Source: Candidatus Poseidoniaceae archaeon (GTDB lineage: Archaea; Thermoplasmatota; Poseidoniia; Poseidoniales; Poseidoniaceae). From it: a stretch of 64,000 bases of DNA. The position numbers and the translations under genes are program-made. Shown one piece after another: positions 1-64,000 of the stretch; positions within the stretch are counted from its first letter, which is position 1; each line of letters begins with the position of its first letter. The notes under the pieces are model-generated. The model saw nothing but the letters and a program-made list of their open reading frames with translations, made no database searches and was not told the DNA's origin. Location: positions 8,566 to 72,565 of the forward strand of contig JAOMOG010000006.1 of the NCBI GenBank assembly GCA_028353405.1, read 5' to 3'.

Positions 1-628
1 ACGAACTTCATTGCTTACAGGTGGCCTTCCAGTCTCGCTTGACATCAATAAGGGAATACATGATACCCAAAACCAAACAACCATTATCACATTGATTATT
101 CTCACTATCGTGTTGTGCTTTGTTTTTAGATCTATAAGACTAGGACTTTATTCTATGATTCCAGTTGCTGTGGTAATCTTGTGGCAACCATTACTGATGC
201 AAAACCCAGATGTCAGCATCAATATATTTACAGTTATGATAGGCACTATCGTGTTTGGAATAGGTGTTGATGATTCGATTCACGTAATGCATAGAATACA
301 AGAGGAAGGTGAGACTCCTAATGGAATCGCCACTTCTATAGAAGAAACTGGTCAGACTATATTTGAGACTACTTTTACTACGATAGCAGGTATCTCTGCG
401 GGATTCTTAGCAGCTTTCCCAGGTCTTGAAAATTTCTTCATGATAATGTGCATGCTAATTTTCTTTGCTTTCCTTACCAGCGCATTCTTACTTCCCGCAA
501 TATTTACTCTAGAACATTCCATTAGAGCAAAAATACGTGGTGAAAGCAGTTGGATCGATTTCGGAGATGGAATCTCTCTCGCAAGTGAATTGTCAATGAA
601 TCCTATGGATGCATTACTAGAAGATTAG
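1..628 (+). CDS. RND/MMPL-superfamily exporter, C-terminal fragment (5' end lies outside the window)
   Basis: The frame is open from the window edge to TAG at 626-628. It has several hydrophobic helices and the motif GIGVDDSIHVMHRIQEE, typical of COG1033/MMPL-type exporters. Confidence 0.6.
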   Translation, partial: RTSLLTGGLPVSLDINKGIHDTQNQTTIITLIILTIVLCFVFRSIRLGLYSMIPVAVVILWQPLLMQNPDVSINIFTVMIGTIVFGIGVDDSIHVMHRIQEEGETPNGIATSIEETGQTIFETTFTTIAGISAGFLAAFPGLENFFMIMCMLIFFAFLTSAFLLPAIFTLEHSIRAKIRGESSWIDFGDGISLASELSMNPMDALLED

Positions 629-934
629 GGGAGGGAGAAGGGAGTAAGCCCCTTTCTGTTACCTTTCGGCGACCACATTCAACTAAGCGTCCTACCTGCT
701 ACAGAGCGTGCAGCTCTATCGTAGCGGTTTGGACTTGCTCCAGTGGGGTTGTTCGTCTCATCGACAACAAGGCAATCTCCGTCTTTCAACATCATTGTAC
801 ACACCCTGTATCGTTCGTTTCTGCAGCATTAACCTAAACATCTCTGTTTTTTCACTTCTGCGAACCACTTGCACTTTGGAGAGGGGACTTTCCTCAGAGT
901 CTAACTCTGTCAGCGGTCCTCCTTCTCCCTCCAA
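628..934 (-). ncRNA. rnpB: RNase P RNA (archaeal type A-like)
   Basis: The minus-strand read has a 12-bp terminal helix, GGAGGGAGAAGG (rc of 921-932) pairing with CCUUCUCCCUCC (rc of 630-641). It has a P3-like hairpin CAGAGUUAGACUCUG (rc of 895-909) and CR-I GAGGAAAGUCC (rc of 885-895). CR-V ACAGAAAGGGGCUUA (rc of 645-659) can pair with AAGUCCCC to form P4. The length is about 300 nt. The exact ends are uncertain by a few nt. Confidence 0.8.
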
Positions 935-1004
935 GCAATGCTTCTGCATCACTCATTTCAACTTCTCGCAAATCCCAAAGTGAAAAATTGCTGTCAAAAT
1001 AGAC

Positions 1005-4000
1005 TTAATCGTACGGATTTTCACCAGGCGAACTACCATCATGCATACCAGAATAATCTTCTTGAGCAGTTACTTCTTCTTCATTTTTCTTCTTCGTTTT
1101 AGCAAACTCTTCTAGACTCGGTAGCGAATCAGTTGCGCGATTTTGCTTCGAAGGATTGAACTTACGTTCTGAATTGTCACTATCCTTCAAACCGTATGCG
1201 ATCAAGCCAACTAATGATACTGATAACAATATTATTATTATCAATAAAATTGGATTAATTTCACCAACACTGGCAAAAACACCTTCTGATTTCGCTGCAT
1301 CAACGTGGACACTTGCTGTTTGTGTACTTGGCCCATTGATAATATGGAATTCTATCCACATTGTCCCCACACGGTCTGGTGTCCAAGAATGAGTATAAGC
1401 GATGTTTCCACCTGCTTCAAGTGTTATTTCTCTAGCATCTAAACGAGTTCTTGCCCCATTACTCTCAACTAATTCCAGCACAAATTGAGCACTGCCTTCT
1501 GCTTTACCATCATTACTTATCAAGACCGCCAAATCTACTTGTTCATTGGCATGTAATTCCTTGCTAGGCGACATTTGTGGAGTGGAGAAGACATAATTTG
1601 CAACTCTTTGCTCAATAATCCAAACCGATAATGGGGCATCAATATCATTGAATGTCTTTGAGATTTGGTGTCCCGCCTTATCTTCCCCCGTAACCCAAAT
1701 TCGCAATTCTAAATTTTGTGCCCGTAATTCTTGGCTCAATTCTGCTCCTAGGTCTAATTGTGCCTTGCAAGGTATTGATTCTCCAACCAATTTACCGCCT
1801 AGAATGTTTAGTGGACTAGTTCCATTGACAACGGCGTCAACATTAAGTCCAAGACCTGCAGGATATACTGCCCAATTAAGAATAAGTGATTGTGCATTTA
1901 TTTGCTCATCTTCAGAAATAATTATTTCAAAGGTGATTTCATCCCAATCCTTTTCATTTATCACGCTATTATGTACTGGACTATTGACACTGATAATTTT
2001 AGGAGACACCTCATCGATAATAAACCAGCCAAAAGGAGTCTGGGGGCCTTTGTCAATAGCACCATTAGGTGGATCAAATATTGTACCAGTTAATGCATAT
2101 GTTCCAGGCTCTAAAGGTGAGATTATAGTTCCAGAGAATTCACCATCGACATATTCAATTTCAACATCACTATCTGACAGTGAAAACATCAAATCAAGTG
2201 GTTGTGTTACATCTCTACCGCTACGATACCAATCGATTCCACCTGAAATGCCAATATCGGTTCTTGGAGTAATCCATTCGGCTAAGCCTTCGATTACTTC
2301 GCCACCAGTCGATAGCGCTAATTCGTCTCTTTCAACAATTAATTCACCCGAAAACTTCCAATCTAAACTAGATAAATCAAAATTATTTGACTGGCCTTGA
2401 TAATCACGAACCATAAGGTGGGGTCTCCTCAACTGACTTACATCCGGATTGAATCCCCACTCCAAAGAGAAGTTGACAGTGAACAATCCCTCTGGAGAAA
2501 ACACGTTAGTGGAATCCAGTGGAATTAAACCACATGATTCTATATTGAGATAAATTTCTGATGAATAACAAGTTTGGTTAGAACCAAACCAAACAATTTC
2601 AACTCTATCAAAGGTATTACCAGATAGTGCCAAATTGATTTCAGAAATATCACTTATACCATTGCTGTCCCATATTGAAACTTCGATAATGTTTGACTCT
2701 CCAGGATGCATCCATACATTTTCACCCAATCCCCAATCATTTACATTTGAACCCAAACTTGGAGCACCATCACTTCGCAACTGTACATTGAATAATGGTT
2801 CTTGATACGAACCTGAATTAGCCAGCATGTTTCCAGCAGGGTCAGCAATCTCCAACCATGCAGAGAAATACGAGCCGTCGAGTGCAAGAGAAGTATTCAT
2901 CTCCAATGTATAATCTGCTTGAAGATGTGTCAAATGCATCGGTAGAATCAAGTCCTTGACAACTACCTCGCTTTCATCCATTAAACCATCCATGTTGGTA
3001 TCGTCTAACCAAGATCTCCACATATGCGCCTTTGCATGACTTGGTAATACTGGCCTGTCGGCTATTTGGAAATTGAATTCATTTCTTGGGGAAATATCAC
3101 GATGATCGAATTGTTCAACATCCATAGAGATCATTAATGGTGCGACTATATCAAATTCAAATGTCAAGTTATTATCGGTTTCATATCCAACTCCTTGCCC
3201 TTTCAGAGGTTCAAGAACAATTTCTAAATCCACTGAACTTTTACCGATTGGTACAAAATATGGCAATGAAACAATTCCATCTACGGTCATGGACGAAGTG
3301 CTTACTTCGACCCCATCTTCAAGCAATCTAACCAAGGTTTGCCCAGGTCGGGGTGATGGGCTCATCCAAACATCTTCAAAGCCCAATACAGCTTCAATAA
3401 TTACTTCTTGACCTGGATTGAGGTATGGTGAAGATTCTGTTGAATGCACTCCATTTGAAGAAACAACTGACCACGATTTTAGTGTCACATCGTTTTCAAC
3501 TCCTGCTGAATCCCCAAGACCAAAGTCCTTGTTTACTGGAATCATTGGGCCTGAAGGTGCAATTAAAAATACAGATAATGATAGTGAAGATTCATCATCC
3601 CAAGATTCTGGGAACTTGAATTGATACTCCACTTGGAGATATTGACCTCCATCGATTACAGAAATCCGGCCATCTGCTCCAGAATGAGTCCATAATAAAT
3701 TGACACCAGATAGTGTACATCCTGTAATGCTGGAACCGGTCATATTCAATGAAATCACTGGGCATCTAATTGAAGAAGATTGATTTTGCCCACTTAATTT
3801 CATCTCTACCATCCATCCATTAGACTTAGCATGGGAAAGTGCATTAGGTACGTTTAAGTTAGAGAAATCAAAGACACCCTCAACTTCATACCAATCTACA
3901 CTTGGAGTAAAAGTATCCTCCACATTACTGACTGATATTGAAACTGGAGCAACGGATGATTGCGAAGTAATTCCTTCAACTGTTAATCTAATCGCTCCTG

Positions 4001-6068
4001 TACTACTCATCCGCACTGGCAATTTTACTTCCTTTACGCCCGCAATAGGAACAATAGAACTCAATTCAGTATTCAGTGCTAAAATCAGAGCACTTGTCGC
4101 AGAAAATGATAGATCTAAATCCGCATCCCATGGAGCAAATATTCCACCCATCATAACTTCAGCTGGAGTTTCCGAAGACCCGACTCTAATTGTGACAACT
4201 TTCTTGGAAAAGGTATTTGCTCCACCTAGTGCGTTATTTAGAGAAGTTAATTCACCTGATGTTAAGGTGATTTGTTGGCACATCAGTAAGTTGGTTAATG
4301 GTTTGTTGATGATAGAGGTTCCTTCTACTGAAAATGTCACATATGGGCTTTTCATTTCTACATCACTTGCTAAAGCAAATGAAAAATCACTTACTCCGCT
4401 TGCTGGCAATAATAATTCAAAGTATGATGCTGCTGTTGGAATTGAATTAGAACTCTTCCAACCAGAACCAAATCTATGTTCATCTTGTATACCGAAACGG
4501 CCATCTCCTGGGTTGTTCAAAGACCAGTCAGAAATACCATCTAACCCCACATCAATTCGAAGTCCATCTGCAACTGATGTATGAATTAATTCTACATTAA
4601 AAACATCAATATTACAAGTGCCGCTTGAGGTGAATTTGAATTGGACCATGAATTCTGGTGAAGTTAAAGATTCAATAGTATCACTGGCTAATGTATTCCA
4701 TGACTGCTCATTACCTATCTTGTATTGTAAGGTACAGCCGCTATTCATAACGGAATTACTAGCGATAGCACCGAAACCAGACCTCATTCTATAGATTGGA
4801 GACAATACATCAGAAGTTCCGCTAATGACTCCATTTGACCAAGTTCCGCCTTGTAATTGCCAACCGATTCTGTTCGGGTCATCTATGAAATCTTCAATTA
4901 TCTTGCCATCAAAATAAATCCCGTTAATGATAGGAGCACTAGCACCTTGGCCTGTTCCCATATGAATTTTCATTCTAACAGAAGGATACTTTTGCCAATC
5001 TATCATTCCGAAATCCATGCTAGTAGTTTCAAAATGTGAATATTGAGGAATCAATAGGCCAGTTGAAGCATCCACCAAACTCCATTCAAATAATGATCCA
5101 GGAGGCACGATTGCATCCATATACATCATTCCAAATGCCCTATCTTCTCCCATTCCTAAAGAAAGAGGGCTGATGGGTTGTGATGTCCAATTACCTTCTC
5201 CAGCAGAAGTGCCCCCCGCAGGTTCGATTTCTACATCATCTACATTCCATCCTGTATATTGGACTGAACCATCAGAGGACCCCAAACCGAAACGAACTTG
5301 GAAACTCGGATTATTCTGAATATAATTTGTGATGCTGATCGTTTGTTGAACAAAGGAGCCATCGTTGGTGGTAATTTGTGGATTGGACCAGACATTGACC
5401 CAAGACCCAGTCGAACTTTTCACAGACACATATGCATGGTCATAGTAAGAACTCTCAACGCCAAGCATCTTATCAAATTTGAGATTCCAAGACCCTGAAC
5501 AACCGCTGCAATTCATTACTGGAGATGTAGCCCAGTACGGCCCTCCCATGTAGGTTGGGTAGTTCCCATTGTAGGTGTAGATTGCACTCGTACCACTACT
5601 GACGCCACCTGATATCGTATCTGAGCCATAGAACCAGGTGTTTGAACCAGTAAATGTAAACGGGTTAACCCCTTCAAAGTCATAGCTCCATCCTTGCGGT
5701 AAAATAGTCAATGATGTACCATTTACATCCATTCCGCCATATACTGTATCGGTTGAGTAATCTGTTGAATCATCCCATGAAAAGGCGTTTGAAGTGGTTA
5801 ATGTTGCGGCTTCAATATTGAGATCAAGTGATTGAATCGCTTCTCCATCTGGAACTGAAATACTGACCTTCTGGTTAGAACCATCTGGGAATGAACCGAC
5901 TGTCAACAAACTACTTTGACCAATCGGAGTAGATGCAGACTTGGTAGTTTGTAAATCGAAGTCGCTGCTATCTTGATTAGAAATCAGCCCAGCAAAGGTA
6001 GAAATTAAGAACACGAAAACGAGGGCAAACGCCACAGATCTACAACCGGCATCTGCTCCCATAATCAC
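1005..6068 (-). CDS. Giant cell-surface protein (1687 aa) with type-I membrane topology
   Basis: A 5-kb uninterrupted ORF. It has an N-terminal hydrophobic signal/anchor (VAFALVFVFLISTFAGLI), a Ser/Thr/Asn/Gly-rich ectodomain, one C-terminal TM helix (ILLIIIILLSVSLVGLIAYGL) and a charged cytoplasmic tail. I recognise no catalytic motif. Confidence 0.8.
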   Translation of the reverse strand: MIMGADAGCRSVAFALVFVFLISTFAGLISNQDSSDFDLQTTKSASTPIGQSSLLTVGSFPDGSNQKVSISVPDGEAIQSLDLNIEAATLTTSNAFSWDDSTDYSTDTVYGGMDVNGTSLTILPQGWSYDFEGVNPFTFTGSNTWFYGSDTISGGVSSGTSAIYTYNGNYPTYMGGPYWATSPVMNCSGCSGSWNLKFDKMLGVESSYYDHAYVSVKSSTGSWVNVWSNPQITTNDGSFVQQTISITNYIQNNPSFQVRFGLGSSDGSVQYTGWNVDDVEIEPAGGTSAGEGNWTSQPISPLSLGMGEDRAFGMMYMDAIVPPGSLFEWSLVDASTGLLIPQYSHFETTSMDFGMIDWQKYPSVRMKIHMGTGQGASAPIINGIYFDGKIIEDFIDDPNRIGWQLQGGTWSNGVISGTSDVLSPIYRMRSGFGAIASNSVMNSGCTLQYKIGNEQSWNTLASDTIESLTSPEFMVQFKFTSSGTCNIDVFNVELIHTSVADGLRIDVGLDGISDWSLNNPGDGRFGIQDEHRFGSGWKSSNSIPTAASYFELLLPASGVSDFSFALASDVEMKSPYVTFSVEGTSIINKPLTNLLMCQQITLTSGELTSLNNALGGANTFSKKVVTIRVGSSETPAEVMMGGIFAPWDADLDLSFSATSALILALNTELSSIVPIAGVKEVKLPVRMSSTGAIRLTVEGITSQSSVAPVSISVSNVEDTFTPSVDWYEVEGVFDFSNLNVPNALSHAKSNGWMVEMKLSGQNQSSSIRCPVISLNMTGSSITGCTLSGVNLLWTHSGADGRISVIDGGQYLQVEYQFKFPESWDDESSLSLSVFLIAPSGPMIPVNKDFGLGDSAGVENDVTLKSWSVVSSNGVHSTESSPYLNPGQEVIIEAVLGFEDVWMSPSPRPGQTLVRLLEDGVEVSTSSMTVDGIVSLPYFVPIGKSSVDLEIVLEPLKGQGVGYETDNNLTFEFDIVAPLMISMDVEQFDHRDISPRNEFNFQIADRPVLPSHAKAHMWRSWLDDTNMDGLMDESEVVVKDLILPMHLTHLQADYTLEMNTSLALDGSYFSAWLEIADPAGNMLANSGSYQEPLFNVQLRSDGAPSLGSNVNDWGLGENVWMHPGESNIIEVSIWDSNGISDISEINLALSGNTFDRVEIVWFGSNQTCYSSEIYLNIESCGLIPLDSTNVFSPEGLFTVNFSLEWGFNPDVSQLRRPHLMVRDYQGQSNNFDLSSLDWKFSGELIVERDELALSTGGEVIEGLAEWITPRTDIGISGGIDWYRSGRDVTQPLDLMFSLSDSDVEIEYVDGEFSGTIISPLEPGTYALTGTIFDPPNGAIDKGPQTPFGWFIIDEVSPKIISVNSPVHNSVINEKDWDEITFEIIISEDEQINAQSLILNWAVYPAGLGLNVDAVVNGTSPLNILGGKLVGESIPCKAQLDLGAELSQELRAQNLELRIWVTGEDKAGHQISKTFNDIDAPLSVWIIEQRVANYVFSTPQMSPSKELHANEQVDLAVLISNDGKAEGSAQFVLELVESNGARTRLDAREITLEAGGNIAYTHSWTPDRVGTMWIEFHIINGPSTQTASVHVDAAKSEGVFASVGEINPILLIIIILLSVSLVGLIAYGLKDSDNSERKFNPSKQNRATDSLPSLEEFAKTKKKNEEEVTAQEDYSGMHDGSSPGENPYD

Positions 6069-6144
6069 TATACATCAATACTAGACTGAAAAGACTTTTG
6101 ACTTCCCTCAATGATGAAATATTGCAAACTGTGCGAAAAGCATC

Positions 6145-6876
6145 ATGAACTATATTCAACACCCTCTGTCTATGGCAGATGTTGAGCAACTAAAGAAAGA
6201 GGCGGGAATAGCGGCATGCTCATTCGTAAAAACAGGTATGAAAGTAGGTCTTGGTACAGGTTCAACAGTAAAACATACCGTCATCGAATTAGGACGTATG
6301 ATCGCTGAAGAAGGTTTGGATATCGTTGGCGTCCCGACATCGCTTGCAACTGAGAAGTTGGCGATAGAAGTTGGAATCCCGCTCGTAAAATTATCTAGTA
6401 TTGATGGATTGGATATCGTCATTGACGGTGCTGATGAGTACGACCCAAAATTCCAACTTATCAAGGGTGGCGGGGCCGCATTATTACGTGAAAAAATAGT
6501 AGTCCAAGAATCTTCGGCAATGGTAGTAGTTGCAGATGATAGAAAAAGAGTTGATGTTCTTGGAGCATTTCCTCTCCCTATTGAAATAACTCCTTTCTCT
6601 AGTAGCGCTACAATTCGTGCGCTCGGAAGACTACTCGACTGTAGAGTCAATTGTAGAATGGCAGGAGATAACGCCGTTGTAACCGATAATGGCAATCTAA
6701 TCGCCGATGCACATTGTGGCCCCACTATTAGCAATCCTGAAAAGATGGAAGCAGAGATATTGAACATAGCGGGAGTAGTTCAAGTTGGACTGTTCAATAA
6801 CATGTGTGATGCTGTAGTTTTGGCTGGGGCAAATGGTGTAGAAACCCACATCAATCAAGTTGGAAGACTAGCTTGA
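6145..6876 (+). CDS. rpiA: Ribose-5-phosphate isomerase A
   Basis: Contains GLGTGSTV, DGADE and KGGGAALLREK, the RpiA signature blocks. The length of 243 aa fits. Confidence 0.9.
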   Translation: MNYIQHPLSMADVEQLKKEAGIAACSFVKTGMKVGLGTGSTVKHTVIELGRMIAEEGLDIVGVPTSLATEKLAIEVGIPLVKLSSIDGLDIVIDGADEYDPKFQLIKGGGAALLREKIVVQESSAMVVVADDRKRVDVLGAFPLPIEITPFSSSATIRALGRLLDCRVNCRMAGDNAVVTDNGNLIADAHCGPTISNPEKMEAEILNIAGVVQVGLFNNMCDAVVLAGANGVETHINQVGRLA

Positions 6877-6917
6877 TTCAACACCCCACTCCAGTAAACA
6901 AATTACACTGTCAATGG

Positions 6918-6924
6918 TTAAATA
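6918..6924 (+). promoter_or_regulatory. Candidate archaeal TATA box for tRNA-Lys
   Basis: TTAAATA is centred about 25 nt upstream of the predicted tRNA 5' end at 6946. The call rests on position only. Confidence 0.3.
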
Positions 6925-6945
6925 CGGGTTGCAAGAGGGCGGCAT

Positions 6946-7019
6946 GGGCCTGTAGCTTAGTCAGGTAGAGCGATGGACTCTTAATCCATCGGTCGCGGGT
7001 TCGAACCCCGTCAGGCCCG
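6946..7019 (+). tRNA. tRNA-Lys (anticodon CUU)
   Basis: Cloverleaf read by eye. Acceptor GGGCCTG/CAGGCCC, anticodon stem ATGGA/TCCAT with loop CTCTTAA (CUU), T-arm GCGGG TTCGAAC CCCGT, discriminator G. No CCA is encoded. Confidence 0.9.
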
Positions 7020-7050
7020 CCTTACAGACCAACAAACCATTGTAGTATCA

Positions 7051-7341
7051 TCAATTGTTGATTATTCCAATCACCAAGTTTGTATTAACTGGTCCAAAGT
7101 TATGTGAATCTTCACTTGCTAATGGATCGGGATTATCTCCTTGAAGAAATAATTTTTCATCTTCAAGTATTTGTTTAATCCTTTTGACAATAATAACTTC
7201 AGACTTTAGTGGATGCTTTGAAACAATAATATCACCCACAGTAAGAACTTTCTTACTTACTTTACTAGCGGTTATTTTGTCACCATCACAGTATGTTGGC
7301 CACATTGAATCACCACGAATTATTACGTGGAAATCTGACAT
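7051..7341 (-). CDS. sodX: S26/S24-type signal-peptidase-like protease, probable NiSOD maturation protease
   Basis: Contains GDSMWPTY, VKRI and GDN...S.DS blocks of the signal peptidase I/LexA fold. It lies immediately downstream of sodN. I chose the ATG at 7341. An upstream GTG at 7371 would overlap the end of sodN. Confidence 0.65.
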   Translation of the reverse strand: MSDFHVIIRGDSMWPTYCDGDKITASKVSKKVLTVGDIIVSKHPLKSEVIIVKRIKQILEDEKLFLQGDNPDPLASEDSHNFGPVNTNLVIGIINN

Positions 7342-7360
7342 TATTAGCCCTCGTTTTGGT

Positions 7361-7810
7361 TCAAGATGCACGAACCCAAGCGACTTCTCTTCCCTTTACT
7401 GCCCAGAACATATTATGAATGGCTTCGATAGCATCCATTAGTTCTTGAGCGTGGACTGCAGAGACTTCTACCTTACAAGCAGAACATAGTTTTGCTGCCT
7501 TCCAAAAGGTATCATGTAAAGTTGGGTTTGCTTCTAGATGAATCGGTTTGAAGAAATCTGTCCATAATACAAGTAATTCTGATTTGCACTTGTGACCTTC
7601 TTCTTCCTTGATTGCTGCATATCTACTCATTGTGTTAAGGTAGGCTGCCATTGCTGGTGCGTCAGAAGTTTCTGGGCACTCTAGAGTAAGCATCTTATTT
7701 GTCATTGATTGAACTGCTTCAGCGGCAATTCTTGCACTTGCAGGGTCATATACACCACATGGTCCATCACAGTGTGCTTCGGCTTCGATCGTTGGTAACT
7801 CGGTAGTCAT
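7361..7810 (-). CDS. sodN: Nickel-containing superoxide dismutase precursor
   Basis: A short leader (MTTELPTIEAEA) is followed by HCDGPCGVYDP, the Ni-hook motif (His-Cys-x-x-Pro-Cys-Gly-x-Tyr) at the mature N-terminus. I chose the internal ATG at 7810. The longer track ORF would overlap arcC. Confidence 0.9.
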   Translation of the reverse strand: MTTELPTIEAEAHCDGPCGVYDPASARIAAEAVQSMTNKMLTLECPETSDAPAMAAYLNTMSRYAAIKEEEGHKCKSELLVLWTDFFKPIHLEANPTLHDTFWKAAKLCSACKVEVSAVHAQELMDAIEAIHNMFWAVKGREVAWVRAS

Positions 7811-7886
7811 CAAATCGGCTAAAACGAATAGGCTTAATGAAGATACGCTTGCAAAGTTTTGCAATTTGCAAGGTAATCCAAGCACT

Positions 7887-8795
7887 TTATTGATGAATAG
7901 TAGTACCTGCTTCACCACGCAATGCCTTCAATGCATCACCTGGCTGACACAATACCGCTTTGCATTTTGGGTTATGCAGCGATGCTTCCATCAAGCTTCC
8001 AATCTTTGGCCCCATAGAACCGGCAGGAAATTCTCCTTCAGCAAGGAATTGCTCGCACTGATCTATTGTCAGATGCGTATGACTAGTCTCTGATACGCTA
8101 CCGAATCCAGTTTTGACACCATCGATGGCTGTCGAAATAATAAGTGCATCAGCCTGTAATTCTATTGCCAATAATGATGAAAGGCGGTCTTTGTCAATAA
8201 CTGCTGGAACGCCAACAAAGTGGTTTTTCTTTTTGACTACTGGAATACCTCCACCTCCACCACAAATAACAACTGCCTTTAGTTCAACTAATTTCTGAAT
8301 AACTTGTAGGTCTAAAACCCGCATCGGCAGTGGACTAGCAACAACTCTCCTCGGGCCGAGAACTGTCTCAGCAATATCCCAGTCAGCAGTCATAACGACA
8401 TCATTTGATAGAACTGGACCTACTGGTTTTGTTGGATACTGAAATCCTCTGTCCGCCTCATTAACTTCAACTCTCGTCAAAACAACTGCTGTCCTCTCAG
8501 GTCTTCTACGTCTCAGTAAAATAGAATCAAGATTGATGGATAACGAATGCCCAATCATCCCCTGTGTCGCTGCAACCCAACTATCCATGTCCTGGCTTTG
8601 GTCTGCATCCATTGCTAGCAAATGACCTACTTGCGGGCCATTTCCATGAGTGAGAATAACGCCCCATCCACCTTCCAATAGATCAACAACATCACTCATA
8701 ACTCTAGCAAGAACATGTGAAGTTTGTTGTACATCATCTCCCGAAGGAGAAGAGAGGGCATTGCCGCCTATGGCATACACTGCAATTTGACGCAT
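7887..8795 (-). CDS. arcC: Carbamate kinase
   Basis: Has the N-terminal IGGNAL motif and THGNGPQVG, and the 302-aa length fits the amino-acid kinase fold. Confidence 0.85.
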   Translation of the reverse strand: MRQIAVYAIGGNALSSPSGDDVQQTSHVLARVMSDVVDLLEGGWGVILTHGNGPQVGHLLAMDADQSQDMDSWVAATQGMIGHSLSINLDSILLRRRRPERTAVVLTRVEVNEADRGFQYPTKPVGPVLSNDVVMTADWDIAETVLGPRRVVASPLPMRVLDLQVIQKLVELKAVVICGGGGGIPVVKKKNHFVGVPAVIDKDRLSSLLAIELQADALIISTAIDGVKTGFGSVSETSHTHLTIDQCEQFLAEGEFPAGSMGPKIGSLMEASLHNPKCKAVLCQPGDALKALRGEAGTTIHQ

Positions 8796-8941
8796 GGTAA
8801 CAATTTACAATACTCCGTTTTGACACTTTGCTATAAATGATGTAACTAGTGGCCATTTTGGCTATTGTTTTTTATTTCCATTGATGTATTGTAGAGGGTG
8901 AACTTGAATTACGAGGCGATATAGGAAGAACCGGTGCGAAT

Positions 8942-10291
8942 ATGGTAAAGACCATCTTTATCGGCGATGTCCAAGCCGGAAAATATGACGGACAAGAAGT
9001 AGAATTAATGGGCTGGGTAAAGCGTAGCCGTGGTTCTAATAAAATCCGCTTCGTAGTATTACGAGATTCTACTGGAGTAATTCAGTGCGTTGTCAAGAAA
9101 GATGCCATCGGTGAGGAATCATTTGAACAAGTAAAGGGTGCACTTATCGAATCATCAATAAAAATTACTGGTATGATAAATGCCGATGAGCGAGCAGATG
9201 GTGGGCATGAAATGGTTGCCAGTTCAATTGTAATAGTGGGTAGTGTAAACCCTGAACATCCATTCCCAATTACCGAATCGGCAATGAAAGCTGCTGATGG
9301 TGGAGAGACTGAATTTCTGCTCGACAACCGCCATCTCTACCTTAGAACTTCTAGAATGACTTCGATGTTACAAATGCGAAGCACTGTTTTCGGAGCAATT
9401 CATAATTACTTCAGAGACCTAGACTTTACTGAATATCAAGCACCTAACTTTGTTGCAGGTGCTGTCGAAGGTGGAAGCACCTTGTTTGAGGTCCCATATT
9501 TTCCAACGGAAAAGAATCCTGAAAGAAAGGTGTACCTGACCCAATCTTGGCAACTTTATGCCGAAGCGGCCATGCCTGCTTTGGAGCGGCTATACACAAT
9601 TGCTCCCTCGTTCAGAGCTGAGAAGTCACGCACTAGAAGACATTTAACCGAATTTTGGCATGCTGAAATGGAAGTTGCATGGGCTACCAATGATGAGATA
9701 ATGTCTCATGGAGAAGGTGTCGTTAGAAAGATTGCAAGTGACCTGCTTGAAAACCGTTCAACTGAACTTGAAAGCATTGGCAGAGATCTTGAACTGATAG
9801 CAAGATACGCTGATAGTCCATATCCTAGAATGAGATATGATGAAGCGGTTGAAACATTGCAGGGTATGGGGGTTGATGTCGAATGGGGTCAAGATTTAGA
9901 TTATTCAAAGGAGAAGGTATTGACTCAAGACTTTGATGTTCCACACTTCCTAACCCATTATCCAAAGATTGCAAAACCATTCTACCACAGAGTGGATCCA
10001 GATGAGGAAAAATATGTCCTTTGTCACGATCTATTAGCACCTGAAGGCTATGGAGAAATCATCGGTGGTGGTGAAAGAACTTGGTCAGAAGCAGAATTAC
10101 TTGCACGTCTAGATGAAGAAGGAACTGATAAGGCAGCATACCAATTTTACATCGATACTAGATCGTATGGTGGAGTTCCTCATGGCGGATTCGGACTCGG
10201 AGTTGATCGAGTATGTTCTTGGCTAACTGGTGCAGACCACATTAGAGAAGTAATTCCATTCCCTAGAGATTCACGAAGAGTTTCACCTTGA
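8942..10291 (+). CDS. asnS: Asparagine--tRNA ligase (class IIb Asp/Asn family)
   Basis: Has an N-terminal OB-fold block (GWVKRSRGSNKIRFVVLRD). Motif 2 FRAEKSRTRRHLTEFWHAEMEVAW resembles AsnRS more than archaeal AspRS. Motif 3 is GGFGLGVDR. Confidence 0.75.
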   Translation: MVKTIFIGDVQAGKYDGQEVELMGWVKRSRGSNKIRFVVLRDSTGVIQCVVKKDAIGEESFEQVKGALIESSIKITGMINADERADGGHEMVASSIVIVGSVNPEHPFPITESAMKAADGGETEFLLDNRHLYLRTSRMTSMLQMRSTVFGAIHNYFRDLDFTEYQAPNFVAGAVEGGSTLFEVPYFPTEKNPERKVYLTQSWQLYAEAAMPALERLYTIAPSFRAEKSRTRRHLTEFWHAEMEVAWATNDEIMSHGEGVVRKIASDLLENRSTELESIGRDLELIARYADSPYPRMRYDEAVETLQGMGVDVEWGQDLDYSKEKVLTQDFDVPHFLTHYPKIAKPFYHRVDPDEEKYVLCHDLLAPEGYGEIIGGGERTWSEAELLARLDEEGTDKAAYQFYIDTRSYGGVPHGGFGLGVDRVCSWLTGADHIREVIPFPRDSRRVSP

Positions 10292-10296
10292 TGCTC

Positions 10297-10410
10297 TTAG
10301 ATGAGTGGCTCCCCGCAATGAGGGCACGGTAATCCAGGTACAAATTCGCCCAACATAAATCCACAATGCGGGCAAAATGATGAAATAAAAATGTCCTCAA
10401 TGCCGTTCAT
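10297..10410 (-). CDS. Small zinc-ribbon protein (37 aa), below the ORF-track length cutoff
   Basis: My own translation gives MNGIEDIFISSFCPHCGFMLGEFVPGLPCPHCGEPLI*, with two CPHCG knuckles 14 residues apart. It sits in an otherwise empty 167-nt gap. Confidence 0.35.
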   Translation of the reverse strand: MNGIEDIFISSFCPHCGFMLGEFVPGLPCPHCGEPLI

Positions 10411-10458
10411 TGATACACGCTATGTGGTGGCGAAGTTATCAACTCTTGCACAAAAAAC

Positions 10459-11223
10459 CTAATTTATGGCATTTAGGATTAATTCTAACACTATTGAAAG
10501 ATCTTTTTCATCAACAACAACATCAGCATGCTCTTTGGGTCTATCATCCCAGGGATTGAAACAAATTGCTAATTTTGATTCTGCAAACATCCCTATATCT
10601 CCAGCAGAATCCCCGACTGATGCAGTTCTATCTTTGCTAATGCTCAATCTTCTTTGAAGCATTTTCACTACCGCACCTTTACCATTCATCTGAACTTGAT
10701 ATCTACCAAAATCATCTAACTCATAATCTCCATCGGGCAACGCCTTACCAACTAACCACCCATTAGTAAAAACATGAAGCTTAGTATCAAATCCAGAACA
10801 AATTCTTTCACTGGTGTGGCGGTCGATTCCGCCCCATCGCTTTCTCCACTTTTTGTCACTTGGAAACTCGGCCGCAATATCTCTTGCCGTTTGTTGTAAG
10901 CCACCACTTACTATTGCTACTGCGAAATTATTATCAATTAAAGTTGTAATCAGTTTGTTATAATTATTCATCATAGGAGCACCTACTAGATGCCCTCTCA
11001 TTTCGGAATCTGTCAATATTTTCTCAGGTGCACTTCTACTACCTTTTAGAAGAGCAATGTCCAACTTTATCCAGTCCCATTCATTGAGTAATCCCTGATT
11101 GTAGAGTTCAAACGATTCATCATTATTTATTCCCAACTTATCATAGACATATTGCCATGTAGAAAGGTGATCTACTAGAACACGGTCCATATCAAGACAT
11201 ACTAATCCTCTATACTCACTCAT
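10459..11223 (-). CDS. HAD-superfamily hydrolase (phosphoserine-phosphatase-like)
   Basis: Has the DxD nucleophile motif (VCLDMDRVLVD) and the distal GDSAGDIGMF motif. The ATG at 11223 avoids overlap with the upstream gene. Confidence 0.7.
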   Translation of the reverse strand: MSEYRGLVCLDMDRVLVDHLSTWQYVYDKLGINNDESFELYNQGLLNEWDWIKLDIALLKGSRSAPEKILTDSEMRGHLVGAPMMNNYNKLITTLIDNNFAVAIVSGGLQQTARDIAAEFPSDKKWRKRWGGIDRHTSERICSGFDTKLHVFTNGWLVGKALPDGDYELDDFGRYQVQMNGKGAVVKMLQRRLSISKDRTASVGDSAGDIGMFAESKLAICFNPWDDRPKEHADVVVDEKDLSIVLELILNAIN

Positions 11224-11243
11224 ATCATCACCACTAGATTCTC

Positions 11244-12104
11244 TCAATCCTTGTTTTTCCAATCATATTGAGATTGTATCTGCTCTGCTTGTTTACCCAT
11301 GATATAGAGAATCAGTGCGACCATCATTGCAAATAATCCAATCATTGTCATCGCAATAACAGATAATGTAACGCCTATGGATGTTGAATTCAACTCATCG
11401 AAGGTATCAACAACATTGCCTGATAATTTATATCCCAATACGAATAAAACGATTCCAGGAATTCCGAATAAAAACAAAGGGTGTTTGGATTCTATCATCC
11501 AATAGAATAGTTGAGCGAAGCGACTTGCGGTCGCTAGAGACTCTCGTTGCGGCAAGCCTACCGGTGAATTAGAACTAACGACTCTCACTCTGAGGTTTTC
11601 AGGTAAATCCATAGCATTGGCAAGCGGACTCAAATTAGACAAAGCTTCCATTCCTTTAGGAGTAAATACAAGATGATTAAATTCAACACTTGATAATACG
11701 ATTTCTTCCGTGTTGATGTTTTCCTTACCAGTACCCTTTACTGCTATATGTAAATCCCAGTTATCTCGTGCTCTATTGACCGTTAGTGGCAAATCCCGAA
11801 GTTTCCAGCTTGGTGTGATATGAATTAGAAGAGTACTAGCAATTTCCTCTAATTTGCTATTACGTAAAAAATTAACAATTTTCGCTGTTTCTAATTCATC
11901 GTCATAATTTAAAACTGGACAATCTACTTCTGATGCCAGTTCAACAGTCTCATCATTTGACCCCAAATCGAGGAAGATAACCTCATCTGCAACAGAACGG
12001 CATCGAACTATCAGTGAAATGACTCGCAATTCTACATCGCGACCGATCAAGATGACGCGTAATTCATTGCTCACAAAACCACTGTGCCTTTCTTCCTCTA
12101 TCAA
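11244..12104 (-). CDS. GT2-like membrane protein (divergent glycosyltransferase fold plus two C-terminal TM helices)
   Basis: Has a block resembling the GT-A N-terminus (VIFLDLGSNDETVELA) and a C-terminal TM hairpin (LFLFGIPGIVLFVLG, IAMTMIGLFAMMVALILYIM). Confidence 0.45.
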   Translation of the reverse strand: MIEEERHSGFVSNELRVILIGRDVELRVISLIVRCRSVADEVIFLDLGSNDETVELASEVDCPVLNYDDELETAKIVNFLRNSKLEEIASTLLIHITPSWKLRDLPLTVNRARDNWDLHIAVKGTGKENINTEEIVLSSVEFNHLVFTPKGMEALSNLSPLANAMDLPENLRVRVVSSNSPVGLPQRESLATASRFAQLFYWMIESKHPLFLFGIPGIVLFVLGYKLSGNVVDTFDELNSTSIGVTLSVIAMTMIGLFAMMVALILYIMGKQAEQIQSQYDWKNKD

Positions 12105-12128
12105 TTATACCTAGCAAAATTAATTTCA

Positions 12129-13151
12129 ATGTGGATTCCTTTGATTTTTTCCAAAACGGAGATTAGATTTGTGGGCTTAGTTATAGATTGGATAGCCCCA
12201 CGTCAATTCATGTTGCAGGAGTGGGGCATTGGCGTAGTCATTCCCGCTCGTAATGAATCTAGCCACATTGGGCGTGTTCTTTCGACAATCCCCGCATTTG
12301 TTGATTATGTGGTCGTAATTGATGACGGTTCATCCGATAATACGGCTGAAATTGCAAGTTCTACAAAATGTAGTGCAGAAGTAACCATAATCACATTAGG
12401 AGGGTTTGGAGTAGGAAATGCAATTGATACAGGCCACCAAAAACTAATCCAACTCTTTGCAGATTCAAAGTTTGTTAGTGCCGTAATGGCTGGAGATGGT
12501 CAAATGGACCCGGATGACCTTGAGGGTTTAGTTGGAAATGTAATCTCCGGTAAAGGTGAACACATCAAAGGAGATCGGTTTTTACATAGTGATGGGCTTA
12601 GAGAAATGCCGCTGATTCGTAGACTGGCAACCATACTACTGTCCTTTTTCACCACTCTAGCGGCTGGTCAAACAATATCAGATCCTCAATGTGGATATAC
12701 TGCAACAAGTGATACGGTTCTGCGCAATTGGAATTGGAACAAGTCTTGGAAAGGATACGGATATCCAAATTACTGGTTAATACAGTTAGCAAAATATGGA
12801 TGGAAAATAGAACACCATCCAGTCAGAGCAATTTATGAAGATCAAACTTCAGGGATAAATGGTATCTCATTTTTTTTCAAAGTCGGAATAATGATGATTA
12901 TACAACATCATGTTAGAAACTTCTCTTGGCTATTTTCCCGCCAAGTTTCACCCCACACTATTTTCGCTTGCATTTCATATTGCATCGGTTGGCTAGCCTT
13001 GATTCCAGGAATCTCAACCGATTTAGAACGTTCTTTAGTCGAACTAGGAATACCAATAGCAATCATCGTGACTTTCGCTTGGCTGTGTGCACATCTTTTT
13101 GATAGAATGGCTGTAGCCGCCAAACAGGAACTGAGGGTTGACATAGAATGA
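12129..13151 (+). CDS. Family-2 glycosyltransferase (dolichyl-phosphate sugar transferase-like), membrane-associated
   Basis: Contains VVIPARNES and VVVIDDGSSDNTAEIA, canonical GT2 motifs, plus C-terminal TM segments. The start is ambiguous: GTG 12084, ATG 12129 or ATG 12210. Confidence 0.75.
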   Translation: MWIPLIFSKTEIRFVGLVIDWIAPRQFMLQEWGIGVVIPARNESSHIGRVLSTIPAFVDYVVVIDDGSSDNTAEIASSTKCSAEVTIITLGGFGVGNAIDTGHQKLIQLFADSKFVSAVMAGDGQMDPDDLEGLVGNVISGKGEHIKGDRFLHSDGLREMPLIRRLATILLSFFTTLAAGQTISDPQCGYTATSDTVLRNWNWNKSWKGYGYPNYWLIQLAKYGWKIEHHPVRAIYEDQTSGINGISFFFKVGIMMIIQHHVRNFSWLFSRQVSPHTIFACISYCIGWLALIPGISTDLERSLVELGIPIAIIVTFAWLCAHLFDRMAVAAKQELRVDIE

Positions 13152-13186
13152 GATATCAGGGATTTACAACCAAGGGGGTTTAATCA

Positions 13187-13522
13187 ATGCGTAGACATGA
13201 CAGAAGAAGGAAACCAAGACTTGCTCATGTCCGTCACATATTGGTTGCTAACAAGCCTGATGCAAAGGAATGTCTTGATGCGATACAAGGAGCCAAGAAG
13301 CCTTTGAAAGAATTCAAAAAGTTAGCAAAAAAATACTCTACTTGCTCTAGTGGATCAAAAAAAGGTGATTTGGGAGAATTTGTTGAAGGACAAATGGTTC
13401 AGGATTTTGAAGAAGAAGTTTGGTCTATGCAGCCAGAAACTATTCCACAACGTTTTATCAAAACCCAATTTGGATTCCACATTATTTGGGTTCACTCGAT
13501 AACATTACCAGATAAGGATTGA
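13187..13522 (+). CDS. Parvulin-type peptidyl-prolyl cis-trans isomerase
   Basis: Contains HILV, CSSGSKKGDLGEF, GQMVQDFEE and FGFHII, the parvulin/PpiC pattern. The length is 111 aa. Confidence 0.8.
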   Translation: MRRHDRRRKPRLAHVRHILVANKPDAKECLDAIQGAKKPLKEFKKLAKKYSTCSSGSKKGDLGEFVEGQMVQDFEEEVWSMQPETIPQRFIKTQFGFHIIWVHSITLPDKD

Positions 13523-13563
13523 ACAAATGCATAGTCATTAGACTATGAGCAATATCAATAAAG

Positions 13564-13638
13564 TGGGCGTACCAAGATTTGAACTTGGGTCCAAGCGTCC
13601 CAAACGCCCGAGTATAGGCCAAACTAACCCATACGCCC
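13564..13638 (-). tRNA. tRNA-Pro (anticodon UGG)
   Basis: The reverse complement gives acceptor GGGCGTA/TACGCCC, anticodon loop TTTGGGA (UGG), T-arm CCAAG TTCAAAT CTTGG and discriminator A. No CCA is encoded. Confidence 0.9.
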
Positions 13639-13672
13639 TTGATTCTTTGCCACAGCCTTTACCATATGAACT

Positions 13673-14110
13673 TCACTCAAGAAGAGTCCAGCGGTTTTTA
13701 CCAATACGGAGTAACATACCTTGCGTTTCTGCCATAGAAATCAAATCTTCAGGGTCAATATCGGTGTTTTTAGATTCTATCGTTGTAGTTACTGAATGAA
13801 TAGTAACTTCACCATTTTCATCAGCTGATTGATGTACCCATTTAGCCATAGTGAATGCTGGTGGGTCTGAATTCTGGACAAGTGCTTCGGTCGATTGCAA
13901 TTTTTTCCTCAGAGTGTCTCTCAATTCCTCAGGAGTATTGGCAATGGCAACTTCCATTCTAAGTTCTGTCTCAGAATTGACTGTTGATACAATTTCTGCA
14001 TTTTCACCGATCACATTTCCACAGTGCGGGCACTTCTTGTAATTACCATTTGAACCATGACATATTCTGCACGCACGGCAACGAACAACAATCCACTGTT
14101 TTCCTTGCAT
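13673..14110 (-). CDS. Zinc-ribbon protein of unknown function
   Basis: N-terminal CRACRIC...(11)...CPHCG metal-binding knuckles are followed by an acidic domain of about 100 aa. ATG at 14110. Confidence 0.5.
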   Translation of the reverse strand: MQGKQWIVVRCRACRICHGSNGNYKKCPHCGNVIGENAEIVSTVNSETELRMEVAIANTPEELRDTLRKKLQSTEALVQNSDPPAFTMAKWVHQSADENGEVTIHSVTTTIESKNTDIDPEDLISMAETQGMLLRIGKNRWTLLE

Positions 14111-14140
14111 AATTCTCAAACCCAATCAAGACTTAATTAA

Positions 14141-14812
14141 TTAGAGTGAAAAATCTGTATCTCCAGAAATATTTGGCTTTCTTCCACCCGGTCTCAATGC
14201 AGGTGCAGCGGGTGCTTTAACCTCAACACGATTAACCGCAGAATCGGATGCTTGGCGAGTTAATCCGCCTCGAACAGGGCCAGTAGCAGTATTTGCTCCA
14301 AGTGATAATGAATTAGGTAAAATCAGTGCAGCCATTGCAACGCCATGGTGGTCACCGGCAGCTGTAACTTCATCAACTGCTAAATCAAATGAAACAACTT
14401 CTAAATCCCTACTCGCGAGTCTTCGTTGTAAATTTCTTCGCAGTAATAATGACGTTTCATCGTAATCTAAATTCGTTGAAATAGTTGCAACAATTGCGCA
14501 TTCATCTCCTTCAGGAGTACGACAAAATGCCCATGCAACACCAGCACATGCGCTAGCACCACTCCATGCAAATGATGTTGCTAAATGGCATTCTACTAAG
14601 GAACCCATCGGCAAGGCTTGTGGAGGTACGGCTTCAAACCCTAATGGTAACATCGCTCCCTTTACTTGGATTAAACGTGCATCCCCCAGACCTAATTCAA
14701 CTAGACCTTGGTCAAATGCATCTTCTTCATTTTCACCCCAAGGAGCGACGGCTGTCATCAGCCATCCTGGGCAAGCGGCGGAGGATTGTTGAGGGTTAGT
14801 TGATGATATCAT
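14141..14812 (-). CDS. PvlArgDC (PdaD)-family protein, atypical: lacks the self-cleavage serine
   Basis: It is colinear with my recollection of pyruvoyl-dependent arginine decarboxylase (AFD..L...G.G...LI, LPMG.LV, terminal HGVAMAALILP). The Ser-Ser cleavage site position reads K-G (LIQVKGAMLP). It also has a C-terminal extension of about 60 aa. Confidence 0.6.
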   Translation of the reverse strand: MISSTNPQQSSAACPGWLMTAVAPWGENEEDAFDQGLVELGLGDARLIQVKGAMLPLGFEAVPPQALPMGSLVECHLATSFAWSGASACAGVAWAFCRTPEGDECAIVATISTNLDYDETSLLLRRNLQRRLASRDLEVVSFDLAVDEVTAAGDHHGVAMAALILPNSLSLGANTATGPVRGGLTRQASDSAVNRVEVKAPAAPALRPGGRKPNISGDTDFSL

Positions 14813-14881
14813 GAGTTAGCAGAGGTGCAACAGGTTCATGAATAGAGTGGTTCACCCGACATTGTGGAACTGCTTTCTAGA

Positions 14882-15169
14882 CGAATGATGTCATTAGCCA
14901 TCATTCTTTTTGTGATTTTGATTTTTGCTCAACATGTCATCACCACAAAAAATTATAATTTAATACTTCCAGCAGTCATATTTTCAATTGTTTTGATATT
15001 GCTAACATCTACATTATCAAGTGAAAAGAAAAACAACTCACCCTCTTCTAGTGCTGGGTTAAATCACATAGTGAAGAACACTAGTAATAATGGACAAACT
15101 TCAATCGAAGAGACTCAAACAGCAATCCCAGACCCAATTCAATCTGGCTACGATATTCCCTTGATGTGA
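14882..15169 (+). CDS. Small membrane protein, hypothetical
   Basis: Has two hydrophobic helices followed by a polar tail. I recognise no homology. It could be spurious. Confidence 0.3.
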   Translation, partial: RMMSLAIILFVILIFAQHVITTKNYNLILPAVIFSIVLILLTSTLSSEKKNNSPSSSAGLNHIVKNTSNNGQTSIEETQTAIPDPIQSGYDIPLM

Positions 15170-17137
15170 TCACATCAAACGAACCGTTTCTAGATTCTTT
15201 GGAGCGTATGTTCTACATTTGTAGCGATCTCGTAAAGTTCTACCAAGTTCATTACATTTGAAATAATCACCGTGGTGGCAAATAATATTCTGCGGCTTCG
15301 GGTTTATTTGGTCAACGAATTCTAGCAATTGTTTACGGTCAGAGTGACCCGAAAATCCATCAATTGTCAGCATTTCACAACCAACCTTTACGATTTCAGT
15401 TTTACCATTTATTACCATTGGAACCTCTCCGAATCCTTTTTGCAATCTTCTTCCTAGAGTTCCTTCTGCTTGATATCCAACGAAACAAAGAGAGTTTCTA
15501 TCTTCATGAGCCCAGTGTTTGAAATATTCCATTACCGGTCCTCCACTCATCATTCCAGATGTTGCTAGGACAATACATGGTGAAGAATCATGAATAATAC
15601 TATCTCGTAACTCTCTTCCTTTTACCGGTCTAAACCATGCACTAGTGAATGGATTTTCTCCATCATCTTGTAGCAAGGATTTCCTTAGACTACTTGTTAG
15701 ATAATCTGGGTGTGATGCGTGAATTGCTGTTGCTTCCTGAATCATTCCATCGAGCCATACTGGTACCGGTTTCACTGCTCCCGAACGGAATAGTTCATCG
15801 ATTGCAATCATTACTTCTTGACTACGACCTACTGCGAAAACCGGACAAATGATTTTACCACCTCTCCTAAGTGTTCTTGAAACAATATCCTGTAATTCTT
15901 GATTCGCTTCTTGACGGCTTGGTTGATAATCTCCAGATGCACCATATGTTGATTCCAAAACTAAAGTTTCAACGCGTGGGAATCTTGTATTTGCAGCATC
16001 GAACAGCCATGATTTCTCATACTTTTGGTCACCGGATAGAACAATATTATGCTTGCCCTCACCAATCTGCAAGTGAACTGCAGAAGAACCTAAGATGTGT
16101 CCTGCATTAGAGAAAGTCAATTTTACATCTGGAGTGATTTGTGTTGTTTCTCCCCAATTAACATCCACTACGTGCTTCATACAGGTGCGAATATCTTCCA
16201 TCTCATATGGGCATCTTTTTCCTTCAGCGCCACTAACTTTCAAATAATCAGTCTGCAATAAAAGCATCAAATCACGGGTTGGAGGTGTACAGTAAACTGG
16301 ACCTTTGTAACCGTACTTGAACAAAACAGGAAGCATTCCAGCGTGATCTAGATGTGAATGCGTCAAAACTACTGCATCTAACTTCTCAATTGGTAAAGCT
16401 TCAGGTGCAGTGAAGTATGGCATCGGATCGGTATCGCTAGCGATATTGACTCCGACATCAACCATCACTCTTGATTCGTTTGTTGTAATGTAATGGCAAG
16501 CCCTACCTACTTCTCGGTAGGACCCAAGCGCAGTTAAACGAGCCCACTGTTGACCAGGTCTTGTTGGTCTGTAGATATTTAGACCAAAGTCCTTCAATAA
16601 TTTTCTCCTTTCTTTGTGATTTGCTTGCCTATATCCTCGAATGTCATGGACCGTCTTAGAATGAATCGGCGGGGTTCTTTCCACCTTAACCAGCCAGCCA
16701 CATTTATCCCTGATTTCTTTTATATTTGCGCCCTTTCTTCCGATTGCATTTCCTGGTTTGTCGCACTGAATAATAAGTTCTCGTAAGCATTCATCGAAGT
16801 AAATCTGTCGAATTTCCACATCATCTGGAATTATTTCTTTGATTATTTTCGTAGTTTCTTCTTCTGACAGCATTATGCTTTCATCAGGCCTTAAGATCAC
16901 TTTCTTTTTAATGGTCTTAGAAATCTTACCCAAGAACCCTTCCGAACCTGTAAATCTATCCAACATAGTAGTCACAATGACAATGTCACCGGCTTCTAAA
17001 TCAACTGAATAATCCACTGAATCAGGAATTATCTTGGCTATTTCATCTTTTAATTGTTTAAACGTTTGGCGCATTAACTCACCTTCTCCCACTCCGCCCA
17101 ATAAATTGGCAGTACCCACTATGTGTGGTTGCAACAT
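15170..17137 (-). CDS. fttA: aCPSF1/FttA, beta-CASP metallo-beta-lactamase RNase with N-terminal KH domains
   Basis: Contains the KH-type GxxG (IGRKGANIKEI) and the MBL motif THSHLDHAG, followed by beta-CASP and C-terminal HGD blocks. It lies adjacent to psmB, as in many archaea. An alternative start is the ATG at 17074. Confidence 0.9.
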   Translation of the reverse strand: MLQPHIVGTANLLGGVGEGELMRQTFKQLKDEIAKIIPDSVDYSVDLEAGDIVIVTTMLDRFTGSEGFLGKISKTIKKKVILRPDESIMLSEEETTKIIKEIIPDDVEIRQIYFDECLRELIIQCDKPGNAIGRKGANIKEIRDKCGWLVKVERTPPIHSKTVHDIRGYRQANHKERRKLLKDFGLNIYRPTRPGQQWARLTALGSYREVGRACHYITTNESRVMVDVGVNIASDTDPMPYFTAPEALPIEKLDAVVLTHSHLDHAGMLPVLFKYGYKGPVYCTPPTRDLMLLLQTDYLKVSGAEGKRCPYEMEDIRTCMKHVVDVNWGETTQITPDVKLTFSNAGHILGSSAVHLQIGEGKHNIVLSGDQKYEKSWLFDAANTRFPRVETLVLESTYGASGDYQPSRQEANQELQDIVSRTLRRGGKIICPVFAVGRSQEVMIAIDELFRSGAVKPVPVWLDGMIQEATAIHASHPDYLTSSLRKSLLQDDGENPFTSAWFRPVKGRELRDSIIHDSSPCIVLATSGMMSGGPVMEYFKHWAHEDRNSLCFVGYQAEGTLGRRLQKGFGEVPMVINGKTEIVKVGCEMLTIDGFSGHSDRKQLLEFVDQINPKPQNIICHHGDYFKCNELGRTLRDRYKCRTYAPKNLETVRLM

Positions 17138-17161
17138 GGAGTTGTGGGAATTGGAACGTAC

Positions 17162-17791
17162 TCACTTGAGTAGTTTGGAAATCTCTTGCTCAGAGACTTG
17201 CTGGTAGCCGTCTTTGGCAGTAATTACTGCTAAATCCATGCCGTTGCCGGAGGCTGCATCACGCTGCCCCGATGCGTAAAGGGCGCGTGCCGCGAGTTTC
17301 AATGCTTCGCTTCGATTCATGCCCTCTGTAAAATTGTCTTCTAGGACACCATACATGTATGGAGAACCTGAACCAGTAGCACAATAAGAATCGGGAATAG
17401 AGCCACCTGCGGAGTCAATAGAGTATACATGACCACCATCTTCATCCACACCTACAATCAATAATTGTACCCAGTGAGGTTTGCCGACCAGAATATTTGC
17501 AGTCATTGTCGCAGCACCCTTGACAGTCATTGGCTGTTGCCGACGAAGTTCAAACAGAGAAATTTCTGCTGATAGAGTTCTTGAAAGTGATTGTGCATGA
17601 CCTACGAGACCTGCAGTTGTTAGAGCGAGATTTTTTCCTATCTGGAATAGTTTCTGCACATTCTTGTTTGCAATAAAGTGCCCCATAGTTGCTCTATGAT
17701 CAGCGCCGACAACGACTCCGTCGGCAAAAGTAATCCCAATTGTGCTTGTTCCAGTCTTTACGACATTCGGTGGTGTATCCATCATCATCAA
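17162..17791 (-). CDS. psmB: Proteasome subunit beta
   Basis: A short propeptide precedes TGTSTIGITFADGVVVGAD, which carries the catalytic Thr. The rest fits the Ntn-hydrolase pattern. Confidence 0.9.
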   Translation of the reverse strand: MMMMDTPPNVVKTGTSTIGITFADGVVVGADHRATMGHFIANKNVQKLFQIGKNLALTTAGLVGHAQSLSRTLSAEISLFELRRQQPMTVKGAATMTANILVGKPHWVQLLIVGVDEDGGHVYSIDSAGGSIPDSYCATGSGSPYMYGVLEDNFTEGMNRSEALKLAARALYASGQRDAASGNGMDLAVITAKDGYQQVSEQEISKLLK

Positions 17792-17960
17792 TCTTCCTTG
17801 GTGGCGACACCTATTGAACTTTGAGCCGCAATTCCTTCCTGCAATCGGACCCTTATCAACCTCACGAAAAGAATAGATGGAATAATATCGGTCTTTAACC
17901 GGTCTTTTTTGAACGAATGATAGGGAGGGGTTCTTGAATCGTCGCCATCCCCGTCTAAAT

Positions 17961-18593
17961 ATGGCGAGGAAGAAAGATGAGGGCGAGGATGCTCATCAAT
18001 ACTCCCTCGATGCTTTTTTGAATCCTCAAGAGGATTCGGAAGTGAAAGTTCAAAGTACTGATTCCGACGAATCTAATGACATTCCATCGATGCTTGATTT
18101 AGACGACATTGAATCTACTGAAGTAGATCCTGTGGTAGAAGAAACGATTACTCAACCGATAGTTGAGATTAATCCACTTCGATCTTTTGAAATGCCTAGT
18201 TCTCAAAATAATAATGTGAAAACAACACCCAAAACAAAATTAGTTTTCCATGACCTAGAAAAAATGTATCCAAACCCTCCGATGAAGGATGATACAAATG
18301 GATTGGTAATTCATAGAGCGGTTTTGCATGACTTGACTGGAATCGGACAATTGATGGATTGGCTGAGCGATGACCATGGGGCGATAGTTGAAATGAGCCG
18401 CCTGATGAAACGAGATGTTGAATTCACAACAGCTCTAAACAGACTAAACCAATTTATTGAAGGCGATTTAGGAGGACAAATTATCCAACTCACTGAATCC
18501 AGATTGATGTTTCTCCCACCAGGCTGTCGCGGATTAAAAGGCTTAGATACTGAAGCATTTGCAGCCGAGGATTTAGGACAGAGGCGTTTTTGA
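17961..18593 (+). CDS. SepF-like cell-division protein with a long acidic N-terminal extension
   Basis: The C-terminal ~85 aa (GAIVEMSRLMKRDVEFTTALNRLNQFIEGDLGGQIIQLTESRLMFLPPG) follow the SepF/DUF552 pattern. The N-terminal ~120 aa are acidic and low in complexity. Confidence 0.5.
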   Translation: MARKKDEGEDAHQYSLDAFLNPQEDSEVKVQSTDSDESNDIPSMLDLDDIESTEVDPVVEETITQPIVEINPLRSFEMPSSQNNNVKTTPKTKLVFHDLEKMYPNPPMKDDTNGLVIHRAVLHDLTGIGQLMDWLSDDHGAIVEMSRLMKRDVEFTTALNRLNQFIEGDLGGQIIQLTESRLMFLPPGCRGLKGLDTEAFAAEDLGQRRF

Positions 18594-19231
18594 TGCAACC
18601 ACAAGCGGTTGACATCCCTTGCCCTGTATGTTCTATAGAAGGTGAGGTAAACATGATTGCCCACATTGATGAGATCCCATATTTCGGAGAACACACACAA
18701 GTAACCGTTCTTTGCAATGCTTGTGGGTGGAGGCAAACCGACTTTATCCCCGCTGAAGGAAAGAAATCTGGTGCTTGGAAACTCGTCATCGATAGCCCAG
18801 AAAAATTATTGGCCAGAGTTATTCGTTCATCTTCGTGTACAGTAAGAGTCGATGAATTAGACCTAGTTGTCAACCCTGGTAGTAATTCAACTGGTTATGT
18901 CTCAAATGTCGAAGGTGTTCTAAATCGCTTTGTTGATGTCATTAAGATGGTTTTGCGTGATGTTCAAAACGAAGCTTTACAACATGCAGCAGAAGAGATT
19001 GAGAAGGGTCTTGAAGATACCATGGAAGCAATTGATAAATTGGAGAAAATGTTAGCTACAATCGAATCGATGAAAGAAGAAGGTTCAACTCCGATCACCT
19101 TAGAATTACTTGACCCTAATGGTCATTCAATGATTATTCATGAAGATTCAGTTGAAAGAGAGTTGAATGATGAAGAATTAGCCGAACTACCCGTTGGACC
19201 AGATCCACCAGTAATGTCTACCGATGAATAG
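18590..19231 (+). CDS. ZPR1-type zinc-finger protein
   Basis: Contains CPVC...(about 35 aa)...CNACGWRQTD followed by a ZPR1-like beta domain (VIRSSSCTVRVDELDL). Its start overlaps the stop of the upstream gene (ATGA). Confidence 0.75.
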   Translation: MMQPQAVDIPCPVCSIEGEVNMIAHIDEIPYFGEHTQVTVLCNACGWRQTDFIPAEGKKSGAWKLVIDSPEKLLARVIRSSSCTVRVDELDLVVNPGSNSTGYVSNVEGVLNRFVDVIKMVLRDVQNEALQHAAEEIEKGLEDTMEAIDKLEKMLATIESMKEEGSTPITLELLDPNGHSMIIHEDSVERELNDEELAELPVGPDPPVMSTDE

Positions 19232-19232
19232 T

Positions 19233-20621
19233 TCACCTAGCGTCAGAAGCAAGGAAGTCTTTGACCAAATGAGCAGTTTGGTCTCTCATCTCATGCAGAT
19301 TACCGAGCCATGATGTTGCTCTTTCTATGCACAGTTGTTTCATTTCACCAGCCAATAGTTTACCAGCACGATAATCAGCATTTATTTCTTCTAAATATGA
19401 ATCATCATCTTCAAAGAAATACATCATATATTGGTAAGCAACATCAATATCTGGATTTCCTCCAAGCCTTCTATGCTCTTCGATGGTGGTTTGGCCACCT
19501 GAAAATGCTCTCTTAATTTTCTTCTCTACCGTAGCCAAATCATCTTTCAAGAATAAAGTTGTTTTCGGCTGACTGCTACTCATTTTATCGCCAGTTAAGC
19601 CAACAGCAAAGTGATGGTAGGTTGAGGAAGGAGCAAGCAATCCCATCCCACCTAATTTGCGTTCATAATTGAGTAAGGCCATTCTGATATTTCTTTTATC
19701 ACTTTGAGTAGCACCAGGGACATGGACTGTCCCTTGTTTAGGACTTGACATAATATCTGAAAATCCAAGATTTTTAAGGCAGTTCACTATCCCATCAAAA
19801 ATCTCTTTTAATCTGTCTTTATCCATTCTACCATTAGGTAATTGTCCGAGTATTGCTGCGTTTTCTTCTTGAACTGACAAGCCTATCAACAAACCAATCT
19901 TGGCATCATTGACATTGAACCAATTTGTTTTCGCAGCTAGACCCCTAGTTAAACGAAGATGCGGGTCCTGATCTACTCCAACTGGAACTACTATTGGCCG
20001 CAACCCCCCATATTCATCAGTTTGGGGATGCAAAATATCTCCTACCTGAACCAAAGGTGCTTGGACGTGGGCAAGATTGGTCTCTCCATTGAATCCATAG
20101 ATTGATTCCAATTCATTTAGGTTAGTTCTCTTTCCAAGTTGGAAACCCATACGTTGAACGATTGGACGAGATGATTGAAAGTACACATTTGTTTTCTCAG
20201 GGTCCAAACCCAAAGCAGCATAATTCGCAATGTACTCCGCTAATGCGGTTTCTCTACCTTTGCTAATTGAAACTCCACGTGTTGCTTGACTTTCTAAATC
20301 GGCAACAGCAATAGTGACATCTCCTCCATTTTGTTGAAACCATTTGACTTGGTCAATAACCATTGAATGACCCATATGCATCTGTCCACTCGGCATTAAT
20401 CCAGTCAAAACACCAAATGGGTCACCGGTTTTTTGAGCATCTAAGATCATCTCCAAATCACGATGTGCGAAAACTATCCCTCTGCGATGAAGGCGTGAAG
20501 GTGATGGCATCTCAATCGAATCCATAGAAGATAATCCAAACTGATCAATTATTCTACTGTAATCAGTAGATTGAGCACTACTCCATGGGTCGATAACTAA
20601 ATCTTCGCTACCCATATTCAT
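19233..20621 (-). CDS. trpS: Tryptophan--tRNA ligase (archaeal/eukaryotic type) with an internal insertion
   Basis: Has N-terminal IDPWSS..DYSRIIDQFG, the HIGH-type block PSGQMHMGH, and KMSSS. At 462 aa it is long for this family. Confidence 0.85.
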   Translation of the reverse strand: MNMGSEDLVIDPWSSAQSTDYSRIIDQFGLSSMDSIEMPSPSRLHRRGIVFAHRDLEMILDAQKTGDPFGVLTGLMPSGQMHMGHSMVIDQVKWFQQNGGDVTIAVADLESQATRGVSISKGRETALAEYIANYAALGLDPEKTNVYFQSSRPIVQRMGFQLGKRTNLNELESIYGFNGETNLAHVQAPLVQVGDILHPQTDEYGGLRPIVVPVGVDQDPHLRLTRGLAAKTNWFNVNDAKIGLLIGLSVQEENAAILGQLPNGRMDKDRLKEIFDGIVNCLKNLGFSDIMSSPKQGTVHVPGATQSDKRNIRMALLNYERKLGGMGLLAPSSTYHHFAVGLTGDKMSSSQPKTTLFLKDDLATVEKKIKRAFSGGQTTIEEHRRLGGNPDIDVAYQYMMYFFEDDDSYLEEINADYRAGKLLAGEMKQLCIERATSWLGNLHEMRDQTAHLVKDFLASDAR

Positions 20622-20695
20622 TGCCTCTATATCGCTGGCGGTATCAATTAGGCATCAAGGCTTCGCCTTAAGAGGGATTAAATCTACCCTTTTCT

Positions 20696-21928
20696 CTAAC
20701 TCTCTTTTTTGGCCAATAGACCCATTCCTTCTCTCTTTAACAGATACAGCATACCCATTATTGATGAAGAAGTGATGAGGATAACTGCAATTGGCATCCA
20801 TGCTGAATAACCATCTGCTAGTCTTGGTTCTACTAGCCAAGTGAATTTTATTGAACTATAGTCGGTAAATCCCTTGGACCATAAGAACAAATCAGAGGTG
20901 TGATGGGATGCGATTGTCACTGCAGCAGAGTGGTTATTCCAAAATTGTGAACGCCCCATAATATCATGGTAATCTGTCTCTTGTGCAAGAATAATCTCTA
21001 CTTGGTGACCATTCATTACTGAAAGATGAAGGTATTCTCCACTGATTTGAAACCAACCTTCAGCACTATTTCTAGCACCAGCAATATTTGAAAGATTATA
21101 ATCACCTAACTCGGAATTGATTATTCTTACTTCTGAAACATCAATTCCATCTAAATCAATCTTCCATGTGATTGGAACATTCCAAGCCTCAGGTGCAGCT
21201 GCTTTACATTGATCAGTTAGTAGTGATTCGAAATATAGAATAGTTTGATTATCATTTTGTGCTAACTCATCTGAAAATTCATAACATCTATCCACTGTCC
21301 AATAAGACCAACTCTCTCCCCAAGTAGTAAGCCATGCATCAGCATCATCATTGAGGTAATTAGCGATGTCACGGTCATAGCGAATACTAGCACCATCCAT
21401 CCTTCCAACCCAATACAAATTGACTAAACCACCTTCCTCTACAGCACTCTTGACTTCATCAAGCGAGCCGATTGTCTGCTCTAAACTTCCACCCCGACGG
21501 CCGAGATTGTACCAGTCCCAAATGTCGTTAGGTACGTCTTGTGAATCATGCCAAGCAGTTTCCTCTAATCCATTATTATCACCATGAACAACTAATCCTT
21601 GTCGGGCCATAATCTCATGCTGAGCCATTGTTAAGCTCGATGGTGAATAAGTTGAGATGGTATTATTTCCCCATTTACTAGCACTAATTTTACTTTCAAT
21701 GTATTCTCTGCATTCAATCGCCATAGCACCAGGATCTAGATTCCATGACAAATGTAGCATTTGGTAACACCCAAATTCATCACCACTTTCCAACTTATCA
21801 GTAGCGAGGGAAGTGGTTAGCCACCCATCATCTTCCCATTCCAGTTCTGCTAATACAGGTGGACTCCAAGTTACACTAATTAGTGTACCAAGAACGAGTA
21901 TAGTGAGGAGTCTGGAGCCACTGGACAT
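20696..21928 (-). CDS. Secreted, C-terminally membrane-anchored protein, hypothetical
   Basis: Has a signal-like N-terminus (LLTILVLGTLISV), a Trp/Asp-rich ectodomain and a C-terminal TM helix (WMPIAVILITSSSIMGMLYLL). Confidence 0.6.
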   Translation of the reverse strand: MSSGSRLLTILVLGTLISVTWSPPVLAELEWEDDGWLTTSLATDKLESGDEFGCYQMLHLSWNLDPGAMAIECREYIESKISASKWGNNTISTYSPSSLTMAQHEIMARQGLVVHGDNNGLEETAWHDSQDVPNDIWDWYNLGRRGGSLEQTIGSLDEVKSAVEEGGLVNLYWVGRMDGASIRYDRDIANYLNDDADAWLTTWGESWSYWTVDRCYEFSDELAQNDNQTILYFESLLTDQCKAAAPEAWNVPITWKIDLDGIDVSEVRIINSELGDYNLSNIAGARNSAEGWFQISGEYLHLSVMNGHQVEIILAQETDYHDIMGRSQFWNNHSAAVTIASHHTSDLFLWSKGFTDYSSIKFTWLVEPRLADGYSAWMPIAVILITSSSIMGMLYLLKREGMGLLAKKES

Positions 21929-22063
21929 AAGATTCCCTTGCCCAGTGCTTGAACCACCCCCTCTTCATCATTTGCACTCACCATCATCCGTATGCATCAC
22001 AAATGAGGTTACTATTAACGAATTAAAGGTAACACTCAAAGGCAAAAAGCGAGAGGCAACTCT

Positions 22064-22849
22064 ATGCAACCGGACACCCATCTAGTTCAAGCGTGGGAAA
22101 GTATGCACCGGCATTGGATTATTAATCCAACGAGAAAAGGGATGCCTTCAACACCAATATACAGTTTCCTAAGGTTGATTATTCCGCCAACTATCCGCCC
22201 TTTTTTACGCTTAAAGATTCGCGGTTCGCATAATATTCCACGCAAAGGAGCAACTATTCTTGCTGCCAATCACCTTTCCCATGTGGACCCAATATTGGTG
22301 ATTGCCAGTTCAAGAAGGACGACTCATTACCTAGCAAAGGATGGACATTTCGATAACCCACTATTACGCTCTGTAATGCACTCTACTGGACAAATTGAAA
22401 CCCAACGAGAAGTCGGTGCCAATGATGCTTTAGCAAGTGCTGCGGACATATTGGTGGCTGGAAGAGCACTAGGAATATTCCCGGAAGGTACTCGCTCAAA
22501 GCGCACTGATGCGCCATTCCTATTGCCAGGTAAAACCGGAGTTGCTAGATTAGCAGCTTCCTATCCAACTTCAGTGGTAGTTCCAATCGCTTTAATCGGA
22601 ACCCGACAATGTATGCAACCGCAAACTCATAAATTCCCACGCCTGTGGAAAAAATTGAATTTTAATGCGGGTGAAGGAATTACTTGGCTGCAATGGTTAG
22701 CAGATCCTGCTGGTGGAGATATGGATGCTGAATCACTGAATGCCATCGCTCAGGGTGAAGATCATGAGATTAGAGCCGCATTATCCAAACTATATCGTAA
22801 ATTTACCGACCAATTAATGGGCTCAATTAGTGCTCTTGGAGCTCCGTAA
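22064..22849 (+). CDS. plsC: 1-acyl-sn-glycerol-3-phosphate acyltransferase family (PlsC/AGPAT)
   Basis: Contains the HX4D motif (ANHLSHVDP), FPEGTRS and a distal PIALIG block. Confidence 0.8.
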   Translation: MQPDTHLVQAWESMHRHWIINPTRKGMPSTPIYSFLRLIIPPTIRPFLRLKIRGSHNIPRKGATILAANHLSHVDPILVIASSRRTTHYLAKDGHFDNPLLRSVMHSTGQIETQREVGANDALASAADILVAGRALGIFPEGTRSKRTDAPFLLPGKTGVARLAASYPTSVVVPIALIGTRQCMQPQTHKFPRLWKKLNFNAGEGITWLQWLADPAGGDMDAESLNAIAQGEDHEIRAALSKLYRKFTDQLMGSISALGAP

Positions 22850-22941
22850 AAACGATAGCCTAATCTTCGTTTCTGTATGCGCCTCTGTCGGAACGCTACG
22901 CAAGCGATGTGTTTAAGATTAAATTGTGCAGTGGAGTGGAT

Positions 22942-23499
22942 ATGGACCTCGATACAGCAGCGGCATGGGCGGAAGTTTTTGGATTAGTAACAATTCTTGG
23001 TGCTGCAATCTATTCATGGTTCCAAATCAAAGAACTACGTCGTTCAAGAGATAGCACGACTGCAATGAGCCTAGCAGCGAACTTTCAAAGTGAGGATTTC
23101 GTTGTTGGCCTTACGGCGATTATGAACATGGATTTTGATGAAAGCAAGTTTGAAGAAGGAAACGAACAAGAAAATTTCAAGGCTTTCCGCACCCATTTTG
23201 GAGATGATTGGCCTAAAGTGATGACCGTCCTAACAACATGGGAAAGCAACGGCGTCCTCATCCATCGTGGAGATATGGATTTTCATGCGTTCTATGATCT
23301 CTTTTCCGGGGTTATCATCAAGGCCTATGAGTCATTTTCGTTCTATTTTGAACCCATCCGCGAGTCGGAGAATGACAAGAATATGGAGTGGCTTATTTGG
23401 CTCGCAGACCGTATTATTGAATATGAGAAAGAGGGTTCAGGGACGCCTCCTGCACACATTGCTTTCAAGGATTGGAAGCCTCCGAAGCGTACTGATTGA
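22942..23499 (+). CDS. Hypothetical protein with an N-terminal TM helix
   Basis: One TM helix (FGLVTILGAAIYSWF) is followed by a helical soluble domain. I recognise no family. Confidence 0.45.
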   Translation: MDLDTAAAWAEVFGLVTILGAAIYSWFQIKELRRSRDSTTAMSLAANFQSEDFVVGLTAIMNMDFDESKFEEGNEQENFKAFRTHFGDDWPKVMTVLTTWESNGVLIHRGDMDFHAFYDLFSGVIIKAYESFSFYFEPIRESENDKNMEWLIWLADRIIEYEKEGSGTPPAHIAFKDWKPPKRTD

Positions 23500-23650
23500 C
23501 CCGTTCACGTAAACTCCTGTGCACCAATGGGTGAGCAAACGGTACCCATGCCAGATTTCTCAAAAAGATTGACATCTATCAATACTTGATAAATTGTAGC
23601 GTGCATATAGTTCTGTGAGAGAAGTTGACACTGCGATTGGCATCTTGGCA

Positions 23651-24337
23651 ATGCCCAAGGAACTACCACAAGAAAAAGTTGATGCGGAGATTAAGGGAAT
23701 CAATTTATTCAAAGAGATACTCTATTCTTCAACACTCTGGAAAATAAATGATGCTATTGCAAGACGACCCATTATCCACTGCCGCGTTGGAGAATTAATA
23801 ATAAAATTAGATCCTTTTCAGACAATAAGAAATTCATATTTCAACAATGATTTTCACTTTGTTTTGAAAATCAATGGCCGTAAAATATGCGTTATAGAGT
23901 CACATAATTCAGACACAGCCATTATTGACCCTTTAATCAGTTTATTACTTCTTGGAGAAGCAGGCTGGCCAGTAAAATCAACCCCTGTAACGATGGAGGA
24001 AGTCTCTATTGAGCAGCAAATTATTAATCGTAACTTGAGACTTGATCATAAAAGGGAATCAAAAAGACTTTCTTTTACAGTAGAAAACAAAAAGGATTTA
24101 CTCAATGCTGTAAGTGAAATTGAGAATGGAAACTCATGGGAAGGTTTAGCTGAAATAATGCAAATTGCAAGAACAAAATTTGTTTGCGCGATGTGGTCAA
24201 TGAATTATGTCCTGAATGAAATTAAGCCTTTTATCGATTCCTGCAATGAGCAACAAATCGCTCAATATATTGAAAATCCGTTTGAGTCTACAGACCGTAT
24301 ATTCTTAGAAAAAATACTACTTATTTCGAATGTTTGA
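23651..24337 (+). CDS. Hypothetical protein (AT-rich orphan)
   Basis: An uninterrupted ORF with no recognisable motifs. It looks more AT-rich than its neighbours. Confidence 0.4.
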   Translation: MPKELPQEKVDAEIKGINLFKEILYSSTLWKINDAIARRPIIHCRVGELIIKLDPFQTIRNSYFNNDFHFVLKINGRKICVIESHNSDTAIIDPLISLLLLGEAGWPVKSTPVTMEEVSIEQQIINRNLRLDHKRESKRLSFTVENKKDLLNAVSEIENGNSWEGLAEIMQIARTKFVCAMWSMNYVLNEIKPFIDSCNEQQIAQYIENPFESTDRIFLEKILLISNV

Positions 24338-24386
24338 ATTGGTAATCCTCAAGTGCTGCCAACGCTGGCTTTGAAACGGTGATAGT

Positions 24387-25181
24387 ATGCAGACCTACCT
24401 AGACCTCATCCAAACTATCCTCGACAAGGGTGAAGACAAAGGCGACCGCACTGGTACAGGGACAAAATCTGTATTCGGTCACCAGATGAGATTTGATTTG
24501 TCTGAAGGTTTTCCAATGGTGACAACAAAGAAACTTCATTTGAAATCTATTGTCTATGAATTACTGTGGTTTCTAAAAGGAGATACCAATGTCAAATATT
24601 TACAAGAAAATGGAGTTCGTATTTGGAATGAATGGGCTGATGATAACGGCGACTTAGGACCTGTTTACGGTAAACAATGGCGCCAATGGGAAGCAAAAGA
24701 TGGCACAGTAATTGATCAAGTTACTGAAGCTGTTGAAATGATAAAAAATAATCCTAACTCACGTAGAATCATTGTATCGGCGTGGAATGTCGGTGAATTA
24801 AACGAAATGGCTTTGATGCCTTGCCATGCTCTTTTCCAATTCCATGTGGCAAATGGTAAACTAAATTGTCAACTTTATCAAAGAAGCGCTGATGTATTTC
24901 TAGGAGTTCCTTTCAATATCGCTTCCTATGCACTTTTGACCCATATGATGGCTCAAGTATGCGGCCTTCAAGCAGGAACATTTGTTCACACTCTTGGAGA
25001 TGCGCATTTGTACAATAATCACCTTGAACAAGCTAATTTACAAATTAGCCGCAAACCATTGCAATTGCCTAAATTGAAATTAAACCCTGACATTATGCAA
25101 ATCGATCAATTTAATTTTGATGATATTGAAATAATTGGATATGAGCACCACGAACATATCAAGGCCCCAATTGCAATTTGA
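24387..25181 (+). CDS. thyA: Thymidylate synthase (ThyA)
   Basis: Contains [28 protein letters not shown] and the catalytic Cys block [13 protein letters not shown]. The 264-aa length matches E. coli-type ThyA. Confidence 0.95.
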
Positions 25182-25190
25182 GGGATATTT

Positions 25191-25661
25191 ATGCTGACAA
25201 TGATATATGCATGCGACACCAATGGGGCTATTGGAAAAGATGGAGATTTGCCATGGAAGCAATCTTCTGATCTGCAACACTTCAAACGCATAACCATTCG
25301 AAAAACGGTGGTTATGGGTCGGAAAACATGGGATAGTTTACCATCTGGGGGATTACCGAATCGAAGAAACATTGTGATGTCAAGAACTCCACGTCAAGAT
25401 GTTGAAGTGATGAGTTTTGAGCAAATTCTAGAACTATCACAGAATGAAGAACTGATCATTATCGGTGGTGGAGAAATTTATTCATTGTTTTTGCCTCATT
25501 GTAAGGAAATACACAGAACAATCATCCACACCGAAGTTGAAGGTGCTGATACTTTTGCACCTGATATCTCTGAACTTGGATTTTACTTAATCGGAGAGAA
25601 TCATCAATCACCTGGACCGAAAGACCAACATTCTATGACTTTTCAACACCTTATATGTTGA
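25191..25661 (+). CDS. folA: Dihydrofolate reductase
   Basis: Contains NGAIGKDGDLPW, VVMGRKTWDSLP, PNRRNIVMSR and IIGGGEIY. It starts 9 nt after thyA, with a GAGG-like motif before the ATG. Confidence 0.9.
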   Translation: MLTMIYACDTNGAIGKDGDLPWKQSSDLQHFKRITIRKTVVMGRKTWDSLPSGGLPNRRNIVMSRTPRQDVEVMSFEQILELSQNEELIIIGGGEIYSLFLPHCKEIHRTIIHTEVEGADTFAPDISELGFYLIGENHQSPGPKDQHSMTFQHLIC

Positions 25662-25687
25662 TAGTTAATAAAAACTTACTTACACTA

Positions 25688-26056
25688 CTAGTCGGCTTTA
25701 TATTCAGTAACTCTAATTCCAAGACGGCCAGTTAGTGCCTCTCTTTTCATTATCCTTTGATACTTCTTTTCGAAGGCTGATTTTAAATCAATATCCATTG
25801 CAATTGAATGTCCCATCAATAAAATCAATATGTCCGCCATCTCTTCAGCACACTCTTCTATTGGCTTACCCTTAGTAATTGCAGCGGATAATTCTCCAAG
25901 TTCCTCAACGGTTAGAGCAATCCTATATCCCATATCATGTCCATTCTTATTAGCAAAATCATGTTTATGATGGAAGGCCGCAACCCTCTTCATCATCTCT
26001 TCCCACTCATCACTAGCTTGATGATTCATCCATTTGTCAACACTTGCTGCAGTCAT
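25688..26056 (-). CDS. MazG-like nucleotide pyrophosphohydrolase
   Basis: Contains the EExxE/D pattern of the all-alpha NTP-PPase fold (TVEELGELSAAI, EECAEEMADILILL). Confidence 0.7.
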   Translation of the reverse strand: MTAASVDKWMNHQASDEWEEMMKRVAAFHHKHDFANKNGHDMGYRIALTVEELGELSAAITKGKPIEECAEEMADILILLMGHSIAMDIDLKSAFEKKYQRIMKREALTGRLGIRVTEYKAD

Positions 26057-26083
26057 TGACCAGACGTTGTCATGGGCAGGGCA

Positions 26084-26875
26084 TCAACCTTGCGACAATA
26101 GATCTATGACACACTGCCACACTGGTGCTAATCTTTTGTTGGCCTCTGCAGATACTGAAAGATGTGATAGGTCTGCTGCGTCATCCCCTGGCTCTCTACC
26201 GGCTGCCCAATTTGATGAAATGCAGACTGCTGCATAAGGAATTTCTAATTCTCTAGCTAACTTTGCTTCACGCGGCATGGTCATTCCAACCATATCTCCA
26301 CCAAGTTTCTCAATTGCGTTTACTTCAGCACGTGTTTCAAATTGTGGTCCGTGTGCTAACCAATAGGTATAGTGTAATCTTTCAGAATTAGAAAACGATT
26401 GTCCTCCACGTAAACTATTCAGCAATATCTCATTCAATTCACTACTGAATGGTTCAGTTACTGATGTGAAGGTTGCATCTTCATGATGGAAGGTACTTGC
26501 AACACCTGTGAAATCAATATATTGGTCTGCAAGAGCAACCTTTCCAGGTGGGAAATCAGCTGAAATAGCTCCAACTGAGCATACTGCCATTATCGCTTCA
26601 CAACCACTGTCAACTAAAGCGCTGATATTTGCTCTGTGTTCGATCATGTGCGGAGGTTTACTTGCATTACCTTGATTGTGGTGGCGTTGTAAGAAAATTA
26701 ATTCTTTCTCTACATCACCGCTGCTAAGCCTCAAACAAGTTAGAGGCACAGTGCCCCAATTTGTATCGACTACGAGGTCATCTCTTCGTTCTAAAGTCAG
26801 TCCTGCATCGGTTAATTGTTGACCAAATGTCATTTCAATTAGGCCGGTGCCTCCGATAACTGCTAACCTCTGCAT
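26084..26875 (-). CDS. mtnP: S-methyl-5'-thioadenosine / purine nucleoside phosphorylase (PNP/MTAP family)
   Basis: Contains AVIGGTGL, FLQRHH, GPQFETRAE and GGDMVGMTMPREAKLARE. Confidence 0.85.
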   Translation of the reverse strand: MQRLAVIGGTGLIEMTFGQQLTDAGLTLERRDDLVVDTNWGTVPLTCLRLSSGDVEKELIFLQRHHNQGNASKPPHMIEHRANISALVDSGCEAIMAVCSVGAISADFPPGKVALADQYIDFTGVASTFHHEDATFTSVTEPFSSELNEILLNSLRGGQSFSNSERLHYTYWLAHGPQFETRAEVNAIEKLGGDMVGMTMPREAKLARELEIPYAAVCISSNWAAGREPGDDAADLSHLSVSAEANKRLAPVWQCVIDLLSQG

Positions 26876-26971
26876 AGTATTCGCCTATCGTCCTACATTG
26901 TCAAACCTACGGCTCAACAACATCGTGGACCTTGCTTTCGCAGGCATTCAAAGAGAACGGTTCTCAAGAAA

Positions 26972-27982
26972 TCATTCGTTAAGACGAGCGATTAAATCAG
27001 CCTTCTTTCCAGAGACAGGTTTTCCTGCAGCCTTCAACAGTTCCTTCAGTTCTGCAACTGTCATTGAACTATGGTCAACGCTTGGAGCCGCCTTCTTAGC
27101 AGGTGCTTTTTCTGCAACTTCCTCTTCGGCTGGAGCTTCTTCAGCAACTTCCTCTTCAGCTGGTGCTTCTTTAGCAGGTACTTTCTCAGATTCAGGTTCC
27201 ATTGCTTCTGCTGCATCTAGAATAGATGGTGCGTCTGCAACTTCTTCCTCTTCTTCTCCGTCCATTGCTGCAGCCATTGCTGCAGCCTTCTTGGCCTTTA
27301 ATTCAGCATCTTGACGAGATTCATCTGCATGGATGTCGTCTAAAGTCGGTCCCTTATCGTTAGAAACACCTTCTTGTAGAAGTTGGCTCTTATGAATTGC
27401 CACTGACTTAACTGGGTAAATTGGCTTAACTGCGTTGAGGATTTCTCCTTCTAATTCGCCACCAAGAATTGATTCTTGTATTTTGGAGAAAGTATTCTTC
27501 GATGCATATGCACGAATAACTTCAGCTGCTTTTGAACGCATTGCTTGCTTTACTGAAGTTTGAACACGCTTTTGAGTAATAATCAAAGGCTTCAAACGAA
27601 CTAAGTAACCGTCAGTAGATACTACATCAACTACATCGTCAACCTTACCACGATAGCGGCGAATTTGACGGCGTGTGTGATCTGTTTGGTGATGATGACC
27701 GATGAATGTGGTCAATGCATCTCTGCCAACTACTTCAGTAACTCTGAATCGGAGAATAATATGCATTTTAGTAAAATCGCCATTGAATTCTTGCAATGTC
27801 ATCTCATAAATACGGCCCATAATGTGGTCGTCAGACTCACCGATTGTTTCTCCAATTTGCTTAAAGTCCCATGGATGACGAGGTGCACGAATAGTGTACC
27901 AGCGCTTCATCTTCCACTTATCACGTTGCTTACGTGCTGATGCACGTGCTCTTGCTGTTACTTTTTTGGCCATTGGATTCAC
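26972..27982 (-). CDS. rps3ae: Ribosomal protein eS1 (S3Ae) fused to an acidic repeat and a C-terminal SAP/HeH-like motif
   Basis: The N-terminal ~210 aa match S3Ae (KKVTARARASARKQRDKWKMKRWYTIRAP, IGE). They are followed by EAPAEEEVAE repeats and MTVAELKELLKAAGKPVSGKKADLIARLNE. Confidence 0.85.
   Translation of the reverse strand: MNPMAKKVTARARASARKQRDKWKMKRWYTIRAPRHPWDFKQIGETIGESDDHIMGRIYEMTLQEFNGDFTKMHIILRFRVTEVVGRDALTTFIGHHHQTDHTRRQIRRYRGKVDDVVDVVSTDGYLVRLKPLIITQKRVQTSVKQAMRSKAAEVIRAYASKNTFSKIQESILGGELEGEILNAVKPIYPVKSVAIHKSQLLQEGVSNDKGPTLDDIHADESRQDAELKAKKAAAMAAAMDGEEEEEVADAPSILDAAEAMEPESEKVPAKEAPAEEEVAEEAPAEEEVAEKAPAKKAAPSVDHSSMTVAELKELLKAAGKPVSGKKADLIARLNE
27114..27173. repeat. 2 x 30-nt tandem repeat inside rps3ae (encodes EAPAEEEVAE twice)
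   Basis: gcaacttcctcttcGgctggAgcttcttCa and gcaacttcctcttcAgctggTgcttcttTa lie head to tail. Confidence 0.85.
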
Positions 27983-28134
27983 TCTCGGTGTTGTCTTGCG
28001 GGGGCTACCCCACTTGCATTCTGCCGTCTAACCTCCCCTATATGAACAGCCCCCTCAATATTGGATAGTGAAAACGAATGATTGGACGCTTGTTTGGAGG
28101 TTAGTATCAAATCCTTCTCGCCTTACCCCCACCC

Positions 28135-28572
28135 ATGGCAGTTCATCAACTCACATGGAGAGCAACTGCCAGCGGCGTAGAAGATGAAATGGTACTAGCT
28201 GAAGCATTAGCCACTCTAATAGGTGATGAAGAGGCTGTGGAGATTGAACAAACCAACTCCTACCACGGCTCTCCTATCCACATGGTTTCGGCGAGATTAA
28301 CTCGCTCCGGACCTGCACAAAAGGCTCTATCTAATATCGGAAAAGAAAATCTAAAAATAATTTTATCCGAATTAGAGACTCGATTGGATGAAACTAATGT
28401 CATTCACTTCCGATTGGATCAAAATGACTTGGTAAGTGGAGTTTTGACATTATCGCAACCAGGAGGGCAAGCAACCGTCAAGGGGCAAACCAAAATCCAA
28501 GTATATCCTGGACAGAATCCATTAGTTGAGGCTCAAAGTACAATTCAAAAAGCAATTGAGTCGTCTAATTGA
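28135..28572 (+). CDS. Hypothetical protein, possibly COG1931/UPF0201-type RNA-binding protein
   Basis: The size (145 aa) and the blocks ATASGVEDEMVLAEALATLIG and FRLDQNDLVSGVL loosely resemble that family. Support is weak. Confidence 0.35.
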   Translation: MAVHQLTWRATASGVEDEMVLAEALATLIGDEEAVEIEQTNSYHGSPIHMVSARLTRSGPAQKALSNIGKENLKIILSELETRLDETNVIHFRLDQNDLVSGVLTLSQPGGQATVKGQTKIQVYPGQNPLVEAQSTIQKAIESSN

Positions 28573-28665
28573 GTTGTGTTTTCAGGTATTTCTAGTGAAA
28601 ATTTGAGATTGCCCATCCAAACGGTTCATGTATGTCTACCCCCTCAGCAAGTTTGAGGAATACCT

Positions 28666-28941
28666 ATGACACATGTTGTAACAAGCGCTTGCGTTGACCA
28701 TAAGTACCAAGAATGCGTTGCTGTTTGCCCAGTTGAAGCATTTAGAGAAGCCGATAGATACCTAGTTATTGACCCGGATGAGTGTATTGATTGTGGTGCA
28801 TGTATCCCTGAATGCCCTGTTGATGCGATTTTCGCTGACACCGATATTCCAGCAGGAGAAGAAGCATGGGAAGAGCGTAATGCAGTAGAGTCTATTGACG
28901 CAGAAATTGCAGAAGGCGACACACCAGTTCTTGCAGACTGA
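28666..28941 (+). CDS. 7Fe-type ferredoxin (3Fe-4S + 4Fe-4S)
   Basis: [26 protein letters not shown]...[19 protein letters not shown] is colinear with Azotobacter-type FdI. Confidence 0.85.
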
Positions 28942-29020
28942 AATTAGAATTTACCCTCACCCTCATGTATTGGACTTACCAATGATCTTGAAGTAAATTA
29001 ATTTAGGCAGGTTGATTATA

Positions 29021-30016
29021 ATGGCTAAGGATATCGATTTTTCAAAGTTTAGACGCGGCAGTGACTTACTAAAACGTGGATTTGCACGTATGCAACAAGG
29101 TGGTGTCATCATGGATGTCGTCAATCCTGACCAAGCTGCAATCGCTGAAGATTCTGGGGCTGTTGCTGTAATGGCACTAGAAAGAGTTCCTGCAGACATC
29201 CGCAGAGATGGCGGAGTTGCCAGAATGAGCCACCCCGATATGATTCAAGGAATTCTCGATTGCACAACTATACCAGTAATGGCAAAGGCAAGAATCGGCC
29301 ATGAAGGTGAAGCAAGAATTCTTGAATCAATGGGCGTAGACATGGTTGATGAAAGCGAAGTATTGACTCCAGCAGATCCATTTTTCCACATTTCTAAGAA
29401 AGATTACGATATTCCTTTCGTATGTGGGGCAACGGAATTAGGAGAGGCTGTTCGTCGTATATGGGAAGGTGCTGCAATGATACGCACCAAGGGAGAAGCA
29501 GGAACTGGAAATGTAGTCGCTGCTGTAACTCATGCTAGATTGATCGATCAGGAAATTAAGCAATTACAAACTCTTGATGACTCTGGAATTGATCAAACTG
29601 CAGAAATTATAATCGACAGATATCGAGTATTAGCAAACCAATCAAAATTGCCAGGAAATTATCAACATACACCTTTTGGAGCAATAGATGAAAAAATGCA
29701 CAGTGAAGTTAGAGAAATTCTTGAAGAAGTTAGAACAATGGGGCGACTACCTGTAGTTACATTCTCTGCTGGAGGAATTGCAACACCGGCAGATGCATCG
29801 CAAATGATGCGTCTTGGTATGGATGGAATATTCGTCGGCTCTGGTATTTTCAAATCGGAAGACCCGAAAACAATGGCCGAAGCGATTGTTCTCGCTACTG
29901 CACATTATGATGAGGCTGAAAAAGTAACTCAAGCTATGGCTATGATGGCTGGAGCGGCAATGAAAGGCGATGAACTTGAAACTCTAGAAGTTCGCTACGA
30001 CCAACGTGGAAATTAA
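29021..30016 (+). CDS. pdxS: Pyridoxal 5'-phosphate synthase subunit PdxS
   Basis: Contains [55 protein letters not shown] and a C-terminal FVGSGIFKS block. Confidence 0.95.
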
Positions 30017-30051
30017 ACATAATCTTCTAAGGAGATTATTCTATAGAATAC

Positions 30052-30303
30052 TTAACCCAATGGGTCGTTAACTCCAACTTCACCCAAAGTCCAACGTAAT
30101 GTCTTAATTACTCCATCCAATGCTTTGTGATTTCTTGCAGCTTCCTTCATTCCTTCTCTATCTCCAGAAGACTTACAATCGTCAAACCACTTCTTCCATT
30201 GGCGACGTTTTACTTCAGCACGAGTAAGCATTTGTTCTATCTCTTCCCAAGTTCTTTCATAGGTCCTTTCGGGTGCTTGGTCCCCATGCGGAATACGATT
30301 CAT
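30052..30303 (-). CDS. Small charged helical protein, hypothetical
   Basis: An 83-aa ORF from the ATG at 30303 with no recognised motif. Confidence 0.35.
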   Translation of the reverse strand: MNRIPHGDQAPERTYERTWEEIEQMLTRAEVKRRQWKKWFDDCKSSGDREGMKEAARNHKALDGVIKTLRWTLGEVGVNDPLG

Positions 30304-30369
30304 AATTTGGCCCGAAGTGCAACGGTATATGAGTAATACGCCGACATTATTCGTAAACAATTCATCCCA

Positions 30370-31443
30370 TCATGGAATTCTTTGATCACTAATATCCATT
30401 TTTGCAGCAATTACGACATCATCACCTATTACGACATTGTCCAATTTAGCCCCATTTCCAATTACTACATTTTGGCCAAGGACAGAATTAGAAATTATTG
30501 AATCAGGACTAATTTTGCATCCAGACATCAGTAAGGAATTAGAAATCTTTACATTCTCTTCAACAAAACAATTGGAAGATATCACACTGCTAACAACATC
30601 ACCCAGTATTACTGCATCATCCATACAAAATCCATTACCTGGAAGAACTTTCCCATTTGGCATAGGGAATGGTAATTCTTTCATTCTTTTTACTAAAGTT
30701 GATTGAGCGTTTAGTAATTCCATCGGATTGCCGACATCGAACCAAACACCATCGATTGTCTTGGCATACATCGGCCAATTCATTTCCAGTACCATTGGAA
30801 ATAATTGTTTACTGAAATCAAACTTCTCACCCAAAGGCATCAATGCCAAAACCTCAGGCTCTATGATGTATAATCCAGCATTTATCACATTACTAAAAGC
30901 TTCTTCTGGACTTGGCTTTTCCTTAAATCGACTAATATAACCTTCACGCAAATCTCCATCTAATTCACCATTATGCTCTGCTGACAATCCCACTATACCG
31001 AAATCACTTGGATCTTCAACTTCCCAAAGTGCCATTGTAACCTTTGCACCGCTTTTCTTGTGAGCTGCTAATAGACCAGATATGTCAAATGAAGCGACTG
31101 AATCTCCAGAGCCAACGACAAATGTTTCTGTTAACAAATCACTCAGAAGCCGAACACTTCCTGCTGTCCCCATTGGAGAATCCTCTTGATTAATTCGTGC
31201 TGTAATCTCTCTAGAATGAGTTTTCATCGATTGAAGTGGCCAAGCGGATACATGCTTTTGCAATTGCTCACCTCTATATCCAGTTGTGACAATTAAATCA
31301 TCAATACCGGCTTCTACCATCGCATCTTTAACGAAATCAATAACAGGACGCCCTAGAACTTCAACCATGGGCTTTGGACGAGTCAAAGTCAAAGGACGTA
31401 ATCTTGAACCTTGACCACCGGCCATTATGACCCCATACATCAT
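30370..31443 (-). CDS. Sugar-1-phosphate nucleotidyltransferase with a C-terminal left-handed beta-helix domain
   Basis: Has the N-terminal block IMAGGQGSRLRPLTLTRPKPMV. The C-terminus has hexapeptide-like repeats (VLGQNVVIGNGAKLDNVVIGDDVVI). Confidence 0.85.
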   Translation of the reverse strand: MMYGVIMAGGQGSRLRPLTLTRPKPMVEVLGRPVIDFVKDAMVEAGIDDLIVTTGYRGEQLQKHVSAWPLQSMKTHSREITARINQEDSPMGTAGSVRLLSDLLTETFVVGSGDSVASFDISGLLAAHKKSGAKVTMALWEVEDPSDFGIVGLSAEHNGELDGDLREGYISRFKEKPSPEEAFSNVINAGLYIIEPEVLALMPLGEKFDFSKQLFPMVLEMNWPMYAKTIDGVWFDVGNPMELLNAQSTLVKRMKELPFPMPNGKVLPGNGFCMDDAVILGDVVSSVISSNCFVEENVKISNSLLMSGCKISPDSIISNSVLGQNVVIGNGAKLDNVVIGDDVVIAAKMDISDQRIP

Positions 31444-31449
31444 TTCACC

Positions 31450-32451
31450 TCAGCGACGACGGTTCTGCATATTTATTCGGCGCATTCCTGCCTTTTTGGA
31501 GGATTTACCTGAAGCAGGACGGGATGAACCATCGCTACTACTTGTTCCTCCAATATTCAATACGCCGGATGAAAGTAAATTGCTTACCAAGCCGTCAGCA
31601 ACATCTTCTGAACTAGCACCAGTTGACATTTCATTTTTGACGGATTGATTATGATCTATAATCCAAGATTCTCTCTCTTTCTTAGCCATATGTAACTGGT
31701 CACGTGCTTTGTCAACATCCTTCATTAATTCAACAGTCTTTTCATGCATTTCATCTGCCTTCTTTCTGAAATCAAGATATTCTTCATGGAATCTATCGCC
31801 TTCTGCTTTGAGGAAATCTCGGTGTGCGAAAACTTCATCCAATTCTTTTGATTTTTCAGTTACTCTCCCAACTGCTTCTATCATTGCTTTATGTGCAGCG
31901 TCTGCTTCTGACTTTAGGATTTTAATTGAGCCATCCAAGTCAGACAAATCAATACTAACCATATCAAATTGGGCAACCTCTGGCTCTAACTCTGCAAGAC
32001 GGCGGTGCTTCAATTTGAGATTGGCCATCATTTCCCTTTCCTTCTTAGGACCAACACTCGATGTTTCAAAGGTAGTCTCTAAATTATCAATCTCTTGCTT
32101 TAGTTGCATAAACTCGGCGGTAGCAGAACGCTTCTCGTTCTTTTCTCCGCGTCGACCCTTCGCTTGAGAGATGAGTTGACGGATTTGGTCTTGGATTGCA
32201 TTTCTCTTTTCTTTGAACAATTTAATTTCAGCACGAATAACCTTTACTTCGGAAAGGACCAGAGCTGATTTCTCTCTGTGTTCCTTGAATTGTGCTTGGA
32301 TTGCATTGCGCTTATCAGCACTCTGCTTAGCGGAATCGCTGAATGAATTACGAGTTTCTCGCAACTTGCGAACTTTCGCTTCCATTGTTTGAAGTTCTTC
32401 GCGAAGTGCCGCATCCGGCTTCTCCTCCGCTTCCTCTTTCATTCCGCGCAT
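31450..32451 (-). CDS. Long coiled-coil protein (archaeal COG1340-like)
   Basis: About 280 aa of heptad-rich charged sequence with a Ser/Gly-rich basic tail. It has the same layout as 41929-42903. Confidence 0.6.
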   Translation of the reverse strand: MRGMKEEAEEKPDAALREELQTMEAKVRKLRETRNSFSDSAKQSADKRNAIQAQFKEHREKSALVLSEVKVIRAEIKLFKEKRNAIQDQIRQLISQAKGRRGEKNEKRSATAEFMQLKQEIDNLETTFETSSVGPKKEREMMANLKLKHRRLAELEPEVAQFDMVSIDLSDLDGSIKILKSEADAAHKAMIEAVGRVTEKSKELDEVFAHRDFLKAEGDRFHEEYLDFRKKADEMHEKTVELMKDVDKARDQLHMAKKERESWIIDHNQSVKNEMSTGASSEDVADGLVSNLLSSGVLNIGGTSSSDGSSRPASGKSSKKAGMRRINMQNRRR

Positions 32452-32514
32452 GACTCTTCCACAGCATTAACCATTTCAAGGCTATGGATGGTGCGGCAAG
32501 ACAACTTGAATAGA

Positions 32515-34092
32515 TTATTGGCCAAATAAGACATACATTTCCATGAATATTGCGCTTAATAATCCAATCGTTCCCAGTAAATTTGCAGCAATAGAACCTG
32601 AAGACCTCACCATTGACCTGAATTCAGATCTGACTCTAACATTGATCTGCCTTCCCACTAGTAGTTCACCACTTGGTTGTTCGAGGCGAACGGAAACTGT
32701 TGCTTCTCCCGTAGTAGTGGGTAATAACGACTGCCAGGCTACTGTACCATCCCGTAGCAAACCACTCATCACACCTAGAGTATCATCATCACCTTGTGCA
32801 TGACTTGGCAATGCTCGGTCAGACCACCAGTACTTTTCTCCAGGTTGCAACCTATATGTCAAGGCTACATCATTCGGACGGAAGTCAGGTGTTTGAACTC
32901 TAAATACAACAGTTCTTTCTGTCTCTCCAAGATTATGAATTATTGTAAATAGATTTGCTCTATTGGAAACTACATTTTCCAAATCAACTTCGAATACTAA
33001 GTCTTTCAGTGCAGGGTTATTACCAACTTCAATCTCATGTTCTAAACGGTCTATCATTCGGAAGAATGCTGGACATTTTCGTGACACATGTCCCATTAAT
33101 AAAAGCCATACTTCCAATGTGAAAACTGGGTGTGAAACGATTAGTTTCAAACCATTTTCATTCAAGACTTCAGATAATTCGGAAATCATTGTAGCTTTAA
33201 CTAGACCGCGGTGGTGCCTGTACAATGCCATGAGTATTTTTTCTCTCGCAAAACCGACTTCAACATTTGGATGAATGTTGGCTTCAATACTTTTTGTGAA
33301 ATCCACATATTGCGCACGCATCAATGGATCCATGTGAGTCATTAGAAGATCATTGAATACGGAATTAATTGTTGAAGGGTGGATTGCTGGGCTATATGCA
33401 TCTAGGAGACCAGTTCTTTCAACCATGCTAAATTGATGAGAACGTGTTGCTAAATGTTGACCGATTGACAATAGCATTAATGAAAATGAACCCAATAGGA
33501 TGATCATTCCAGATTCATTCTCAGAACCAATATAAAAAATAACAACCAATAATAGAGCACTGCCCATTGCAAAAAATAGACTGGTATTTGTTTTACTAGT
33601 GGACCGCTTCATTCTAGCAACAAGTCCATCATATCCTTGTAATGATTGAACTGGGCGGTGGGCATCATTTGAAAGTTGTACTTCGTCATTAAACACGCGT
33701 AGTGAGAGTCCTTCGCGGTGTCGATGAACCATAATGGACAAAATATAACCAAACAGAATTACGAATGTGATAGCAACTAATGTGATTGAAAAGGTAAACC
33801 CTATAGTCGGTTCTATATTTTCTAACCACCATTTTGGTGAACCGTTGGAAAAGGCCCACGCAATGAAATATGTGAAAATAGCAAAAGCGGGTAAAAACAA
33901 TATTATTCTAAGGCCAAAACTAATGATTTGTCTATCTATTGCAAGAAATATTGCTTCCCAATCTTTGACAGTTGCCTTTTCACCTATTGGAGAGATAGCC
34001 TTTATTTTAGAAAAGAGCCCATTTGTATCAACAACAGCCTCTTGTGGAGAGGTTTGTATCGTATTATCTTCCCCCTCCATAGCAATAGGCAA
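32515..34092 (-). CDS. Polytopic membrane protein, hypothetical
   Basis: Has at least five hydrophobic helices in the N-terminal half, a soluble domain of about 250 aa and a terminal TM helix. Confidence 0.6.
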   Translation of the reverse strand: MPIAMEGEDNTIQTSPQEAVVDTNGLFSKIKAISPIGEKATVKDWEAIFLAIDRQIISFGLRIILFLPAFAIFTYFIAWAFSNGSPKWWLENIEPTIGFTFSITLVAITFVILFGYILSIMVHRHREGLSLRVFNDEVQLSNDAHRPVQSLQGYDGLVARMKRSTSKTNTSLFFAMGSALLLVVIFYIGSENESGMIILLGSFSLMLLSIGQHLATRSHQFSMVERTGLLDAYSPAIHPSTINSVFNDLLMTHMDPLMRAQYVDFTKSIEANIHPNVEVGFAREKILMALYRHHRGLVKATMISELSEVLNENGLKLIVSHPVFTLEVWLLLMGHVSRKCPAFFRMIDRLEHEIEVGNNPALKDLVFEVDLENVVSNRANLFTIIHNLGETERTVVFRVQTPDFRPNDVALTYRLQPGEKYWWSDRALPSHAQGDDDTLGVMSGLLRDGTVAWQSLLPTTTGEATVSVRLEQPSGELLVGRQINVRVRSEFRSMVRSSGSIAANLLGTIGLLSAIFMEMYVLFGQ

Positions 34093-34130
34093 GGGTTGTT
34101 ACTCTTTATCATTGTCCGGAGTTGGATTAA

Positions 34131-34787
34131 TCAACAGCGTATTAATATTTTTTCTGCGATACTTTCAGATAGTTCTAGATAAGTGCCATCGGATGTCTTC
34201 CAGCGACCGTCTTGTTTCTTTACACGTGTTCCGATTGTCACGCCTAAAGTATTCAATGATGTCAATGCAGATTCGCTTAAAACCATCATTCTTATATCCC
34301 CCTCACTATTATCTGGAAGAGCGCTCATTGGCCTCATTCCGCTTGCTAATTGATTAATTATTGATGCTAGTTCTTCTCTTGCAGGGGGTATTGGCTTACC
34401 TGAAGGATCAATATTTGGTTGATCTAATAATAGCGTTAGTGCAACTTCTAAATCATCATCGATTGCATGCTCAAGTCTACATGCTGTTTCGTGAACATTT
34501 CCGAAAAATGGTAACTTATCCAACAGGACTTCTGCCAACCTATGCCTTCTTTTCATTTGTTGACCCATTGCAAGCCCTAACTCAGTAAGACTAGCCCCCT
34601 TGTATGGAATATAATCTACAAACCCTTTTGATGCCAATCTTTGAACCATTTCAGTAGCTGAAGCAGGTGAGACTTTCAGAGCACTTGCTAAATCACCGGT
34701 TCTAACTAGTGATTGCGGGGCATTTTCATAAAATGCATACATTGTCTCCAAGTATTCATCTTCAAACTCTTGAAAATGGCCACCCAT
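34131..34787 (-). CDS. DtxR/MntR-family metal-dependent transcriptional repressor with a FeoA/SH3-like C-terminal domain
   Basis: Has a winged-HTH block (TGDLASALKVSPASATEMVQRLASKGFV), the dimerisation/metal block RRHRLAEVLL and a C-terminal FeoA-like segment. Confidence 0.8.
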   Translation of the reverse strand: MGGHFQEFEDEYLETMYAFYENAPQSLVRTGDLASALKVSPASATEMVQRLASKGFVDYIPYKGASLTELGLAMGQQMKRRHRLAEVLLDKLPFFGNVHETACRLEHAIDDDLEVALTLLLDQPNIDPSGKPIPPAREELASIINQLASGMRPMSALPDNSEGDIRMMVLSESALTSLNTLGVTIGTRVKKQDGRWKTSDGTYLELSESIAEKILIRC

Positions 34788-34822
34788 GTCAATCCCAGTT
34801 CCCTCTCACCAATCAACCTTGC

Positions 34823-37333
34823 TTATTGTGAATCCGCTTTGAACACTACTTTGCACGCAGGACAACGTACGGAGCCAGAATAATCTGTTGGAACTCTTAA
34901 CGACTGAGAGCAATCCGGGCAAGAAACCTCTTTCTTTTCTTGTTTTTCAACTTCTTCGACTTCCTCTTCTTCTTGAGGTGGCTCGTCTCTTGAATTAACA
35001 TCAAATCTATTTGAACAGTCTGGACATCTAACTTTACCAGAATATGATGCTGGAACTCGTAATTGCCTAGCACATTCAGGACAACCAACTTGCACCTTTC
35101 TATCTGTACTAGATGCTGAAGTTTTTGACTTTTTAATAGGCTTCTTGGCCTTTGGAGTTTTATTTTTAGTTTTGGAGACAGAAGATTTCATATCACTTGA
35201 AGAGTTCTTGAGCCTCATTGCAAGAATTACTGCACCTGCAATTGCGATACCAGATATGATTCCAATAAATGGAACATCATATGATTGAGAAGAAGAAGTA
35301 GCACTGATGCCGGAATTGTATGATTGGCTTGAAGTTAATATATTCTGGTCAATACTCCATTTAGCAGTTAAAGTAACTTCAGAACCGGAAGGCCAATCAA
35401 TTGTCAAAGTAATCTCTTTTTCCTCACCTGCAAGTAAGATTCCAGTCTCACTTTGAACTAAGAAATTGCCATTGCCATCAACTAAAATTATTTGCCCAGC
35501 AATACCGTCGACTAAACCGTTATTTGAAATTTTGATAGTAATACTAGTTTCATCGCCGAATGTTGGATCTCTTGGGGAACTGAGAGGATCCATTTCAACA
35601 TAATACTCAGGTCGCTCCGATGGAACTGATTTAATTACAGAAGTAGGACCTGGTCCTATTGTCCAATTAATTGAGTTGATACGAATTACTACTTTATCGG
35701 CATCCACATGTCCGATTACATATTGTCCAGTAGTCAATCCTGGAAATACTGTAATCAATGAATCAAATGGATAAATTTCCGATCCTCCTGAATCATATCC
35801 CAATCTTAATTGAATATCTCTTTCAACACCAGTATCAAGATCAATTTGCCATGTGAACGAAATCCCATCAACTGAATCCCACTCAACATTACTAATCTGT
35901 GGTGTAAGGCTTTGCTGCTCCGACACAGGTATATTGAGAACTCCCTCCAAACCAATATCTATTGCACCATTTGAAGAAACTAGGGACCAATTTACTTGAG
36001 TTTGCCCAATAGCGATCATCTGAATTGAAACCGAGACTTCACCTGCTGCATCTAATGCCAAACTTAACGGTTCACTCAAACTAACCACGCCGTTAATTTC
36101 ACAGCGTAATTGTACCAATCCATCGCTGTCGCCATGATTTCTAACCAGCATTGAGAAAGTTGCCATATCACCTTTATGCCAAGGCCCACCTAATACGGCA
36201 GGAGTGGATGACCCAGCTGCTTCAAAGGCTGCTGCTGTCATTGATAATATTGAAGACACAGAGTTGATTGAATCATCCCAAACCCTCTGCCCATCTGTTT
36301 GGCAGGTCAGAGTTCCTGGGCGCGCAGAGGCACTAACTGAAATCGTCGTATTGACACCATTAGTAAGGTCTAAAGGTTGTGAATATTCAATTTCTCCACC
36401 ACTGAAAATACAACTTAATGTTCCGTTGAAATCTATCTCACCCGTATTTGTAATAGACAGATTCCACTGTGCTAGTCCGCCCGCAGTAACATCTGTGTTC
36501 AGGTGAACTAGTTCCATGTCAATTCTAGCCAAAGGAGGTGGTCCCACCTCAAAGGTGGTAGTATGAAATAATTCAGATTGTGATGTTGGTGGGTTTAAGA
36601 TAGAGATATTTACTGTATAGTGAGAGTTTATATCGAAATTAGTTTCAGTAAATGAAGAAGACGAGTAAAATTGTGCATTCGTTGTAGTTGCACTCCCAAA
36701 TGTAATGTTTGACGTATGTGATTCTAGAACTTCTTGACCGTCGATATCGGCACTAACATTACTTGACCACTGTAAATCTCCAAGGTTTTCTATGGATGCA
36801 CTAATGATTAGATAGTCCCCCTCCCTAAGGGTTTCATTACCAGTTGGAACACCATTGAAATTGACTGGAATTAGTTCTATCTCTTCAATTGATAATTGGG
36901 CTGGACGGAGCCGTTGAATTGTTCTGTTGAATCCTGTAACATTGTTTGTATCTTCTGTTCCAATATCACCCGTCATAGTGACCATGAGATTGGAATATCC
37001 ATATGGCATATTGGAGAATGTGTAATTGATCGGCGTGTTACCGAATGCCAATACGGTGTAATTTGTTGATTGGTTATGAAGTTCTGTTCCCTCTATTGTA
37101 GAAATCACTACATTGACTTCTATTTCGGCATCCAATCCGCTCTGCTCAACGATGGTAAATGGTACTTCTAAATAGCTCTCTTCAAATGTTTCCATTTCAC
37201 CAAGTAGAATACTACTTACATCAATTACTGCTCCGCCGCCAGATGCTGAAACCAATGGTGCTAATATGACTGCAATTAGAAGAGCACAAACTAAGTTTGT
37301 TACTATGTTTGATGATGACATACGCTCCCCCAT
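34823..37333 (-). CDS. Large surface protein with a cytoplasmic tail carrying two zinc ribbons
   Basis: Has a signal/anchor (LVCALLIAVILAPLV), a ~680-aa Ser/Thr/Asn-rich ectodomain, a TM helix (FIGIISGIAIAGAVILAM) and a Lys-rich linker. Two copies of CPxCxxxLRVPxxYSGxVRCPxCxxxF follow. Confidence 0.8.
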   Translation of the reverse strand: MGERMSSSNIVTNLVCALLIAVILAPLVSASGGGAVIDVSSILLGEMETFEESYLEVPFTIVEQSGLDAEIEVNVVISTIEGTELHNQSTNYTVLAFGNTPINYTFSNMPYGYSNLMVTMTGDIGTEDTNNVTGFNRTIQRLRPAQLSIEEIELIPVNFNGVPTGNETLREGDYLIISASIENLGDLQWSSNVSADIDGQEVLESHTSNITFGSATTTNAQFYSSSSFTETNFDINSHYTVNISILNPPTSQSELFHTTTFEVGPPPLARIDMELVHLNTDVTAGGLAQWNLSITNTGEIDFNGTLSCIFSGGEIEYSQPLDLTNGVNTTISVSASARPGTLTCQTDGQRVWDDSINSVSSILSMTAAAFEAAGSSTPAVLGGPWHKGDMATFSMLVRNHGDSDGLVQLRCEINGVVSLSEPLSLALDAAGEVSVSIQMIAIGQTQVNWSLVSSNGAIDIGLEGVLNIPVSEQQSLTPQISNVEWDSVDGISFTWQIDLDTGVERDIQLRLGYDSGGSEIYPFDSLITVFPGLTTGQYVIGHVDADKVVIRINSINWTIGPGPTSVIKSVPSERPEYYVEMDPLSSPRDPTFGDETSITIKISNNGLVDGIAGQIILVDGNGNFLVQSETGILLAGEEKEITLTIDWPSGSEVTLTAKWSIDQNILTSSQSYNSGISATSSSQSYDVPFIGIISGIAIAGAVILAMRLKNSSSDMKSSVSKTKNKTPKAKKPIKKSKTSASSTDRKVQVGCPECARQLRVPASYSGKVRCPDCSNRFDVNSRDEPPQEEEEVEEVEKQEKKEVSCPDCSQSLRVPTDYSGSVRCPACKVVFKADSQ

Positions 37334-37426
37334 ATTACCACCTATGCGTATGGGGTTCTTCACCTTCACGCCAAAACATGGGTGAGGGCTATGTTTATTC
37401 TATGTTGAAAGGTCGCCCGAGAATGT

Positions 37427-38200
37427 ATGACACCTGACGAGTTGCTAAAAATCACTCCCGATTTGTTGGCACGTGCCATTTTACATCGGCGAGAGCAATT
37501 AGCAGAGGATATCCCAGAGCAGTTAGATGCTCGTCAAGAAGAGTTAGATTTCGCAGTTCCTTTAGCCAGTTTCGCTAAAGAAAAGCGCGATGAATTTGAT
37601 AAACAAATCAATGAAATAACTGACAAATGTCTTCATTCACAAAATCAAGCAAACCTAAAATTTACCAAATTAGAAAGTGATTTTCTAGTTACCGATACAG
37701 AGAACAAAGAGGTCGGGTTCGATGAATTATTACAACAGTACAAAGAAGCCAATGAAAATCATCACCAACAAACAATCATTTTAGAGCAAATGAATGATTT
37801 AGCAATAGAACAATTTGACAAAATCTCTAGTGCAAATAGTTCTGATAGTGACATAGAATCAATTAAGTCGCAACATAAGGACATATTGGATGCTATTGCT
37901 CTATCAAAAGATTCCCACGCAGAATTATTGCCACTGAAGAATGAAAAAGAGCATTTCAATAATACTTACCTTGAAAATGAAACGATGAGAAGAAGAGCTA
38001 ATTCACGAACTGCATTGCTAAGCCAAGCCCTTGATTCCAGTGAAAGGGGAATCGAACATTGGCAACAATTAATCGATAAGGGTTTTGATAGACTGCTAGT
38101 TAATGCTAAAAGAGTTAGTGCGGGTGAATATTCTACACCAGCATTATCCAAAATGAATAAGGATAAGAATTCGCAAGTGGATCGTAAAGAAGGTGCTTGA
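37427..38200 (+). CDS. Coiled-coil protein, first gene of the TENT operon
   Basis: 257 aa of heptad-rich acidic sequence. Its stop (38198-38200) is 1 nt before the ATG of the next gene. Confidence 0.6.
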   Translation: MTPDELLKITPDLLARAILHRREQLAEDIPEQLDARQEELDFAVPLASFAKEKRDEFDKQINEITDKCLHSQNQANLKFTKLESDFLVTDTENKEVGFDELLQQYKEANENHHQQTIILEQMNDLAIEQFDKISSANSSDSDIESIKSQHKDILDAIALSKDSHAELLPLKNEKEHFNNTYLENETMRRRANSRTALLSQALDSSERGIEHWQQLIDKGFDRLLVNAKRVSAGEYSTPALSKMNKDKNSQVDRKEGA

Positions 38201-38201
38201 T

Positions 38202-40235
38202 ATGAATGAAGTATGTCCAATAACTCATTTCACAGAAGAGCAGCAAAAACGCTGGCCTAATCTGCATAATTCATTAATCGGACAATTAGAATTCCCTACT
38301 GCTGCTGAAATCCCATCAGATGCTCTAGTCAGATTGAATAACGATGTAAATGAAATGCTGCGCAAGCAACTTGAACATAGTAAAAGGGATAGAAGTCGAG
38401 ACAAGTTATTCGCATTTTTGAAAAAAATATTGGAATTTAAATTTCCAGGGAGTAAATTAGACAAATTCGGTTCATCTGTAACCGGGCTTTCACTGGCCCA
38501 AGGTGACATAGATTTGTGCTTACAAATTCCAGGAAAAGTTCCTCACAAAGTTTTCAATAAAATTGGTAAACTTCTAAGATTACATGACTTTGTTGACATT
38601 GTAGTAATACCTCACGCCAAGGTTCCTATTGTAAAATGCAGAGATGGAAAAACAGGCATACCGCTTGATATTTCAGTCAACAACACACTCGCACTACAAA
38701 ATACACAATTGCTCAAAACATATTCAATGCAAGACTCTAGAGTCTCTCAGGTAATATTGGCGATTAAGCATTGGGCAACTTGTAGAGATGTTAGTGATGC
38801 ACCTTCGGGGACATTATCCTCATATTCATGGTCCATATTGAGTATCCAATCAATGCAAATGTCTTCTCCACCATTGGTAGCAAATGTCCAAACCGGTAAA
38901 AAAAGAACTATTCAACATGTTGAAGGTGATAATTATGATGTCACAATTCATCCAAACCCAAAGAGCTTACTAAAGCAACAAAATCAGCAAAACCTCGGAG
39001 AAATAATCGCCAATTTTTTCGAAACCTTTGCCAATTGGAACTGGGATTTAGATATCTGCTCTATTCGGAATGGTACTGCCCTATCCCGTGAAGAAAAAGG
39101 TTGGCTAGAACAAGATCCAACGGCTATTGACATCATCATCAATGAGGAATCGGTGAGAGTGGGCAAGCATAGTTTAGCAATTGAAGACCCATTTGATTTG
39201 AAAAGAGATCTAAGCACTGTACTTCGTGCTGAAGGAATCATGGATATTAGAGAAGAAATACTCCGGATGTGGTTCGGCATTTGTGAAGGTAATTCATGGA
39301 AAGATTTGTGTGCACTTCGAAATCCGGACAAGCATATTTCTGATAAACAATTGGACCTTTTCCACGACCTTAGAGGCAAGGAAGAGAAAGAGATCAATAG
39401 TAAAATTACAGACTATACAATCCAACTTGAGCAAGTTGAAAACAAAATAGCAGTTTGCACCGATGAAAAAGAGAAGGCCCAAAAAATCCCAGAATTGAAA
39501 AATCTTCGTAATGAAATTCATCAAAAGATATTGATACGTACCCATCATATTGAAGAGGAACTGAGTAGAATTTATCAACGCCTAACTGGAACTGTAGATA
39601 TATTCAGAGTACCTTCAATTATCACTGAAGAAAATGATTTTGCACTATTCTTTGAATTGCAACAAATGCTTCCAAAAGCTCGTGAAGCCGATAAGTTACA
39701 TCATGAATTTATTGATCTTATCAAGAAGCACACTGAAGTGCAATCAACATTATCTTCAGGCGTAGAAGGGCAATCAGTAGCGGCGCTGAAAAACGCAATA
39801 TCAATGGCTAACCGCTCTGATAGATTCTTCAATAGCAGCAATTATATTGCTCGTTATCTAGGAGAATTAATAATTGAGAAGAGGAAAATAAATAGAGAAC
39901 TAGGGCGACTAAAGTCGTGGTTGAAGTATTGTGAGGACATTAAACACCAAAAATCTCGGAAATCTAAATCGAACAGTTCAAGGTATTCAAATCATAGTAA
40001 AATGAATAAGAAATCTTACGCAGAAGTGAAATCTAAAATGGAATCTGGAGAAGGTTTATCACTCGCAGAACTAAATATTTTACTGAATAATGGAGGTCTT
40101 TTCTCAGCGGAGAAATCAACGGACAAAAAATCACCGAAGAGTAAATATTCTCGTTCCAAGAGAAAGAATTCTAATAATGATTTATCTGCGCATAGAGGCC
40201 CTAGAGGTCGCTCAAAAAATGTCCGTAAGGAGTGA
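38202..40235 (+). CDS. Cid1/TENT-family terminal nucleotidyltransferase (non-canonical poly(A)/poly(U) polymerase-like) fused to a C-terminal coiled coil and basic tail
   Basis: The Pol-beta NTase core has FGSSVTGLSLAQGDIDLCL, with the third carboxylate in IPLDISVNN. It continues NTLALQNTQLLKTY, IKHWA and GTLSSYSW. A PAP-associated-like block follows (LGEIIANFFETFANWNW, LAIEDPFDLKRDLS). The whole is colinear with my recollection of S. pombe Cid1. Confidence 0.85.
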   Translation: MNEVCPITHFTEEQQKRWPNLHNSLIGQLEFPTAAEIPSDALVRLNNDVNEMLRKQLEHSKRDRSRDKLFAFLKKILEFKFPGSKLDKFGSSVTGLSLAQGDIDLCLQIPGKVPHKVFNKIGKLLRLHDFVDIVVIPHAKVPIVKCRDGKTGIPLDISVNNTLALQNTQLLKTYSMQDSRVSQVILAIKHWATCRDVSDAPSGTLSSYSWSILSIQSMQMSSPPLVANVQTGKKRTIQHVEGDNYDVTIHPNPKSLLKQQNQQNLGEIIANFFETFANWNWDLDICSIRNGTALSREEKGWLEQDPTAIDIIINEESVRVGKHSLAIEDPFDLKRDLSTVLRAEGIMDIREEILRMWFGICEGNSWKDLCALRNPDKHISDKQLDLFHDLRGKEEKEINSKITDYTIQLEQVENKIAVCTDEKEKAQKIPELKNLRNEIHQKILIRTHHIEEELSRIYQRLTGTVDIFRVPSIITEENDFALFFELQQMLPKAREADKLHHEFIDLIKKHTEVQSTLSSGVEGQSVAALKNAISMANRSDRFFNSSNYIARYLGELIIEKRKINRELGRLKSWLKYCEDIKHQKSRKSKSNSSRYSNHSKMNKKSYAEVKSKMESGEGLSLAELNILLNNGGLFSAEKSTDKKSPKSKYSRSKRKNSNNDLSAHRGPRGRSKNVRKE

Positions 40236-40729
40236 TGAAGTTGCAAGATGGCATCCAATGGATGTTAGGTCCGGAACCAAAAAACTTGAGCCCAATATGG
40301 ACACAAGAAGTATTGCAGCTATTTTTACGCGAAAACGGTGAAGAATATTCACAGAACTCTGTTTCTAGCCTTCCAATTCCAAAATGGGGAGGCAATTTAC
40401 TACTGCTCGAAGGAACTGATATCACTAATCCAAATTGTCTGAAAGGTTTACTATGGGCTACTCCTTTTATGGATGACATTGTTAGAGTGGCAGCATTTTC
40501 AATAACATCTGAACTCCAGAGTAAAGGATATGGTAGAATGGCATGGAATTATTTTGTCGAAAGTGCAACTAAGGCTGGTTTTAGCAAAGTTCAACTCGAA
40601 GTAAAGGCGTCCAATATAAGAGGCCAAGAATTCTATAGAAAAAGAGGTCTTGTTGTAATGAATGAACTTCAGGGATACTATTCAAGTGGACTAGGATATA
40701 TGATGCGTGGCGATTTGAAAAAATATTAA
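40235..40729 (+). CDS. GNAT-family N-acetyltransferase
   Basis: Contains the acetyl-CoA motif A (VRVAAFSITSELQSKGYGRMAW) and the motif B region (FYRKRGL). Its ATG overlaps the TENT stop (TGATG). Confidence 0.75.
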   Translation: MKLQDGIQWMLGPEPKNLSPIWTQEVLQLFLRENGEEYSQNSVSSLPIPKWGGNLLLLEGTDITNPNCLKGLLWATPFMDDIVRVAAFSITSELQSKGYGRMAWNYFVESATKAGFSKVQLEVKASNIRGQEFYRKRGLVVMNELQGYYSSGLGYMMRGDLKKY

Positions 40730-40741
40730 TAAAAGCCATAA

Positions 40742-41107
40742 ATGGAATTATTTTATCTCAAAGGTTATTCCCCCATTGCTTCTGCATTAATTGTGGAACA
40801 ACGGATTCTTGCTGAGTTACTAAATTCTAGTGGCGTGGTTAGTGCCCACTTATTGGATGAAAATGGGTTGATAATGGAGAACCTTGATTCCGGACATAGT
40901 CAAGATTATTCTTCACTCATTGCTGTTATGAGTAATTCCGAAGAAAGCCAGTCTGTAACGATTACTTCTCAAAATGCAATTCTTATTGCAAATCGGTTAG
41001 AACAAAACTATTTGTTGATCGTTCGCTTACAATCATCCTGCAATTTAGGTGCTATCAGGAAGTTATTATCAAAAGCAGTGTTAGAACTCAACGCTCTTAG
41101 CCAGTGA
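40742..41107 (+). CDS. Roadblock/LC7 (MglB-like) domain protein
   Basis: The pattern LAELLNSSGVVSAHLLDENGLIMEN...NYLLIVRLQSSCNLGAIRKLL and the 121-aa length fit the Robl/LC7 fold. Confidence 0.55.
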   Translation: MELFYLKGYSPIASALIVEQRILAELLNSSGVVSAHLLDENGLIMENLDSGHSQDYSSLIAVMSNSEESQSVTITSQNAILIANRLEQNYLLIVRLQSSCNLGAIRKLLSKAVLELNALSQ

Positions 41108-41110
41108 AAT

Positions 41111-41812
41111 CTAATCAAATAATGGGCCGAGAATAACCATCCCATTTGGACCTACGTCAATTGCCATCTTTTCCATAGCATGACGGCAATGGCGCATTTT
41201 TTCAATTTGTAGAGTTCTAATTAATTTACCATTTCTTTGATCCATTCCCAAGTTAATTACCGCATCTGCTAAAAAACCTTCATTACCTTGTAATTCGGCA
41301 TTTGTCCCCACATTCCTTTCGGTGATGATAAAGACATTGAGATTCATACTGCGCAAGAAATCGAAGAAACCGAACATCTTTTTGCGCATTACTTCATCCA
41401 CAGAAGTCAACGAATAAATTGCACCTAATGAATCTAAAACAAAAGTAGTAAACCTATCACCGTGTTGTTGTTTGAAATGTTCTATCATCCTACGAGTGAA
41501 TTTCAGGTAATCCATATTTTCATTTTCTCTGCGAAGTTCCGTAAAATCAGTAAGTTGCAAATTATTTGGAACATTCAAACCCATGCTTGTAGTTCCCCGC
41601 AATAATGAATCCACACTTTCTTCAACTGTGCAGTATAGACCAAATTCACCTGTTCTAGTGAGATGATTGGATAGCAAGGTCATACAGAAACTCGACTTCA
41701 TTGAACCAGGTGGCCCGGTCACCATTGTCACATAAGGTGCACGAACATCACTCTGAAGAACTCTTTCCATTCCCTGCATTGCGCCTAGTAACATGATATC
41801 AACAATTAACAC
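41111..41812 (-). CDS. KaiC/RecA-superfamily ATPase (COG0467-like) with a deviant Walker A
   Basis: Has the P-loop region VTGPPGSMKSSF, GEFGLYCTVEES and Walker B FVLDSL, and the single-domain KaiC-like length. A start at an internal ATG is possible. Confidence 0.7.
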   Translation of the reverse strand: MLIVDIMLLGAMQGMERVLQSDVRAPYVTMVTGPPGSMKSSFCMTLLSNHLTRTGEFGLYCTVEESVDSLLRGTTSMGLNVPNNLQLTDFTELRRENENMDYLKFTRRMIEHFKQQHGDRFTTFVLDSLGAIYSLTSVDEVMRKKMFGFFDFLRSMNLNVFIITERNVGTNAELQGNEGFLADAVINLGMDQRNGKLIRTLQIEKMRHCRHAMEKMAIDVGPNGMVILGPLFD

Positions 41813-41928
41813 TGAATGCTTCTTGTCCTTAACTATTTTCTTAAAACGACTGCTAAAATCTTGTCATATTTTTCACTATTAATTCTCATTCAGCATGGTC
41901 TTTTACAATATTGAAAGATAGGCCTCTA

Positions 41929-42903
41929 ATGAAGAGGTTAAATGGGTGGGTTATGTGGGCGAGTCGGCGAGAAGATGGGAATCTTCCCCCCGAACAGGTG
42001 AGAATAGCAATGACAGACTTCAAAGAGCAACTCGAAGATCGTAGAAAAGTAGTGGATGGAAAGGCTACCGAATACAGAACTACCCGTGACGAATGGAATG
42101 GAAAAACCAAAACTCACACCACTACTCGTAACGAGTTGAATGCTGAAGTAAGAGAGTTAATTGTCCAAGTTCGGGAACAACGAGAAATACGTGAACAGAT
42201 GAACGAAATCGTTCGCGAAAAGAAATCTGCTCGCTCTGCTGCAAGTGATGCGGTTAAAGCTGCAAAATTAGCACTTGAGAATGCCAAGGGTCCACAGCAA
42301 GCTGCTCCACCTAGAGAGGCTGGCAGAAAAGGAAAGTGGGAAAAGAGACCTCCAACCGTTCATTCATTGAAAAAGGATTTGAACAGACTAGAAAATGAGT
42401 TTGAGCAAGGGAAACATACTGGTAATAATGAGACCAAGGTAATGAAGAGAATGAAGGAAATTAATGCAGAAATCAAAAAGTTGAAGAAATTTGATGATTC
42501 CAATGGCGATTTAAGGGATGCTCGCACTGCAGTTCACGAAGCAATGGCTCAGCAAGAGATTGCCCACGAAGAAGTGCAAAAGGCTGCAACTGCTGCTCAA
42601 GAAGCTCACGAATTGATGCTTCAGTGGAATGAAGAAGTTGACCGCCAAAGAGAACTTGCTGAAACTGCACACCGAGGCCTACGAACTTCAAAGAAGGAAG
42701 CAGATAAGGCTCACCGCTTTTACATCGTATCACTACGATGTCTGCATTCGATCCAAGATATGCTAAGAGCAATGCGAGGTGCATCTGCTGGTGCTGGCCA
42801 GAAGCCAACTGCACGTGTTGAAGTTCAAGATTTAATGGGCAAATTAATGTCCGGTCAAACACTTACTACTGAGGAATTAATGCAACTTCAGAGTTTTGAT
42901 TGA
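41929..42903 (+). CDS. Long coiled-coil protein (archaeal COG1340-like), paralog-like to 31450-32451
   Basis: Charged and heptad-rich throughout (EWNGKTKTHTTTRNELNAEVRELIVQVREQREIREQMNEIVREKK). The start is uncertain (TTG 41911 or ATG 41929). Confidence 0.6.
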   Translation: MKRLNGWVMWASRREDGNLPPEQVRIAMTDFKEQLEDRRKVVDGKATEYRTTRDEWNGKTKTHTTTRNELNAEVRELIVQVREQREIREQMNEIVREKKSARSAASDAVKAAKLALENAKGPQQAAPPREAGRKGKWEKRPPTVHSLKKDLNRLENEFEQGKHTGNNETKVMKRMKEINAEIKKLKKFDDSNGDLRDARTAVHEAMAQQEIAHEEVQKAATAAQEAHELMLQWNEEVDRQRELAETAHRGLRTSKKEADKAHRFYIVSLRCLHSIQDMLRAMRGASAGAGQKPTARVEVQDLMGKLMSGQTLTTEELMQLQSFD

Positions 42904-42966
42904 TTGTTTTTGAAGCGAACACATCAAAGACCCCATTCAACACGATAATAATTACGAGGCTTTGCC

Positions 42967-44124
42967 ATGTTATCAAAGGACGATATTGCTGAACTTGTTG
43001 AGAATTACGACAGAATGAAGTTACGCATCGGTATGACTGCATCTCATTCTGCTCTAGATATCTGTGATGGAGCAATTGAAGAAGGGTTTCCTACTGTTGC
43101 ATACTGCAAAGAAGGACGTCACAAAACTTATGCAAATTACTTCAAAGCACACCGTTCATCCTCCGGAAGAGTATTTCGCGGAATGGTTGACAAAGCGATA
43201 GTTATGCCTTCATTCAATGATGTAATGGATTCTGATATGCAAGCAGAAATGCGCAAGAGAAATGTCATCTATATCCCAAATCGTTCTTTCACATCCTATT
43301 CTTCTATTGAAGATGTTGAAAATAACTTCCGTGTTCCTCTATTTGGATCTAGAAACATGTTGCGAATGGAAGAAAGAACAGAAGAGCAAGATTACTATTG
43401 GATTTTAGATAAAGCGGGATTACCTTATCCTGAAGCAATTGCAAACCCAGAGGATATTGATTGTCTAGTAATCGTAAAACTTCACCATGCACAAAAGAAA
43501 TTGGAGAGAGGATTTTTCACTTGTGCATCATTCCAAGAATATCAAGACAAATCTAAAACCCTTATCGCTGAAGGAATTATTGACCAAGAATCATTAGAAG
43601 GCGCTAGAATTGAGAGATATGTTATCGGTCCAGTATTCAATCTGAATTTCTTCTATAGCCCACTTGCTGATGAAGGAGAGCGATTAGAGTTACTCGGTGT
43701 CGATTGGCGCTTTGAGTCTTCACTAGATGGCCATGTGCGCCTTCCTGCCCCACAGCAGATGACTATGCCTGCTCACCAGCAAATTCCAGAGATGACTGTT
43801 GTTGGACACAATACTGCAACTATTAGAGAATCATTACTCGAAGTTGCATTTGAACTTGGAGAGAAATTCATTAAGGCAAGTAAAGAACACTATGATCCAG
43901 GAATCATTGGCCCGTTCTGCCTACAAACATGTATTGACAAGGATATGAATTACTACATCTATGACGTTGCACCTCGTTTAGGTGGAGGAACAAATGTTCA
44001 CGTCAGTGTTGGACATCCATATGGAAATGCTACATGGAGAAAACCAATGTCAAGTGGCCGACGTATTGCAATGGAGATTAGAATTGCTGCAGAACAAGAC
44101 AGATTGTTAGAAGTTCTAACATGA
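42967..44124 (+). CDS. purP: 5-formaminoimidazole-4-carboxamide ribonucleotide (FAICAR) synthetase PurP
   Basis: Has the N-terminal block IGMTASHSALDICDGAIEEGFPTV and ATP-grasp blocks. This is an archaea-specific purine step. Confidence 0.85.
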   Translation: MLSKDDIAELVENYDRMKLRIGMTASHSALDICDGAIEEGFPTVAYCKEGRHKTYANYFKAHRSSSGRVFRGMVDKAIVMPSFNDVMDSDMQAEMRKRNVIYIPNRSFTSYSSIEDVENNFRVPLFGSRNMLRMEERTEEQDYYWILDKAGLPYPEAIANPEDIDCLVIVKLHHAQKKLERGFFTCASFQEYQDKSKTLIAEGIIDQESLEGARIERYVIGPVFNLNFFYSPLADEGERLELLGVDWRFESSLDGHVRLPAPQQMTMPAHQQIPEMTVVGHNTATIRESLLEVAFELGEKFIKASKEHYDPGIIGPFCLQTCIDKDMNYYIYDVAPRLGGGTNVHVSVGHPYGNATWRKPMSSGRRIAMEIRIAAEQDRLLEVLT

Positions 44125-44293
44125 TATTTTACAGCGAGAACCTACTGTAATGGTTCATATCCATCGCTAGCGACGAATAGCACCCACTGCGAACCCTTGC
44201 AAACACTTATTTTGGTTACAAAGGTTTTATGCAGAAACCCTTGTAAACACAATTTGGAATACAGGGCGCTCTAGAAAAATTAGATAATTACAT

Positions 44294-45100
44294 ATGGGAA
44301 ACCGGAATCGGATTACTGTGGAAGTAGGAGAATTAAGTCCTGATGGCTATTATAGCTGGGACGGAACAAAATGGGTCTCCGTTGAATTTGGTACAAAAAG
44401 TCCGGACGGTTTTTTTATTTGGAATGGAACTCAATGGATTCCCATTGTTGAAAAAATTAATCCTCCGGTAGTGAAAAAGGACGAGATATCAACCGATTTG
44501 ATTCAACAAATAAATCAACCAGTTATAGGTACTCAGCAACAATTCTTCGTTGAATCAACAGTACAACATCAATCATTTACTCAACAGCCTCTTCTGATTA
44601 TGCAGAAACAAAAAACCAATCGAGTGTCAACATTGGGCCTAATTATCATTTTCTTGGTGATAGGAACAGCCGTTATCACGTTCTTTAGCGGATTGTTATA
44701 TGTTTGGGCAGCTTCATTGGCTGATGAACAAGATCAGACGGAGTTAGCTGGAACTTGGTATAATTTGGGAGATACTATGACTCTTTATTCTAATGGGACA
44801 GTGATTGAATCAAGTGGATTGATTACAGAGTGGAGTTCAGAAGGGCATAATTTCACAACGACTTTTCTAATCGAGGAAGAGGAAATTAACTTGGTATGGA
44901 AATATGAAATCAAGATTGATAACGATGATGACCGAGTGTTGTTTATGGCTTACTACGATAATGTGGACGGAGTTCAAACCAATGATGTTGCGGATAATTC
45001 ATGTATTGTTTACATTGATTCTGTACGCGGAGCCGAAGAGGAATATTTTGAGAACAAACTTGCAATTATTCCCGAGTGGTGCGAGTTTACAGAAGAATAA
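44294..45100 (+). CDS. Membrane protein, hypothetical, with a duplicated SPDG..W.GT.W motif
   Basis: SPDGYYSWDGTKWVSV and SPDGFFIWNGTQWIPI lie at the N-terminus, followed by one TM helix (LGLIIIFLVIGTAVITFF) and an acidic ectodomain. Confidence 0.5.
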   Translation: MGNRNRITVEVGELSPDGYYSWDGTKWVSVEFGTKSPDGFFIWNGTQWIPIVEKINPPVVKKDEISTDLIQQINQPVIGTQQQFFVESTVQHQSFTQQPLLIMQKQKTNRVSTLGLIIIFLVIGTAVITFFSGLLYVWAASLADEQDQTELAGTWYNLGDTMTLYSNGTVIESSGLITEWSSEGHNFTTTFLIEEEEINLVWKYEIKIDNDDDRVLFMAYYDNVDGVQTNDVADNSCIVYIDSVRGAEEEYFENKLAIIPEWCEFTEE

Positions 45101-45115
45101 CATACTCTGCGTTGA

Positions 45116-45742
45116 TTAAATAACTGAGAGAACAGAAAGTGACAATCCAACTGCAATTACTGTCATTGGGACTGCGATGATAACCCACCATGGCCATCCA
45201 GAATCATCATCATAGTCCTTATCGTAGTCATCATAGTATGATGATGAGCTGTGCACCTCATAATATGGGTCATGGCTGCGCATGAATAGTAGTACTGAAG
45301 AGAAAGCACCCATATAGAATCCAGTTCCAACAAAGTCAAAGATTGAGATCACTCCTAAAGCGGTGGGCGCTATAGCAGCACAAATTACGAAAATAATCAC
45401 AAATGTGAGATGTAGTCCACCTATAATTCTCGGAGACTTATTTACTAACAAAAGAATAGTGGATATTAATCCGCTAAGGGCAAAAACAAATGGACTGAAA
45501 ATTAACATTAGGATAGCAATAGCGAGAGCTAATTCATCTCCAGCCAAACTAGTATCCCCTTCACCATTCCCCCCACCGTCGCTTATATCATCGACACCCA
45601 TTTCATTCATCAATTCCCCAATTGATTTCATTATTTCAAATCCAGAAAATTCCAAAATGCCCAAAAGAGAAACATATGGCAAAAATAGTGATGTTACAAT
45701 CAGTGCAACCCCCAACCAAGGGAATTGTTTATTGGCAGACAT
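45116..45742 (-). CDS. Polytopic membrane protein, hypothetical
   Basis: Has five or six hydrophobic helices and a Tyr/Asp-rich loop (SSSYYDDYDKDYDDD). Confidence 0.5.
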   Translation of the reverse strand: MSANKQFPWLGVALIVTSLFLPYVSLLGILEFSGFEIMKSIGELMNEMGVDDISDGGGNGEGDTSLAGDELALAIAILMLIFSPFVFALSGLISTILLLVNKSPRIIGGLHLTFVIIFVICAAIAPTALGVISIFDFVGTGFYMGAFSSVLLFMRSHDPYYEVHSSSSYYDDYDKDYDDDSGWPWWVIIAVPMTVIAVGLSLSVLSVI

Positions 45743-45945
45743 ATTTACTCCACAAAACGTTAGTATTTAGGGGATATCCAGGATATTTGGCATATGAACT
45801 CCTGCCTATATACAAGAGGGGCCTCGTAGTCCTATGCGAAATCAAGGGTAGATTTGTAAAGGAGAGACAGCAAACTCTTGTGTTCTACTCAAAGCCTCTT
45901 CATGCACAAATTGATTGAAATATAAGAGCCCATTTATCAGTTTTT

Positions 45946-46638
45946 ATGGAGGAGAATGGTGATGATGCGACATCATATTGGAAAGAAATCGAGCATCGTG
46001 CTCTACCTAGTTTAATCGAGTGTGCAAATACAAATTATCGATTAAATCTGAAATCAGATGATTTAAAATTAGAATTTTCAATAAAGTATGTATGGAGTCG
46101 TTCATTTGGAAATGGGAAAATTAGGTTTGGAGTGCCATATGAGCGTGCCCTTGAGTATAGTATGTTCAACGGTGATCCAGATCTAGAAATACCCCCTCAC
46201 TTAAGCAGAAATAGGCAATTCCAAGCATGGTGGGTGGCAGCTCACGAATTAGCACATGAAATTGTCGATATGATTCAGAGGAAAACCAGTTCCATATCTC
46301 AACCAATAATTCCGAATGCATTGATCAAATTTGATTTGGATTTCATTCGAGATCATGGAACAGATGTTTTAGTTGACTTACTAGAGAATCAAGCATGGTG
46401 GAAAGAAAGTCAAATGAAGGATCAGTATCATTTGTCTTACGATGATAAAACCTTCAAACATGGGGTCTTTTACCAACACATATATCGTACTCTCCGCAGA
46501 GATGTGGTTAACCCAAAATTTGGGATTGAGGTGGATGATTGGAAGCAAAAAAGTAAACCGAAGATAAGGTACGTAAAGAGTGGCTGGAACGGCAATAAAA
46601 GGCGAAGTATCCGAATCACTGGACCAATACTCATATAA
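45946..46638 (+). CDS. Hypothetical protein with an HExxH motif (possible zinc metallopeptidase fold)
   Basis: AAHELAHEIVD is the only recognisable motif. Confidence 0.45.
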   Translation: MEENGDDATSYWKEIEHRALPSLIECANTNYRLNLKSDDLKLEFSIKYVWSRSFGNGKIRFGVPYERALEYSMFNGDPDLEIPPHLSRNRQFQAWWVAAHELAHEIVDMIQRKTSSISQPIIPNALIKFDLDFIRDHGTDVLVDLLENQAWWKESQMKDQYHLSYDDKTFKHGVFYQHIYRTLRRDVVNPKFGIEVDDWKQKSKPKIRYVKSGWNGNKRRSIRITGPILI

Positions 46639-46769
46639 TTTAACAATTAATTCGTTATAGTCGAATGTACTATCAAGAACTCAGAATCGTGAATCTGTAT
46701 TGATATATTGGATAGTTTAACAACGAATGTTACCCAAATCTCTTTGGTGAGGTGCAATCATTACAACTC

Positions 46770-49700
46770 ATGAAGGGACGCGCATTGCTGCTTGTACTGC
46801 TGTTGCTGGGTTCATTTCCGGCGTTTCAGGGCAATGCAGGCTCTACTACTCATTTCGGTAATTCAGCCTCGCAGGTCTCTATTCTACTGGATTTCAATGG
46901 ACCTGGATATGACTCTAGTACCAACATCAGCATCGGTGCTAGTTCGGTAATCACTACTGCAGCACTCGACATCAGAGGTCTTGCCAATTCAAGCGGTGAA
47001 AGGCCCGAATCCATCGGGCTAGACATTGGAGATGACGGTGATATGGATTGGTTTTGGGGCGGTCCTGGGAATGGCACCTATGGACATCTGGATGAATTTT
47101 CAAACGGATATCAGCGAGCCGGACTGAACATGTCCACCGGCAATAATTCTAGTTATCATCTCCGTCTGCCAATCAATGCCACGATAACCTCTGCGTCAAT
47201 GCAGTTTTCGACACTAAGCGAACTGACGATATCTGGTAGTGATGTACGCGACTCCTACTTGCATCAACCGCACCCAAACTATGGTAACACGACTCACGCA
47301 GATTGCAACTACGGTAATCAAAGCGCCACCCACGTTGGTAAAACAGAGTGGGTAAATTGGCATATTTATCGAGGTGTATACTGGTTCGATCTGGGCTTAT
47401 TACCTGGAGCAACAGTTCTAGATGCCAACCTCTCATTCTACGTTCAAGATGCAGTAAATCGGGCTTCGACCACAACTCCTGTGAGCACTCAGCACACCTA
47501 CTCAGTACATCCTTTACTGAAACATTGGGAGGAAGGTCTTGAGAGTAATTCACAGGTATCACAAGCTGCAGGCGTAACCTGGAATAAAGCGATCGACAAC
47601 CTCACAGGCAGCGATTCTTCTTGGTCGTCCGCAGGTGCCTCTGGCACAACCGACCGAGATGTTGCAGTTGCAAGTGTAACTGATAGTCCTGCAAATCTCG
47701 AGTACAACTGGCTCGACTTCAATAATCAAAACTTGACAGATTTGGTACAGAATTGGGTTGATGGCAATGTTACCAATAATGGACTTATTCTCATTGGTGA
47801 TGAAAATACAAACAAGCCAGATGGATCTAGATTGACCATCACATCAAGAGATAACGCCACACATGGACCGAAATTGGTAGTTGTATTCGAGGGTAGCGAT
47901 GATGTAACGGCCGCCCTTGATGTTGGCGCAGATGGTAATTGGGAGTGGAATCATAGCGGAAATCTCAGCAATGCATCGTCAGTTCCCGATTTTTCTGCCT
48001 CTCTGAATTCATATCTTGGCAATGCAACTCCAAGTTTCACCGATGCGTGGGGTAATGAATTCGTAGACATTCCGCTTAAAGTAAGCGCAAATGCAACATT
48101 GGTTCTCGATGGGATTGACATTGAATATGACTGGACTGCTGCAGTTGGAGCATCGCCTCATTCAGACCTGCTTAGTGAATTGAATCAACATGCTTCTAAT
48201 CTCACACCAGATGCTGCTGGCAATGTTAGTATCATCATTAATGTCAGTTCAGGTAGTGCCGGAAAGGTGGAATTACTCAACCTATGGTTGGGGCAGGGTG
48301 ATCGTCCACCTTCCATCACAGCAGTTACACTGCCTGGAGAGACTATTGTCCCCGATGGTCAATCTCGGGCTTTGAGCATCGATGTCACCTCATACCAAGG
48401 TGTATCGAATTTATCATGGCTTGCTATGATTCCACAACTACAGAACATTTCCAGTCAACCCACACTATTCCATTCTTTTGAAAATGACACTACATGGGTC
48501 GATGACCCTGCTGGACTTGTTAGCAATATCAGTGGTTCGTGGATGGCATTGAACAATCAGAGTGGTATCATGACGTGGGATCTCACAGCCAGTTGGTCAT
48601 GGTTGCCTGAGTTAGATGTTGTTTGGGAGGTTCAGGCGAAGACCATTGATTTACTCCACACAAGTAGGCTTTCAAGCCAGACTACAGATCATGAACGCAG
48701 AGTGGAAATTACCAGTTTTACAGCCTGGGACATGAGTGAACCGACTGAGGGCAGTCCGCAGATTTATGCTGATGAATGGGTCGCAGGTGGTGATTTATTA
48801 CGCATAGGAGGTTCTGTACGATTCCTCGATCTAACCAGTCACCCACTCCCAGGTGATGTTCTCATCGAACTAGTTGACATGAGTGCGAATTCAACAGTAG
48901 ATTCCAATGGTATTTACTCAATCGAGGTGTTTGCTCCACAGGATAGTCACTATGACGGATTTACCATTGCAGCCCATATTTTAGGACCATATGATTCAAC
49001 TGAGCCAGGACTTGCATCACTTACTTTCAACATTGATGCGACGAAGCCAGGTTTCCAAGCAAATGCGCCTCTTGGTGAAAGAATCCTACCCTCTTACCAG
49101 CAATTGTTCAATGTGACTATCACCGACGGTACCGATAGCGATGGGCTTGACATCGGCAGTCTACGTCTGAGGTGGTGGGTCGAAGATCTGCACGATAATG
49201 GCGATGGTATTCCTCAACTAGAGGAATATGGTCAGAAGCAACTTCTCAGGGAAGGGGAGAGTGATTTTTTCCACGCACAATATGATGATACATACAATTC
49301 ACACGGCCAGCAGGTATCTCTGTTCATTGAGGGCTTTGACAAGGCCGGTAATGCAATCTTGAGTGGCTCTGGATTTGAAGCAGATTTAGTCCATTACATT
49401 TCATTAGTTCCTTCTCCAACCGAGGTAGTATCCGTCAATATGGATTTCCCAGGTGGTAACACACTTACACCTGCCCACCCAGGATGGCTAAACATCAGCA
49501 TTAGAGATGTAAACGGCCTAGATGATATCGAAGGCATCATCATCGATCTTGGTCTAGGTAATACACTGTCCTACGATAAAGATGGGTCGTTTGAGTCGAG
49601 TAATTCATTGCTTGAGATTTCAGAATTTAGATTAGAAACCCAAGGAGATGAAATTACTCTCAACCTTTCATTCACTGCATCTCCGATATTTGATGATATG

Positions 49701-50990
49701 GCTACAGATGAGATGGGAATTACAATCAATATCAGTGATTCATCGGGCGACCATGTCTTTGACACTGAACTCTACTGGCGCTTTAATGCCGACATCATGC
49801 TAGTAGAATCTTCAATGAGAACCATGGGTGCTGAATCAGGTCTACTTGTGTATGATGATTATGTCACACTCGGCCAGAGACTGATGGTAGAGGGCAGAGT
49901 ACGTTATGTCGCTGCAGACCTAGTGCCAGCTTCAGGTTCATATTCGGTAATGCTAGAATCCCCTCTCGATCTTCCTCTCTTGGTGGCGACTGATGCCGAT
50001 GGCAGGTTTGAAGGTACGATGGATGCCCTTGGCAGTGGATTGTACCGCGTGGTCATCCAGGTCAATGGAGGGATAGGCTCTGCGAATCCAAGTCCTGAAC
50101 CGATTCGTTTGCAGATTGATGATGAAGCACCTTTGATAGTAGGTTACGAGCCGACGATGATATCTACTAATTCAACTGAAATCCAGTTGCAATTTGATAT
50201 TCAAGAAGCGGATTCTGGACTGTCGGAGCAAGGAATTCTGGTTCAATGTATCCAGACTAATGGCCTTCAATCATTTGGAGACATGATAGAGGGAACTGCT
50301 ACCATAATCATTCCAGGTGAAGTCAGCCGGTATCTTGTGAACCTAAGTTCACAGCCTATTCAAGGTGAAAACCTCGATTGCTGGTTTGATGTTACTGATT
50401 TGGCTGGAAATAATTTGACAGGTGAAGGTTCAGCCAAGACTTGGCCACTTCGATTCCAAGTAATCGAGACTAGGCCCGACATCAGTGCTGAACGGATTAC
50501 TATGCCGGATTATTCACCTGTCATCGGCCAGATGACTACCGTCAGTATTGATATTTTTAACATCGGTGCCCACGATTCTACCGCATTCAACATCACTTTG
50601 CAGACTCACATTCTTAACAAGGATAGAATCATCATCAAAGAAGTTGAAACAATCCAAATATCAATGCTGAACGGTGAGATGATGACAGTGAACTTTGAAT
50701 GGATGCCTGACTGGGAAGGTGAACTAGACCTAGTAGTGCTAATAGATTCGAGTCAAGTTATTGACGAGTCCGATGAGGGCAACACCATTTCGTTGAATGT
50801 TAAGATCGAGCCCGTTCCAGAACCTGAGGGATTCTTTGGATCTCAATCGTTGATGACATTTTTCGGGATGGGACTGATTGGCGTTATTTGCATTGGAATG
50901 CTATTCTTTGCGACGCGCCGAGTCGCCGAAGGTGAGGATTCAAAGTGGCTTGAAGAAGAAGAAGAAGAAGAAGAAGATGATGAAGATTAA
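46770..50990 (+). CDS. Giant cell-surface protein (about 1400 aa) with a DNRLRE-like domain, type-I topology and an acidic tail
   Basis: Has a signal peptide (ALLLVLLLLGSFPAF). The segment HPLLKHWEEG...GVTWNKA...NNGLILIGDEN...GPKLVVVF resembles DNRLRE-type carbohydrate-associated domains. It ends with a C-terminal TM helix (FFGMGLIGVICIGMLFFA) and EEEEEEEEDDED. Confidence 0.8.
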   Translation: MKGRALLLVLLLLGSFPAFQGNAGSTTHFGNSASQVSILLDFNGPGYDSSTNISIGASSVITTAALDIRGLANSSGERPESIGLDIGDDGDMDWFWGGPGNGTYGHLDEFSNGYQRAGLNMSTGNNSSYHLRLPINATITSASMQFSTLSELTISGSDVRDSYLHQPHPNYGNTTHADCNYGNQSATHVGKTEWVNWHIYRGVYWFDLGLLPGATVLDANLSFYVQDAVNRASTTTPVSTQHTYSVHPLLKHWEEGLESNSQVSQAAGVTWNKAIDNLTGSDSSWSSAGASGTTDRDVAVASVTDSPANLEYNWLDFNNQNLTDLVQNWVDGNVTNNGLILIGDENTNKPDGSRLTITSRDNATHGPKLVVVFEGSDDVTAALDVGADGNWEWNHSGNLSNASSVPDFSASLNSYLGNATPSFTDAWGNEFVDIPLKVSANATLVLDGIDIEYDWTAAVGASPHSDLLSELNQHASNLTPDAAGNVSIIINVSSGSAGKVELLNLWLGQGDRPPSITAVTLPGETIVPDGQSRALSIDVTSYQGVSNLSWLAMIPQLQNISSQPTLFHSFENDTTWVDDPAGLVSNISGSWMALNNQSGIMTWDLTASWSWLPELDVVWEVQAKTIDLLHTSRLSSQTTDHERRVEITSFTAWDMSEPTEGSPQIYADEWVAGGDLLRIGGSVRFLDLTSHPLPGDVLIELVDMSANSTVDSNGIYSIEVFAPQDSHYDGFTIAAHILGPYDSTEPGLASLTFNIDATKPGFQANAPLGERILPSYQQLFNVTITDGTDSDGLDIGSLRLRWWVEDLHDNGDGIPQLEEYGQKQLLREGESDFFHAQYDDTYNSHGQQVSLFIEGFDKAGNAILSGSGFEADLVHYISLVPSPTEVVSVNMDFPGGNTLTPAHPGWLNISIRDVNGLDDIEGIIIDLGLGNTLSYDKDGSFESSNSLLEISEFRLETQGDEITLNLSFTASPIFDDMATDEMGITINISDSSGDHVFDTELYWRFNADIMLVESSMRTMGAESGLLVYDDYVTLGQRLMVEGRVRYVAADLVPASGSYSVMLESPLDLPLLVATDADGRFEGTMDALGSGLYRVVIQVNGGIGSANPSPEPIRLQIDDEAPLIVGYEPTMISTNSTEIQLQFDIQEADSGLSEQGILVQCIQTNGLQSFGDMIEGTATIIIPGEVSRYLVNLSSQPIQGENLDCWFDVTDLAGNNLTGEGSAKTWPLRFQVIETRPDISAERITMPDYSPVIGQMTTVSIDIFNIGAHDSTAFNITLQTHILNKDRIIIKEVETIQISMLNGEMMTVNFEWMPDWEGELDLVVLIDSSQVIDESDEGNTISLNVKIEPVPEPEGFFGSQSLMTFFGMGLIGVICIGMLFFATRRVAEGEDSKWLEEEEEEEEDDED
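50953..50976 (+). repeat. (GAA)8 trinucleotide tract encoding poly-Glu at the C-terminus of the surface protein
   Basis: gaagaagaagaagaagaagaagaa read directly from the sequence. Confidence 0.9.
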
Positions 50991-51003
50991 TTCTATGTAA
51001 GAA

Positions 51004-54000
51004 TTAGAGAAAGTCTAACTCTGGAGCTGCAGGGACATTTGCATATGGCTCTGGTAATTTGAAATTAGGAGGAAGTGGTGGCATAGTTGGTGGTCTCCTA
51101 CGTTGAAGCAGAAGAACTCCTAGCAGAATAGCGACAAGGATGCCCAAACCAATAATGATCAAGGATGTATTGGTGAGTGGAATCGACAACCCTTTATCCT
51201 CTTCAGGAAGTTGAACATTGTAAACTATAGACCAGTTAACAGAAAGAGATCCCCTCCCATCATCGAGGAAAAGTATAATCTCATAAGGTTCACTTAAACC
51301 AGATTTCTCACAGAGTTCTATCGTTAAAGTTTGATTACCGTTAACGCAATCATGTGTAGTTTCAAAGAATGTCATATTGGTACTGATAATTTGCCCATTT
51401 CGCCACCAAGTGATACTGAGATTCAAGTTCGTCATTTGTTCTTCTGTTAGGTTTAGATCAATTGAAAGATATAATTCATCAGTTGAAGCATTAAGGACAA
51501 TACTTTGGTTGCTTGGATTTTGTATTAGGTGATTCATTCTGTTCACACCTTCATCTATTATTTCATCACAATCATCATCCAGTCCATTCCAGCGTTCTGG
51601 TTTATCAGGGGCAATATTTGAATTGTTATCATCGCAATCATTGAACCAACGATAACCGTCGTTATCATTATCCAAATCAGCGACGAGTGGATTGGTCATC
51701 GTCACCATGACTTCAACTCCATCATCTAATCCATCCCCGTCAGAATCGGCATCATAAGGGTCGGTACTGAGATTGGTAAATTCCTCATAATCAAGTAAGT
51801 CATCTCCATCAGCATCGGTTGAGTAGAATGTTTCATCTATCAAATCATTACAATTGTTATCAATACCATCAAGGGTTTCATTGATGGATGGATTGCGTAA
51901 TGAATTGTTATCATCACAATCTTGGAACCAATAATAACTATCTGCATCGCTATCATTATCGGCAATAAGCGGGTTTGTGAGATGAATGAATATCTCTGCA
52001 TCATCTCGTAAATAGTCGCCATCGGTATCATAGAGGATGATGCTAGTTCCGTAAATATGATATTCCATGTAATCGGACAACGTATCACCATCTGTATCGG
52101 ATTGATTGAATCCTTCATCCCATTGACCATTGCAATTATCGTCTAATCCGTTCAAGAGTTCAGTAGCACCTGGATAAATCAGAGGATTAGTATCATTACA
52201 ATCATCAAACCAGTAAAAGCCATCTTGGTCGCTATTTGGGTCATAGACCAAAGGATCGCTTTGGTATTGGAGTACTTCTTCACCATCTTCTAAACCATCA
52301 CCATCAGTATCTCTCACAAGTGGGTTTGTACCATTGACCAAGACTTCCACGCCATCATCTAGGCCATCACCATCAGTATCTCCCACAAGTGGGTTTGTAC
52401 CATTGACCAAGACCTCCACGCCATCGGAAAGAAGATCATCATCTGAATCTGAATCTAAGGGATCTGTGAAATTAACGAGAACTTCAACCCCATCGTTTAA
52501 CCCATCTCCATCAGTATCTTCGCTATTTGGATCAGTTGATGAATTCATTACTTCAAAACCATCTAGAAGTTGGTCATCATCGCTGTCAGGGTCATTAGGG
52601 TCAGTCATGTAGACATCCGTTTCGTTTCTATCAGTGAGTAAATCCCCATCTGAATCAATATCTCTCTCAGTACCGTAAAGCACTAAGCCCCATTCATTCA
52701 AAGTACCGACATCGTTGTTACCTTGGTCTTCCAAACTCAAGATCCATTCTCCACGACTCTCTTCACCCCAATGTTGAACGGTTGAAAAACGCCAGTCTGC
52801 ATAATTATTATTGGCATCTTCATGCTTTTCAGAGAGAACACTTTGCATGCCTGATGGCGAGGTGAGAATTATTTCTAAATCACCTCTATAGGTGTGATCA
52901 ATATCAACAAAAATATCGATGTTTTCTAGATGAAGTGGGTCTGTGATGTTGACCGAAACGTTGACTGGATAGCCAGAATTATCTGGAACATCTAGGTCAA
53001 CGGTTTGCATTCCAGACGAAGTGTTGACTTCGCCATCAACCACTGTCCATTGCGCTGCAAGTGCTACAGCTGCAGATGCATCCACCACACCGAATCCATA
53101 CTTGTGACTGACGAGATGTCCATTTCCGTTGGTAGTCCATGATGAATCACTTGCATCATTTTTACGAGATGTTTCAACTAGCACATGTTGTACATCTCGC
53201 CAGGAAAGATTCGGATTTGCTTCAAGCATCAGTGCAATGACGCCAGATACGAGTGGAGTAGCCGATGATGTTCCACCAAAGGAATCTGTATAATCTGTAG
53301 ATGAATAGCCACCTGAACCTTCAATATCAGTTGTTGTGATTTCTTCACCATCACCATTAGAGGGGGCAGCCACAAGGATGTTAGCACCTGGTTCAGCGTA
53401 ATACGATTGTTCACCTTTGTAGGTTACAGCAGTGACAGCAATTGTATAGCGGAGGTTAGCGTATCCATCGTAATTAGAATCGTCATCATCGGTCAAACCA
53501 TTTCCAGCAGCCCATGTGATGATACTTCCCAATCCACCACGCCCACTTTGAGCACCAGCTTCCATAGCAGCCAACATCAATGGTTCTGGGCCTTTCAATG
53601 TCATACCGTTATCACTAGGACCCCAAGAGTTTGAATAGATATCAATCAATTGACTTTCGTGGCTCAATGCATTTGCTTCCCGGATATCTGTAGTACTGCA
53701 TGAAATCAATTGCAATCCTGCTAATCCTGCTTGAGGAGCTGCACCTGAGACTCCTAAACTATTGTTACCAACTGCAGCAGCGACACCTGCAGCTGCTGTT
53801 CCATGCGCATTTGAGGACGAAGGAGTGGGATCATTATCATCACCACAGAAATCATAATCCAATGATGATTTATAGAAATCATCTAAGTCAGGATGGTTCC
53901 AATCTAATCCGTCATCAACGATTCCTATGACAACACCTGCTCCCTGGTAAGTATTCCATGCACCGCTCAAATTGGCATCCTCCCCCACTGTCCCACCTGA

Positions 54001-54459
54001 TTGGCCAGTATTTTCTAGGTGCCATTGGTCTGAAAACTTCGGATCATTTGGCGTCCAGCGTGGTATTTGCTGATATTCTACTAATGGATAGGCTGCCTCA
54101 ATGATTCCTTCTTCTTGCATTCCCTCAACTATGTATTTACCATTGGTCCCGAGTTCCATCAGCCATGCACCTTCAAGTTGTGGTAATTCCAAACCAACAG
54201 GAATACGGCCAATAGCGACCCATGAAGTTACGTTTGAGAGTGTCTCATCAGTATATTGTGATAAATCACTAACTCGGGCTAGTGACGCTTGTACTGCTTG
54301 TGAGTAAGTTGAAACAATTGAAACATCATTGTTCTGTGCTGCAGAAATCTTGACATCAACTTGCGAAGAAAGTGTATTATCTTCACTTTGAAGGCTGCTT
54401 TCAAGAGGAAATACTGATAGACAAAGGAGCAGGACCAACACGATTGCCTGCGACTTCAT
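51004..54459 (-). CDS. Kexin/proprotein-convertase-like subtilase (S8 + P domain) with TSP3-like and Cys-rich repeats, membrane-anchored
   Basis: The catalytic triad blocks are GIVDDGLDWNHPDL, HGTAAAGVAA and GGTSSATPLVSG. A P-domain block follows (HTYRGDLEIILTSPSGMQSVL). Next come DTDGDGLxDGxEV repeats and three CxDxNxxIxPxxxExxNGxDDxCxxxxDE motifs. It ends with a C-terminal TM helix. Confidence 0.9.
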   Translation of the reverse strand: MKSQAIVLVLLLCLSVFPLESSLQSEDNTLSSQVDVKISAAQNNDVSIVSTYSQAVQASLARVSDLSQYTDETLSNVTSWVAIGRIPVGLELPQLEGAWLMELGTNGKYIVEGMQEEGIIEAAYPLVEYQQIPRWTPNDPKFSDQWHLENTGQSGGTVGEDANLSGAWNTYQGAGVVIGIVDDGLDWNHPDLDDFYKSSLDYDFCGDDNDPTPSSSNAHGTAAAGVAAAVGNNSLGVSGAAPQAGLAGLQLISCSTTDIREANALSHESQLIDIYSNSWGPSDNGMTLKGPEPLMLAAMEAGAQSGRGGLGSIITWAAGNGLTDDDDSNYDGYANLRYTIAVTAVTYKGEQSYYAEPGANILVAAPSNGDGEEITTTDIEGSGGYSSTDYTDSFGGTSSATPLVSGVIALMLEANPNLSWRDVQHVLVETSRKNDASDSSWTTNGNGHLVSHKYGFGVVDASAAVALAAQWTVVDGEVNTSSGMQTVDLDVPDNSGYPVNVSVNITDPLHLENIDIFVDIDHTYRGDLEIILTSPSGMQSVLSEKHEDANNNYADWRFSTVQHWGEESRGEWILSLEDQGNNDVGTLNEWGLVLYGTERDIDSDGDLLTDRNETDVYMTDPNDPDSDDDQLLDGFEVMNSSTDPNSEDTDGDGLNDGVEVLVNFTDPLDSDSDDDLLSDGVEVLVNGTNPLVGDTDGDGLDDGVEVLVNGTNPLVRDTDGDGLEDGEEVLQYQSDPLVYDPNSDQDGFYWFDDCNDTNPLIYPGATELLNGLDDNCNGQWDEGFNQSDTDGDTLSDYMEYHIYGTSIILYDTDGDYLRDDAEIFIHLTNPLIADNDSDADSYYWFQDCDDNNSLRNPSINETLDGIDNNCNDLIDETFYSTDADGDDLLDYEEFTNLSTDPYDADSDGDGLDDGVEVMVTMTNPLVADLDNDNDGYRWFNDCDDNNSNIAPDKPERWNGLDDDCDEIIDEGVNRMNHLIQNPSNQSIVLNASTDELYLSIDLNLTEEQMTNLNLSITWWRNGQIISTNMTFFETTHDCVNGNQTLTIELCEKSGLSEPYEIILFLDDGRGSLSVNWSIVYNVQLPEEDKGLSIPLTNTSLIIIGLGILVAILLGVLLLQRRRPPTMPPLPPNFKLPEPYANVPAAPELDFL
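52296..52430. repeat. Near-identical 69-nt tandem duplication inside the subtilase gene
   Basis: The string cacaagtgggtttgtaccattgaccaagac(t/c)tccacgccatc occurs at 52315 and again at 52384, a period of 69 nt (23 aa). It encodes DGVEVLVNGTNPLV(G/R)DTDGDGL. Confidence 0.85.
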
Positions 54460-54653
54460 GCTTGGCCCTATTCAAGGTCCCTCATATTGCTAACGGTGGG
54501 ATATGCAGGTATTTCATAAGAACAACAAATTATTATTGAAACATATCCCTCTATAATCATTCTAATCGAATACAGTATCAGCAGAGATGATGTATACAAC
54601 GGGGATTCAGTTCCCTAGTACAGTCGCTACCCATCCGAATAGATTTGTTCTGT

Positions 54654-56429
54654 TCAATCGCAGCAATTCTTTTCGATGCTGTCTTGAGCACAGAAACAGG
54701 TCTTTGCTGGTACTATGTCAGCACGAGAACTACGCTCCTTGAACAATGCAGTGACTTTTGCAAGTTCATCAGGAGCATCACCGCGTGCTTCAAGACAAAG
54801 TTTGAGTCCTAAGAGGCCCCACATGTTGTCCTTCCAAAGTTTGATGTCAGCACGGTAGACTGCTTCTGCTTCTTCGATTTCGCCTTGTTCGTGGAGAAGA
54901 GCGCCTAGAATGTGGCGTATAGGTTGCATTTGACCCCAAGGTTCGTTGTAAGCAAGGTTGAGAGAAAGGTCGACACCACGACGTAGATGGTCAAAAGCAG
55001 CAGTAAAGTCAGATGCTTCACCTCGAGCCTTGGCCTGGAACTGTCTTCGGTATTCTATTTCACCAGCGAGGACTGCGGCATTGACCAAAAGGATACATGG
55101 ACCATCACTTGGGTCTTGGTACATCAAATTGTTATGCAGTACTCTTCCAGCAAGTGCTGGGTTTTGAATCGCTTCATTGAAGAGAACTTGTTCTGCTTCT
55201 GCCTCAACAACCATGCCCTTTGAGGCATAAGCTACACCACGAGCGTAGTGTTGTGTTGCGATGGTGGATGGGAATACATCCTTGTCAGAATACATTGGTT
55301 CAGCAATGATTTCATCCCACTTACCGAATCTGATCATCACATGCCAAGGCATAGTGACGTATGATTCTAGGAAGATTGCGCCCATTGGGATGATACCAGC
55401 AAGCATGAATTGAACGCCTGAGTTTTCGTCTCCAGCAGGAAGTGTGTCGACTGCCTTTCGTGCATACTTGAGGGCTGTTTCATATTGTCCTTCAAACATA
55501 GCGCACCAGACCACGAAGTGGTGGTTGTGCATTCGATAGAACTTGTAAAACTGAGAATCATTACCAGTGAGTTCGACATATTTGTCATCTGCTTCTACTG
55601 CAGCAATGTTACATTCAATCGCTTCCTTCCATTGTCCAACCCACGCATCAATGTGAGAAGGCATGTGCACAAGGTGACCCATACCTGGCATGACTGTGCG
55701 TAGAACATCAGCCGCTGGCAATGCCCGCTCAGGGAACGGAGAAAGTTCGAGAGCGTGGCAGTACAAGTGGCACATTGCAACGTGTTGCTTGGCCCCTTCG
55801 ATGTTTTCAAATGCATCTTCCATTACTTTGACCAACAACAATGTATTGTCGTCAGCGGGAGTGATTTCACCGGTGGAGACATTCTTGTCCCATAGTTGCC
55901 AAGCTTTCAGATTCATGAGAGCCTCTACGTAAATTGCAGCAACATCCAAGTTCCCACTGTATTTTCGATAAAGAGGTTCCATTGCTTCTGCGAATGCAAC
56001 ATTCAGTTCAGGGTCGTTACCCATGTTGAGGACCGTAGGGTCTGCTGCATCGCGTGCTTCTGCAGAATGGCGTTGTGCCAATGCATCGATGAGATCTTGC
56101 TCAAGTTCGGTACAACCTGCTTTGAGAGAAACCGCTTGTTGAATAGAATCGTGTCCAGAGCCAAGCCCTGGGCTCCAGTTATAGTTGGATGAGACACAGT
56201 ATGAAATTCCCCACCATGCCATAGCACACGTAGGGTCGAGTTCGGTAACTTTGCTGAAACATGCAATCGCTTGTTCATGGTTGTAGTTCAACATATGGCC
56301 GAATCCTTCAACAAACATTTTGCGAGCATCATCATTTGCGCATGTAATGGTTGTTGCGAAGGTGTAGTTAGAGGCAATACCGAAATCGTAATCTGTTGGT
56401 GCAAGATACATGCCCATATGAGGGGTCAT
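54654..56429 (-). CDS. TPR-like all-helical protein, cytoplasmic, function unknown
   Basis: 591 aa with repeated helical-hairpin motifs (AIACFSKVTELDPTCAMAWWG, EEAEAVYRADIKLWKDN) and no signal peptide. It looks more GC-rich than its flanks. Confidence 0.6.
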   Translation of the reverse strand: MTPHMGMYLAPTDYDFGIASNYTFATTITCANDDARKMFVEGFGHMLNYNHEQAIACFSKVTELDPTCAMAWWGISYCVSSNYNWSPGLGSGHDSIQQAVSLKAGCTELEQDLIDALAQRHSAEARDAADPTVLNMGNDPELNVAFAEAMEPLYRKYSGNLDVAAIYVEALMNLKAWQLWDKNVSTGEITPADDNTLLLVKVMEDAFENIEGAKQHVAMCHLYCHALELSPFPERALPAADVLRTVMPGMGHLVHMPSHIDAWVGQWKEAIECNIAAVEADDKYVELTGNDSQFYKFYRMHNHHFVVWCAMFEGQYETALKYARKAVDTLPAGDENSGVQFMLAGIIPMGAIFLESYVTMPWHVMIRFGKWDEIIAEPMYSDKDVFPSTIATQHYARGVAYASKGMVVEAEAEQVLFNEAIQNPALAGRVLHNNLMYQDPSDGPCILLVNAAVLAGEIEYRRQFQAKARGEASDFTAAFDHLRRGVDLSLNLAYNEPWGQMQPIRHILGALLHEQGEIEEAEAVYRADIKLWKDNMWGLLGLKLCLEARGDAPDELAKVTALFKERSSRADIVPAKTCFCAQDSIEKNCCD

Positions 56430-56608
56430 TGGGATTTAATTGAATCGGAGTTCCTTAAAACAGAACAATTCGGATAAGTTGTAAGGGCTTATCAGAAACC
56501 CGTTTGTATTTTATTTTCCGATACAAGGAGATTCAGTGGTCGCTACGGACGCAAAAGGCGTCTCACGAAGGGTGTTGCAAGGTAGTCTGGGCGAGAATAG
56601 TAATCGGC

Positions 56609-56887
56609 TTATGGTGTGGCAATTCCAAAGAATTCAAGTGGACCTAGAGCGAATTTAACAAAACTCCACAATCCATCCGGATCAATAATCCCCCATACTG
56701 CAAGTGCTGCAAATACATAGGGCAGTAAGACGGTAAACCAGAATGTTTTAGGAAATTCTTCCTTTGTTTTCCAACCTTTCTGCTTAACAAAAACTCCTCC
56801 ATGATAGAGGTTATATGTTGACCAGCCAAAAAGGCATAATGCTACAGGTAAGCCGAGTATAAGTTGTAACATCATCTCTACTATCAC
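56609..56887 (-). CDS. Small membrane protein, hypothetical
   Basis: 92 aa with two or three hydrophobic helices, immediately downstream of the large surface protein gene. Confidence 0.4.
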   Translation of the reverse strand: MIVEMMLQLILGLPVALCLFGWSTYNLYHGGVFVKQKGWKTKEEFPKTFWFTVLLPYVFAALAVWGIIDPDGLWSFVKFALGPLEFFGIATP

Positions 56888-56901
56888 CCGTTAGGTAATA
56901 T

Positions 56902-59900
56902 TCAAGCCTGGAATGTAGGATAATACTGTCTTGTATATGCCAATGCATCTGCAGCTGGATATCCTTGAGCGACTAAGCCATTGTAATAATCACGTGCAGG
57001 ATCTGGTTGTACAACTGGTTGAGGTTGAGCAACTACTGCTGGCGCTGTAGCAACCGGTGCAACATACTGTTGTGCAACCGCTTGAGTTGGCTGTGCAGAG
57101 AAATCAGGCATTGCAACTGCTTGAGTTGGCTGAGCACCCATATTAGGCATCTCTGGCATAGGTGAGCCTGCAGTCCAAGATTTGTCTTGACCGTCTTCTG
57201 GCTTGCTTCTAAGCATAACAAAGGCGACCACACCAATAATGATGAGTACTGTAGCAATTCCACCAACAATAACAGTTGAAGAAATTGAGGATGATGAACT
57301 TCCACCTTTAGATTCTTCCTTTATCCATCGAGTAGCATCATCAGGATAAGCATCTGCTCCCTCTTCAATAGTCCAACCTTCACTTGGGTTTGACCATCCA
57401 TCACCATCTACATCCAAGCAGCCAATTCGGTCATTGGTTGAATTACCATAGATATTAGGGCAAGCATCTGCACCCATTTCAACAGTCCAATCTGTATCAG
57501 GATCAGAGAGGTAGTCTCCATCTGAATCTGGACAGCCGGAACGATCTGTTTCCGACATACCAAATACATCAGGACAGTTATCGCCCTTGGTTCCTTCTGC
57601 GTTATCACCAAATGTATCTGAATCTGAATCTGCCCATTGTGTTGGGTCATTGACGAAAATTACTGCATCTGCTCCTTGTGCTGGACTCCAATCGAAGTTA
57701 GGGTCTGAACGTCCATCTCCATCTGAATCCAAGCAACCAAAGCGATCTACTGTTGAATTTCCGAATTCAGAAGGACAAGCATCAGGCTCATTACCTTCAG
57801 CATTCTCACCAAATCCATCACCATCGGAATCAATCCATTGTGTACTTTCTTGTGGTAGATCATCAATCATATCAGCCCAACCATCTCCATCAGAATCTTG
57901 GCAACCGAGGAATCCTCCTTCAGTTGAAGTTCCAGAAAGAATAGGGCAATAATCCTGCCCAGTTGCATCTGCATGATATTGACCTGGCCAAGATGGGTTT
58001 CTATCATCCCAACTCATATTTGCCCAGTTATCACCAAATCCATCTTCATCATAATCCGACCATTGGGCTGGGTCATTAGAAAATGCATCAGCGCCGTCTT
58101 CTGCGGTCCAAGATGTGTCTGCATCTGAATATCCATCTTCATCTGCATCAAAGCATCCTAAGCGGTCTTCAGTTGATGTACCAGCCATGCTTGGGCAATC
58201 ATCAGCATTCACACCTTGTGGATTATCTCCAAATTCATCTCCATCTGCATCAGCCCATTGAGAGATTTCAGTAGGGAATGCATCATCGACATCAGCCCAA
58301 CCATCGGCATCCGTATCTAAACAAGCATTCTTTCCACCTAGTGTAGAGTTACCTGCTTGTGTAGGACAGTCATCGAATAAGTCTGACCACCCGTCACCAT
58401 CTTGGTCAACACAGCCTTGTTGTCCAAGAGTTGAGTTTCCTGCTACAGTTGGACAATCATCCAATACATCGTCAACTGAGTCAGCATCGTCATCTAAATC
58501 TTCATCACTGTCACGGCAACCATCACCATCTATATCTGTTGCTTGATCGGAAACCCAGGTAGGTCTAGGAGGATTATATCCTGTCCATGGACATAAGTCA
58601 TTTACATCCTCAATGAGATCATTATCATCATCCAAGTCTTCATCACTGTCACGGCATCCATCATTATCCCAATCAGTTGAAGCGGATGGGTTGGTAGTAT
58701 CTTGAGAGCTAGTCCAATTATATGCACCACCACGGGCACAATTATCAGGGAAATTATCAGTCAAACCGTCATTATCATCATCTGAATCACATTCATCACC
58801 TTCACTATCAAAATCGGTATTTGCTTGTGTAGGGTTTGAATCGGAAGGACAATTGTCATTGATATCAGGAATACCATCATTATCCATGTCCTGCTTTGTT
58901 GCAGGATCAAATGCCCAAAGGAATACATCGTAACTTCCAGATGTAGTTACTGAAAATGTTCCCTTGGTTACTGTTCCTGAAAATCCACCAGCAACAGTAA
59001 CTATATCTGACATATTGACACTAATTCCACTTGCGACTTCATCCATTGAACCTCCAGAAATATCCAACCATGACCAAGCACCGGTGGAATCTATTCCGCC
59101 TATCAAAATCTCATTATTTCCTACTGGTGATGCAGTGTTGCTACCTGCACTGAAAGAACTGGTAATTGTTGCAGAAACAACAATTTCTCCAGTCGATAAT
59201 AAAGCAACACCTGAGAATGAATCATTATTCGAACTTCCTCCAGATGTAGCCCAACCATTACCGCTTGCTGAATCCATTATTAAGAAGGCATCTCTATTTC
59301 CTTGACTTGCAGAAAGTGACCAGCCTTGACCTTGGAGAGTTCCACCAAATCCACCGACATAGTACATATTACCATTCATATCTTCTGTAATACCAGTGAG
59401 AATTACAACCTCATTTGGCACACCATACCCAACCAATGTCACTATTGCACCATTAGTATCGAGTTCTAAGAGAAACGAATCTGCAACTCCCACATTTGCA
59501 TATAATTGTTGACCGAATGTAATTGCGTTTTGATTGAGTCCAGCCAAGATGATCTCACCGGTCATTGATGTATGTAAATCTAAGACACCCGTATTTCCAC
59601 TAGCACCACTAACGACCCAGATTAATTGCCCATTATTGCCGTCATATTTTGCTACGTAAAGAGTTGGAGCAACTGCGTTGATACTCGTTCCTCCAAAATC
59701 AGTATTACCATCAAATTGTCCAGCAATAATAATATCACCATTCATATCTAGTTCTACTGCATCTACAGAACTTGTATTGTTATTTGTTCCAGTTGTTGCG
59801 TGGGAATGAGCCCACATAAAGTTTCCAAACGGATCTGTTTTTGCTAAGTAGCCATCACCTGCTTGACTAGTTACTGTTTGGATTCCAAATTGTACTGAGC

Positions 59901-60381
59901 CGCTAAAGAATCCTCCGATTACAGCCTCACCGCCCATTCCAGCACCTACATCAGAAACAAATGAATATCCATTTGAGTGATCTCCTGTAGTGACCCAATT
60001 CCAACTACCTGTATCTGAAACTGAAGCTAAGAAAAATTCACAATACCGACCGAGTATTTGAGCACAAGATGCGTGATATGGACTAGTAGGGCTGATAGTT
60101 GATTGACCAAATGTTGCAGCATTACCAAATTCACCTGCAACAATATTACCGTCACCAAACCCTGCCATAACTGAAGCATATTCAAAACCACTACCGCCTG
60201 CATCGGCTAAGAAATGATTTGCTGTTGCCCGACCAGAGACGGACAATAAATCAAGTTGTTCCAATTGTTCCGATTCTTCTTCAGCAACATTCTCATTATA
60301 CAACAAAATTGGAGTAAGTACTGAAAATAATAGAATCACGATTATACTGCGGGCAATTACACTCTGAGAAAGACTGCGCAT
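56902..60381 (-). CDS. Giant surface protein: beta-propeller-like N-terminal repeats, thrombospondin type-3-like calcium-binding repeats, TM helix and Pro/Gln-rich tail
   Basis: Has a signal/anchor (IIVILLFSVLTPILL). Repeated G-rich beta-strand units are followed by DNDGIPDINDNCP...D.DGDG.CD repeats and about nine CPxxxGxSTxxRxGCxDxDxDGxSD modules. A TM helix (VIVGGIATVLIIIGVVAFVML) and the tail follow. Confidence 0.85.
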   Translation of the reverse strand: MRSLSQSVIARSIIVILLFSVLTPILLYNENVAEEESEQLEQLDLLSVSGRATANHFLADAGGSGFEYASVMAGFGDGNIVAGEFGNAATFGQSTISPTSPYHASCAQILGRYCEFFLASVSDTGSWNWVTTGDHSNGYSFVSDVGAGMGGEAVIGGFFSGSVQFGIQTVTSQAGDGYLAKTDPFGNFMWAHSHATTGTNNNTSSVDAVELDMNGDIIIAGQFDGNTDFGGTSINAVAPTLYVAKYDGNNGQLIWVVSGASGNTGVLDLHTSMTGEIILAGLNQNAITFGQQLYANVGVADSFLLELDTNGAIVTLVGYGVPNEVVILTGITEDMNGNMYYVGGFGGTLQGQGWSLSASQGNRDAFLIMDSASGNGWATSGGSSNNDSFSGVALLSTGEIVVSATITSSFSAGSNTASPVGNNEILIGGIDSTGAWSWLDISGGSMDEVASGISVNMSDIVTVAGGFSGTVTKGTFSVTTSGSYDVFLWAFDPATKQDMDNDGIPDINDNCPSDSNPTQANTDFDSEGDECDSDDDNDGLTDNFPDNCARGGAYNWTSSQDTTNPSASTDWDNDGCRDSDEDLDDDNDLIEDVNDLCPWTGYNPPRPTWVSDQATDIDGDGCRDSDEDLDDDADSVDDVLDDCPTVAGNSTLGQQGCVDQDGDGWSDLFDDCPTQAGNSTLGGKNACLDTDADGWADVDDAFPTEISQWADADGDEFGDNPQGVNADDCPSMAGTSTEDRLGCFDADEDGYSDADTSWTAEDGADAFSNDPAQWSDYDEDGFGDNWANMSWDDRNPSWPGQYHADATGQDYCPILSGTSTEGGFLGCQDSDGDGWADMIDDLPQESTQWIDSDGDGFGENAEGNEPDACPSEFGNSTVDRFGCLDSDGDGRSDPNFDWSPAQGADAVIFVNDPTQWADSDSDTFGDNAEGTKGDNCPDVFGMSETDRSGCPDSDGDYLSDPDTDWTVEMGADACPNIYGNSTNDRIGCLDVDGDGWSNPSEGWTIEEGADAYPDDATRWIKEESKGGSSSSSISSTVIVGGIATVLIIIGVVAFVMLRSKPEDGQDKSWTAGSPMPEMPNMGAQPTQAVAMPDFSAQPTQAVAQQYVAPVATAPAVVAQPQPVVQPDPARDYYNGLVAQGYPAADALAYTRQYYPTFQA
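57310..58890. repeat. Array of degenerate coding repeats (TSP3-like Asp-rich calcium-binding modules)
   Basis: D.DGDG / CP...G.ST..R.GC modules recur through this stretch of the translated minus strand. The opposite strand gives only low-complexity ORFs. Confidence 0.8.
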
Positions 60382-60475
60382 AGATATCCGGTCATACCAA
60401 TAGAACATCAATCCTTGCATCAACAGTTTGCCTTGCTTTCGCTAAATATATTGAAAGTAATTAGGCAAATATTGC

Positions 60476-60775
60476 TCATTCGACGTTGCCATCGAGTGTT
60501 AACAAACTGCTATCGCCTGCATCTACAACACATATAGTTGAAACAGAAAACGGCTTACCACAAGCAACACCAAGTTCACGGTTTACTTGTGTAGTTCGGA
60601 ATTTAGTAACCTCAGGATGTGATGCATGAAGAGCATCAACATATTCAGTCGGGCAGTTTGCTGCAAGAATAATCAACTTTGCTTCACCGCGTGTACAAGC
60701 ATCAATGGTTTGACGTTGTCCAAACAGTAGTTTTCCAGTTGTATTTGCATTTTTTAATTGTCGGCTTAGATCCAT
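60476..60775 (-). CDS. rpl30e: Ribosomal protein L30e
   Basis: Contains TGKLLFGQRQTIDACTRGEAKLIILAANCP and lies directly downstream of rpoA2, the conserved archaeal arrangement. I chose the ATG at 60775. Confidence 0.85.
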   Translation of the reverse strand: MDLSRQLKNANTTGKLLFGQRQTIDACTRGEAKLIILAANCPTEYVDALHASHPEVTKFRTTQVNRELGVACGKPFSVSTICVVDAGDSSLLTLDGNVE

Positions 60776-60822
60776 TATATTATTCCTCCATTCTCCACAT
60801 TTGTTTCTCATGGGGTGGAAAT

Positions 60823-62379
60823 TCATTCAGGGATGTAGAACAGTTCTACACTACCAGTACCAAGTGAAATTGGCTGACCTACGATAATGTTCTCTGCAAC
60901 ACCAGTTAGGTAATCCTTCTCACCGATAATACCTGCCTTGAGCAAGTGATTAACAGTAACTTCGAACGCAGCACGAGCAAGTATACTATGCTTTGAACCG
61001 GATACACCATGGCGACCAATTGCACGAACTTCACCTTCTGAAGTCATTACATCTGCAACCATCAGTAAGTGACGTACATCGACTTCAAGACGAGCACCGT
61101 CAAGTGTGCTTTGCAATTCGTTAATAATCGCTTGTCGAGCTGCCTCAATACCAAGATAATTGTAAACTTCAAGAATGTTGTTGGTATAGGTACGAGAGCG
61201 ATCTATTGTTTCAAGTTCGCTTACACGTTGAAGGTTTGAACCGATTGTAGAAAGATAATACTCTCCTGTTTTATCATCCAATTGTACATTTGCACGAAGG
61301 ACATTTGGAATACCCTTCAAACGCATATCTCTAATCTTCTCTTCTAATTGAAGGAGCATTGTATAGGATGGCGGGTTATCAGCAAGTTCTGCCAAATCTT
61401 CCGCACTATGGATTCCTGGAATCAATGTTAAAGTGGAAGGTTTCTTTTCCTTATCCGCTTGAACATAAAGCCTTGTAGCTCTTTCTAGTTTATCCTTAAC
61501 TTCCAACTCAGTCATTCCCTTTTGCTTGAGCATGCCCTTGTTCAATTTCAAAACTAATCTCCTTTGAGCAACGTCTGTTTCAAGAGAAGCAATGTTTACA
61601 GTAGTAGTTACTTCAATACCAGCAGCTAATTTCTTCGCTTCTTCTGCAGAGTTTTTCTTATCTCCTGTTAAACGAATTGTCATTGTTGGTGTTTGTGGAA
61701 CCTTTCGTGCATCGACCACTTCAATAATACGTGGAAGACCCATTGTAACGTTAATTGTAGCAACTCCCGCATAGTGGAAAGTACGCAGAGTCATCTGAGT
61801 ACCTGGTTCACCAATTGATTGCGCTGTAATAATACCTGCAGCTTCAAAGGGGTCAATACTAGCTCGCTCAAGTGCTTCAATAGAACCTGCAATAACTTTC
61901 TTTGCCTGTGGCTTAGTTAACTTTTTCATATCTCTATCATGAATTGCTTGGGTTAAGTCATGAATAATTCGGTCATTAAAACGGTCACTACCTGCTGCTT
62001 TAATTGCAACTTCTAAGGCTTTGAAAACTGGGTCTTCGGATAATGTGTCTTCTAATGAAAGTAATTTTTTATCTTCCTCATAAGTTTCCAAATCAGCCGC
62101 TATCTTAATCGTAGAACGTTTCTTAGCCTTCTTCAGTTTGACATTTGTCACTGGACCAGTAGATTCGCTACCTTGATCTTGTCCTTTCTTGGTCGCACCA
62201 ATAATGATTGCATGAATTGTATCACCGGTTTCAGAATCAGTTTCACAGATTTGAGCAATTTGTTGCGAAGTCAAAATTTTGACATCGTCCCATTTCTTGT
62301 CATCCGCTAGAACGTGTGCATAGTTATCTGCAATACCCAAATCCATTAACTTCTTCTTGGTTGCACTCTTTACTACCAT
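60823..62379 (-). CDS. rpoA2: DNA-directed RNA polymerase subunit A'' with an N-terminal extension
   Basis: Contains [21 protein letters not shown] and C-terminal HGVSG and FEVT blocks. Its start overlaps the rpoA1 stop (TGATG). Confidence 0.9.
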
Positions 62380-64000
62380 CAGTTCTCACCTCCATCATAC
62401 TCAGATGCATCTTCCCATGCACCAAGATCATCTTCTGCTACTTCATGTTCAAAGGACTCTCTCTCAACGAGAGTTTTTCCTTCAGTTCCCAGTGCATCAT
62501 CAACAATTACATCGATGTTGAACGCAGAGCCGTGAACACCTCTTGAAGGATCAATACCATCTTCACCATATGAGAATTGAATAATACGATTTGCAGTATT
62601 ACGAACAGAGAACATATTGTCGCTGGTAACCTTCAAGTCATCCATTGCGTTAATCAAACGGCGTTGCATATATCCAGACTTAGATGTACGAACCGCTGTA
62701 TCTACCAGAGATTCACGACCGGAAACAGAGAGCATGAAAAACTCCGTTGGCCTTAATCCACGCTTGAAAGAAGAATCGATGAAACCTCTTTCACTAGCAC
62801 CTCGACCTCCACGTTGGAAGTGAGGAAGGACACGGTCTAGGTATCCACGCTCTAGACGCTTACCACGAACCTTTGCTTGACCGATAGAACCTGCCATCAT
62901 TGTCAAGTTGTCCATAGAACCACGAGCACCAGAAATAGCCATGTTAACCGCAGCATTTGTAGAACCGGATTGGTTTAACTCATCCTTTGCAATATCTCCA
63001 GCAGTCTGCTTACCTTCATCCAACATTACCATGATATTCTCTTCCAGAGTTTCACGTGTTGTACGACCAGGTCTGGTTTCGTAATGCTTTCCATCCTTAC
63101 CAAACTTTTCAAGTTCTGCGTTGACTAATTGACGTGCATCTTCATTTGCTTGCTCAATACCACTTAATGCCTCAGCACTCAAATCTTCATCGTCAATACC
63201 TGTTGTAAATCCAAGAGATGTACAAGCTGCAATTGTTAAGCGAGTGAATTCGTCCAAGAATTTAGCACCTAATTCAGGTCCCTTTGTTTGAACAATTTGG
63301 TCCAGTAGACGTCCGTCTTCCGCACCGATAGCACGCTTATCCAGAGTTCCAGTAACATTTCCATCTTTAATTACAACATCATCATTAGAACGACTACGGA
63401 ATCGAATATTGATGTCATCTGGAATAATCAATGAAATTAGATCTGTTCCACGGAAAGCATCATTACCATTTTCATCCTTAACAATTTCAGGTAGTTCTCC
63501 TGTCCAATCAATATTACCGAGCATCTCAAGTCCATGCTTAAAGGAAATCAGAGTTCCTGGGCGTGTCAATAGATAAGCACCGGAAATGTGATCGTGTATT
63601 CCACCGATAACAGCTCCACCATAACGAGGTGTTAGGATGTGCTCTTGTACTCTCATCAAAATATTAGCTTCTGCACGAGCCTCTTCAGATTGGATAATAT
63701 GTAAGTTCATTTCGTCACCATCAAAATCAGCGTTATATGGTGTACAAACCGCTAAGTTGAAACGGAAAGTATGACCTTCCATTACACGAACTTCGTGTAC
63801 CATCATAGACATTCTGTGAAGTGAAGGTTGACGGTTGAAAATTACCACATCGCCATCAACTAAGTGACGTTCAACCAAAAGACCAGGCTTAGGGTTACCG
63901 TTTCTATCAACGGTTGACAAACGATCTTCAACAAAGGTTCGGTCTCCCCATTCATCTTCAGGACTTCCACAGTGTGGACAAGAAATGCTTAGGGTATCTG
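62379..64000 (-). CDS. rpoA1: DNA-directed RNA polymerase subunit A' (C-terminal part; the 5' end lies beyond the window)
   Basis: Contains [13 protein letters not shown] and the catalytic [10 protein letters not shown]. The frame stays open from 63921 to the window edge (...[20 protein letters not shown]). Confidence 0.9.

What the first reader, a model, noticed from the sequence alone, without database searches (positions are those of the whole stretch)
37427..41107. Translationally coupled four-gene operon: coiled-coil protein, TENT, GNAT acetyltransferase, Roadblock/LC7
Seen in sequence: the coiled-coil gene stops at 38198-38200 and the TENT ATG is at 38202. A GTG at 38193 would overlap the upstream gene. 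The TENT stop overlaps the GNAT ATG (TGATG at 40233-40237). The Roadblock-like gene follows after a 12-nt gap. All four are on the same strand and I see no terminator-like T-run between them.
Established knowledge: Roadblock/LC7/MglB proteins act as NTPase regulators, and GNATs acetylate proteins or small molecules.
Inference: this may be a candidate RNA 3'-tailing module whose activity or localisation is regulated by acetylation and a Roadblock switch. I know of no described system with this composition.
Basis: inference. Interest (0 to 1): 0.8.

Follow-up and report, generated by a model that had tools for sequence, protein, structure and literature searches.

The report
Eukaryote-type RNA-tailing enzyme operon in archaea
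Marine Group II archaea carry a conserved gene cluster built around an RNA 3'-tailing enzyme of the TUT4/7-Cid1 type, a family whose characterised members are eukaryotic, made together with a coiled-coil partner and an acetyltransferase and followed by a Roadblock-fold protein; this suggests RNA uridylation may exist outside eukaryotes.

Summary
The genes are real and three of the four identities are confirmed. ORF2 is a Cid1/TUT4/7-family terminal nucleotidyltransferase (TENT) with intact catalytic residues and a lineage-specific helical and basic C-terminal half. ORF3 is an N-terminal-acetyltransferase-type GNAT. ORF4 has the Roadblock/MglB fold (AlphaFold pLDDT 88; TM-score 0.88 to an Asgard Roadblock). 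ORF1 is a helical protein, probably a distant DUF7121 relative.

The order CC-TENT-GNAT-Roadblock is invariant in 99 Marine Group II loci, down to about 32% TENT identity. The whole ~10-gene block is equally invariant, so synteny alone proves nothing. Junction geometry is more informative. CC/TENT (-4 to +2 nt) and TENT/GNAT (0 to 26 nt) are tightly coupled. The 12-nt gap before Roadblock is an artefact of this window: the conserved start is GTG 40793, behind a ~63-nt spacer. That spacer carries the 10-mer TCAAAGGTTA, whose AAAGGTTA core lies 33-34 nt upstream of the start in 73 of 80 loci.

The nearest relatives are eukaryotic TUT4-like enzymes. Most family members have the uridine-selective His; this window's clade has Arg.

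An RNA-tailing function is likely. Regulation by acetylation or Roadblock is untested. I found no published description.

The parts
37394..37399 (+). TTTATT, a TATA-box-like element at -33 to -28 from the first gene's ATG. Probable operon promoter giving a leaderless or near-leaderless transcript.
   Evidence: The surrounding sequence GCCATGTTTATTCAAGGTTG is conserved at the same distance from the start in most of the divergent lineages listed. Its function as a promoter is inferred.
37427..38200 (+). Gene 1 (CC): 257-aa acidic helical or coiled-coil protein and a probable distant DUF7121 relative. It has an invariant N-terminal motif, LLxxxPxLLAxAILHRRE.
   Evidence: No Pfam hit for the window protein. 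Orthologs in L008, L015, L017 and L018 carry precomputed PF23435 hits. hhalign against the downstream DUF7121 family gives 73% probability. Alignment A7. Moderate heptad periodicity.
38202..40235 (+). Gene 2 (TENT): 677-aa Cid1/TUT4/7-family terminal nucleotidyltransferase. ATG 38202 is the conserved start.
   Evidence: PF22600 at 4e-29, PF03828 at 1e-12, PF19088 at 6e-8. PDB: TUT4 3e-45, TUT7 2e-44, URT1 8e-36, Cid1 1.5e-27. Family alignment A3.
38334..39203 (+). TENT catalytic module (aa 45-334): NTase palm plus PAP-associated domain. Catalytic residues are G90-S91, D102, D104 and D156.
   Evidence: These residues are invariant in A3. The motifs are intact in 88 of 92 TENT ORFs.
39204..39206 (+). 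Codon for R335, the position equivalent to Cid1 His336 (nucleotide selectivity). It is Arg in this clade and His in most of the family.
   Evidence: HMMER alignment to TUT4. 65 loci have His and 27 have Arg. The role of this residue in Cid1 and CutA is described in PMC5689010.
39237..40232 (+). TENT C-terminal half (aa 346-677): helical region with conserved motifs (DLFxDLR, FFELQxM, RRExGRLxAW, SGxxLSLxDLxxLLxxGG, AHRGxRG), ending in a Lys/Arg/Ser-rich tail.
   Evidence: A3 and A8. Residues 561-677 have pI 10.5. Only generic coiled-coil hits in Pfam and PDB.
40235..40729 (+). Gene 3 (GNAT): 164-aa acetyltransferase of the N-terminal acetyltransferase (Ard1/Naa/RimI) type. Its start overlaps the TENT stop (TGATG).
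   Evidence: PF00583 at 6.5e-8, above the Pfam cut-off. Family profile against PDB: Thermoplasma Ard1 1.6e-16, Naa50 6e-10, RimI 6e-9. The QxxGxG acetyl-CoA motif is largely conserved: the second Gly is invariant, the first is present in 9 of 10 orthologs, and Q is replaced by K in three.
40730..40792 (+). Conserved 63-nt GNAT-Roadblock spacer. The ATG at 40742 inside it is a window-specific ORF extension.
40758..40767 (+). TCAAAGGTTA, an invariant 10-mer at -35 to -26 from the Roadblock start. Candidate internal promoter or regulator site; function unknown.
   Evidence: AAAGGTTA lies 33-34 nt upstream of the start in 73 of 80 loci, and those sites account for 73 of the 105 occurrences in 1.09 Mb of locus sequence. 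In the window it occurs no more often than chance predicts. No conserved RNA structure.
40793..41107 (+). Gene 4 (Roadblock/LC7/MglB-fold protein): 104 aa from the conserved GTG start.
   Evidence: AlphaFold2 with a 42-sequence MSA: pLDDT 88.2, pTM 0.83, topology a-b-b-a-b-b-b-a. Foldseek: all 50 listed hits are Roadblock-superfamily structures, TM-score up to 0.88 to 9jue. Profile against PDB: 9jue at E=0.002. The Pfam hit is below the cut-off.
41111..41812 (-). KaiC-like single-domain ATPase, convergent with Roadblock. A clade-specific insertion and not part of the conserved cluster.
   Evidence: PF06745 at 4.5e-29. Present only in loci whose TENT has Arg at the selectivity position (23 of 23) and absent from all 52 His-type loci with known status.

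Best explanation
This is a conserved operon specific to Marine Group II (Poseidoniales). Its core is a catalytically competent terminal ribonucleotidyl transferase of the eukaryotic Cid1/TUT4/7 type.

Shown:
- The enzyme has the complete NTase and PAP-associated catalytic module, with invariant catalytic Asp residues.
- It carries a lineage-specific ~330-aa helical C-terminal half that ends in a basic tail.
- Its gene is start/stop-coupled to an upstream helical protein (CC) and to a downstream NAT-type acetyltransferase.
- A Roadblock-fold gene always follows, behind a conserved spacer signal.

Inferred:
- One leaderless transcript starts about 27 nt after a conserved TTTATT box and yields CC, TENT and GNAT in fixed proportions.
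- CC and the TENT C-terminal half assemble through their helices. The basic tail, and possibly CC, brings RNA 3' ends to the active site, taking the place of the zinc knuckles or adaptor proteins used by eukaryotic TENTs.
- The enzyme adds short non-templated tails. These would be uridines in most MGII, which have the TUT4/7-like DxxDxxH cluster. This window's clade has DxxDxxR, as in the C/U-adding enzyme CutA, so its specificity may have shifted.
- Such tails would plausibly mark RNAs for Sm/Lsm binding or for 3'-5' decay.
- The NAT-type GNAT most likely acetylates a protein N-terminus in or near this complex.
- Roadblock is probably expressed or regulated separately, through the TCAAAGGTTA element. 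Its link to the enzyme is the weakest part of the model.
For: Catalytic identity:
- Pfam hits are above their cut-offs.
- PDB hits: TUT4 3e-45, TUT7 2e-44, URT1 8e-36, CutA 1e-33, Cid1 1.5e-27.
- G90-S91, D102, D104 and D156 are invariant in A3, and the catalytic motifs are intact in 88 of 92 ORFs.
- The nucleotide recognition motif is DPFDxxH in 65 loci and DPFDxxR in 27. The roles of His336 in Cid1 and Arg557 in CutA come from PMC5689010.

Distribution:
- About 13 clusters at 50% identity consist of ~670-730-aa proteins that are archaeal wherever a name or a contig was checked. The next-best hits are eukaryotic wherever named.
- The archaeal sequences form one clan in a distance tree.
- The genes sit on archaeal contigs of up to 2.1 Mb, and composition matches the neighbouring genes.

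Operon structure:
- Gene order is invariant in 99 loci.
- The CC-TENT junction is -4 to +2 nt in 90 of 90 loci, and TENT-GNAT is 0 to 26 nt in 84 of 84.
- A conserved TTTATT lies at -33 to -28 of CC.
- No T-runs lie at the junctions.

Other support:
- CC, TENT and GNAT show positive partial rate covariation: CC-GNAT 0.53, CC-TENT 0.38.
- GNAT falls in the NAT clade.
- The Roadblock fold is confirmed.
- There are no defence-system hits.
Against: - There is no transcript or biochemical evidence of any kind.
- The whole ~10-gene block is as invariant as the four genes, so adjacency may be frozen synteny.
- Roadblock is separated by a spacer of about 63 nt with its own conserved signal, and it shows no rate covariation with CC, TENT or GNAT (partial r from -0.06 to 0.10).
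- The rate-covariation test is crude. Unrelated control pairs reach similar values (Surf-TM525 0.59), and TENT-GNAT alone is not significant (r=0.16, p=0.09).
- No recognised RNA-binding domain is present. The C-terminal half matches only generic coiled-coil families.
- GNAT could be the organism's general N-terminal acetyltransferase.
- No GTPase partner for Roadblock lies in the block.
- The window's own enzyme has Arg rather than the uridine-selective His, so uridylation is least certain for this particular locus.
Confidence: 0.5

Rival explanations
1. Only CC and TENT form a functional pair. GNAT is the lineage's general N-terminal acetyltransferase and Roadblock is an independently expressed gene with another role. 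The four genes are neighbours only because this region of MGII genomes is collinear.
For: The whole block, from the upstream DUF7121 gene to PurP, is invariant in 99 loci. The GNAT's best structural relative is Thermoplasma Ard1, a general NAT. Roadblock has its own conserved upstream signal, a spacer of about 63 nt, and no rate covariation with the other three. No GTPase lies nearby.
Against: The GNAT start overlaps or lies within 26 nt of the TENT stop in 84 of 84 loci, which is operon geometry. GNAT evolves as fast as TENT (33-49% identity, against 86-90% for PurP), which would be unusual for a housekeeping enzyme. CC-GNAT partial covariation is 0.53. In one sub-lineage Roadblock is start/stop-coupled to GNAT.
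Confidence: 0.3
2. The nucleotidyltransferase does not tail cellular RNA. It nucleotidylates a protein or small molecule instead, or makes a signalling nucleotide in the manner of CD-NTases or MntA-type enzymes.
For: No RNA-binding domain is recognisable. Other prokaryotic Pol-beta-fold NTases often have such roles (general knowledge). There is a very weak MntA hit at E=0.03.
Against: Similarity is specific and strong to RNA-tailing TENTs, including the PAP-associated domain and the nucleotide recognition motif. No PADLOC model matched. The locus is a fixed core region and not a variable island.
Confidence: 0.08
3. It is an anti-virus or conflict module, such as a toxin-antitoxin pair or an abortive-infection system using a GNAT and an NTase.
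For: GNAT and NTase toxins and antitoxins are known in bacteria (general knowledge; PMC11375011 was listed). The four proteins evolve quickly.
Against: No PADLOC hits for any of the four proteins. The cluster is present in the same place in all 99 loci. No viral relatives were found. The enzyme is of the Cid1 type and not the MenT or MntA type.
Confidence: 0.03
4. The TENT is a catalytically dead scaffold, like the N-terminal domain of TUT4/7.
For: The window clade's KRD sequence at the selectivity position resembles the KRN of the inactive TUT4/7 N-terminal domain.
Against: The G-S motif and all three catalytic Asp residues are invariant across the family, including this clade.
Confidence: 0.04

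Closest known systems
Cytoplasmic terminal uridylyltransferases: human TUT4/TUT7 (ZCCHC11/6), plant URT1, S. pombe Cid1, fungal CutA
   Same: The same catalytic module (NTase palm inserted in a PAP/OAS1 substrate-binding domain). About 30% identity, with E-values from 1e-45 to 1e-27. The catalytic triad and the DxxDxxH nucleotide recognition cluster are present in most family members. The window clade has Arg at that position, as CutA does.
   Different: It is archaeal and encoded in an operon. It lacks CCHC zinc knuckles, the second inactive NTase domain and the Lin28-interacting module. Instead it has a ~330-aa helical C-terminal half with a basic tail that matches no known family. Its activity and substrates are untested.
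TENT-adaptor complexes such as TRAMP (Trf4-Air-Mtr4) and GLD-2/GLD-3
   Same: The concept is the same: a Cid1-family enzyme without its own RNA-binding domain works with a non-catalytic partner. Here the partner would be the start/stop-coupled CC protein (inference).
   Different: The partner is a DUF7121-like helical protein, not a zinc-knuckle or KH protein. The interaction has not been shown.
Roadblock/LC7/MglB proteins (MglB GAP of MglA; LAMTOR; Asgard Roadblocks)
   Same: The same fold, with TM-scores of 0.67 to 0.88 across the 50 listed hits. The C-terminal helix is as in MglB.
   Different: No small GTPase lies in the conserved block. The sequence is below the Pfam cut-off. The family was found only in MGII, always after the GNAT gene.
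Archaeal N-terminal acetyltransferase Ard1 (Thermoplasma 4pv6, Sulfolobus SsArd1), Naa50, RimI
   Same: GNAT fold with an acetyl-CoA-binding motif. The family profile hits these at 1.6e-16 down to 3e-8.
   Different: The N-terminal ~65 aa are family-specific. The protein evolves fast and is operon-linked to a TENT. Its substrate is unknown.
Prokaryotic RNA tailing by the archaeal exosome, or by bacterial PAP I and PNPase
   Same: The proposed outcome is the same: non-templated 3' tails on prokaryotic RNA.
   Different: The enzymes are unrelated. Those systems make A-rich tails, and none is of the Cid1/TUTase type (general knowledge).

Membership tests
Cid1/TENT non-canonical nucleotidyltransferases | NTase core motifs: hG[GS], [DE]h[DE]h, and a third carboxylate h[DE]h | tested here: met
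   F89-G90-S91, D102-I-D104 and D156 are invariant in 13 diverse family members. The motifs are present in 88 of 92 ORFs.
Cid1/TENT non-canonical nucleotidyltransferases | PAP/OAS1 substrate-binding (PAP-associated) domain flanking the palm | tested here: met
   PF03828 at 48.2 bits against a cut-off of 22.6; PF22600 at 101.8 bits against 27.
Uridine-specific TUTase subgroup (Cid1, TUT4/7, URT1) | His at the Cid1 H336 position within a DxxD/ExxH cluster | tested here: not met
   The window has DPFDLKR (R335). His is present in 65 of 92 family loci, but not in this clade. For the family as a whole the feature is met.
Cid1/TENT non-canonical nucleotidyltransferases | Template-independent NMP addition to RNA 3' ends | not testable with these tools
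   Needs an enzyme assay or 3'-end sequencing.
GNAT / N-terminal acetyltransferases | GNAT domain above the curated threshold, with an acetyl-CoA motif (Q/RxxGxG/A) | tested here: met
   PF00583 at 33.3 bits against a cut-off of 20.7. The motif is Q94-S-K-G97-Y-G99 in the window; the second Gly is invariant, the first is present in 9 of 10 orthologs, and Q is replaced by K in three. The profile hits Ard1, Naa50 and RimI.
GNAT / N-terminal acetyltransferases | N-alpha-acetylation of protein substrates | not testable with these tools
   The RimI equivalog model scores below its cut-off (39.7 against 86.4). The substrate is unknown.
Roadblock/LC7/MglB | Fold with the order alpha-beta-beta-alpha-beta-beta-beta(-alpha) | tested here: met
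   AlphaFold2 model with pLDDT 88.2. All 50 listed Foldseek hits are Roadblock-superfamily structures, at probability 1.00 and E-values of 1e-6 to 5e-5.
Roadblock/LC7/MglB | Sequence match to Pfam Robl_LC7 above the gathering score | tested here: not met
   16 bits against a cut-off of 23. The best ortholog reaches E=5e-4. The PDB profile hit to 9jue has E=0.002.
Roadblock/LC7/MglB | A partner small GTPase (MglA- or Rag-like) encoded nearby | tested here: not met
   No GTPase lies in the conserved block in any of the 99 loci. The rest of the genome was not searched.
DUF7121 (PF23435) archaeal coiled-coil proteins | Pfam match above the gathering score | tested here: inconclusive
   The window CC protein has no hit. 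Precomputed hits exist for orthologs in four lineages, but my own scan found only 1 of 10, at 2e-4. hhalign against the downstream DUF7121 family gives 73% probability.
Translationally coupled operon | Same strand, with stop/start overlap or a gap of a few nucleotides, conserved in relatives | tested here: met
   This holds for CC-TENT (-4 to +2 nt, n=90) and TENT-GNAT (0 to 26 nt, n=84). It does not hold for GNAT-Roadblock (median 63 nt).
Translationally coupled operon | Co-transcription on one mRNA | not testable with these tools
   No transcript data are available. The only indirect evidence is the conserved TATA-like box upstream of CC.

The most novel reading that the evidence does not exclude
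Marine Group II archaea run a genuine RNA 3'-uridylation pathway. A TUT4/7-like enzyme with its own coiled-coil adaptor would tail cellular RNAs, possibly tuned by a dedicated N-terminal acetyltransferase and a Roadblock protein. Uridylation-dependent RNA control, so far regarded as a eukaryotic feature, would then operate in one of the most abundant archaeal groups in the surface ocean. It would have been acquired once, probably from a eukaryote, and later diversified: the selectivity residue switched from His to Arg in the same clade that gained a KaiC-like ATPase next to Roadblock.
Probability: 0.35. Interest if true: 0.85.

Novelty: new variant of a known kind. Interest (0 to 1): 0.62.

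Why it matters
All characterised Cid1-family TENTs and RNA uridylation are eukaryotic. Known prokaryotic RNA tailing uses unrelated enzymes: PAP I, PNPase and the archaeal exosome.

A catalytically intact TUT4/7-like enzyme, fixed in a conserved operon across many Poseidoniales lineages, would be a new kind of post-transcriptional control in archaea and a clear case of ancient gene transfer between domains.

The prediction can be tested directly, by a recombinant enzyme assay and by searching existing ocean metatranscriptomes for non-templated tails.

The natural His and Arg variants are a ready-made experiment on nucleotide selectivity.

The work also gives a first functional context for two uncharacterised archaeal families: the DUF7121-like coiled-coil proteins and an MGII-specific Roadblock family.

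Tried and rejected
- **Genome-collection scan with a single sequence.** I replaced it with contig look-ups and a metagenome scan using the family alignment.
- **Synteny as a test of functional linkage.** Rejected as non-discriminating, because the entire block is invariant in 99 loci and no breakpoint was found.
- **Roadblock structure from a shallow MSA.** pLDDT 55 and non-significant Foldseek hits. Repeating with 42 diverse sequences resolved the fold.
- **Homology of the TENT C-terminal half to DUF7121.** The C-terminal tail motifs look alike by eye, but hhalign gives 3-13% probability and Pfam and PDB profiles hit only generic coiled coils. Not supported.
- **Defence-system reading.** No PADLOC hit for any of the four proteins.
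- **Viral vector.** No relatives in IMG/VR.
- **RNA-structure reading of the spacer motif.** RNAalifold predicts no base pairs.
- **Spacer motif as a general promoter word of this genome.** Only 2 matches in 64 kb, as expected by chance.
- **Spacer motif as coding sequence or as a Shine-Dalgarno site.** It sits in different reading frames (33 or 34 nt from the start), is preceded by an in-frame stop in L001, L002 and L005, and is too far from the start codon.
- **Rate covariation.** It gives a weak signal for CC, TENT and GNAT, but unrelated control pairs score as high, so I treat it as suggestive only.
- **Sigma-70 promoter and hairpin terminator scan.** Not relevant to archaea and uninformative.
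- **Literature.** No paper links Poseidoniales or MGII to Cid1, TUTase or nucleotidyltransferase, or describes DUF7121.
- **MGIIb (Thalassarchaeaceae) coverage.** Could not be verified from source names.

Full report
**Where the window comes from.** It carries an archaeal RNase P RNA. Named homologs of the genes studied here come from Candidatus Poseidoniales/Poseidoniaceae, that is, Marine Group II (MGII). A Tara Oceans scaffold (L020) encodes a TENT 100% identical to the window's.

**Checking the observation.**
- 37427-38200, 257 aa.
- 38202-40235, 677 aa from the ATG. A GTG at 38193 would overlap the upstream gene.
- 40235-40729, with TGATG at 40233-40237.
- An ORF from ATG 40742 to 41107.

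No T run of 5 or more lies at any junction. The three T5-T6 runs on the + strand are inside ORFs, at a density below the window average.

One detail fails. In the closest relatives the ATG at 40742 is followed directly by TAA, or is absent. The protein alignment, the DNA alignment and most database gene calls all point to GTG 40793 as the conserved start, giving 104 aa. The 12-nt gap is therefore a window-specific ORF extension, and the real spacer is 63 nt.

**What the four proteins are.**

*Gene 2 (TENT).* It is a Cid1-family terminal nucleotidyltransferase. PF22600 (4e-29), PF03828 PAP_assoc (1e-12) and PF19088 TUTase (6e-8) all score above their cut-offs. The catalytic half matches solved structures in this order:

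| Structure | E-value |
|---|---|
| TUT4 | 3e-45 |
| TUT7 | 2e-44 |
| URT1 | 8e-36 |
| CutA | 1e-33 |
| Cid1 | 1.5e-27 |
| GLD-2 | 1e-26 |
| TUT1 | about 1e-20 |
| mitochondrial PAP | 4e-17 to 4e-11 |
| Trf4 | 3e-8 |

G90-S91, D102, D104 and D156 are invariant across members that are only 32-39% identical, and the catalytic motifs are intact in 88 of 92 ORFs.

At the position of Cid1 His336, the main determinant of UTP selectivity (PMC5689010), 65 loci have the TUT4/7-like DPFDxxH. The other 27, including the window, have DPFDxxR. Arg at this position is what the C/U-adding enzyme CutA has.

Residues 346-677 form a helical region with family-specific motifs and a Lys/Arg/Ser-rich tail (pI 10.5 for residues 561-677). 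Profiles of this region hit only generic coiled-coil families.

*Gene 3 (GNAT).* It scores above the Pfam cut-off. A profile of ten orthologs places it among N-terminal acetyltransferases: Thermoplasma Ard1 1.6e-16, Naa50 6e-10, RimI 6e-9, SsArd1 3e-8. The acetyl-CoA motif is largely conserved and the N-terminal third is family-specific.

*Gene 4 (Roadblock).* By sequence it is only marginally Roadblock-like: Pfam 16 bits against a cut-off of 23, and E=0.002 to 9jue from the PDB profile. With a 42-sequence alignment, AlphaFold2 gives pLDDT 88.2 and pTM 0.83 with the topology a-b-b-a-b-b-b-a. All 50 listed Foldseek hits are Roadblock-superfamily structures, with TM-score up to 0.88 to Asgard Roadblock3.

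*Gene 1 (CC).* It has no Pfam hit in the window. It shows moderate heptad periodicity and an invariant N-terminal motif, LLxxxPxLLAxAILHRRE. The evidence that it is a diverged DUF7121 protein is mixed: precomputed hits in four lineages, 1 of 10 in my own scan, and 73% hhalign probability.

**Distribution and origin.**
- An exhaustive search with the catalytic half found 6,493 relatives. The best of these are about 13 clusters at 50% identity, made of ~670-730-aa proteins that are archaeal wherever a source name or an encoding contig was checked.
- Every next-best hit that carries a name is eukaryotic: coral TUT4-like, a fish CCHC protein, a mollusc, amoebozoans and fungi.
- In a distance tree the 17 archaeal-type sequences form one clan with nothing else nested inside. 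Their internal divergence (0.55) approaches that among the other best hits, presumed eukaryotic (0.63).
- Composition matches the neighbouring genes, and the genes sit on archaeal contigs of up to 2.1 Mb.
- I infer one old acquisition. The graded similarity to TUT4/7, URT1 and Cid1, rather than to Trf4 or mitochondrial PAP, suggests a eukaryotic donor, but the tree is unrooted, so direction is not shown.
- No viral relatives were found.
- Coverage of MGIIb could not be verified from the source names.

**Is it an operon?** Contig look-ups starting from divergent TENTs and, independently, from divergent Roadblock proteins, plus 80 metagenome loci, give 99 loci. In all of them the order is:

DUF7121(-) TM-protein(-) DtxR(-) surface-protein(-) | CC TENT GNAT Roadblock [KaiC(-)] DUF7121 PurP

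The only differences are contig ends and a few missed short ORFs.

Junction geometry does discriminate:

| Junction | n | Range (nt) | Median (nt) |
|---|---|---|---|
| CC-TENT | 90 | -4 to +2 (50 loci at -4) | -4 |
| TENT-GNAT | 84 | 0 to 26 | 6 |
| GNAT-Roadblock | 80 | 25 to 72, plus one outlier at 428 | 63 |
| Roadblock-next gene (no KaiC) | 49 | 49 to 282 | 138 |

Upstream of CC, the sequence GCCATGTTTATTCAAGGTTG is conserved, with TTTATT at -33 to -28. That is where a TATA box would sit for a leaderless transcript.

A crude rate-covariation analysis on 28 dereplicated loci groups CC, TENT and GNAT with the two DUF7121 paralogs (CC-GNAT 0.53, CC-TENT 0.38, TENT-upstream DUF7121 0.60). Roadblock shows none with the other three (-0.06 to 0.10). 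Because unrelated control pairs score as high, this is only suggestive.

**An unexpected element.** The GNAT-Roadblock spacer contains the 10-mer TCAAAGGTTA (window 40758-40767).
- Its core AAAGGTTA lies 33-34 nt upstream of the Roadblock start in 73 of 80 loci. These include lineages in which the proteins are only about 30% identical.
- Those 73 sites are most of the 105 occurrences in 1.09 Mb of locus sequence.
- It is not a common word in this genome.
- It is not part of a conserved RNA structure.
- It is not consistently in one reading frame.
- The one sub-lineage without it has GNAT and Roadblock start/stop-coupled instead.

I read it as an internal promoter or a regulator site. A related CAAGGTT sits just downstream of the CC TATA box. 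Its function is not established.

**Most likely mechanism.**

*Shown:* an intact TUT4/7-type catalytic module with a novel helical and basic C-terminal half, start/stop-coupled with a helical protein and a NAT-type GNAT, and followed by a Roadblock-fold gene.

*Inferred:*
- CC and TENT assemble through their helices.
- The basic tail, and possibly CC, recruits RNA 3' ends.
- Short non-templated tails are added. These would be U in most MGII, with possibly altered specificity in this window's Arg clade.
- The tails mark RNAs for binding or decay.
- GNAT acetylates an N-terminus in or near the complex.
- Roadblock is the most loosely attached component.

I put about 0.7 on the enzyme being an active RNA 3' nucleotidyltransferase. 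I put about 0.5 on the model as a whole, and well below that on all four proteins acting as one regulated module.

**Rivals.**
- Frozen synteny with a housekeeping NAT and an independent Roadblock gene (0.3).
- A non-RNA substrate (0.08).
- A dead scaffold (0.04): unlikely because the catalytic residues are invariant.
- A defence module (0.03): disfavoured by the absence of PADLOC hits and by the fixed core location.

**Novelty.** No paper in the searchable library connects Poseidoniales or MGII with Cid1/TUTase enzymes, or describes DUF7121. Databases annotate the protein only as a nucleotidyltransferase domain-containing protein or as DNA polymerase sigma. The enzyme is a member of a known family, found in an unexpected domain of life, with a new architecture and a new gene context. 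I class it as a new variant of a known kind.

Noticed in passing
window 40758-40767 (spacer 40730-40792): The 10-mer TCAAAGGTTA is invariant in a 12-lineage alignment; its AAAGGTTA core lies 33-34 nt upstream of the Roadblock start in 73 of 80 loci, with variable flanks. It forms no conserved RNA structure and is not a common word in the genome. It may be an internal promoter or a regulator site. A related CAAGGTT lies just downstream of the TATA-like box of the first gene in most lineages.
   Followed up: partly
window 39204-39206 and 41111-41812(-); loci L001-L099: Arg at the nucleotide-selectivity position of the TENT goes with a KaiC-like ATPase gene inserted convergently after Roadblock (23 of 23 loci). 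His goes with its absence (52 of 52). This includes the deep lineage L015/L016. It may reflect one clade or a coupled functional change.
   Followed up: partly
window 31450-32451(-), 37427-38200(+), 41911-42903(+): Three DUF7121-related coiled-coil genes lie in one 12-kb neighbourhood. Their C-terminal tails and the TENT tail share a loose motif (EVxxKxxSGxxLSLxELxxLL, then GG, then a basic run) that profile comparison does not support statistically. TENT shows its strongest partial rate covariation with the upstream paralog (0.60).
   Followed up: partly
window about 31450-44124; L001-L099: A block of about 10 genes, from the upstream DUF7121 gene to PurP, has invariant order in all 99 MGII loci examined. 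Across that set the TENT is only about 32-40% identical while PurP is 86-90%. The collinearity is striking and the rate differences between neighbouring genes are very large.
   Followed up: yes
upstream of the DUF7121 gene at window 41911-42903; see loci: The element TTAAATGGGGG...GGTCGC is conserved upstream of the downstream DUF7121 gene across divergent lineages. In the window it falls inside the 5' end of the longest ORF, so the true start is probably a later ATG, around 41953.
   Followed up: no
window 34823-37369(-): An 848-aa predicted surface protein (a CARDB-like domain, a transmembrane segment, then two C-terminal zinc ribbons) is transcribed divergently from the first gene. Only 57 nt separate the two start codons, so two promoters must share this short interval.
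   Followed up: no
window 40742-40792: A single-base difference (GGA here, TAA in the closest relatives) opens the reading frame upstream of the Roadblock start. It produces the 121-aa ORF and the apparent 12-nt gap.
   Followed up: yes

What the first reader, a model, noticed from the sequence alone, without database searches (positions are those of the whole stretch)
38202..40235. Eukaryote-type Cid1/TENT terminal nucleotidyltransferase in an archaeal context, fused to a ~290-aa coiled coil
Seen in sequence: the N-terminal ~390 aa carry the full signature of non-canonical poly(A)/poly(U) polymerases.
- The hG[GS] and DxD motifs are in FGSSVTGLSLAQGDIDLCL (about 38466-38522).
- The third catalytic Asp is in IPLDISVNN (about 38667).
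- The central family-specific run reads NTLALQNTQLLKTY..D.RV..L..IKHWA......GTLSSYSW.
- A PAP-associated-like block follows (LGEIIANFFETFANWNW...SLAIEDPFDLKRDLS).
- The C-terminal ~290 aa are heptad-rich and end in a Lys/Arg/Ser tail (SKRKNSNN..RGPRGRSKNVRKE).
Established knowledge: the Cid1/GLD-2/TUT family is regarded as eukaryotic. The usual archaeal Pol-beta NTases (CCA-adding enzyme, MNT-type) have a different architecture, and archaeal RNA tails are attributed to the exosome.
Inference: this is either a eukaryote-to-archaeon transfer or an undescribed archaeal TENT clade. The coiled coil may tether it to a partner or to the ribosome.
Basis: partly seen in the sequence, partly recalled or inferred. 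Interest (0 to 1): 0.85.

Follow-up and report, generated by a model that had tools for sequence, protein, structure and literature searches.

The report
Eukaryote-type RNA-tailing enzyme in marine archaea
A gene in this marine Group II archaeon (Poseidoniales) encodes a genuine, apparently active RNA-tailing enzyme of the Cid1/TUT4-7/URT1 type, otherwise found in eukaryotes, fused to a new helical tail domain and kept at the same genome position in at least 80 (probably about 93) archaeal species, which suggests these abundant ocean archaea mark RNA 3' ends much as eukaryotes do.

Summary
ORF 38202-40235 (+, 677 aa) is a true Cid1/TUTase-type terminal nucleotidyltransferase:
- Pfam gives PF22600 at 4e-29 and PAP_assoc at 1e-12.
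- The best solved relatives are TUT4/7, URT1, CutA and Cid1.
- The AlphaFold model superposes on URT1 (TM 0.91) and CutA.

All catalytic and NTP-contact residues are conserved in 118-119 of 119 related loci. The contig is archaeal: it carries an archaeal RNase P RNA and archaeal neighbour genes.

The gene is a syntenic core gene of Poseidoniales. A scan of GTDB genomes found 93 species. All 80 loci kept have the same gene order, and 42 of 42 independently sampled loci carry the gene.

The archaeal proteins form one clade (NJ bootstrap 95). Their nearest relatives are all eukaryotic. One old eukaryote-to-archaeon transfer is the most economical reading, but no rooted tree was made.

The C-terminal ~285 aa are helical with family-specific invariant motifs and a +16 basic tail. 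They match no known fold.

The uracil-selecting His (Cid1 H336) is kept in 108 of 119 loci. In this window's subclade it is Arg, as in the C-adding enzyme CutA, and the change is coupled to R339T.

I found no literature on this family. It is a new variant of a known kind; interest is moderately high.

The parts
38202..40235 (+). TENT gene: Cid1/TUTase-type terminal nucleotidyltransferase fused to a helical C-terminal domain (677 aa plus stop)
38334..38726 (+). Palm (catalytic NTase) domain, aa 45-175, PF22600 MTPAP-like_central
   Evidence: E 4.2e-29; AF2 pLDDT 80-94
38466..38477 (+). hG[GS] motif FGSS (F89 G90 S91 correspond to Cid1 F88 G89 S90)
   Evidence: G90 and S91 are identical in 119 of 119 loci; Cid1 contacts from PMC3479196
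38502..38522 (+). GDIDLCL: metal-binding carboxylates D102 and D104 (Cid1 D101 and D103)
   Evidence: 118 of 119 loci; 1 ambiguous base
38664..38684 (+). LDISVNN: third catalytic Asp, D156 (38667-38669)
   Evidence: 119 of 119 loci
38694..38708 (+). LQNTQ: N167 and T168, equivalent to Cid1 N171 and T172 (ribose 2'-OH contact and pyrimidine O2 sensor)
   Evidence: 119 of 119 loci
38808..38831 (+). GTLSSYSW: S207 and Y208, equivalent to Cid1 S211 and Y212 (gamma-phosphate contact; base and ribose stacking)
38991..39203 (+). PAP-associated (fingers/central) domain, aa 264-334, PF03828
   Evidence: E 1.3e-12
39180..39227 (+). Nucleotide-recognition motif IEDPFDLKRDLSTVLR. R335 (39204-39206) sits at the position of Cid1 H336 and CutA R557. 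T339 sits at the position of Cid1 R340.
   Evidence: aligned with Cid1; the H336N mutant entry 4fhx shows N at this column; CutA R557; R335/T339 coupled in 9 of 9 loci; H/R in 101 loci
39378..39971 (+). C-terminal helical domain, aa 393-590. Three ~47-aa helices (395-442, 473-519, 542-588) plus two short ones. Carries the invariant motifs FxxFFELQxM (39639-39671) and RExGRLxxW (39891-39920).
   Evidence: no fold match below E 0.1; no significant match to DUF7121
40017..40100 (+). Short conserved helical motif YAEVKSKMESGEGLSLAELNILLNNGGL (family consensus EVKxxxxSGxxLSLxDLxxLLxxGG), flanked by disordered basic linkers
   Evidence: weak resemblance to the C-terminal end of DUF7121 proteins (E 0.017)
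40101..40232 (+). Disordered Lys/Arg/Ser tail ending in the invariant RGxR core of a conserved HRGxRGxSK motif. Net charge is +16 over aa 586-677.
37427..38200 (+). Upstream partner ORF (257 aa, coiled coil, distant DUF7121-like). Its stop lies 1 nt before the TENT ATG. Present upstream of TENT in 79 of 80 genome loci.
   Evidence: PF23435 is recorded for its orthologues in L002 and L087
40235..40729 (+). GNAT acetyltransferase. Its ATG overlaps the TENT stop (TGATG). Conserved downstream in 77 of 80 loci.
40742..41107 (+). 121-aa protein, weak Roadblock/LC7 match. Conserved after the GNAT gene in 75 of 80 loci.
   Evidence: Robl_LC7 E 0.01, below the curated cutoff

Best explanation
The gene encodes a catalytically competent, template-independent RNA 3'-terminal nucleotidyltransferase of the Cid1/URT1/TUT4-7/CutA branch.

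Origin (inferred). An ancestor of the Poseidoniales most likely acquired it once from a eukaryote. It then fused to a ~285-aa helical domain and a basic tail, and has since been inherited vertically as a core gene.

Mechanism (inferred from conserved residues and the fold):
- D102, D104 and D156 bind the metal ions.
- S91, K189 and S207 hold the triphosphate.
- Y208 stacks on the base.
- N167 and T168 read the ribose 2'-OH and the pyrimidine O2.
- The motif EDPFDxxH/R selects the base.

Most family members keep the uracil-selecting His and are predicted to be uridylyltransferases. The subclade of this window has the coupled change H335R/R339T. This reproduces the Arg of CutA, so a shift towards C (mixed C/U/A) addition is predicted.

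The helical domain probably dimerises or docks the co-transcribed upstream coiled-coil protein. The +16 RG-containing tail probably holds the RNA.

By analogy with Cid1, URT1, TUT4/7 and CutA, the short pyrimidine tails would mark RNAs for decay or surveillance. Fold, residues, phylogenetic distribution and synteny are shown here. Activity, nucleotide choice, partners and targets are inferred.
For: Family membership:
- Pfam hits.
- Profile against PDB: URT1 2e-70 over the whole module, TUT7 4e-85, CutA 7e-61, Cid1 1e-56, GLD2 1e-50, Trf4 only 2e-23, canonical PAP 1e-5.
- Foldseek: CutA E 5e-21, URT1 TM 0.91.

Active-site integrity:
- G90, S91, D102, D104, D156, N167, T168, K189, S207, Y208 and D329 are identical in 118-119 of 119 loci.
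- They map onto the Cid1-UTP contacts described in PMC3479196.

Base selector:
- The column of Cid1 H336 is fixed by the alignment, and the H336N mutant entry shows N there.
- In CutA this position is R557. R557H raises U incorporation and R557A raises A (PMC7498324).
- The family has H in 108, R in 9, and L and V in 1 each of 119 loci. R335 always comes with T339. An independent R/S pair occurs in P0125.

Archaeal core gene:
- 93 GTDB species hits. The 80 kept are all Poseidoniales, Poseidoniaceae or unclassified euryarchaeal MAGs, including the first MG-II genome, CM001443.1.
- Gene order is identical in all of them.
- 42 of 42 loci sampled through the DUF7121 neighbour carry the gene.
- TENT distances track PurP distances (Spearman 0.75).

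Origin:
- Among 1.84 billion representatives, 13 clear family representatives (368-616 bits) are followed directly by eukaryotic proteins (322 bits and below): molluscs, Filamoeba, Fabomonas, Pigoraptor and a red alga.
- The archaeal clade has NJ bootstrap 95/100.

Operon:
- A 1-nt gap upstream and a TGATG overlap downstream.

Not a defence system:
- No PADLOC hit and no relatives in IMG/VR.
Against: - There are no biochemical or transcript-end data.
- Nucleotide choice cannot be read safely from the His/Arg position alone. Some U-adders lack the His, and TUT1/Star-PAP has it yet adds A (bioRxiv 10.1101/422972).
- No U- or C-tail reader (Dis3L2-like nuclease, Lsm) was looked for or found.
- The direction of transfer rests on parsimony and similarity ranking, not on a rooted ML tree. 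The midpoint root simply separates archaea from eukaryotes.
- The GTDB scan used family-specific peptide patterns, so divergent TENTs in other prokaryotes could have been missed.
- One syntenic family member (P0180) has lost all catalytic residues but keeps the C-terminal motifs. So the protein also has a non-catalytic role that I cannot name.
- The catalytic module evolves about five times faster than the neighbouring PurP (mean p-distance 0.51 against 0.10). That is unusual for a housekeeping enzyme.
Confidence: 0.6

Rival explanations
1. [quoted passage not shown] It adds A tails and so supplies the A-rich tailing that other archaea obtain from the exosome.
For: - The family also matches GLD2 (1e-50).
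- The His is not an absolute predictor of U addition.
- CutA with Arg at this position polymerises A processively (abstract of PMC7498324).
- Archaeal tails described so far are A-rich and made by the exosome (PMC1635327, listed).
Against: - Similarity ranks URT1, TUT4/7, CutA and Cid1 above GLD2 and far above Trf4 and mtPAP.
- The pyrimidine sensor N167 and the His are conserved.
- The Cid1 His must be mutated to give A specificity.
Confidence: 0.15
2. It is an ancestral archaeal TENT lineage, not a transfer. Either eukaryotic Cid1-type enzymes descend from such archaeal genes, or both descend from a common ancestor.
For: - The unrooted NJ tree puts all archaeal sequences on one side and all sampled eukaryotes on the other.
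- The gene is old within Poseidoniales, with identity down to ~33% and fixed synteny.
Against: - Relatives were found only in Poseidoniales-type genomes among 185,579 prokaryotic species, although the search patterns were family-specific.
- No other archaeal group appears between the family and the eukaryotes in the library-wide ranking.
- The family is much closer to one eukaryotic subfamily (URT1/TUT4-7/Cid1) than to others (Trf4, mtPAP, TUT1, canonical PAP). This fits a nested position.
- Poseidoniales are not close to the archaeal ancestors of eukaryotes (established knowledge).
Confidence: 0.07
3. The fold has been recruited for another substrate (protein nucleotidylylation, a small-molecule or cyclic-nucleotide signal, or antiviral defence), or it acts mainly as a scaffold.
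For: - It evolves fast.
- A catalytically dead syntenic variant keeps the C-terminal domain.
- The neighbours (GNAT, Roadblock-like, KaiC-like) are not RNA enzymes.
Against: - NTP and ribose contacts typical of RNA TUTases are strictly conserved.
- The fold matches RNA-bound CutA, URT1 and TUT7 structures.
- There is no PADLOC hit.
- The locus is a fixed core region, not a variable island.
- The basic RG tail fits RNA binding.
Confidence: 0.08
4. It is an assembly chimera or eukaryotic contamination within an archaeal bin.
For: None beyond the eukaryote-like sequence.
Against: - The same flanking genes appear on 80 independent genome assemblies, on contigs up to 2.06 Mb in GTDB genomes and 839 kb in ENA.
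- The window carries an archaeal RNase P RNA.
- Start and stop codons are tightly coupled to the neighbours.
- There are no introns, and G+C is even.
Confidence: 0.01

Closest known systems
Arabidopsis URT1 (UTP:RNA uridylyltransferase 1; PDB 6l3f, 7xs4)
   Same: - Best full-module match: the family profile aligns to URT1 residues 28-352 at 2e-70.
- The model superposes at TM 0.91, rmsd 2.3 A.
- Same catalytic triad, same SSY and NT motifs, and nearly the same selector motif (IEDPFETSHDLGRVV in URT1 against VEDPFDxxHDLSRVL in the family consensus).
   Different: - URT1 is eukaryotic, with a long disordered N-terminal region that binds decapping and decay factors.
- The archaeal protein instead has a ~285-aa C-terminal helical domain and a basic tail.
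- The window protein has Arg in place of the His.
Human TUT4/TUT7 catalytic module (PDB 5w0n, 8oef, 9w4r)
   Same: - Highest sequence scores: 1e-43 for the single sequence and 4e-85 for the profile.
- Identical DPFDL context in the selector motif (TUT7 IEDPFDLNHNLG).
   Different: - TUT4/7 are proteins of 1,500-1,650 aa with a second, inactive NTase module and CCHC zinc knuckles.
- They are recruited by Lin28.
- None of these parts is present here.
Fungal CutA (CUCU-tagging C/U/A transferase; PDB 6ywn, 6ywo, 6ywp)
   Same: - Top Foldseek hit (E 5e-21, TM 0.82, 28% identity).
- Same Arg at the base-selecting position: CutA R557 and window R335.
   Different: - CutA acts on deadenylated eukaryotic mRNAs.
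- The Arg arose independently here, within a His-type family, and is coupled to R339T.
- The primer-binding elements of CutA were not compared.
S. pombe Cid1
   Same: - Same fold and the same NTP contacts (S90, D101, D103, N171, T172, K193, S211, Y212, D330).
- Minimal single-module architecture.
   Different: - Cid1 has no C-terminal helical domain.
- His336 against Arg335.
- Cid1 K197 has no Lys counterpart; the invariant R195 lies two residues further along.
Archaeal Pol-beta nucleotidyltransferases (class I CCA-adding enzyme, MntA/MNT minimal NTases) and exosome-made tails
   Same: Same superfamily palm with hG[GS] and DxD. Same general task of adding nucleotides to RNA 3' ends (CCA enzyme, exosome).
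   Different: - No CCA-enzyme match.
- MntA scores only 14 bits against a cutoff of 60.
- The PAP-associated domain and the type II recognition motif are absent from those archaeal enzymes.
- The exosome makes heteropolymeric A-rich tails by phosphorolysis in reverse (PMC1635327 and PMC4227792, listed).

Membership tests
Cid1/TUTase-type non-canonical terminal nucleotidyltransferases (TENT; Pol-beta superfamily) | hG[GS]-x(7-13)-DxD plus a downstream third Asp | tested here: met
   F89-G90-S91, D102, D104 and D156 are present. They are identical in 118-119 of 119 loci.
Cid1/TUTase-type non-canonical terminal nucleotidyltransferases (TENT; Pol-beta superfamily) | PAP-associated (central/fingers) domain carrying a type II nucleotide-recognition motif | tested here: met
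   PF03828 scores 48 bits against a cutoff of 22.6. PF22600 scores 102 bits against a cutoff of 27. The IEDPFD motif aligns with Cid1, URT1 and TUT7.
Cid1/TUTase-type non-canonical terminal nucleotidyltransferases (TENT; Pol-beta superfamily) | Two-lobed palm plus fingers fold superposable on solved TUTases | tested here: met
   AF2 pLDDT is about 76-96 over aa 1-370. Foldseek gives URT1 TM 0.91, Cid1 0.86, CutA 0.82 and TUT7 0.82-0.89.
Cid1/TUTase-type non-canonical terminal nucleotidyltransferases (TENT; Pol-beta superfamily) | Conserved NTP contacts (Cid1 S90, K193, S211/Y212, N171/T172, D330) | tested here: met
   S91, K189, S207/Y208, N167/T168 and D329 are invariant. Cid1 K197 has no Lys counterpart; the invariant R195 lies nearby.
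Cid1/TUTase-type non-canonical terminal nucleotidyltransferases (TENT; Pol-beta superfamily) | Template-independent addition of NMPs to RNA 3' ends | not testable with these tools
   Needs recombinant enzyme assays or 3'-end sequencing.
Uridine-specific TUTases (Cid1, TUT4/7, URT1) | His at the Cid1 H336 position, hydrogen-bonding uracil O4 | tested here: not met
   The window protein has R335. The His is present in 108 of 119 related loci, so it is met for most of the family but not for this subclade.
CutA-type C/U-adding enzymes | Arg at the base-selecting position (CutA R557) | tested here: met
   R335 occupies the H336/R557 column. Other CutA-specific elements (primer shelf, Asn397 context) were not compared, and activity was not tested.
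Canonical poly(A) polymerase | PAP_central domain with a type I recognition motif, and a C-terminal RNA-binding domain | tested here: not met
   PAP_central scores 12.8 bits against a cutoff of 27.1. The profile against PAP structures gives only 1e-5 over partial stretches.
[quoted passage not shown] | Match to the family models and the tRNA-NT architecture | tested here: not met
   NCBIfam gives MntA 14.1 bits against a cutoff of 60 and no CCA model hit. No such structures appear among the 50 Foldseek matches listed.
CD-NTase / OAS / defence-associated NTases | Match to defence-system models, with an effector gene nearby | tested here: not met
   No PADLOC hit for the protein or four of its neighbours. 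DncV matches only at E about 0.6 on an 86-aa fragment. The locus is a fixed core region.
DUF7121 (archaeal coiled-coil proteins), considered for the C-terminal domain | Profile similarity to PF23435 or to the neighbouring DUF7121 paralogues | tested here: not met
   No PF23435 hit in 10 C-terminal domains. hhalign probability is 2.7%; only a 29-residue terminal motif aligns, at E 0.017.

The most novel reading that the evidence does not exclude
Poseidoniales, among the most abundant archaea of the surface ocean, run an RNA 3'-pyrimidine-tagging pathway. An enzyme captured from a eukaryote adds the tags (uridylation in most lineages; cytidine-rich or mixed tails in the subclade of this window). 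The enzyme works in a complex built by its own helical domain and the co-transcribed coiled-coil protein. This would be the first uridylation-type RNA surveillance system outside eukaryotes, and it would come with a natural His-to-Arg switch of tail chemistry within one orthologous family.
Probability: 0.35. Interest if true: 0.8.

Novelty: new variant of a known kind. Interest (0 to 1): 0.66.

Why it matters
RNA tailing by Cid1/TUT-type enzymes is treated as a eukaryotic trait. Archaeal RNA tails are attributed to the exosome.

A conserved, apparently active TUTase in a whole order of very abundant marine archaea would matter for three reasons:
- It extends uridylation-type RNA control to prokaryotes.
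- It is a clear case of a eukaryotic RNA-metabolism gene domesticated as an archaeal core gene.
- It offers a natural experiment on nucleotide selectivity: His/Arg in most members against the coupled Arg/Thr pair in this subclade, in otherwise orthologous single-module enzymes that should be easy to express.

It also makes a concrete prediction that existing ocean metatranscriptomes could test: non-templated U or C at the 3' ends of MGII transcripts.

Tried and rejected
- **DUF7121 origin of the C-terminal domain.** Three DUF7121-like genes lie in the neighbourhood, so I asked whether the C-terminal domain is a DUF7121 paralogue. Pfam scans of 10 C-terminal domains gave no PF23435 hit. hhalign against the downstream DUF7121 and the upstream ORF was not significant. 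Only a short terminal motif resembles DUF7121.
- **Fold search of the C-terminal domain alone.** The AF2 model has pLDDT 72. Only generic coiled coils matched (Smc, V-ATPase stalk, SH3BP5), all at E above 0.1.
- **Rooting the tree.** The 150 best library representatives hold no GLD-2, Trf4 or mtPAP outgroups, and midpoint rooting only separates archaea from eukaryotes. Nestedness is unresolved. I relied on similarity ranking and on distribution.
- **Looking for related loci that lack the gene.** I hoped to see whether the upstream ORF exists without it. All 42 informative metagenome loci found through the DUF7121 neighbour carry the TENT. The sample is biased towards close relatives.
- **Viral carriers.** No relatives in IMG/VR.
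- **Defence-system membership.** No PADLOC hit.
- **Literature.** No paper links Poseidoniales or Marine Group II with Cid1, TUTase or nucleotidyltransferase, and none mentions DUF7121.
- **Identity of the nearest eukaryotes.** Most are unnamed metagenome ORFs. One that I checked lies in a gene-poor, eukaryote-like contig.
Full report
**What is there**

The ORF runs from ATG 38202 (an in-frame GTG lies at 38193) to TGA 40233-40235 and encodes 677 aa.
- FGSS at 38466-38477.
- GDIDLCL at 38502-38522.
- LDISVNN at 38664-38684, with D156 at 38667-38669.
- IEDPFDLKRDLSTVLR at 39180-39227.

Pfam gives MTPAP-like_central (PF22600, 4.2e-29, aa 45-175), PAP_assoc (PF03828, 1.3e-12, aa 264-334), TUTase (PF19088, 6e-8) and NTP_transf_2. 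All are above their curated cutoffs.

Against solved structures the single sequence matches the catalytic modules of TUT4 and TUT7 (1e-43), URT1 (1e-36), CutA (2e-33), Cid1 (3e-28) and GLD2 (4e-26).

A profile of ten family members ranks the solved structures as follows:

| Structure | E-value |
|---|---|
| TUT7 | 4e-85 |
| URT1 (whole module) | 2e-70 |
| CutA | 7e-61 |
| Cid1 | 1e-56 |
| GLD2 | 1e-50 |
| TUT1 and mtPAP | ~1e-32 |
| Trf4 | 2e-23 |
| Canonical PAP | 1e-5 |

An AlphaFold2 model built with 17 homologues has mean pLDDT 77, and about 76-96 per ten-residue block over aa 1-370. Foldseek matches CutA (E 5e-21, TM 0.82), URT1 (TM 0.91, rmsd 2.3 A), TUT7 and Cid1.

**The context is archaeal and not chimeric**

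- The window carries an archaeal RNase P RNA (633-929, 223 bits) and two tRNAs.
- The neighbours are a PurP-type FAICAR synthetase (DUF1246/DUF1297), a KaiC-like ATPase, DUF7121 coiled-coil proteins, a DtxR-type repressor and a CARDB/zinc-ribbon surface protein.
- G+C is 0.37-0.45 throughout.
- The upstream ORF stops 1 nt before the TENT ATG. The TENT stop overlaps the ATG of the next gene (TGATG).

**Distribution**

A search of 5.8 billion proteins returned 250 hits, of which the best 120 are listed. Most are full length (673-726 aa) at 33-93% identity and 85-100% coverage. All are from marine metagenomes. Every listed hit whose source names an organism is a Poseidoniales, Poseidoniaceae or unclassified euryarchaeal MAG.

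A scan of one genome per GTDB species (185,579 species) found 93 species with a relative. The 80 kept are all Poseidoniales-type MAGs. They include the original MG-II genome CM001443.1 and one MAG labelled Thalassarchaeaceae. The search patterns were specific to this family, so other, divergent prokaryotic TENTs cannot be excluded.

Across all 80 loci the order is the same, apart from truncation at contig ends:

DtxR(-) / CARDB protein(-) / upstream coiled-coil ORF(+) / TENT(+) / GNAT(+) / ~110-aa protein(+) / DUF7121(+) / PurP(+)

A KaiC-like gene is inserted only in the subclade of this window (five GTDB loci).

In an independent sample of metagenome loci retrieved through the DUF7121 neighbour, 42 of 42 loci with enough upstream DNA carry the TENT.

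Pairwise distances of the TENT catalytic module track those of PurP (Spearman 0.75). This fits vertical inheritance. The module evolves about five times faster, with mean p-distance 0.51 against 0.10.

**Origin**

A profile search of 1.84 billion cluster representatives gave 13 clear family representatives (368-616 bits; the full-length ones are 673-726 aa), and then an immediate drop to 322 bits. The proteins below the drop that carry a name are eukaryotic:
- TUT4/7-like CCHC proteins of molluscs.
- Filamoeba, Fabomonas and Pigoraptor.
- A red alga.

One unnamed relative lies on a gene-poor, eukaryote-like contig.

A neighbour-joining tree of 157 catalytic modules recovers the archaeal sequences as one clade in 95 of 100 bootstraps.

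I had no GLD-2, Trf4 or mtPAP outgroups. The tree is therefore unrooted in effect, and midpoint rooting falls between archaea and eukaryotes.

The most economical reading is a single, old transfer from a eukaryote into an ancestor of the Poseidoniales. It rests on three points:
- The family sits in one archaeal order, whereas the enzyme type is universal in eukaryotes.
- The family is specifically closer to one eukaryotic subfamily than to the others.
- No other prokaryotic group intervenes in the ranking.

This is inference, not a tested topology. No relatives were found in IMG/VR viral contigs.

**Active site and nucleotide choice**

Using the Cid1-UTP contacts described in PMC3479196, the counterparts here are:

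| Cid1 residue | Role in Cid1 | Window residue |
|---|---|---|
| S90 | beta/gamma-phosphate | S91 |
| D101, D103 | metal binding | D102, D104 |
| third carboxylate (numbering from memory) | catalysis | D156 |
| N171, T172 | 2'-OH contact; pyrimidine O2 sensor | N167, T168 |
| K193 | triphosphate | K189 |
| S211, Y212 | phosphate contact; base stacking | S207, Y208 |
| D330 | water-mediated N3 contact | D329 |

Each of these is identical in 118 or 119 of 119 loci. The enzyme is thus predicted to be active.

The uracil-selecting His336 of Cid1 aligns with R335 of the window protein. The column is unambiguous because the H336N mutant entry 4fhx shows N there.

CutA, the fungal C/U-adding enzyme, has R557 at this position. 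R557H increases U incorporation and R557A increases A (PMC7498324).

Across the 119 loci, position 335 is His in 108, Arg in 9, and Leu and Val in one each. All nine Arg loci belong to the subclade of this window. All nine also have Thr at position 339, where 103 of the other 110 loci, like Cid1 (R340), have Arg. A second, distant family member (P0125) shows an R/S pair.

I infer that most family members are uridylyltransferases and that this subclade has shifted towards C or mixed addition.

A caveat applies. An unbiased screen found U-adders without the His and A-adders with it (bioRxiv 10.1101/422972).

**C-terminal half**

Residues 393-590 are predicted as three helices of about 47 residues (395-442, 473-519, 542-588) linked by shorter ones. 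After a disordered basic linker come two short helices (604-614, 621-629). A disordered tail follows (634-677, pLDDT below 50).

This half is less conserved than the catalytic half: 25-32% identity to the more distant clades (64% within the window's own clade), against 38-48%. It nevertheless contains invariant positions that a generic coiled coil would not need:
- FxxFFELQxM.
- RExGRLxxW.
- The LL pair of the motif SGxxLSLxDLxxLL.
- The terminal RGxR.

The last 92 residues have net charge +16.

No Pfam family (only coiled-coil noise), no solved structure (best E 0.17) and neither neighbouring coiled-coil protein matches it significantly.

One syntenic orthologue (P0180, locus L087) has lost the GS, DxD, third Asp, NT and SSY motifs and has a degraded EDPF motif. 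It still keeps the C-terminal motifs. So this half has a function that does not depend on catalysis.

I infer a scaffold or dimerisation role, with the tail binding RNA. The tightly coupled upstream ORF, a divergent DUF7121-like coiled coil, is the obvious candidate partner.

**Comparison with what is known**

The enzyme works like, and is a member of, the Cid1/URT1/TUT4-7/CutA group of non-canonical TENTs. It differs in four ways:
- Host domain: archaea.
- Architecture: a single catalytic module plus a new helical domain and basic tail, with no zinc knuckles, no second NTase module and no disordered N-terminal region.
- Genomic setting: an operon-like core locus.
- In this subclade, the selector residue.

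It is not a CCA-adding enzyme, an MntA-type NTase, a CD-NTase or a canonical PAP.

Archaeal RNA tails described so far are A-rich heteropolymers made by the exosome, and exosome-less archaea lack tails (PMC1635327 and PMC4227792, listed).

I found no paper connecting Poseidoniales or Marine Group II with this enzyme family. Public annotations call it 'hypothetical protein', 'nucleotidyltransferase domain-containing protein' or 'DNA polymerase sigma'.

**Verdict**

This is a real, conserved feature that appears undescribed in the papers I could search. The enzyme kind is well known, so I rate it a new variant of a known kind.

Interest is moderately high (0.66). An archaeal TUTase clade would surprise RNA biologists. 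It also makes uridylation-type RNA control in prokaryotes directly testable. However, activity, targets and the direction of transfer are still inferred.

Noticed in passing
window 37427-38200 (+): A 257-aa coiled-coil ORF whose stop lies 1 nt before the TENT ATG. It has a conserved N-terminal motif (MTPEDLLxVSPDLLAKAILHRRE) and a conserved C-terminal motif (LLVDAKRVxxGGxSS). It is present upstream of the TENT in 79 of 80 genome loci. Its orthologues in L002 and L087 carry a DUF7121 hit, and hhalign to the downstream DUF7121 is weak (E 6e-4, probability 28%). It is a likely partner of the TENT.
   Followed up: partly
window 31450-32451 (-), 37427-38200 (+), 41911-42903 (+): Three DUF7121-type coiled-coil genes lie within 12 kb. 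The downstream one is highly conserved (64-69% identity where the TENT is 35-40%). It ends in ARVEVQDLMxKLMSGxTLSTEELMQLQxFD, which resembles the TENT motif EVKxxxxSGxxLSLxDLxxLL (hhalign E 0.017). Its true start in the window is probably the Met at codon 34 (near 42010), judged from orthologues.
   Followed up: partly
window 41111-41812 (-): A KaiC-like ATPase gene (PF06745, 4.5e-29) is inserted between the Roadblock-like gene and DUF7121. Among the 80 GTDB loci it occurs only in the subclade of this window (5 loci), and in a few related metagenome loci. The same lineage carries the H335R/R339T change.
   Followed up: partly
window 40235-40729 (+) and 40742-41107 (+): A GNAT acetyltransferase whose ATG overlaps the TENT stop, followed by a 121-aa protein with a weak Roadblock/LC7 match (E 0.01). 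Both are conserved downstream of the TENT in 75-77 of 80 loci. Their functional link to the TENT is unknown.
   Followed up: partly
L087 6001-8082 (protein P0180; JGI metagenome 3300003894): A syntenic orthologue with every catalytic motif destroyed (DxD to GEFGV, third Asp to Asn, SSY to GND) but the C-terminal helical-domain motifs intact. It is a natural pseudo-enzyme version of the family.
   Followed up: partly
window 26972-27982 (-): Ribosomal protein eS1 (Ribosomal_S3Ae, 1e-53) carries a C-terminal SAP domain (PF02037, 5e-12). This is an unusual fusion of a ribosomal protein with a nucleic-acid-binding motif best known from eukaryotes.
   Followed up: no
window 633-929 (-): An archaeal RNase P RNA (RF00373, 223 bits, full length). 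It is useful as an independent marker that the contig is archaeal.
   Followed up: yes
window 13563-13638 (-): ARAGORN calls a tRNA-Pro(TGG) here, but the Rfam gathering-threshold scan reported only the tRNA-Lys at 6946-7019.
   Followed up: no
window 34823-37369 (-), 46752-50990 (+), 51004-54459 (-): Very large predicted surface or secreted proteins. One is an 848-aa CARDB protein with C-terminal zinc ribbons, divergently transcribed from the TENT operon. One is a 1,412-aa CARDB protein. One is a 1,151-aa subtilase with P-domain, MopE and TSP3 repeats.
   Followed up: no
window 38202-39377 compared with 42967-44124, across 108 loci: The TENT catalytic module evolves about five times faster than the adjacent PurP (mean p-distance 0.51 against 0.10), while every active-site residue stays fixed. 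This pattern is more typical of conflict-related or partner-coevolving proteins than of housekeeping enzymes.
   Followed up: partly
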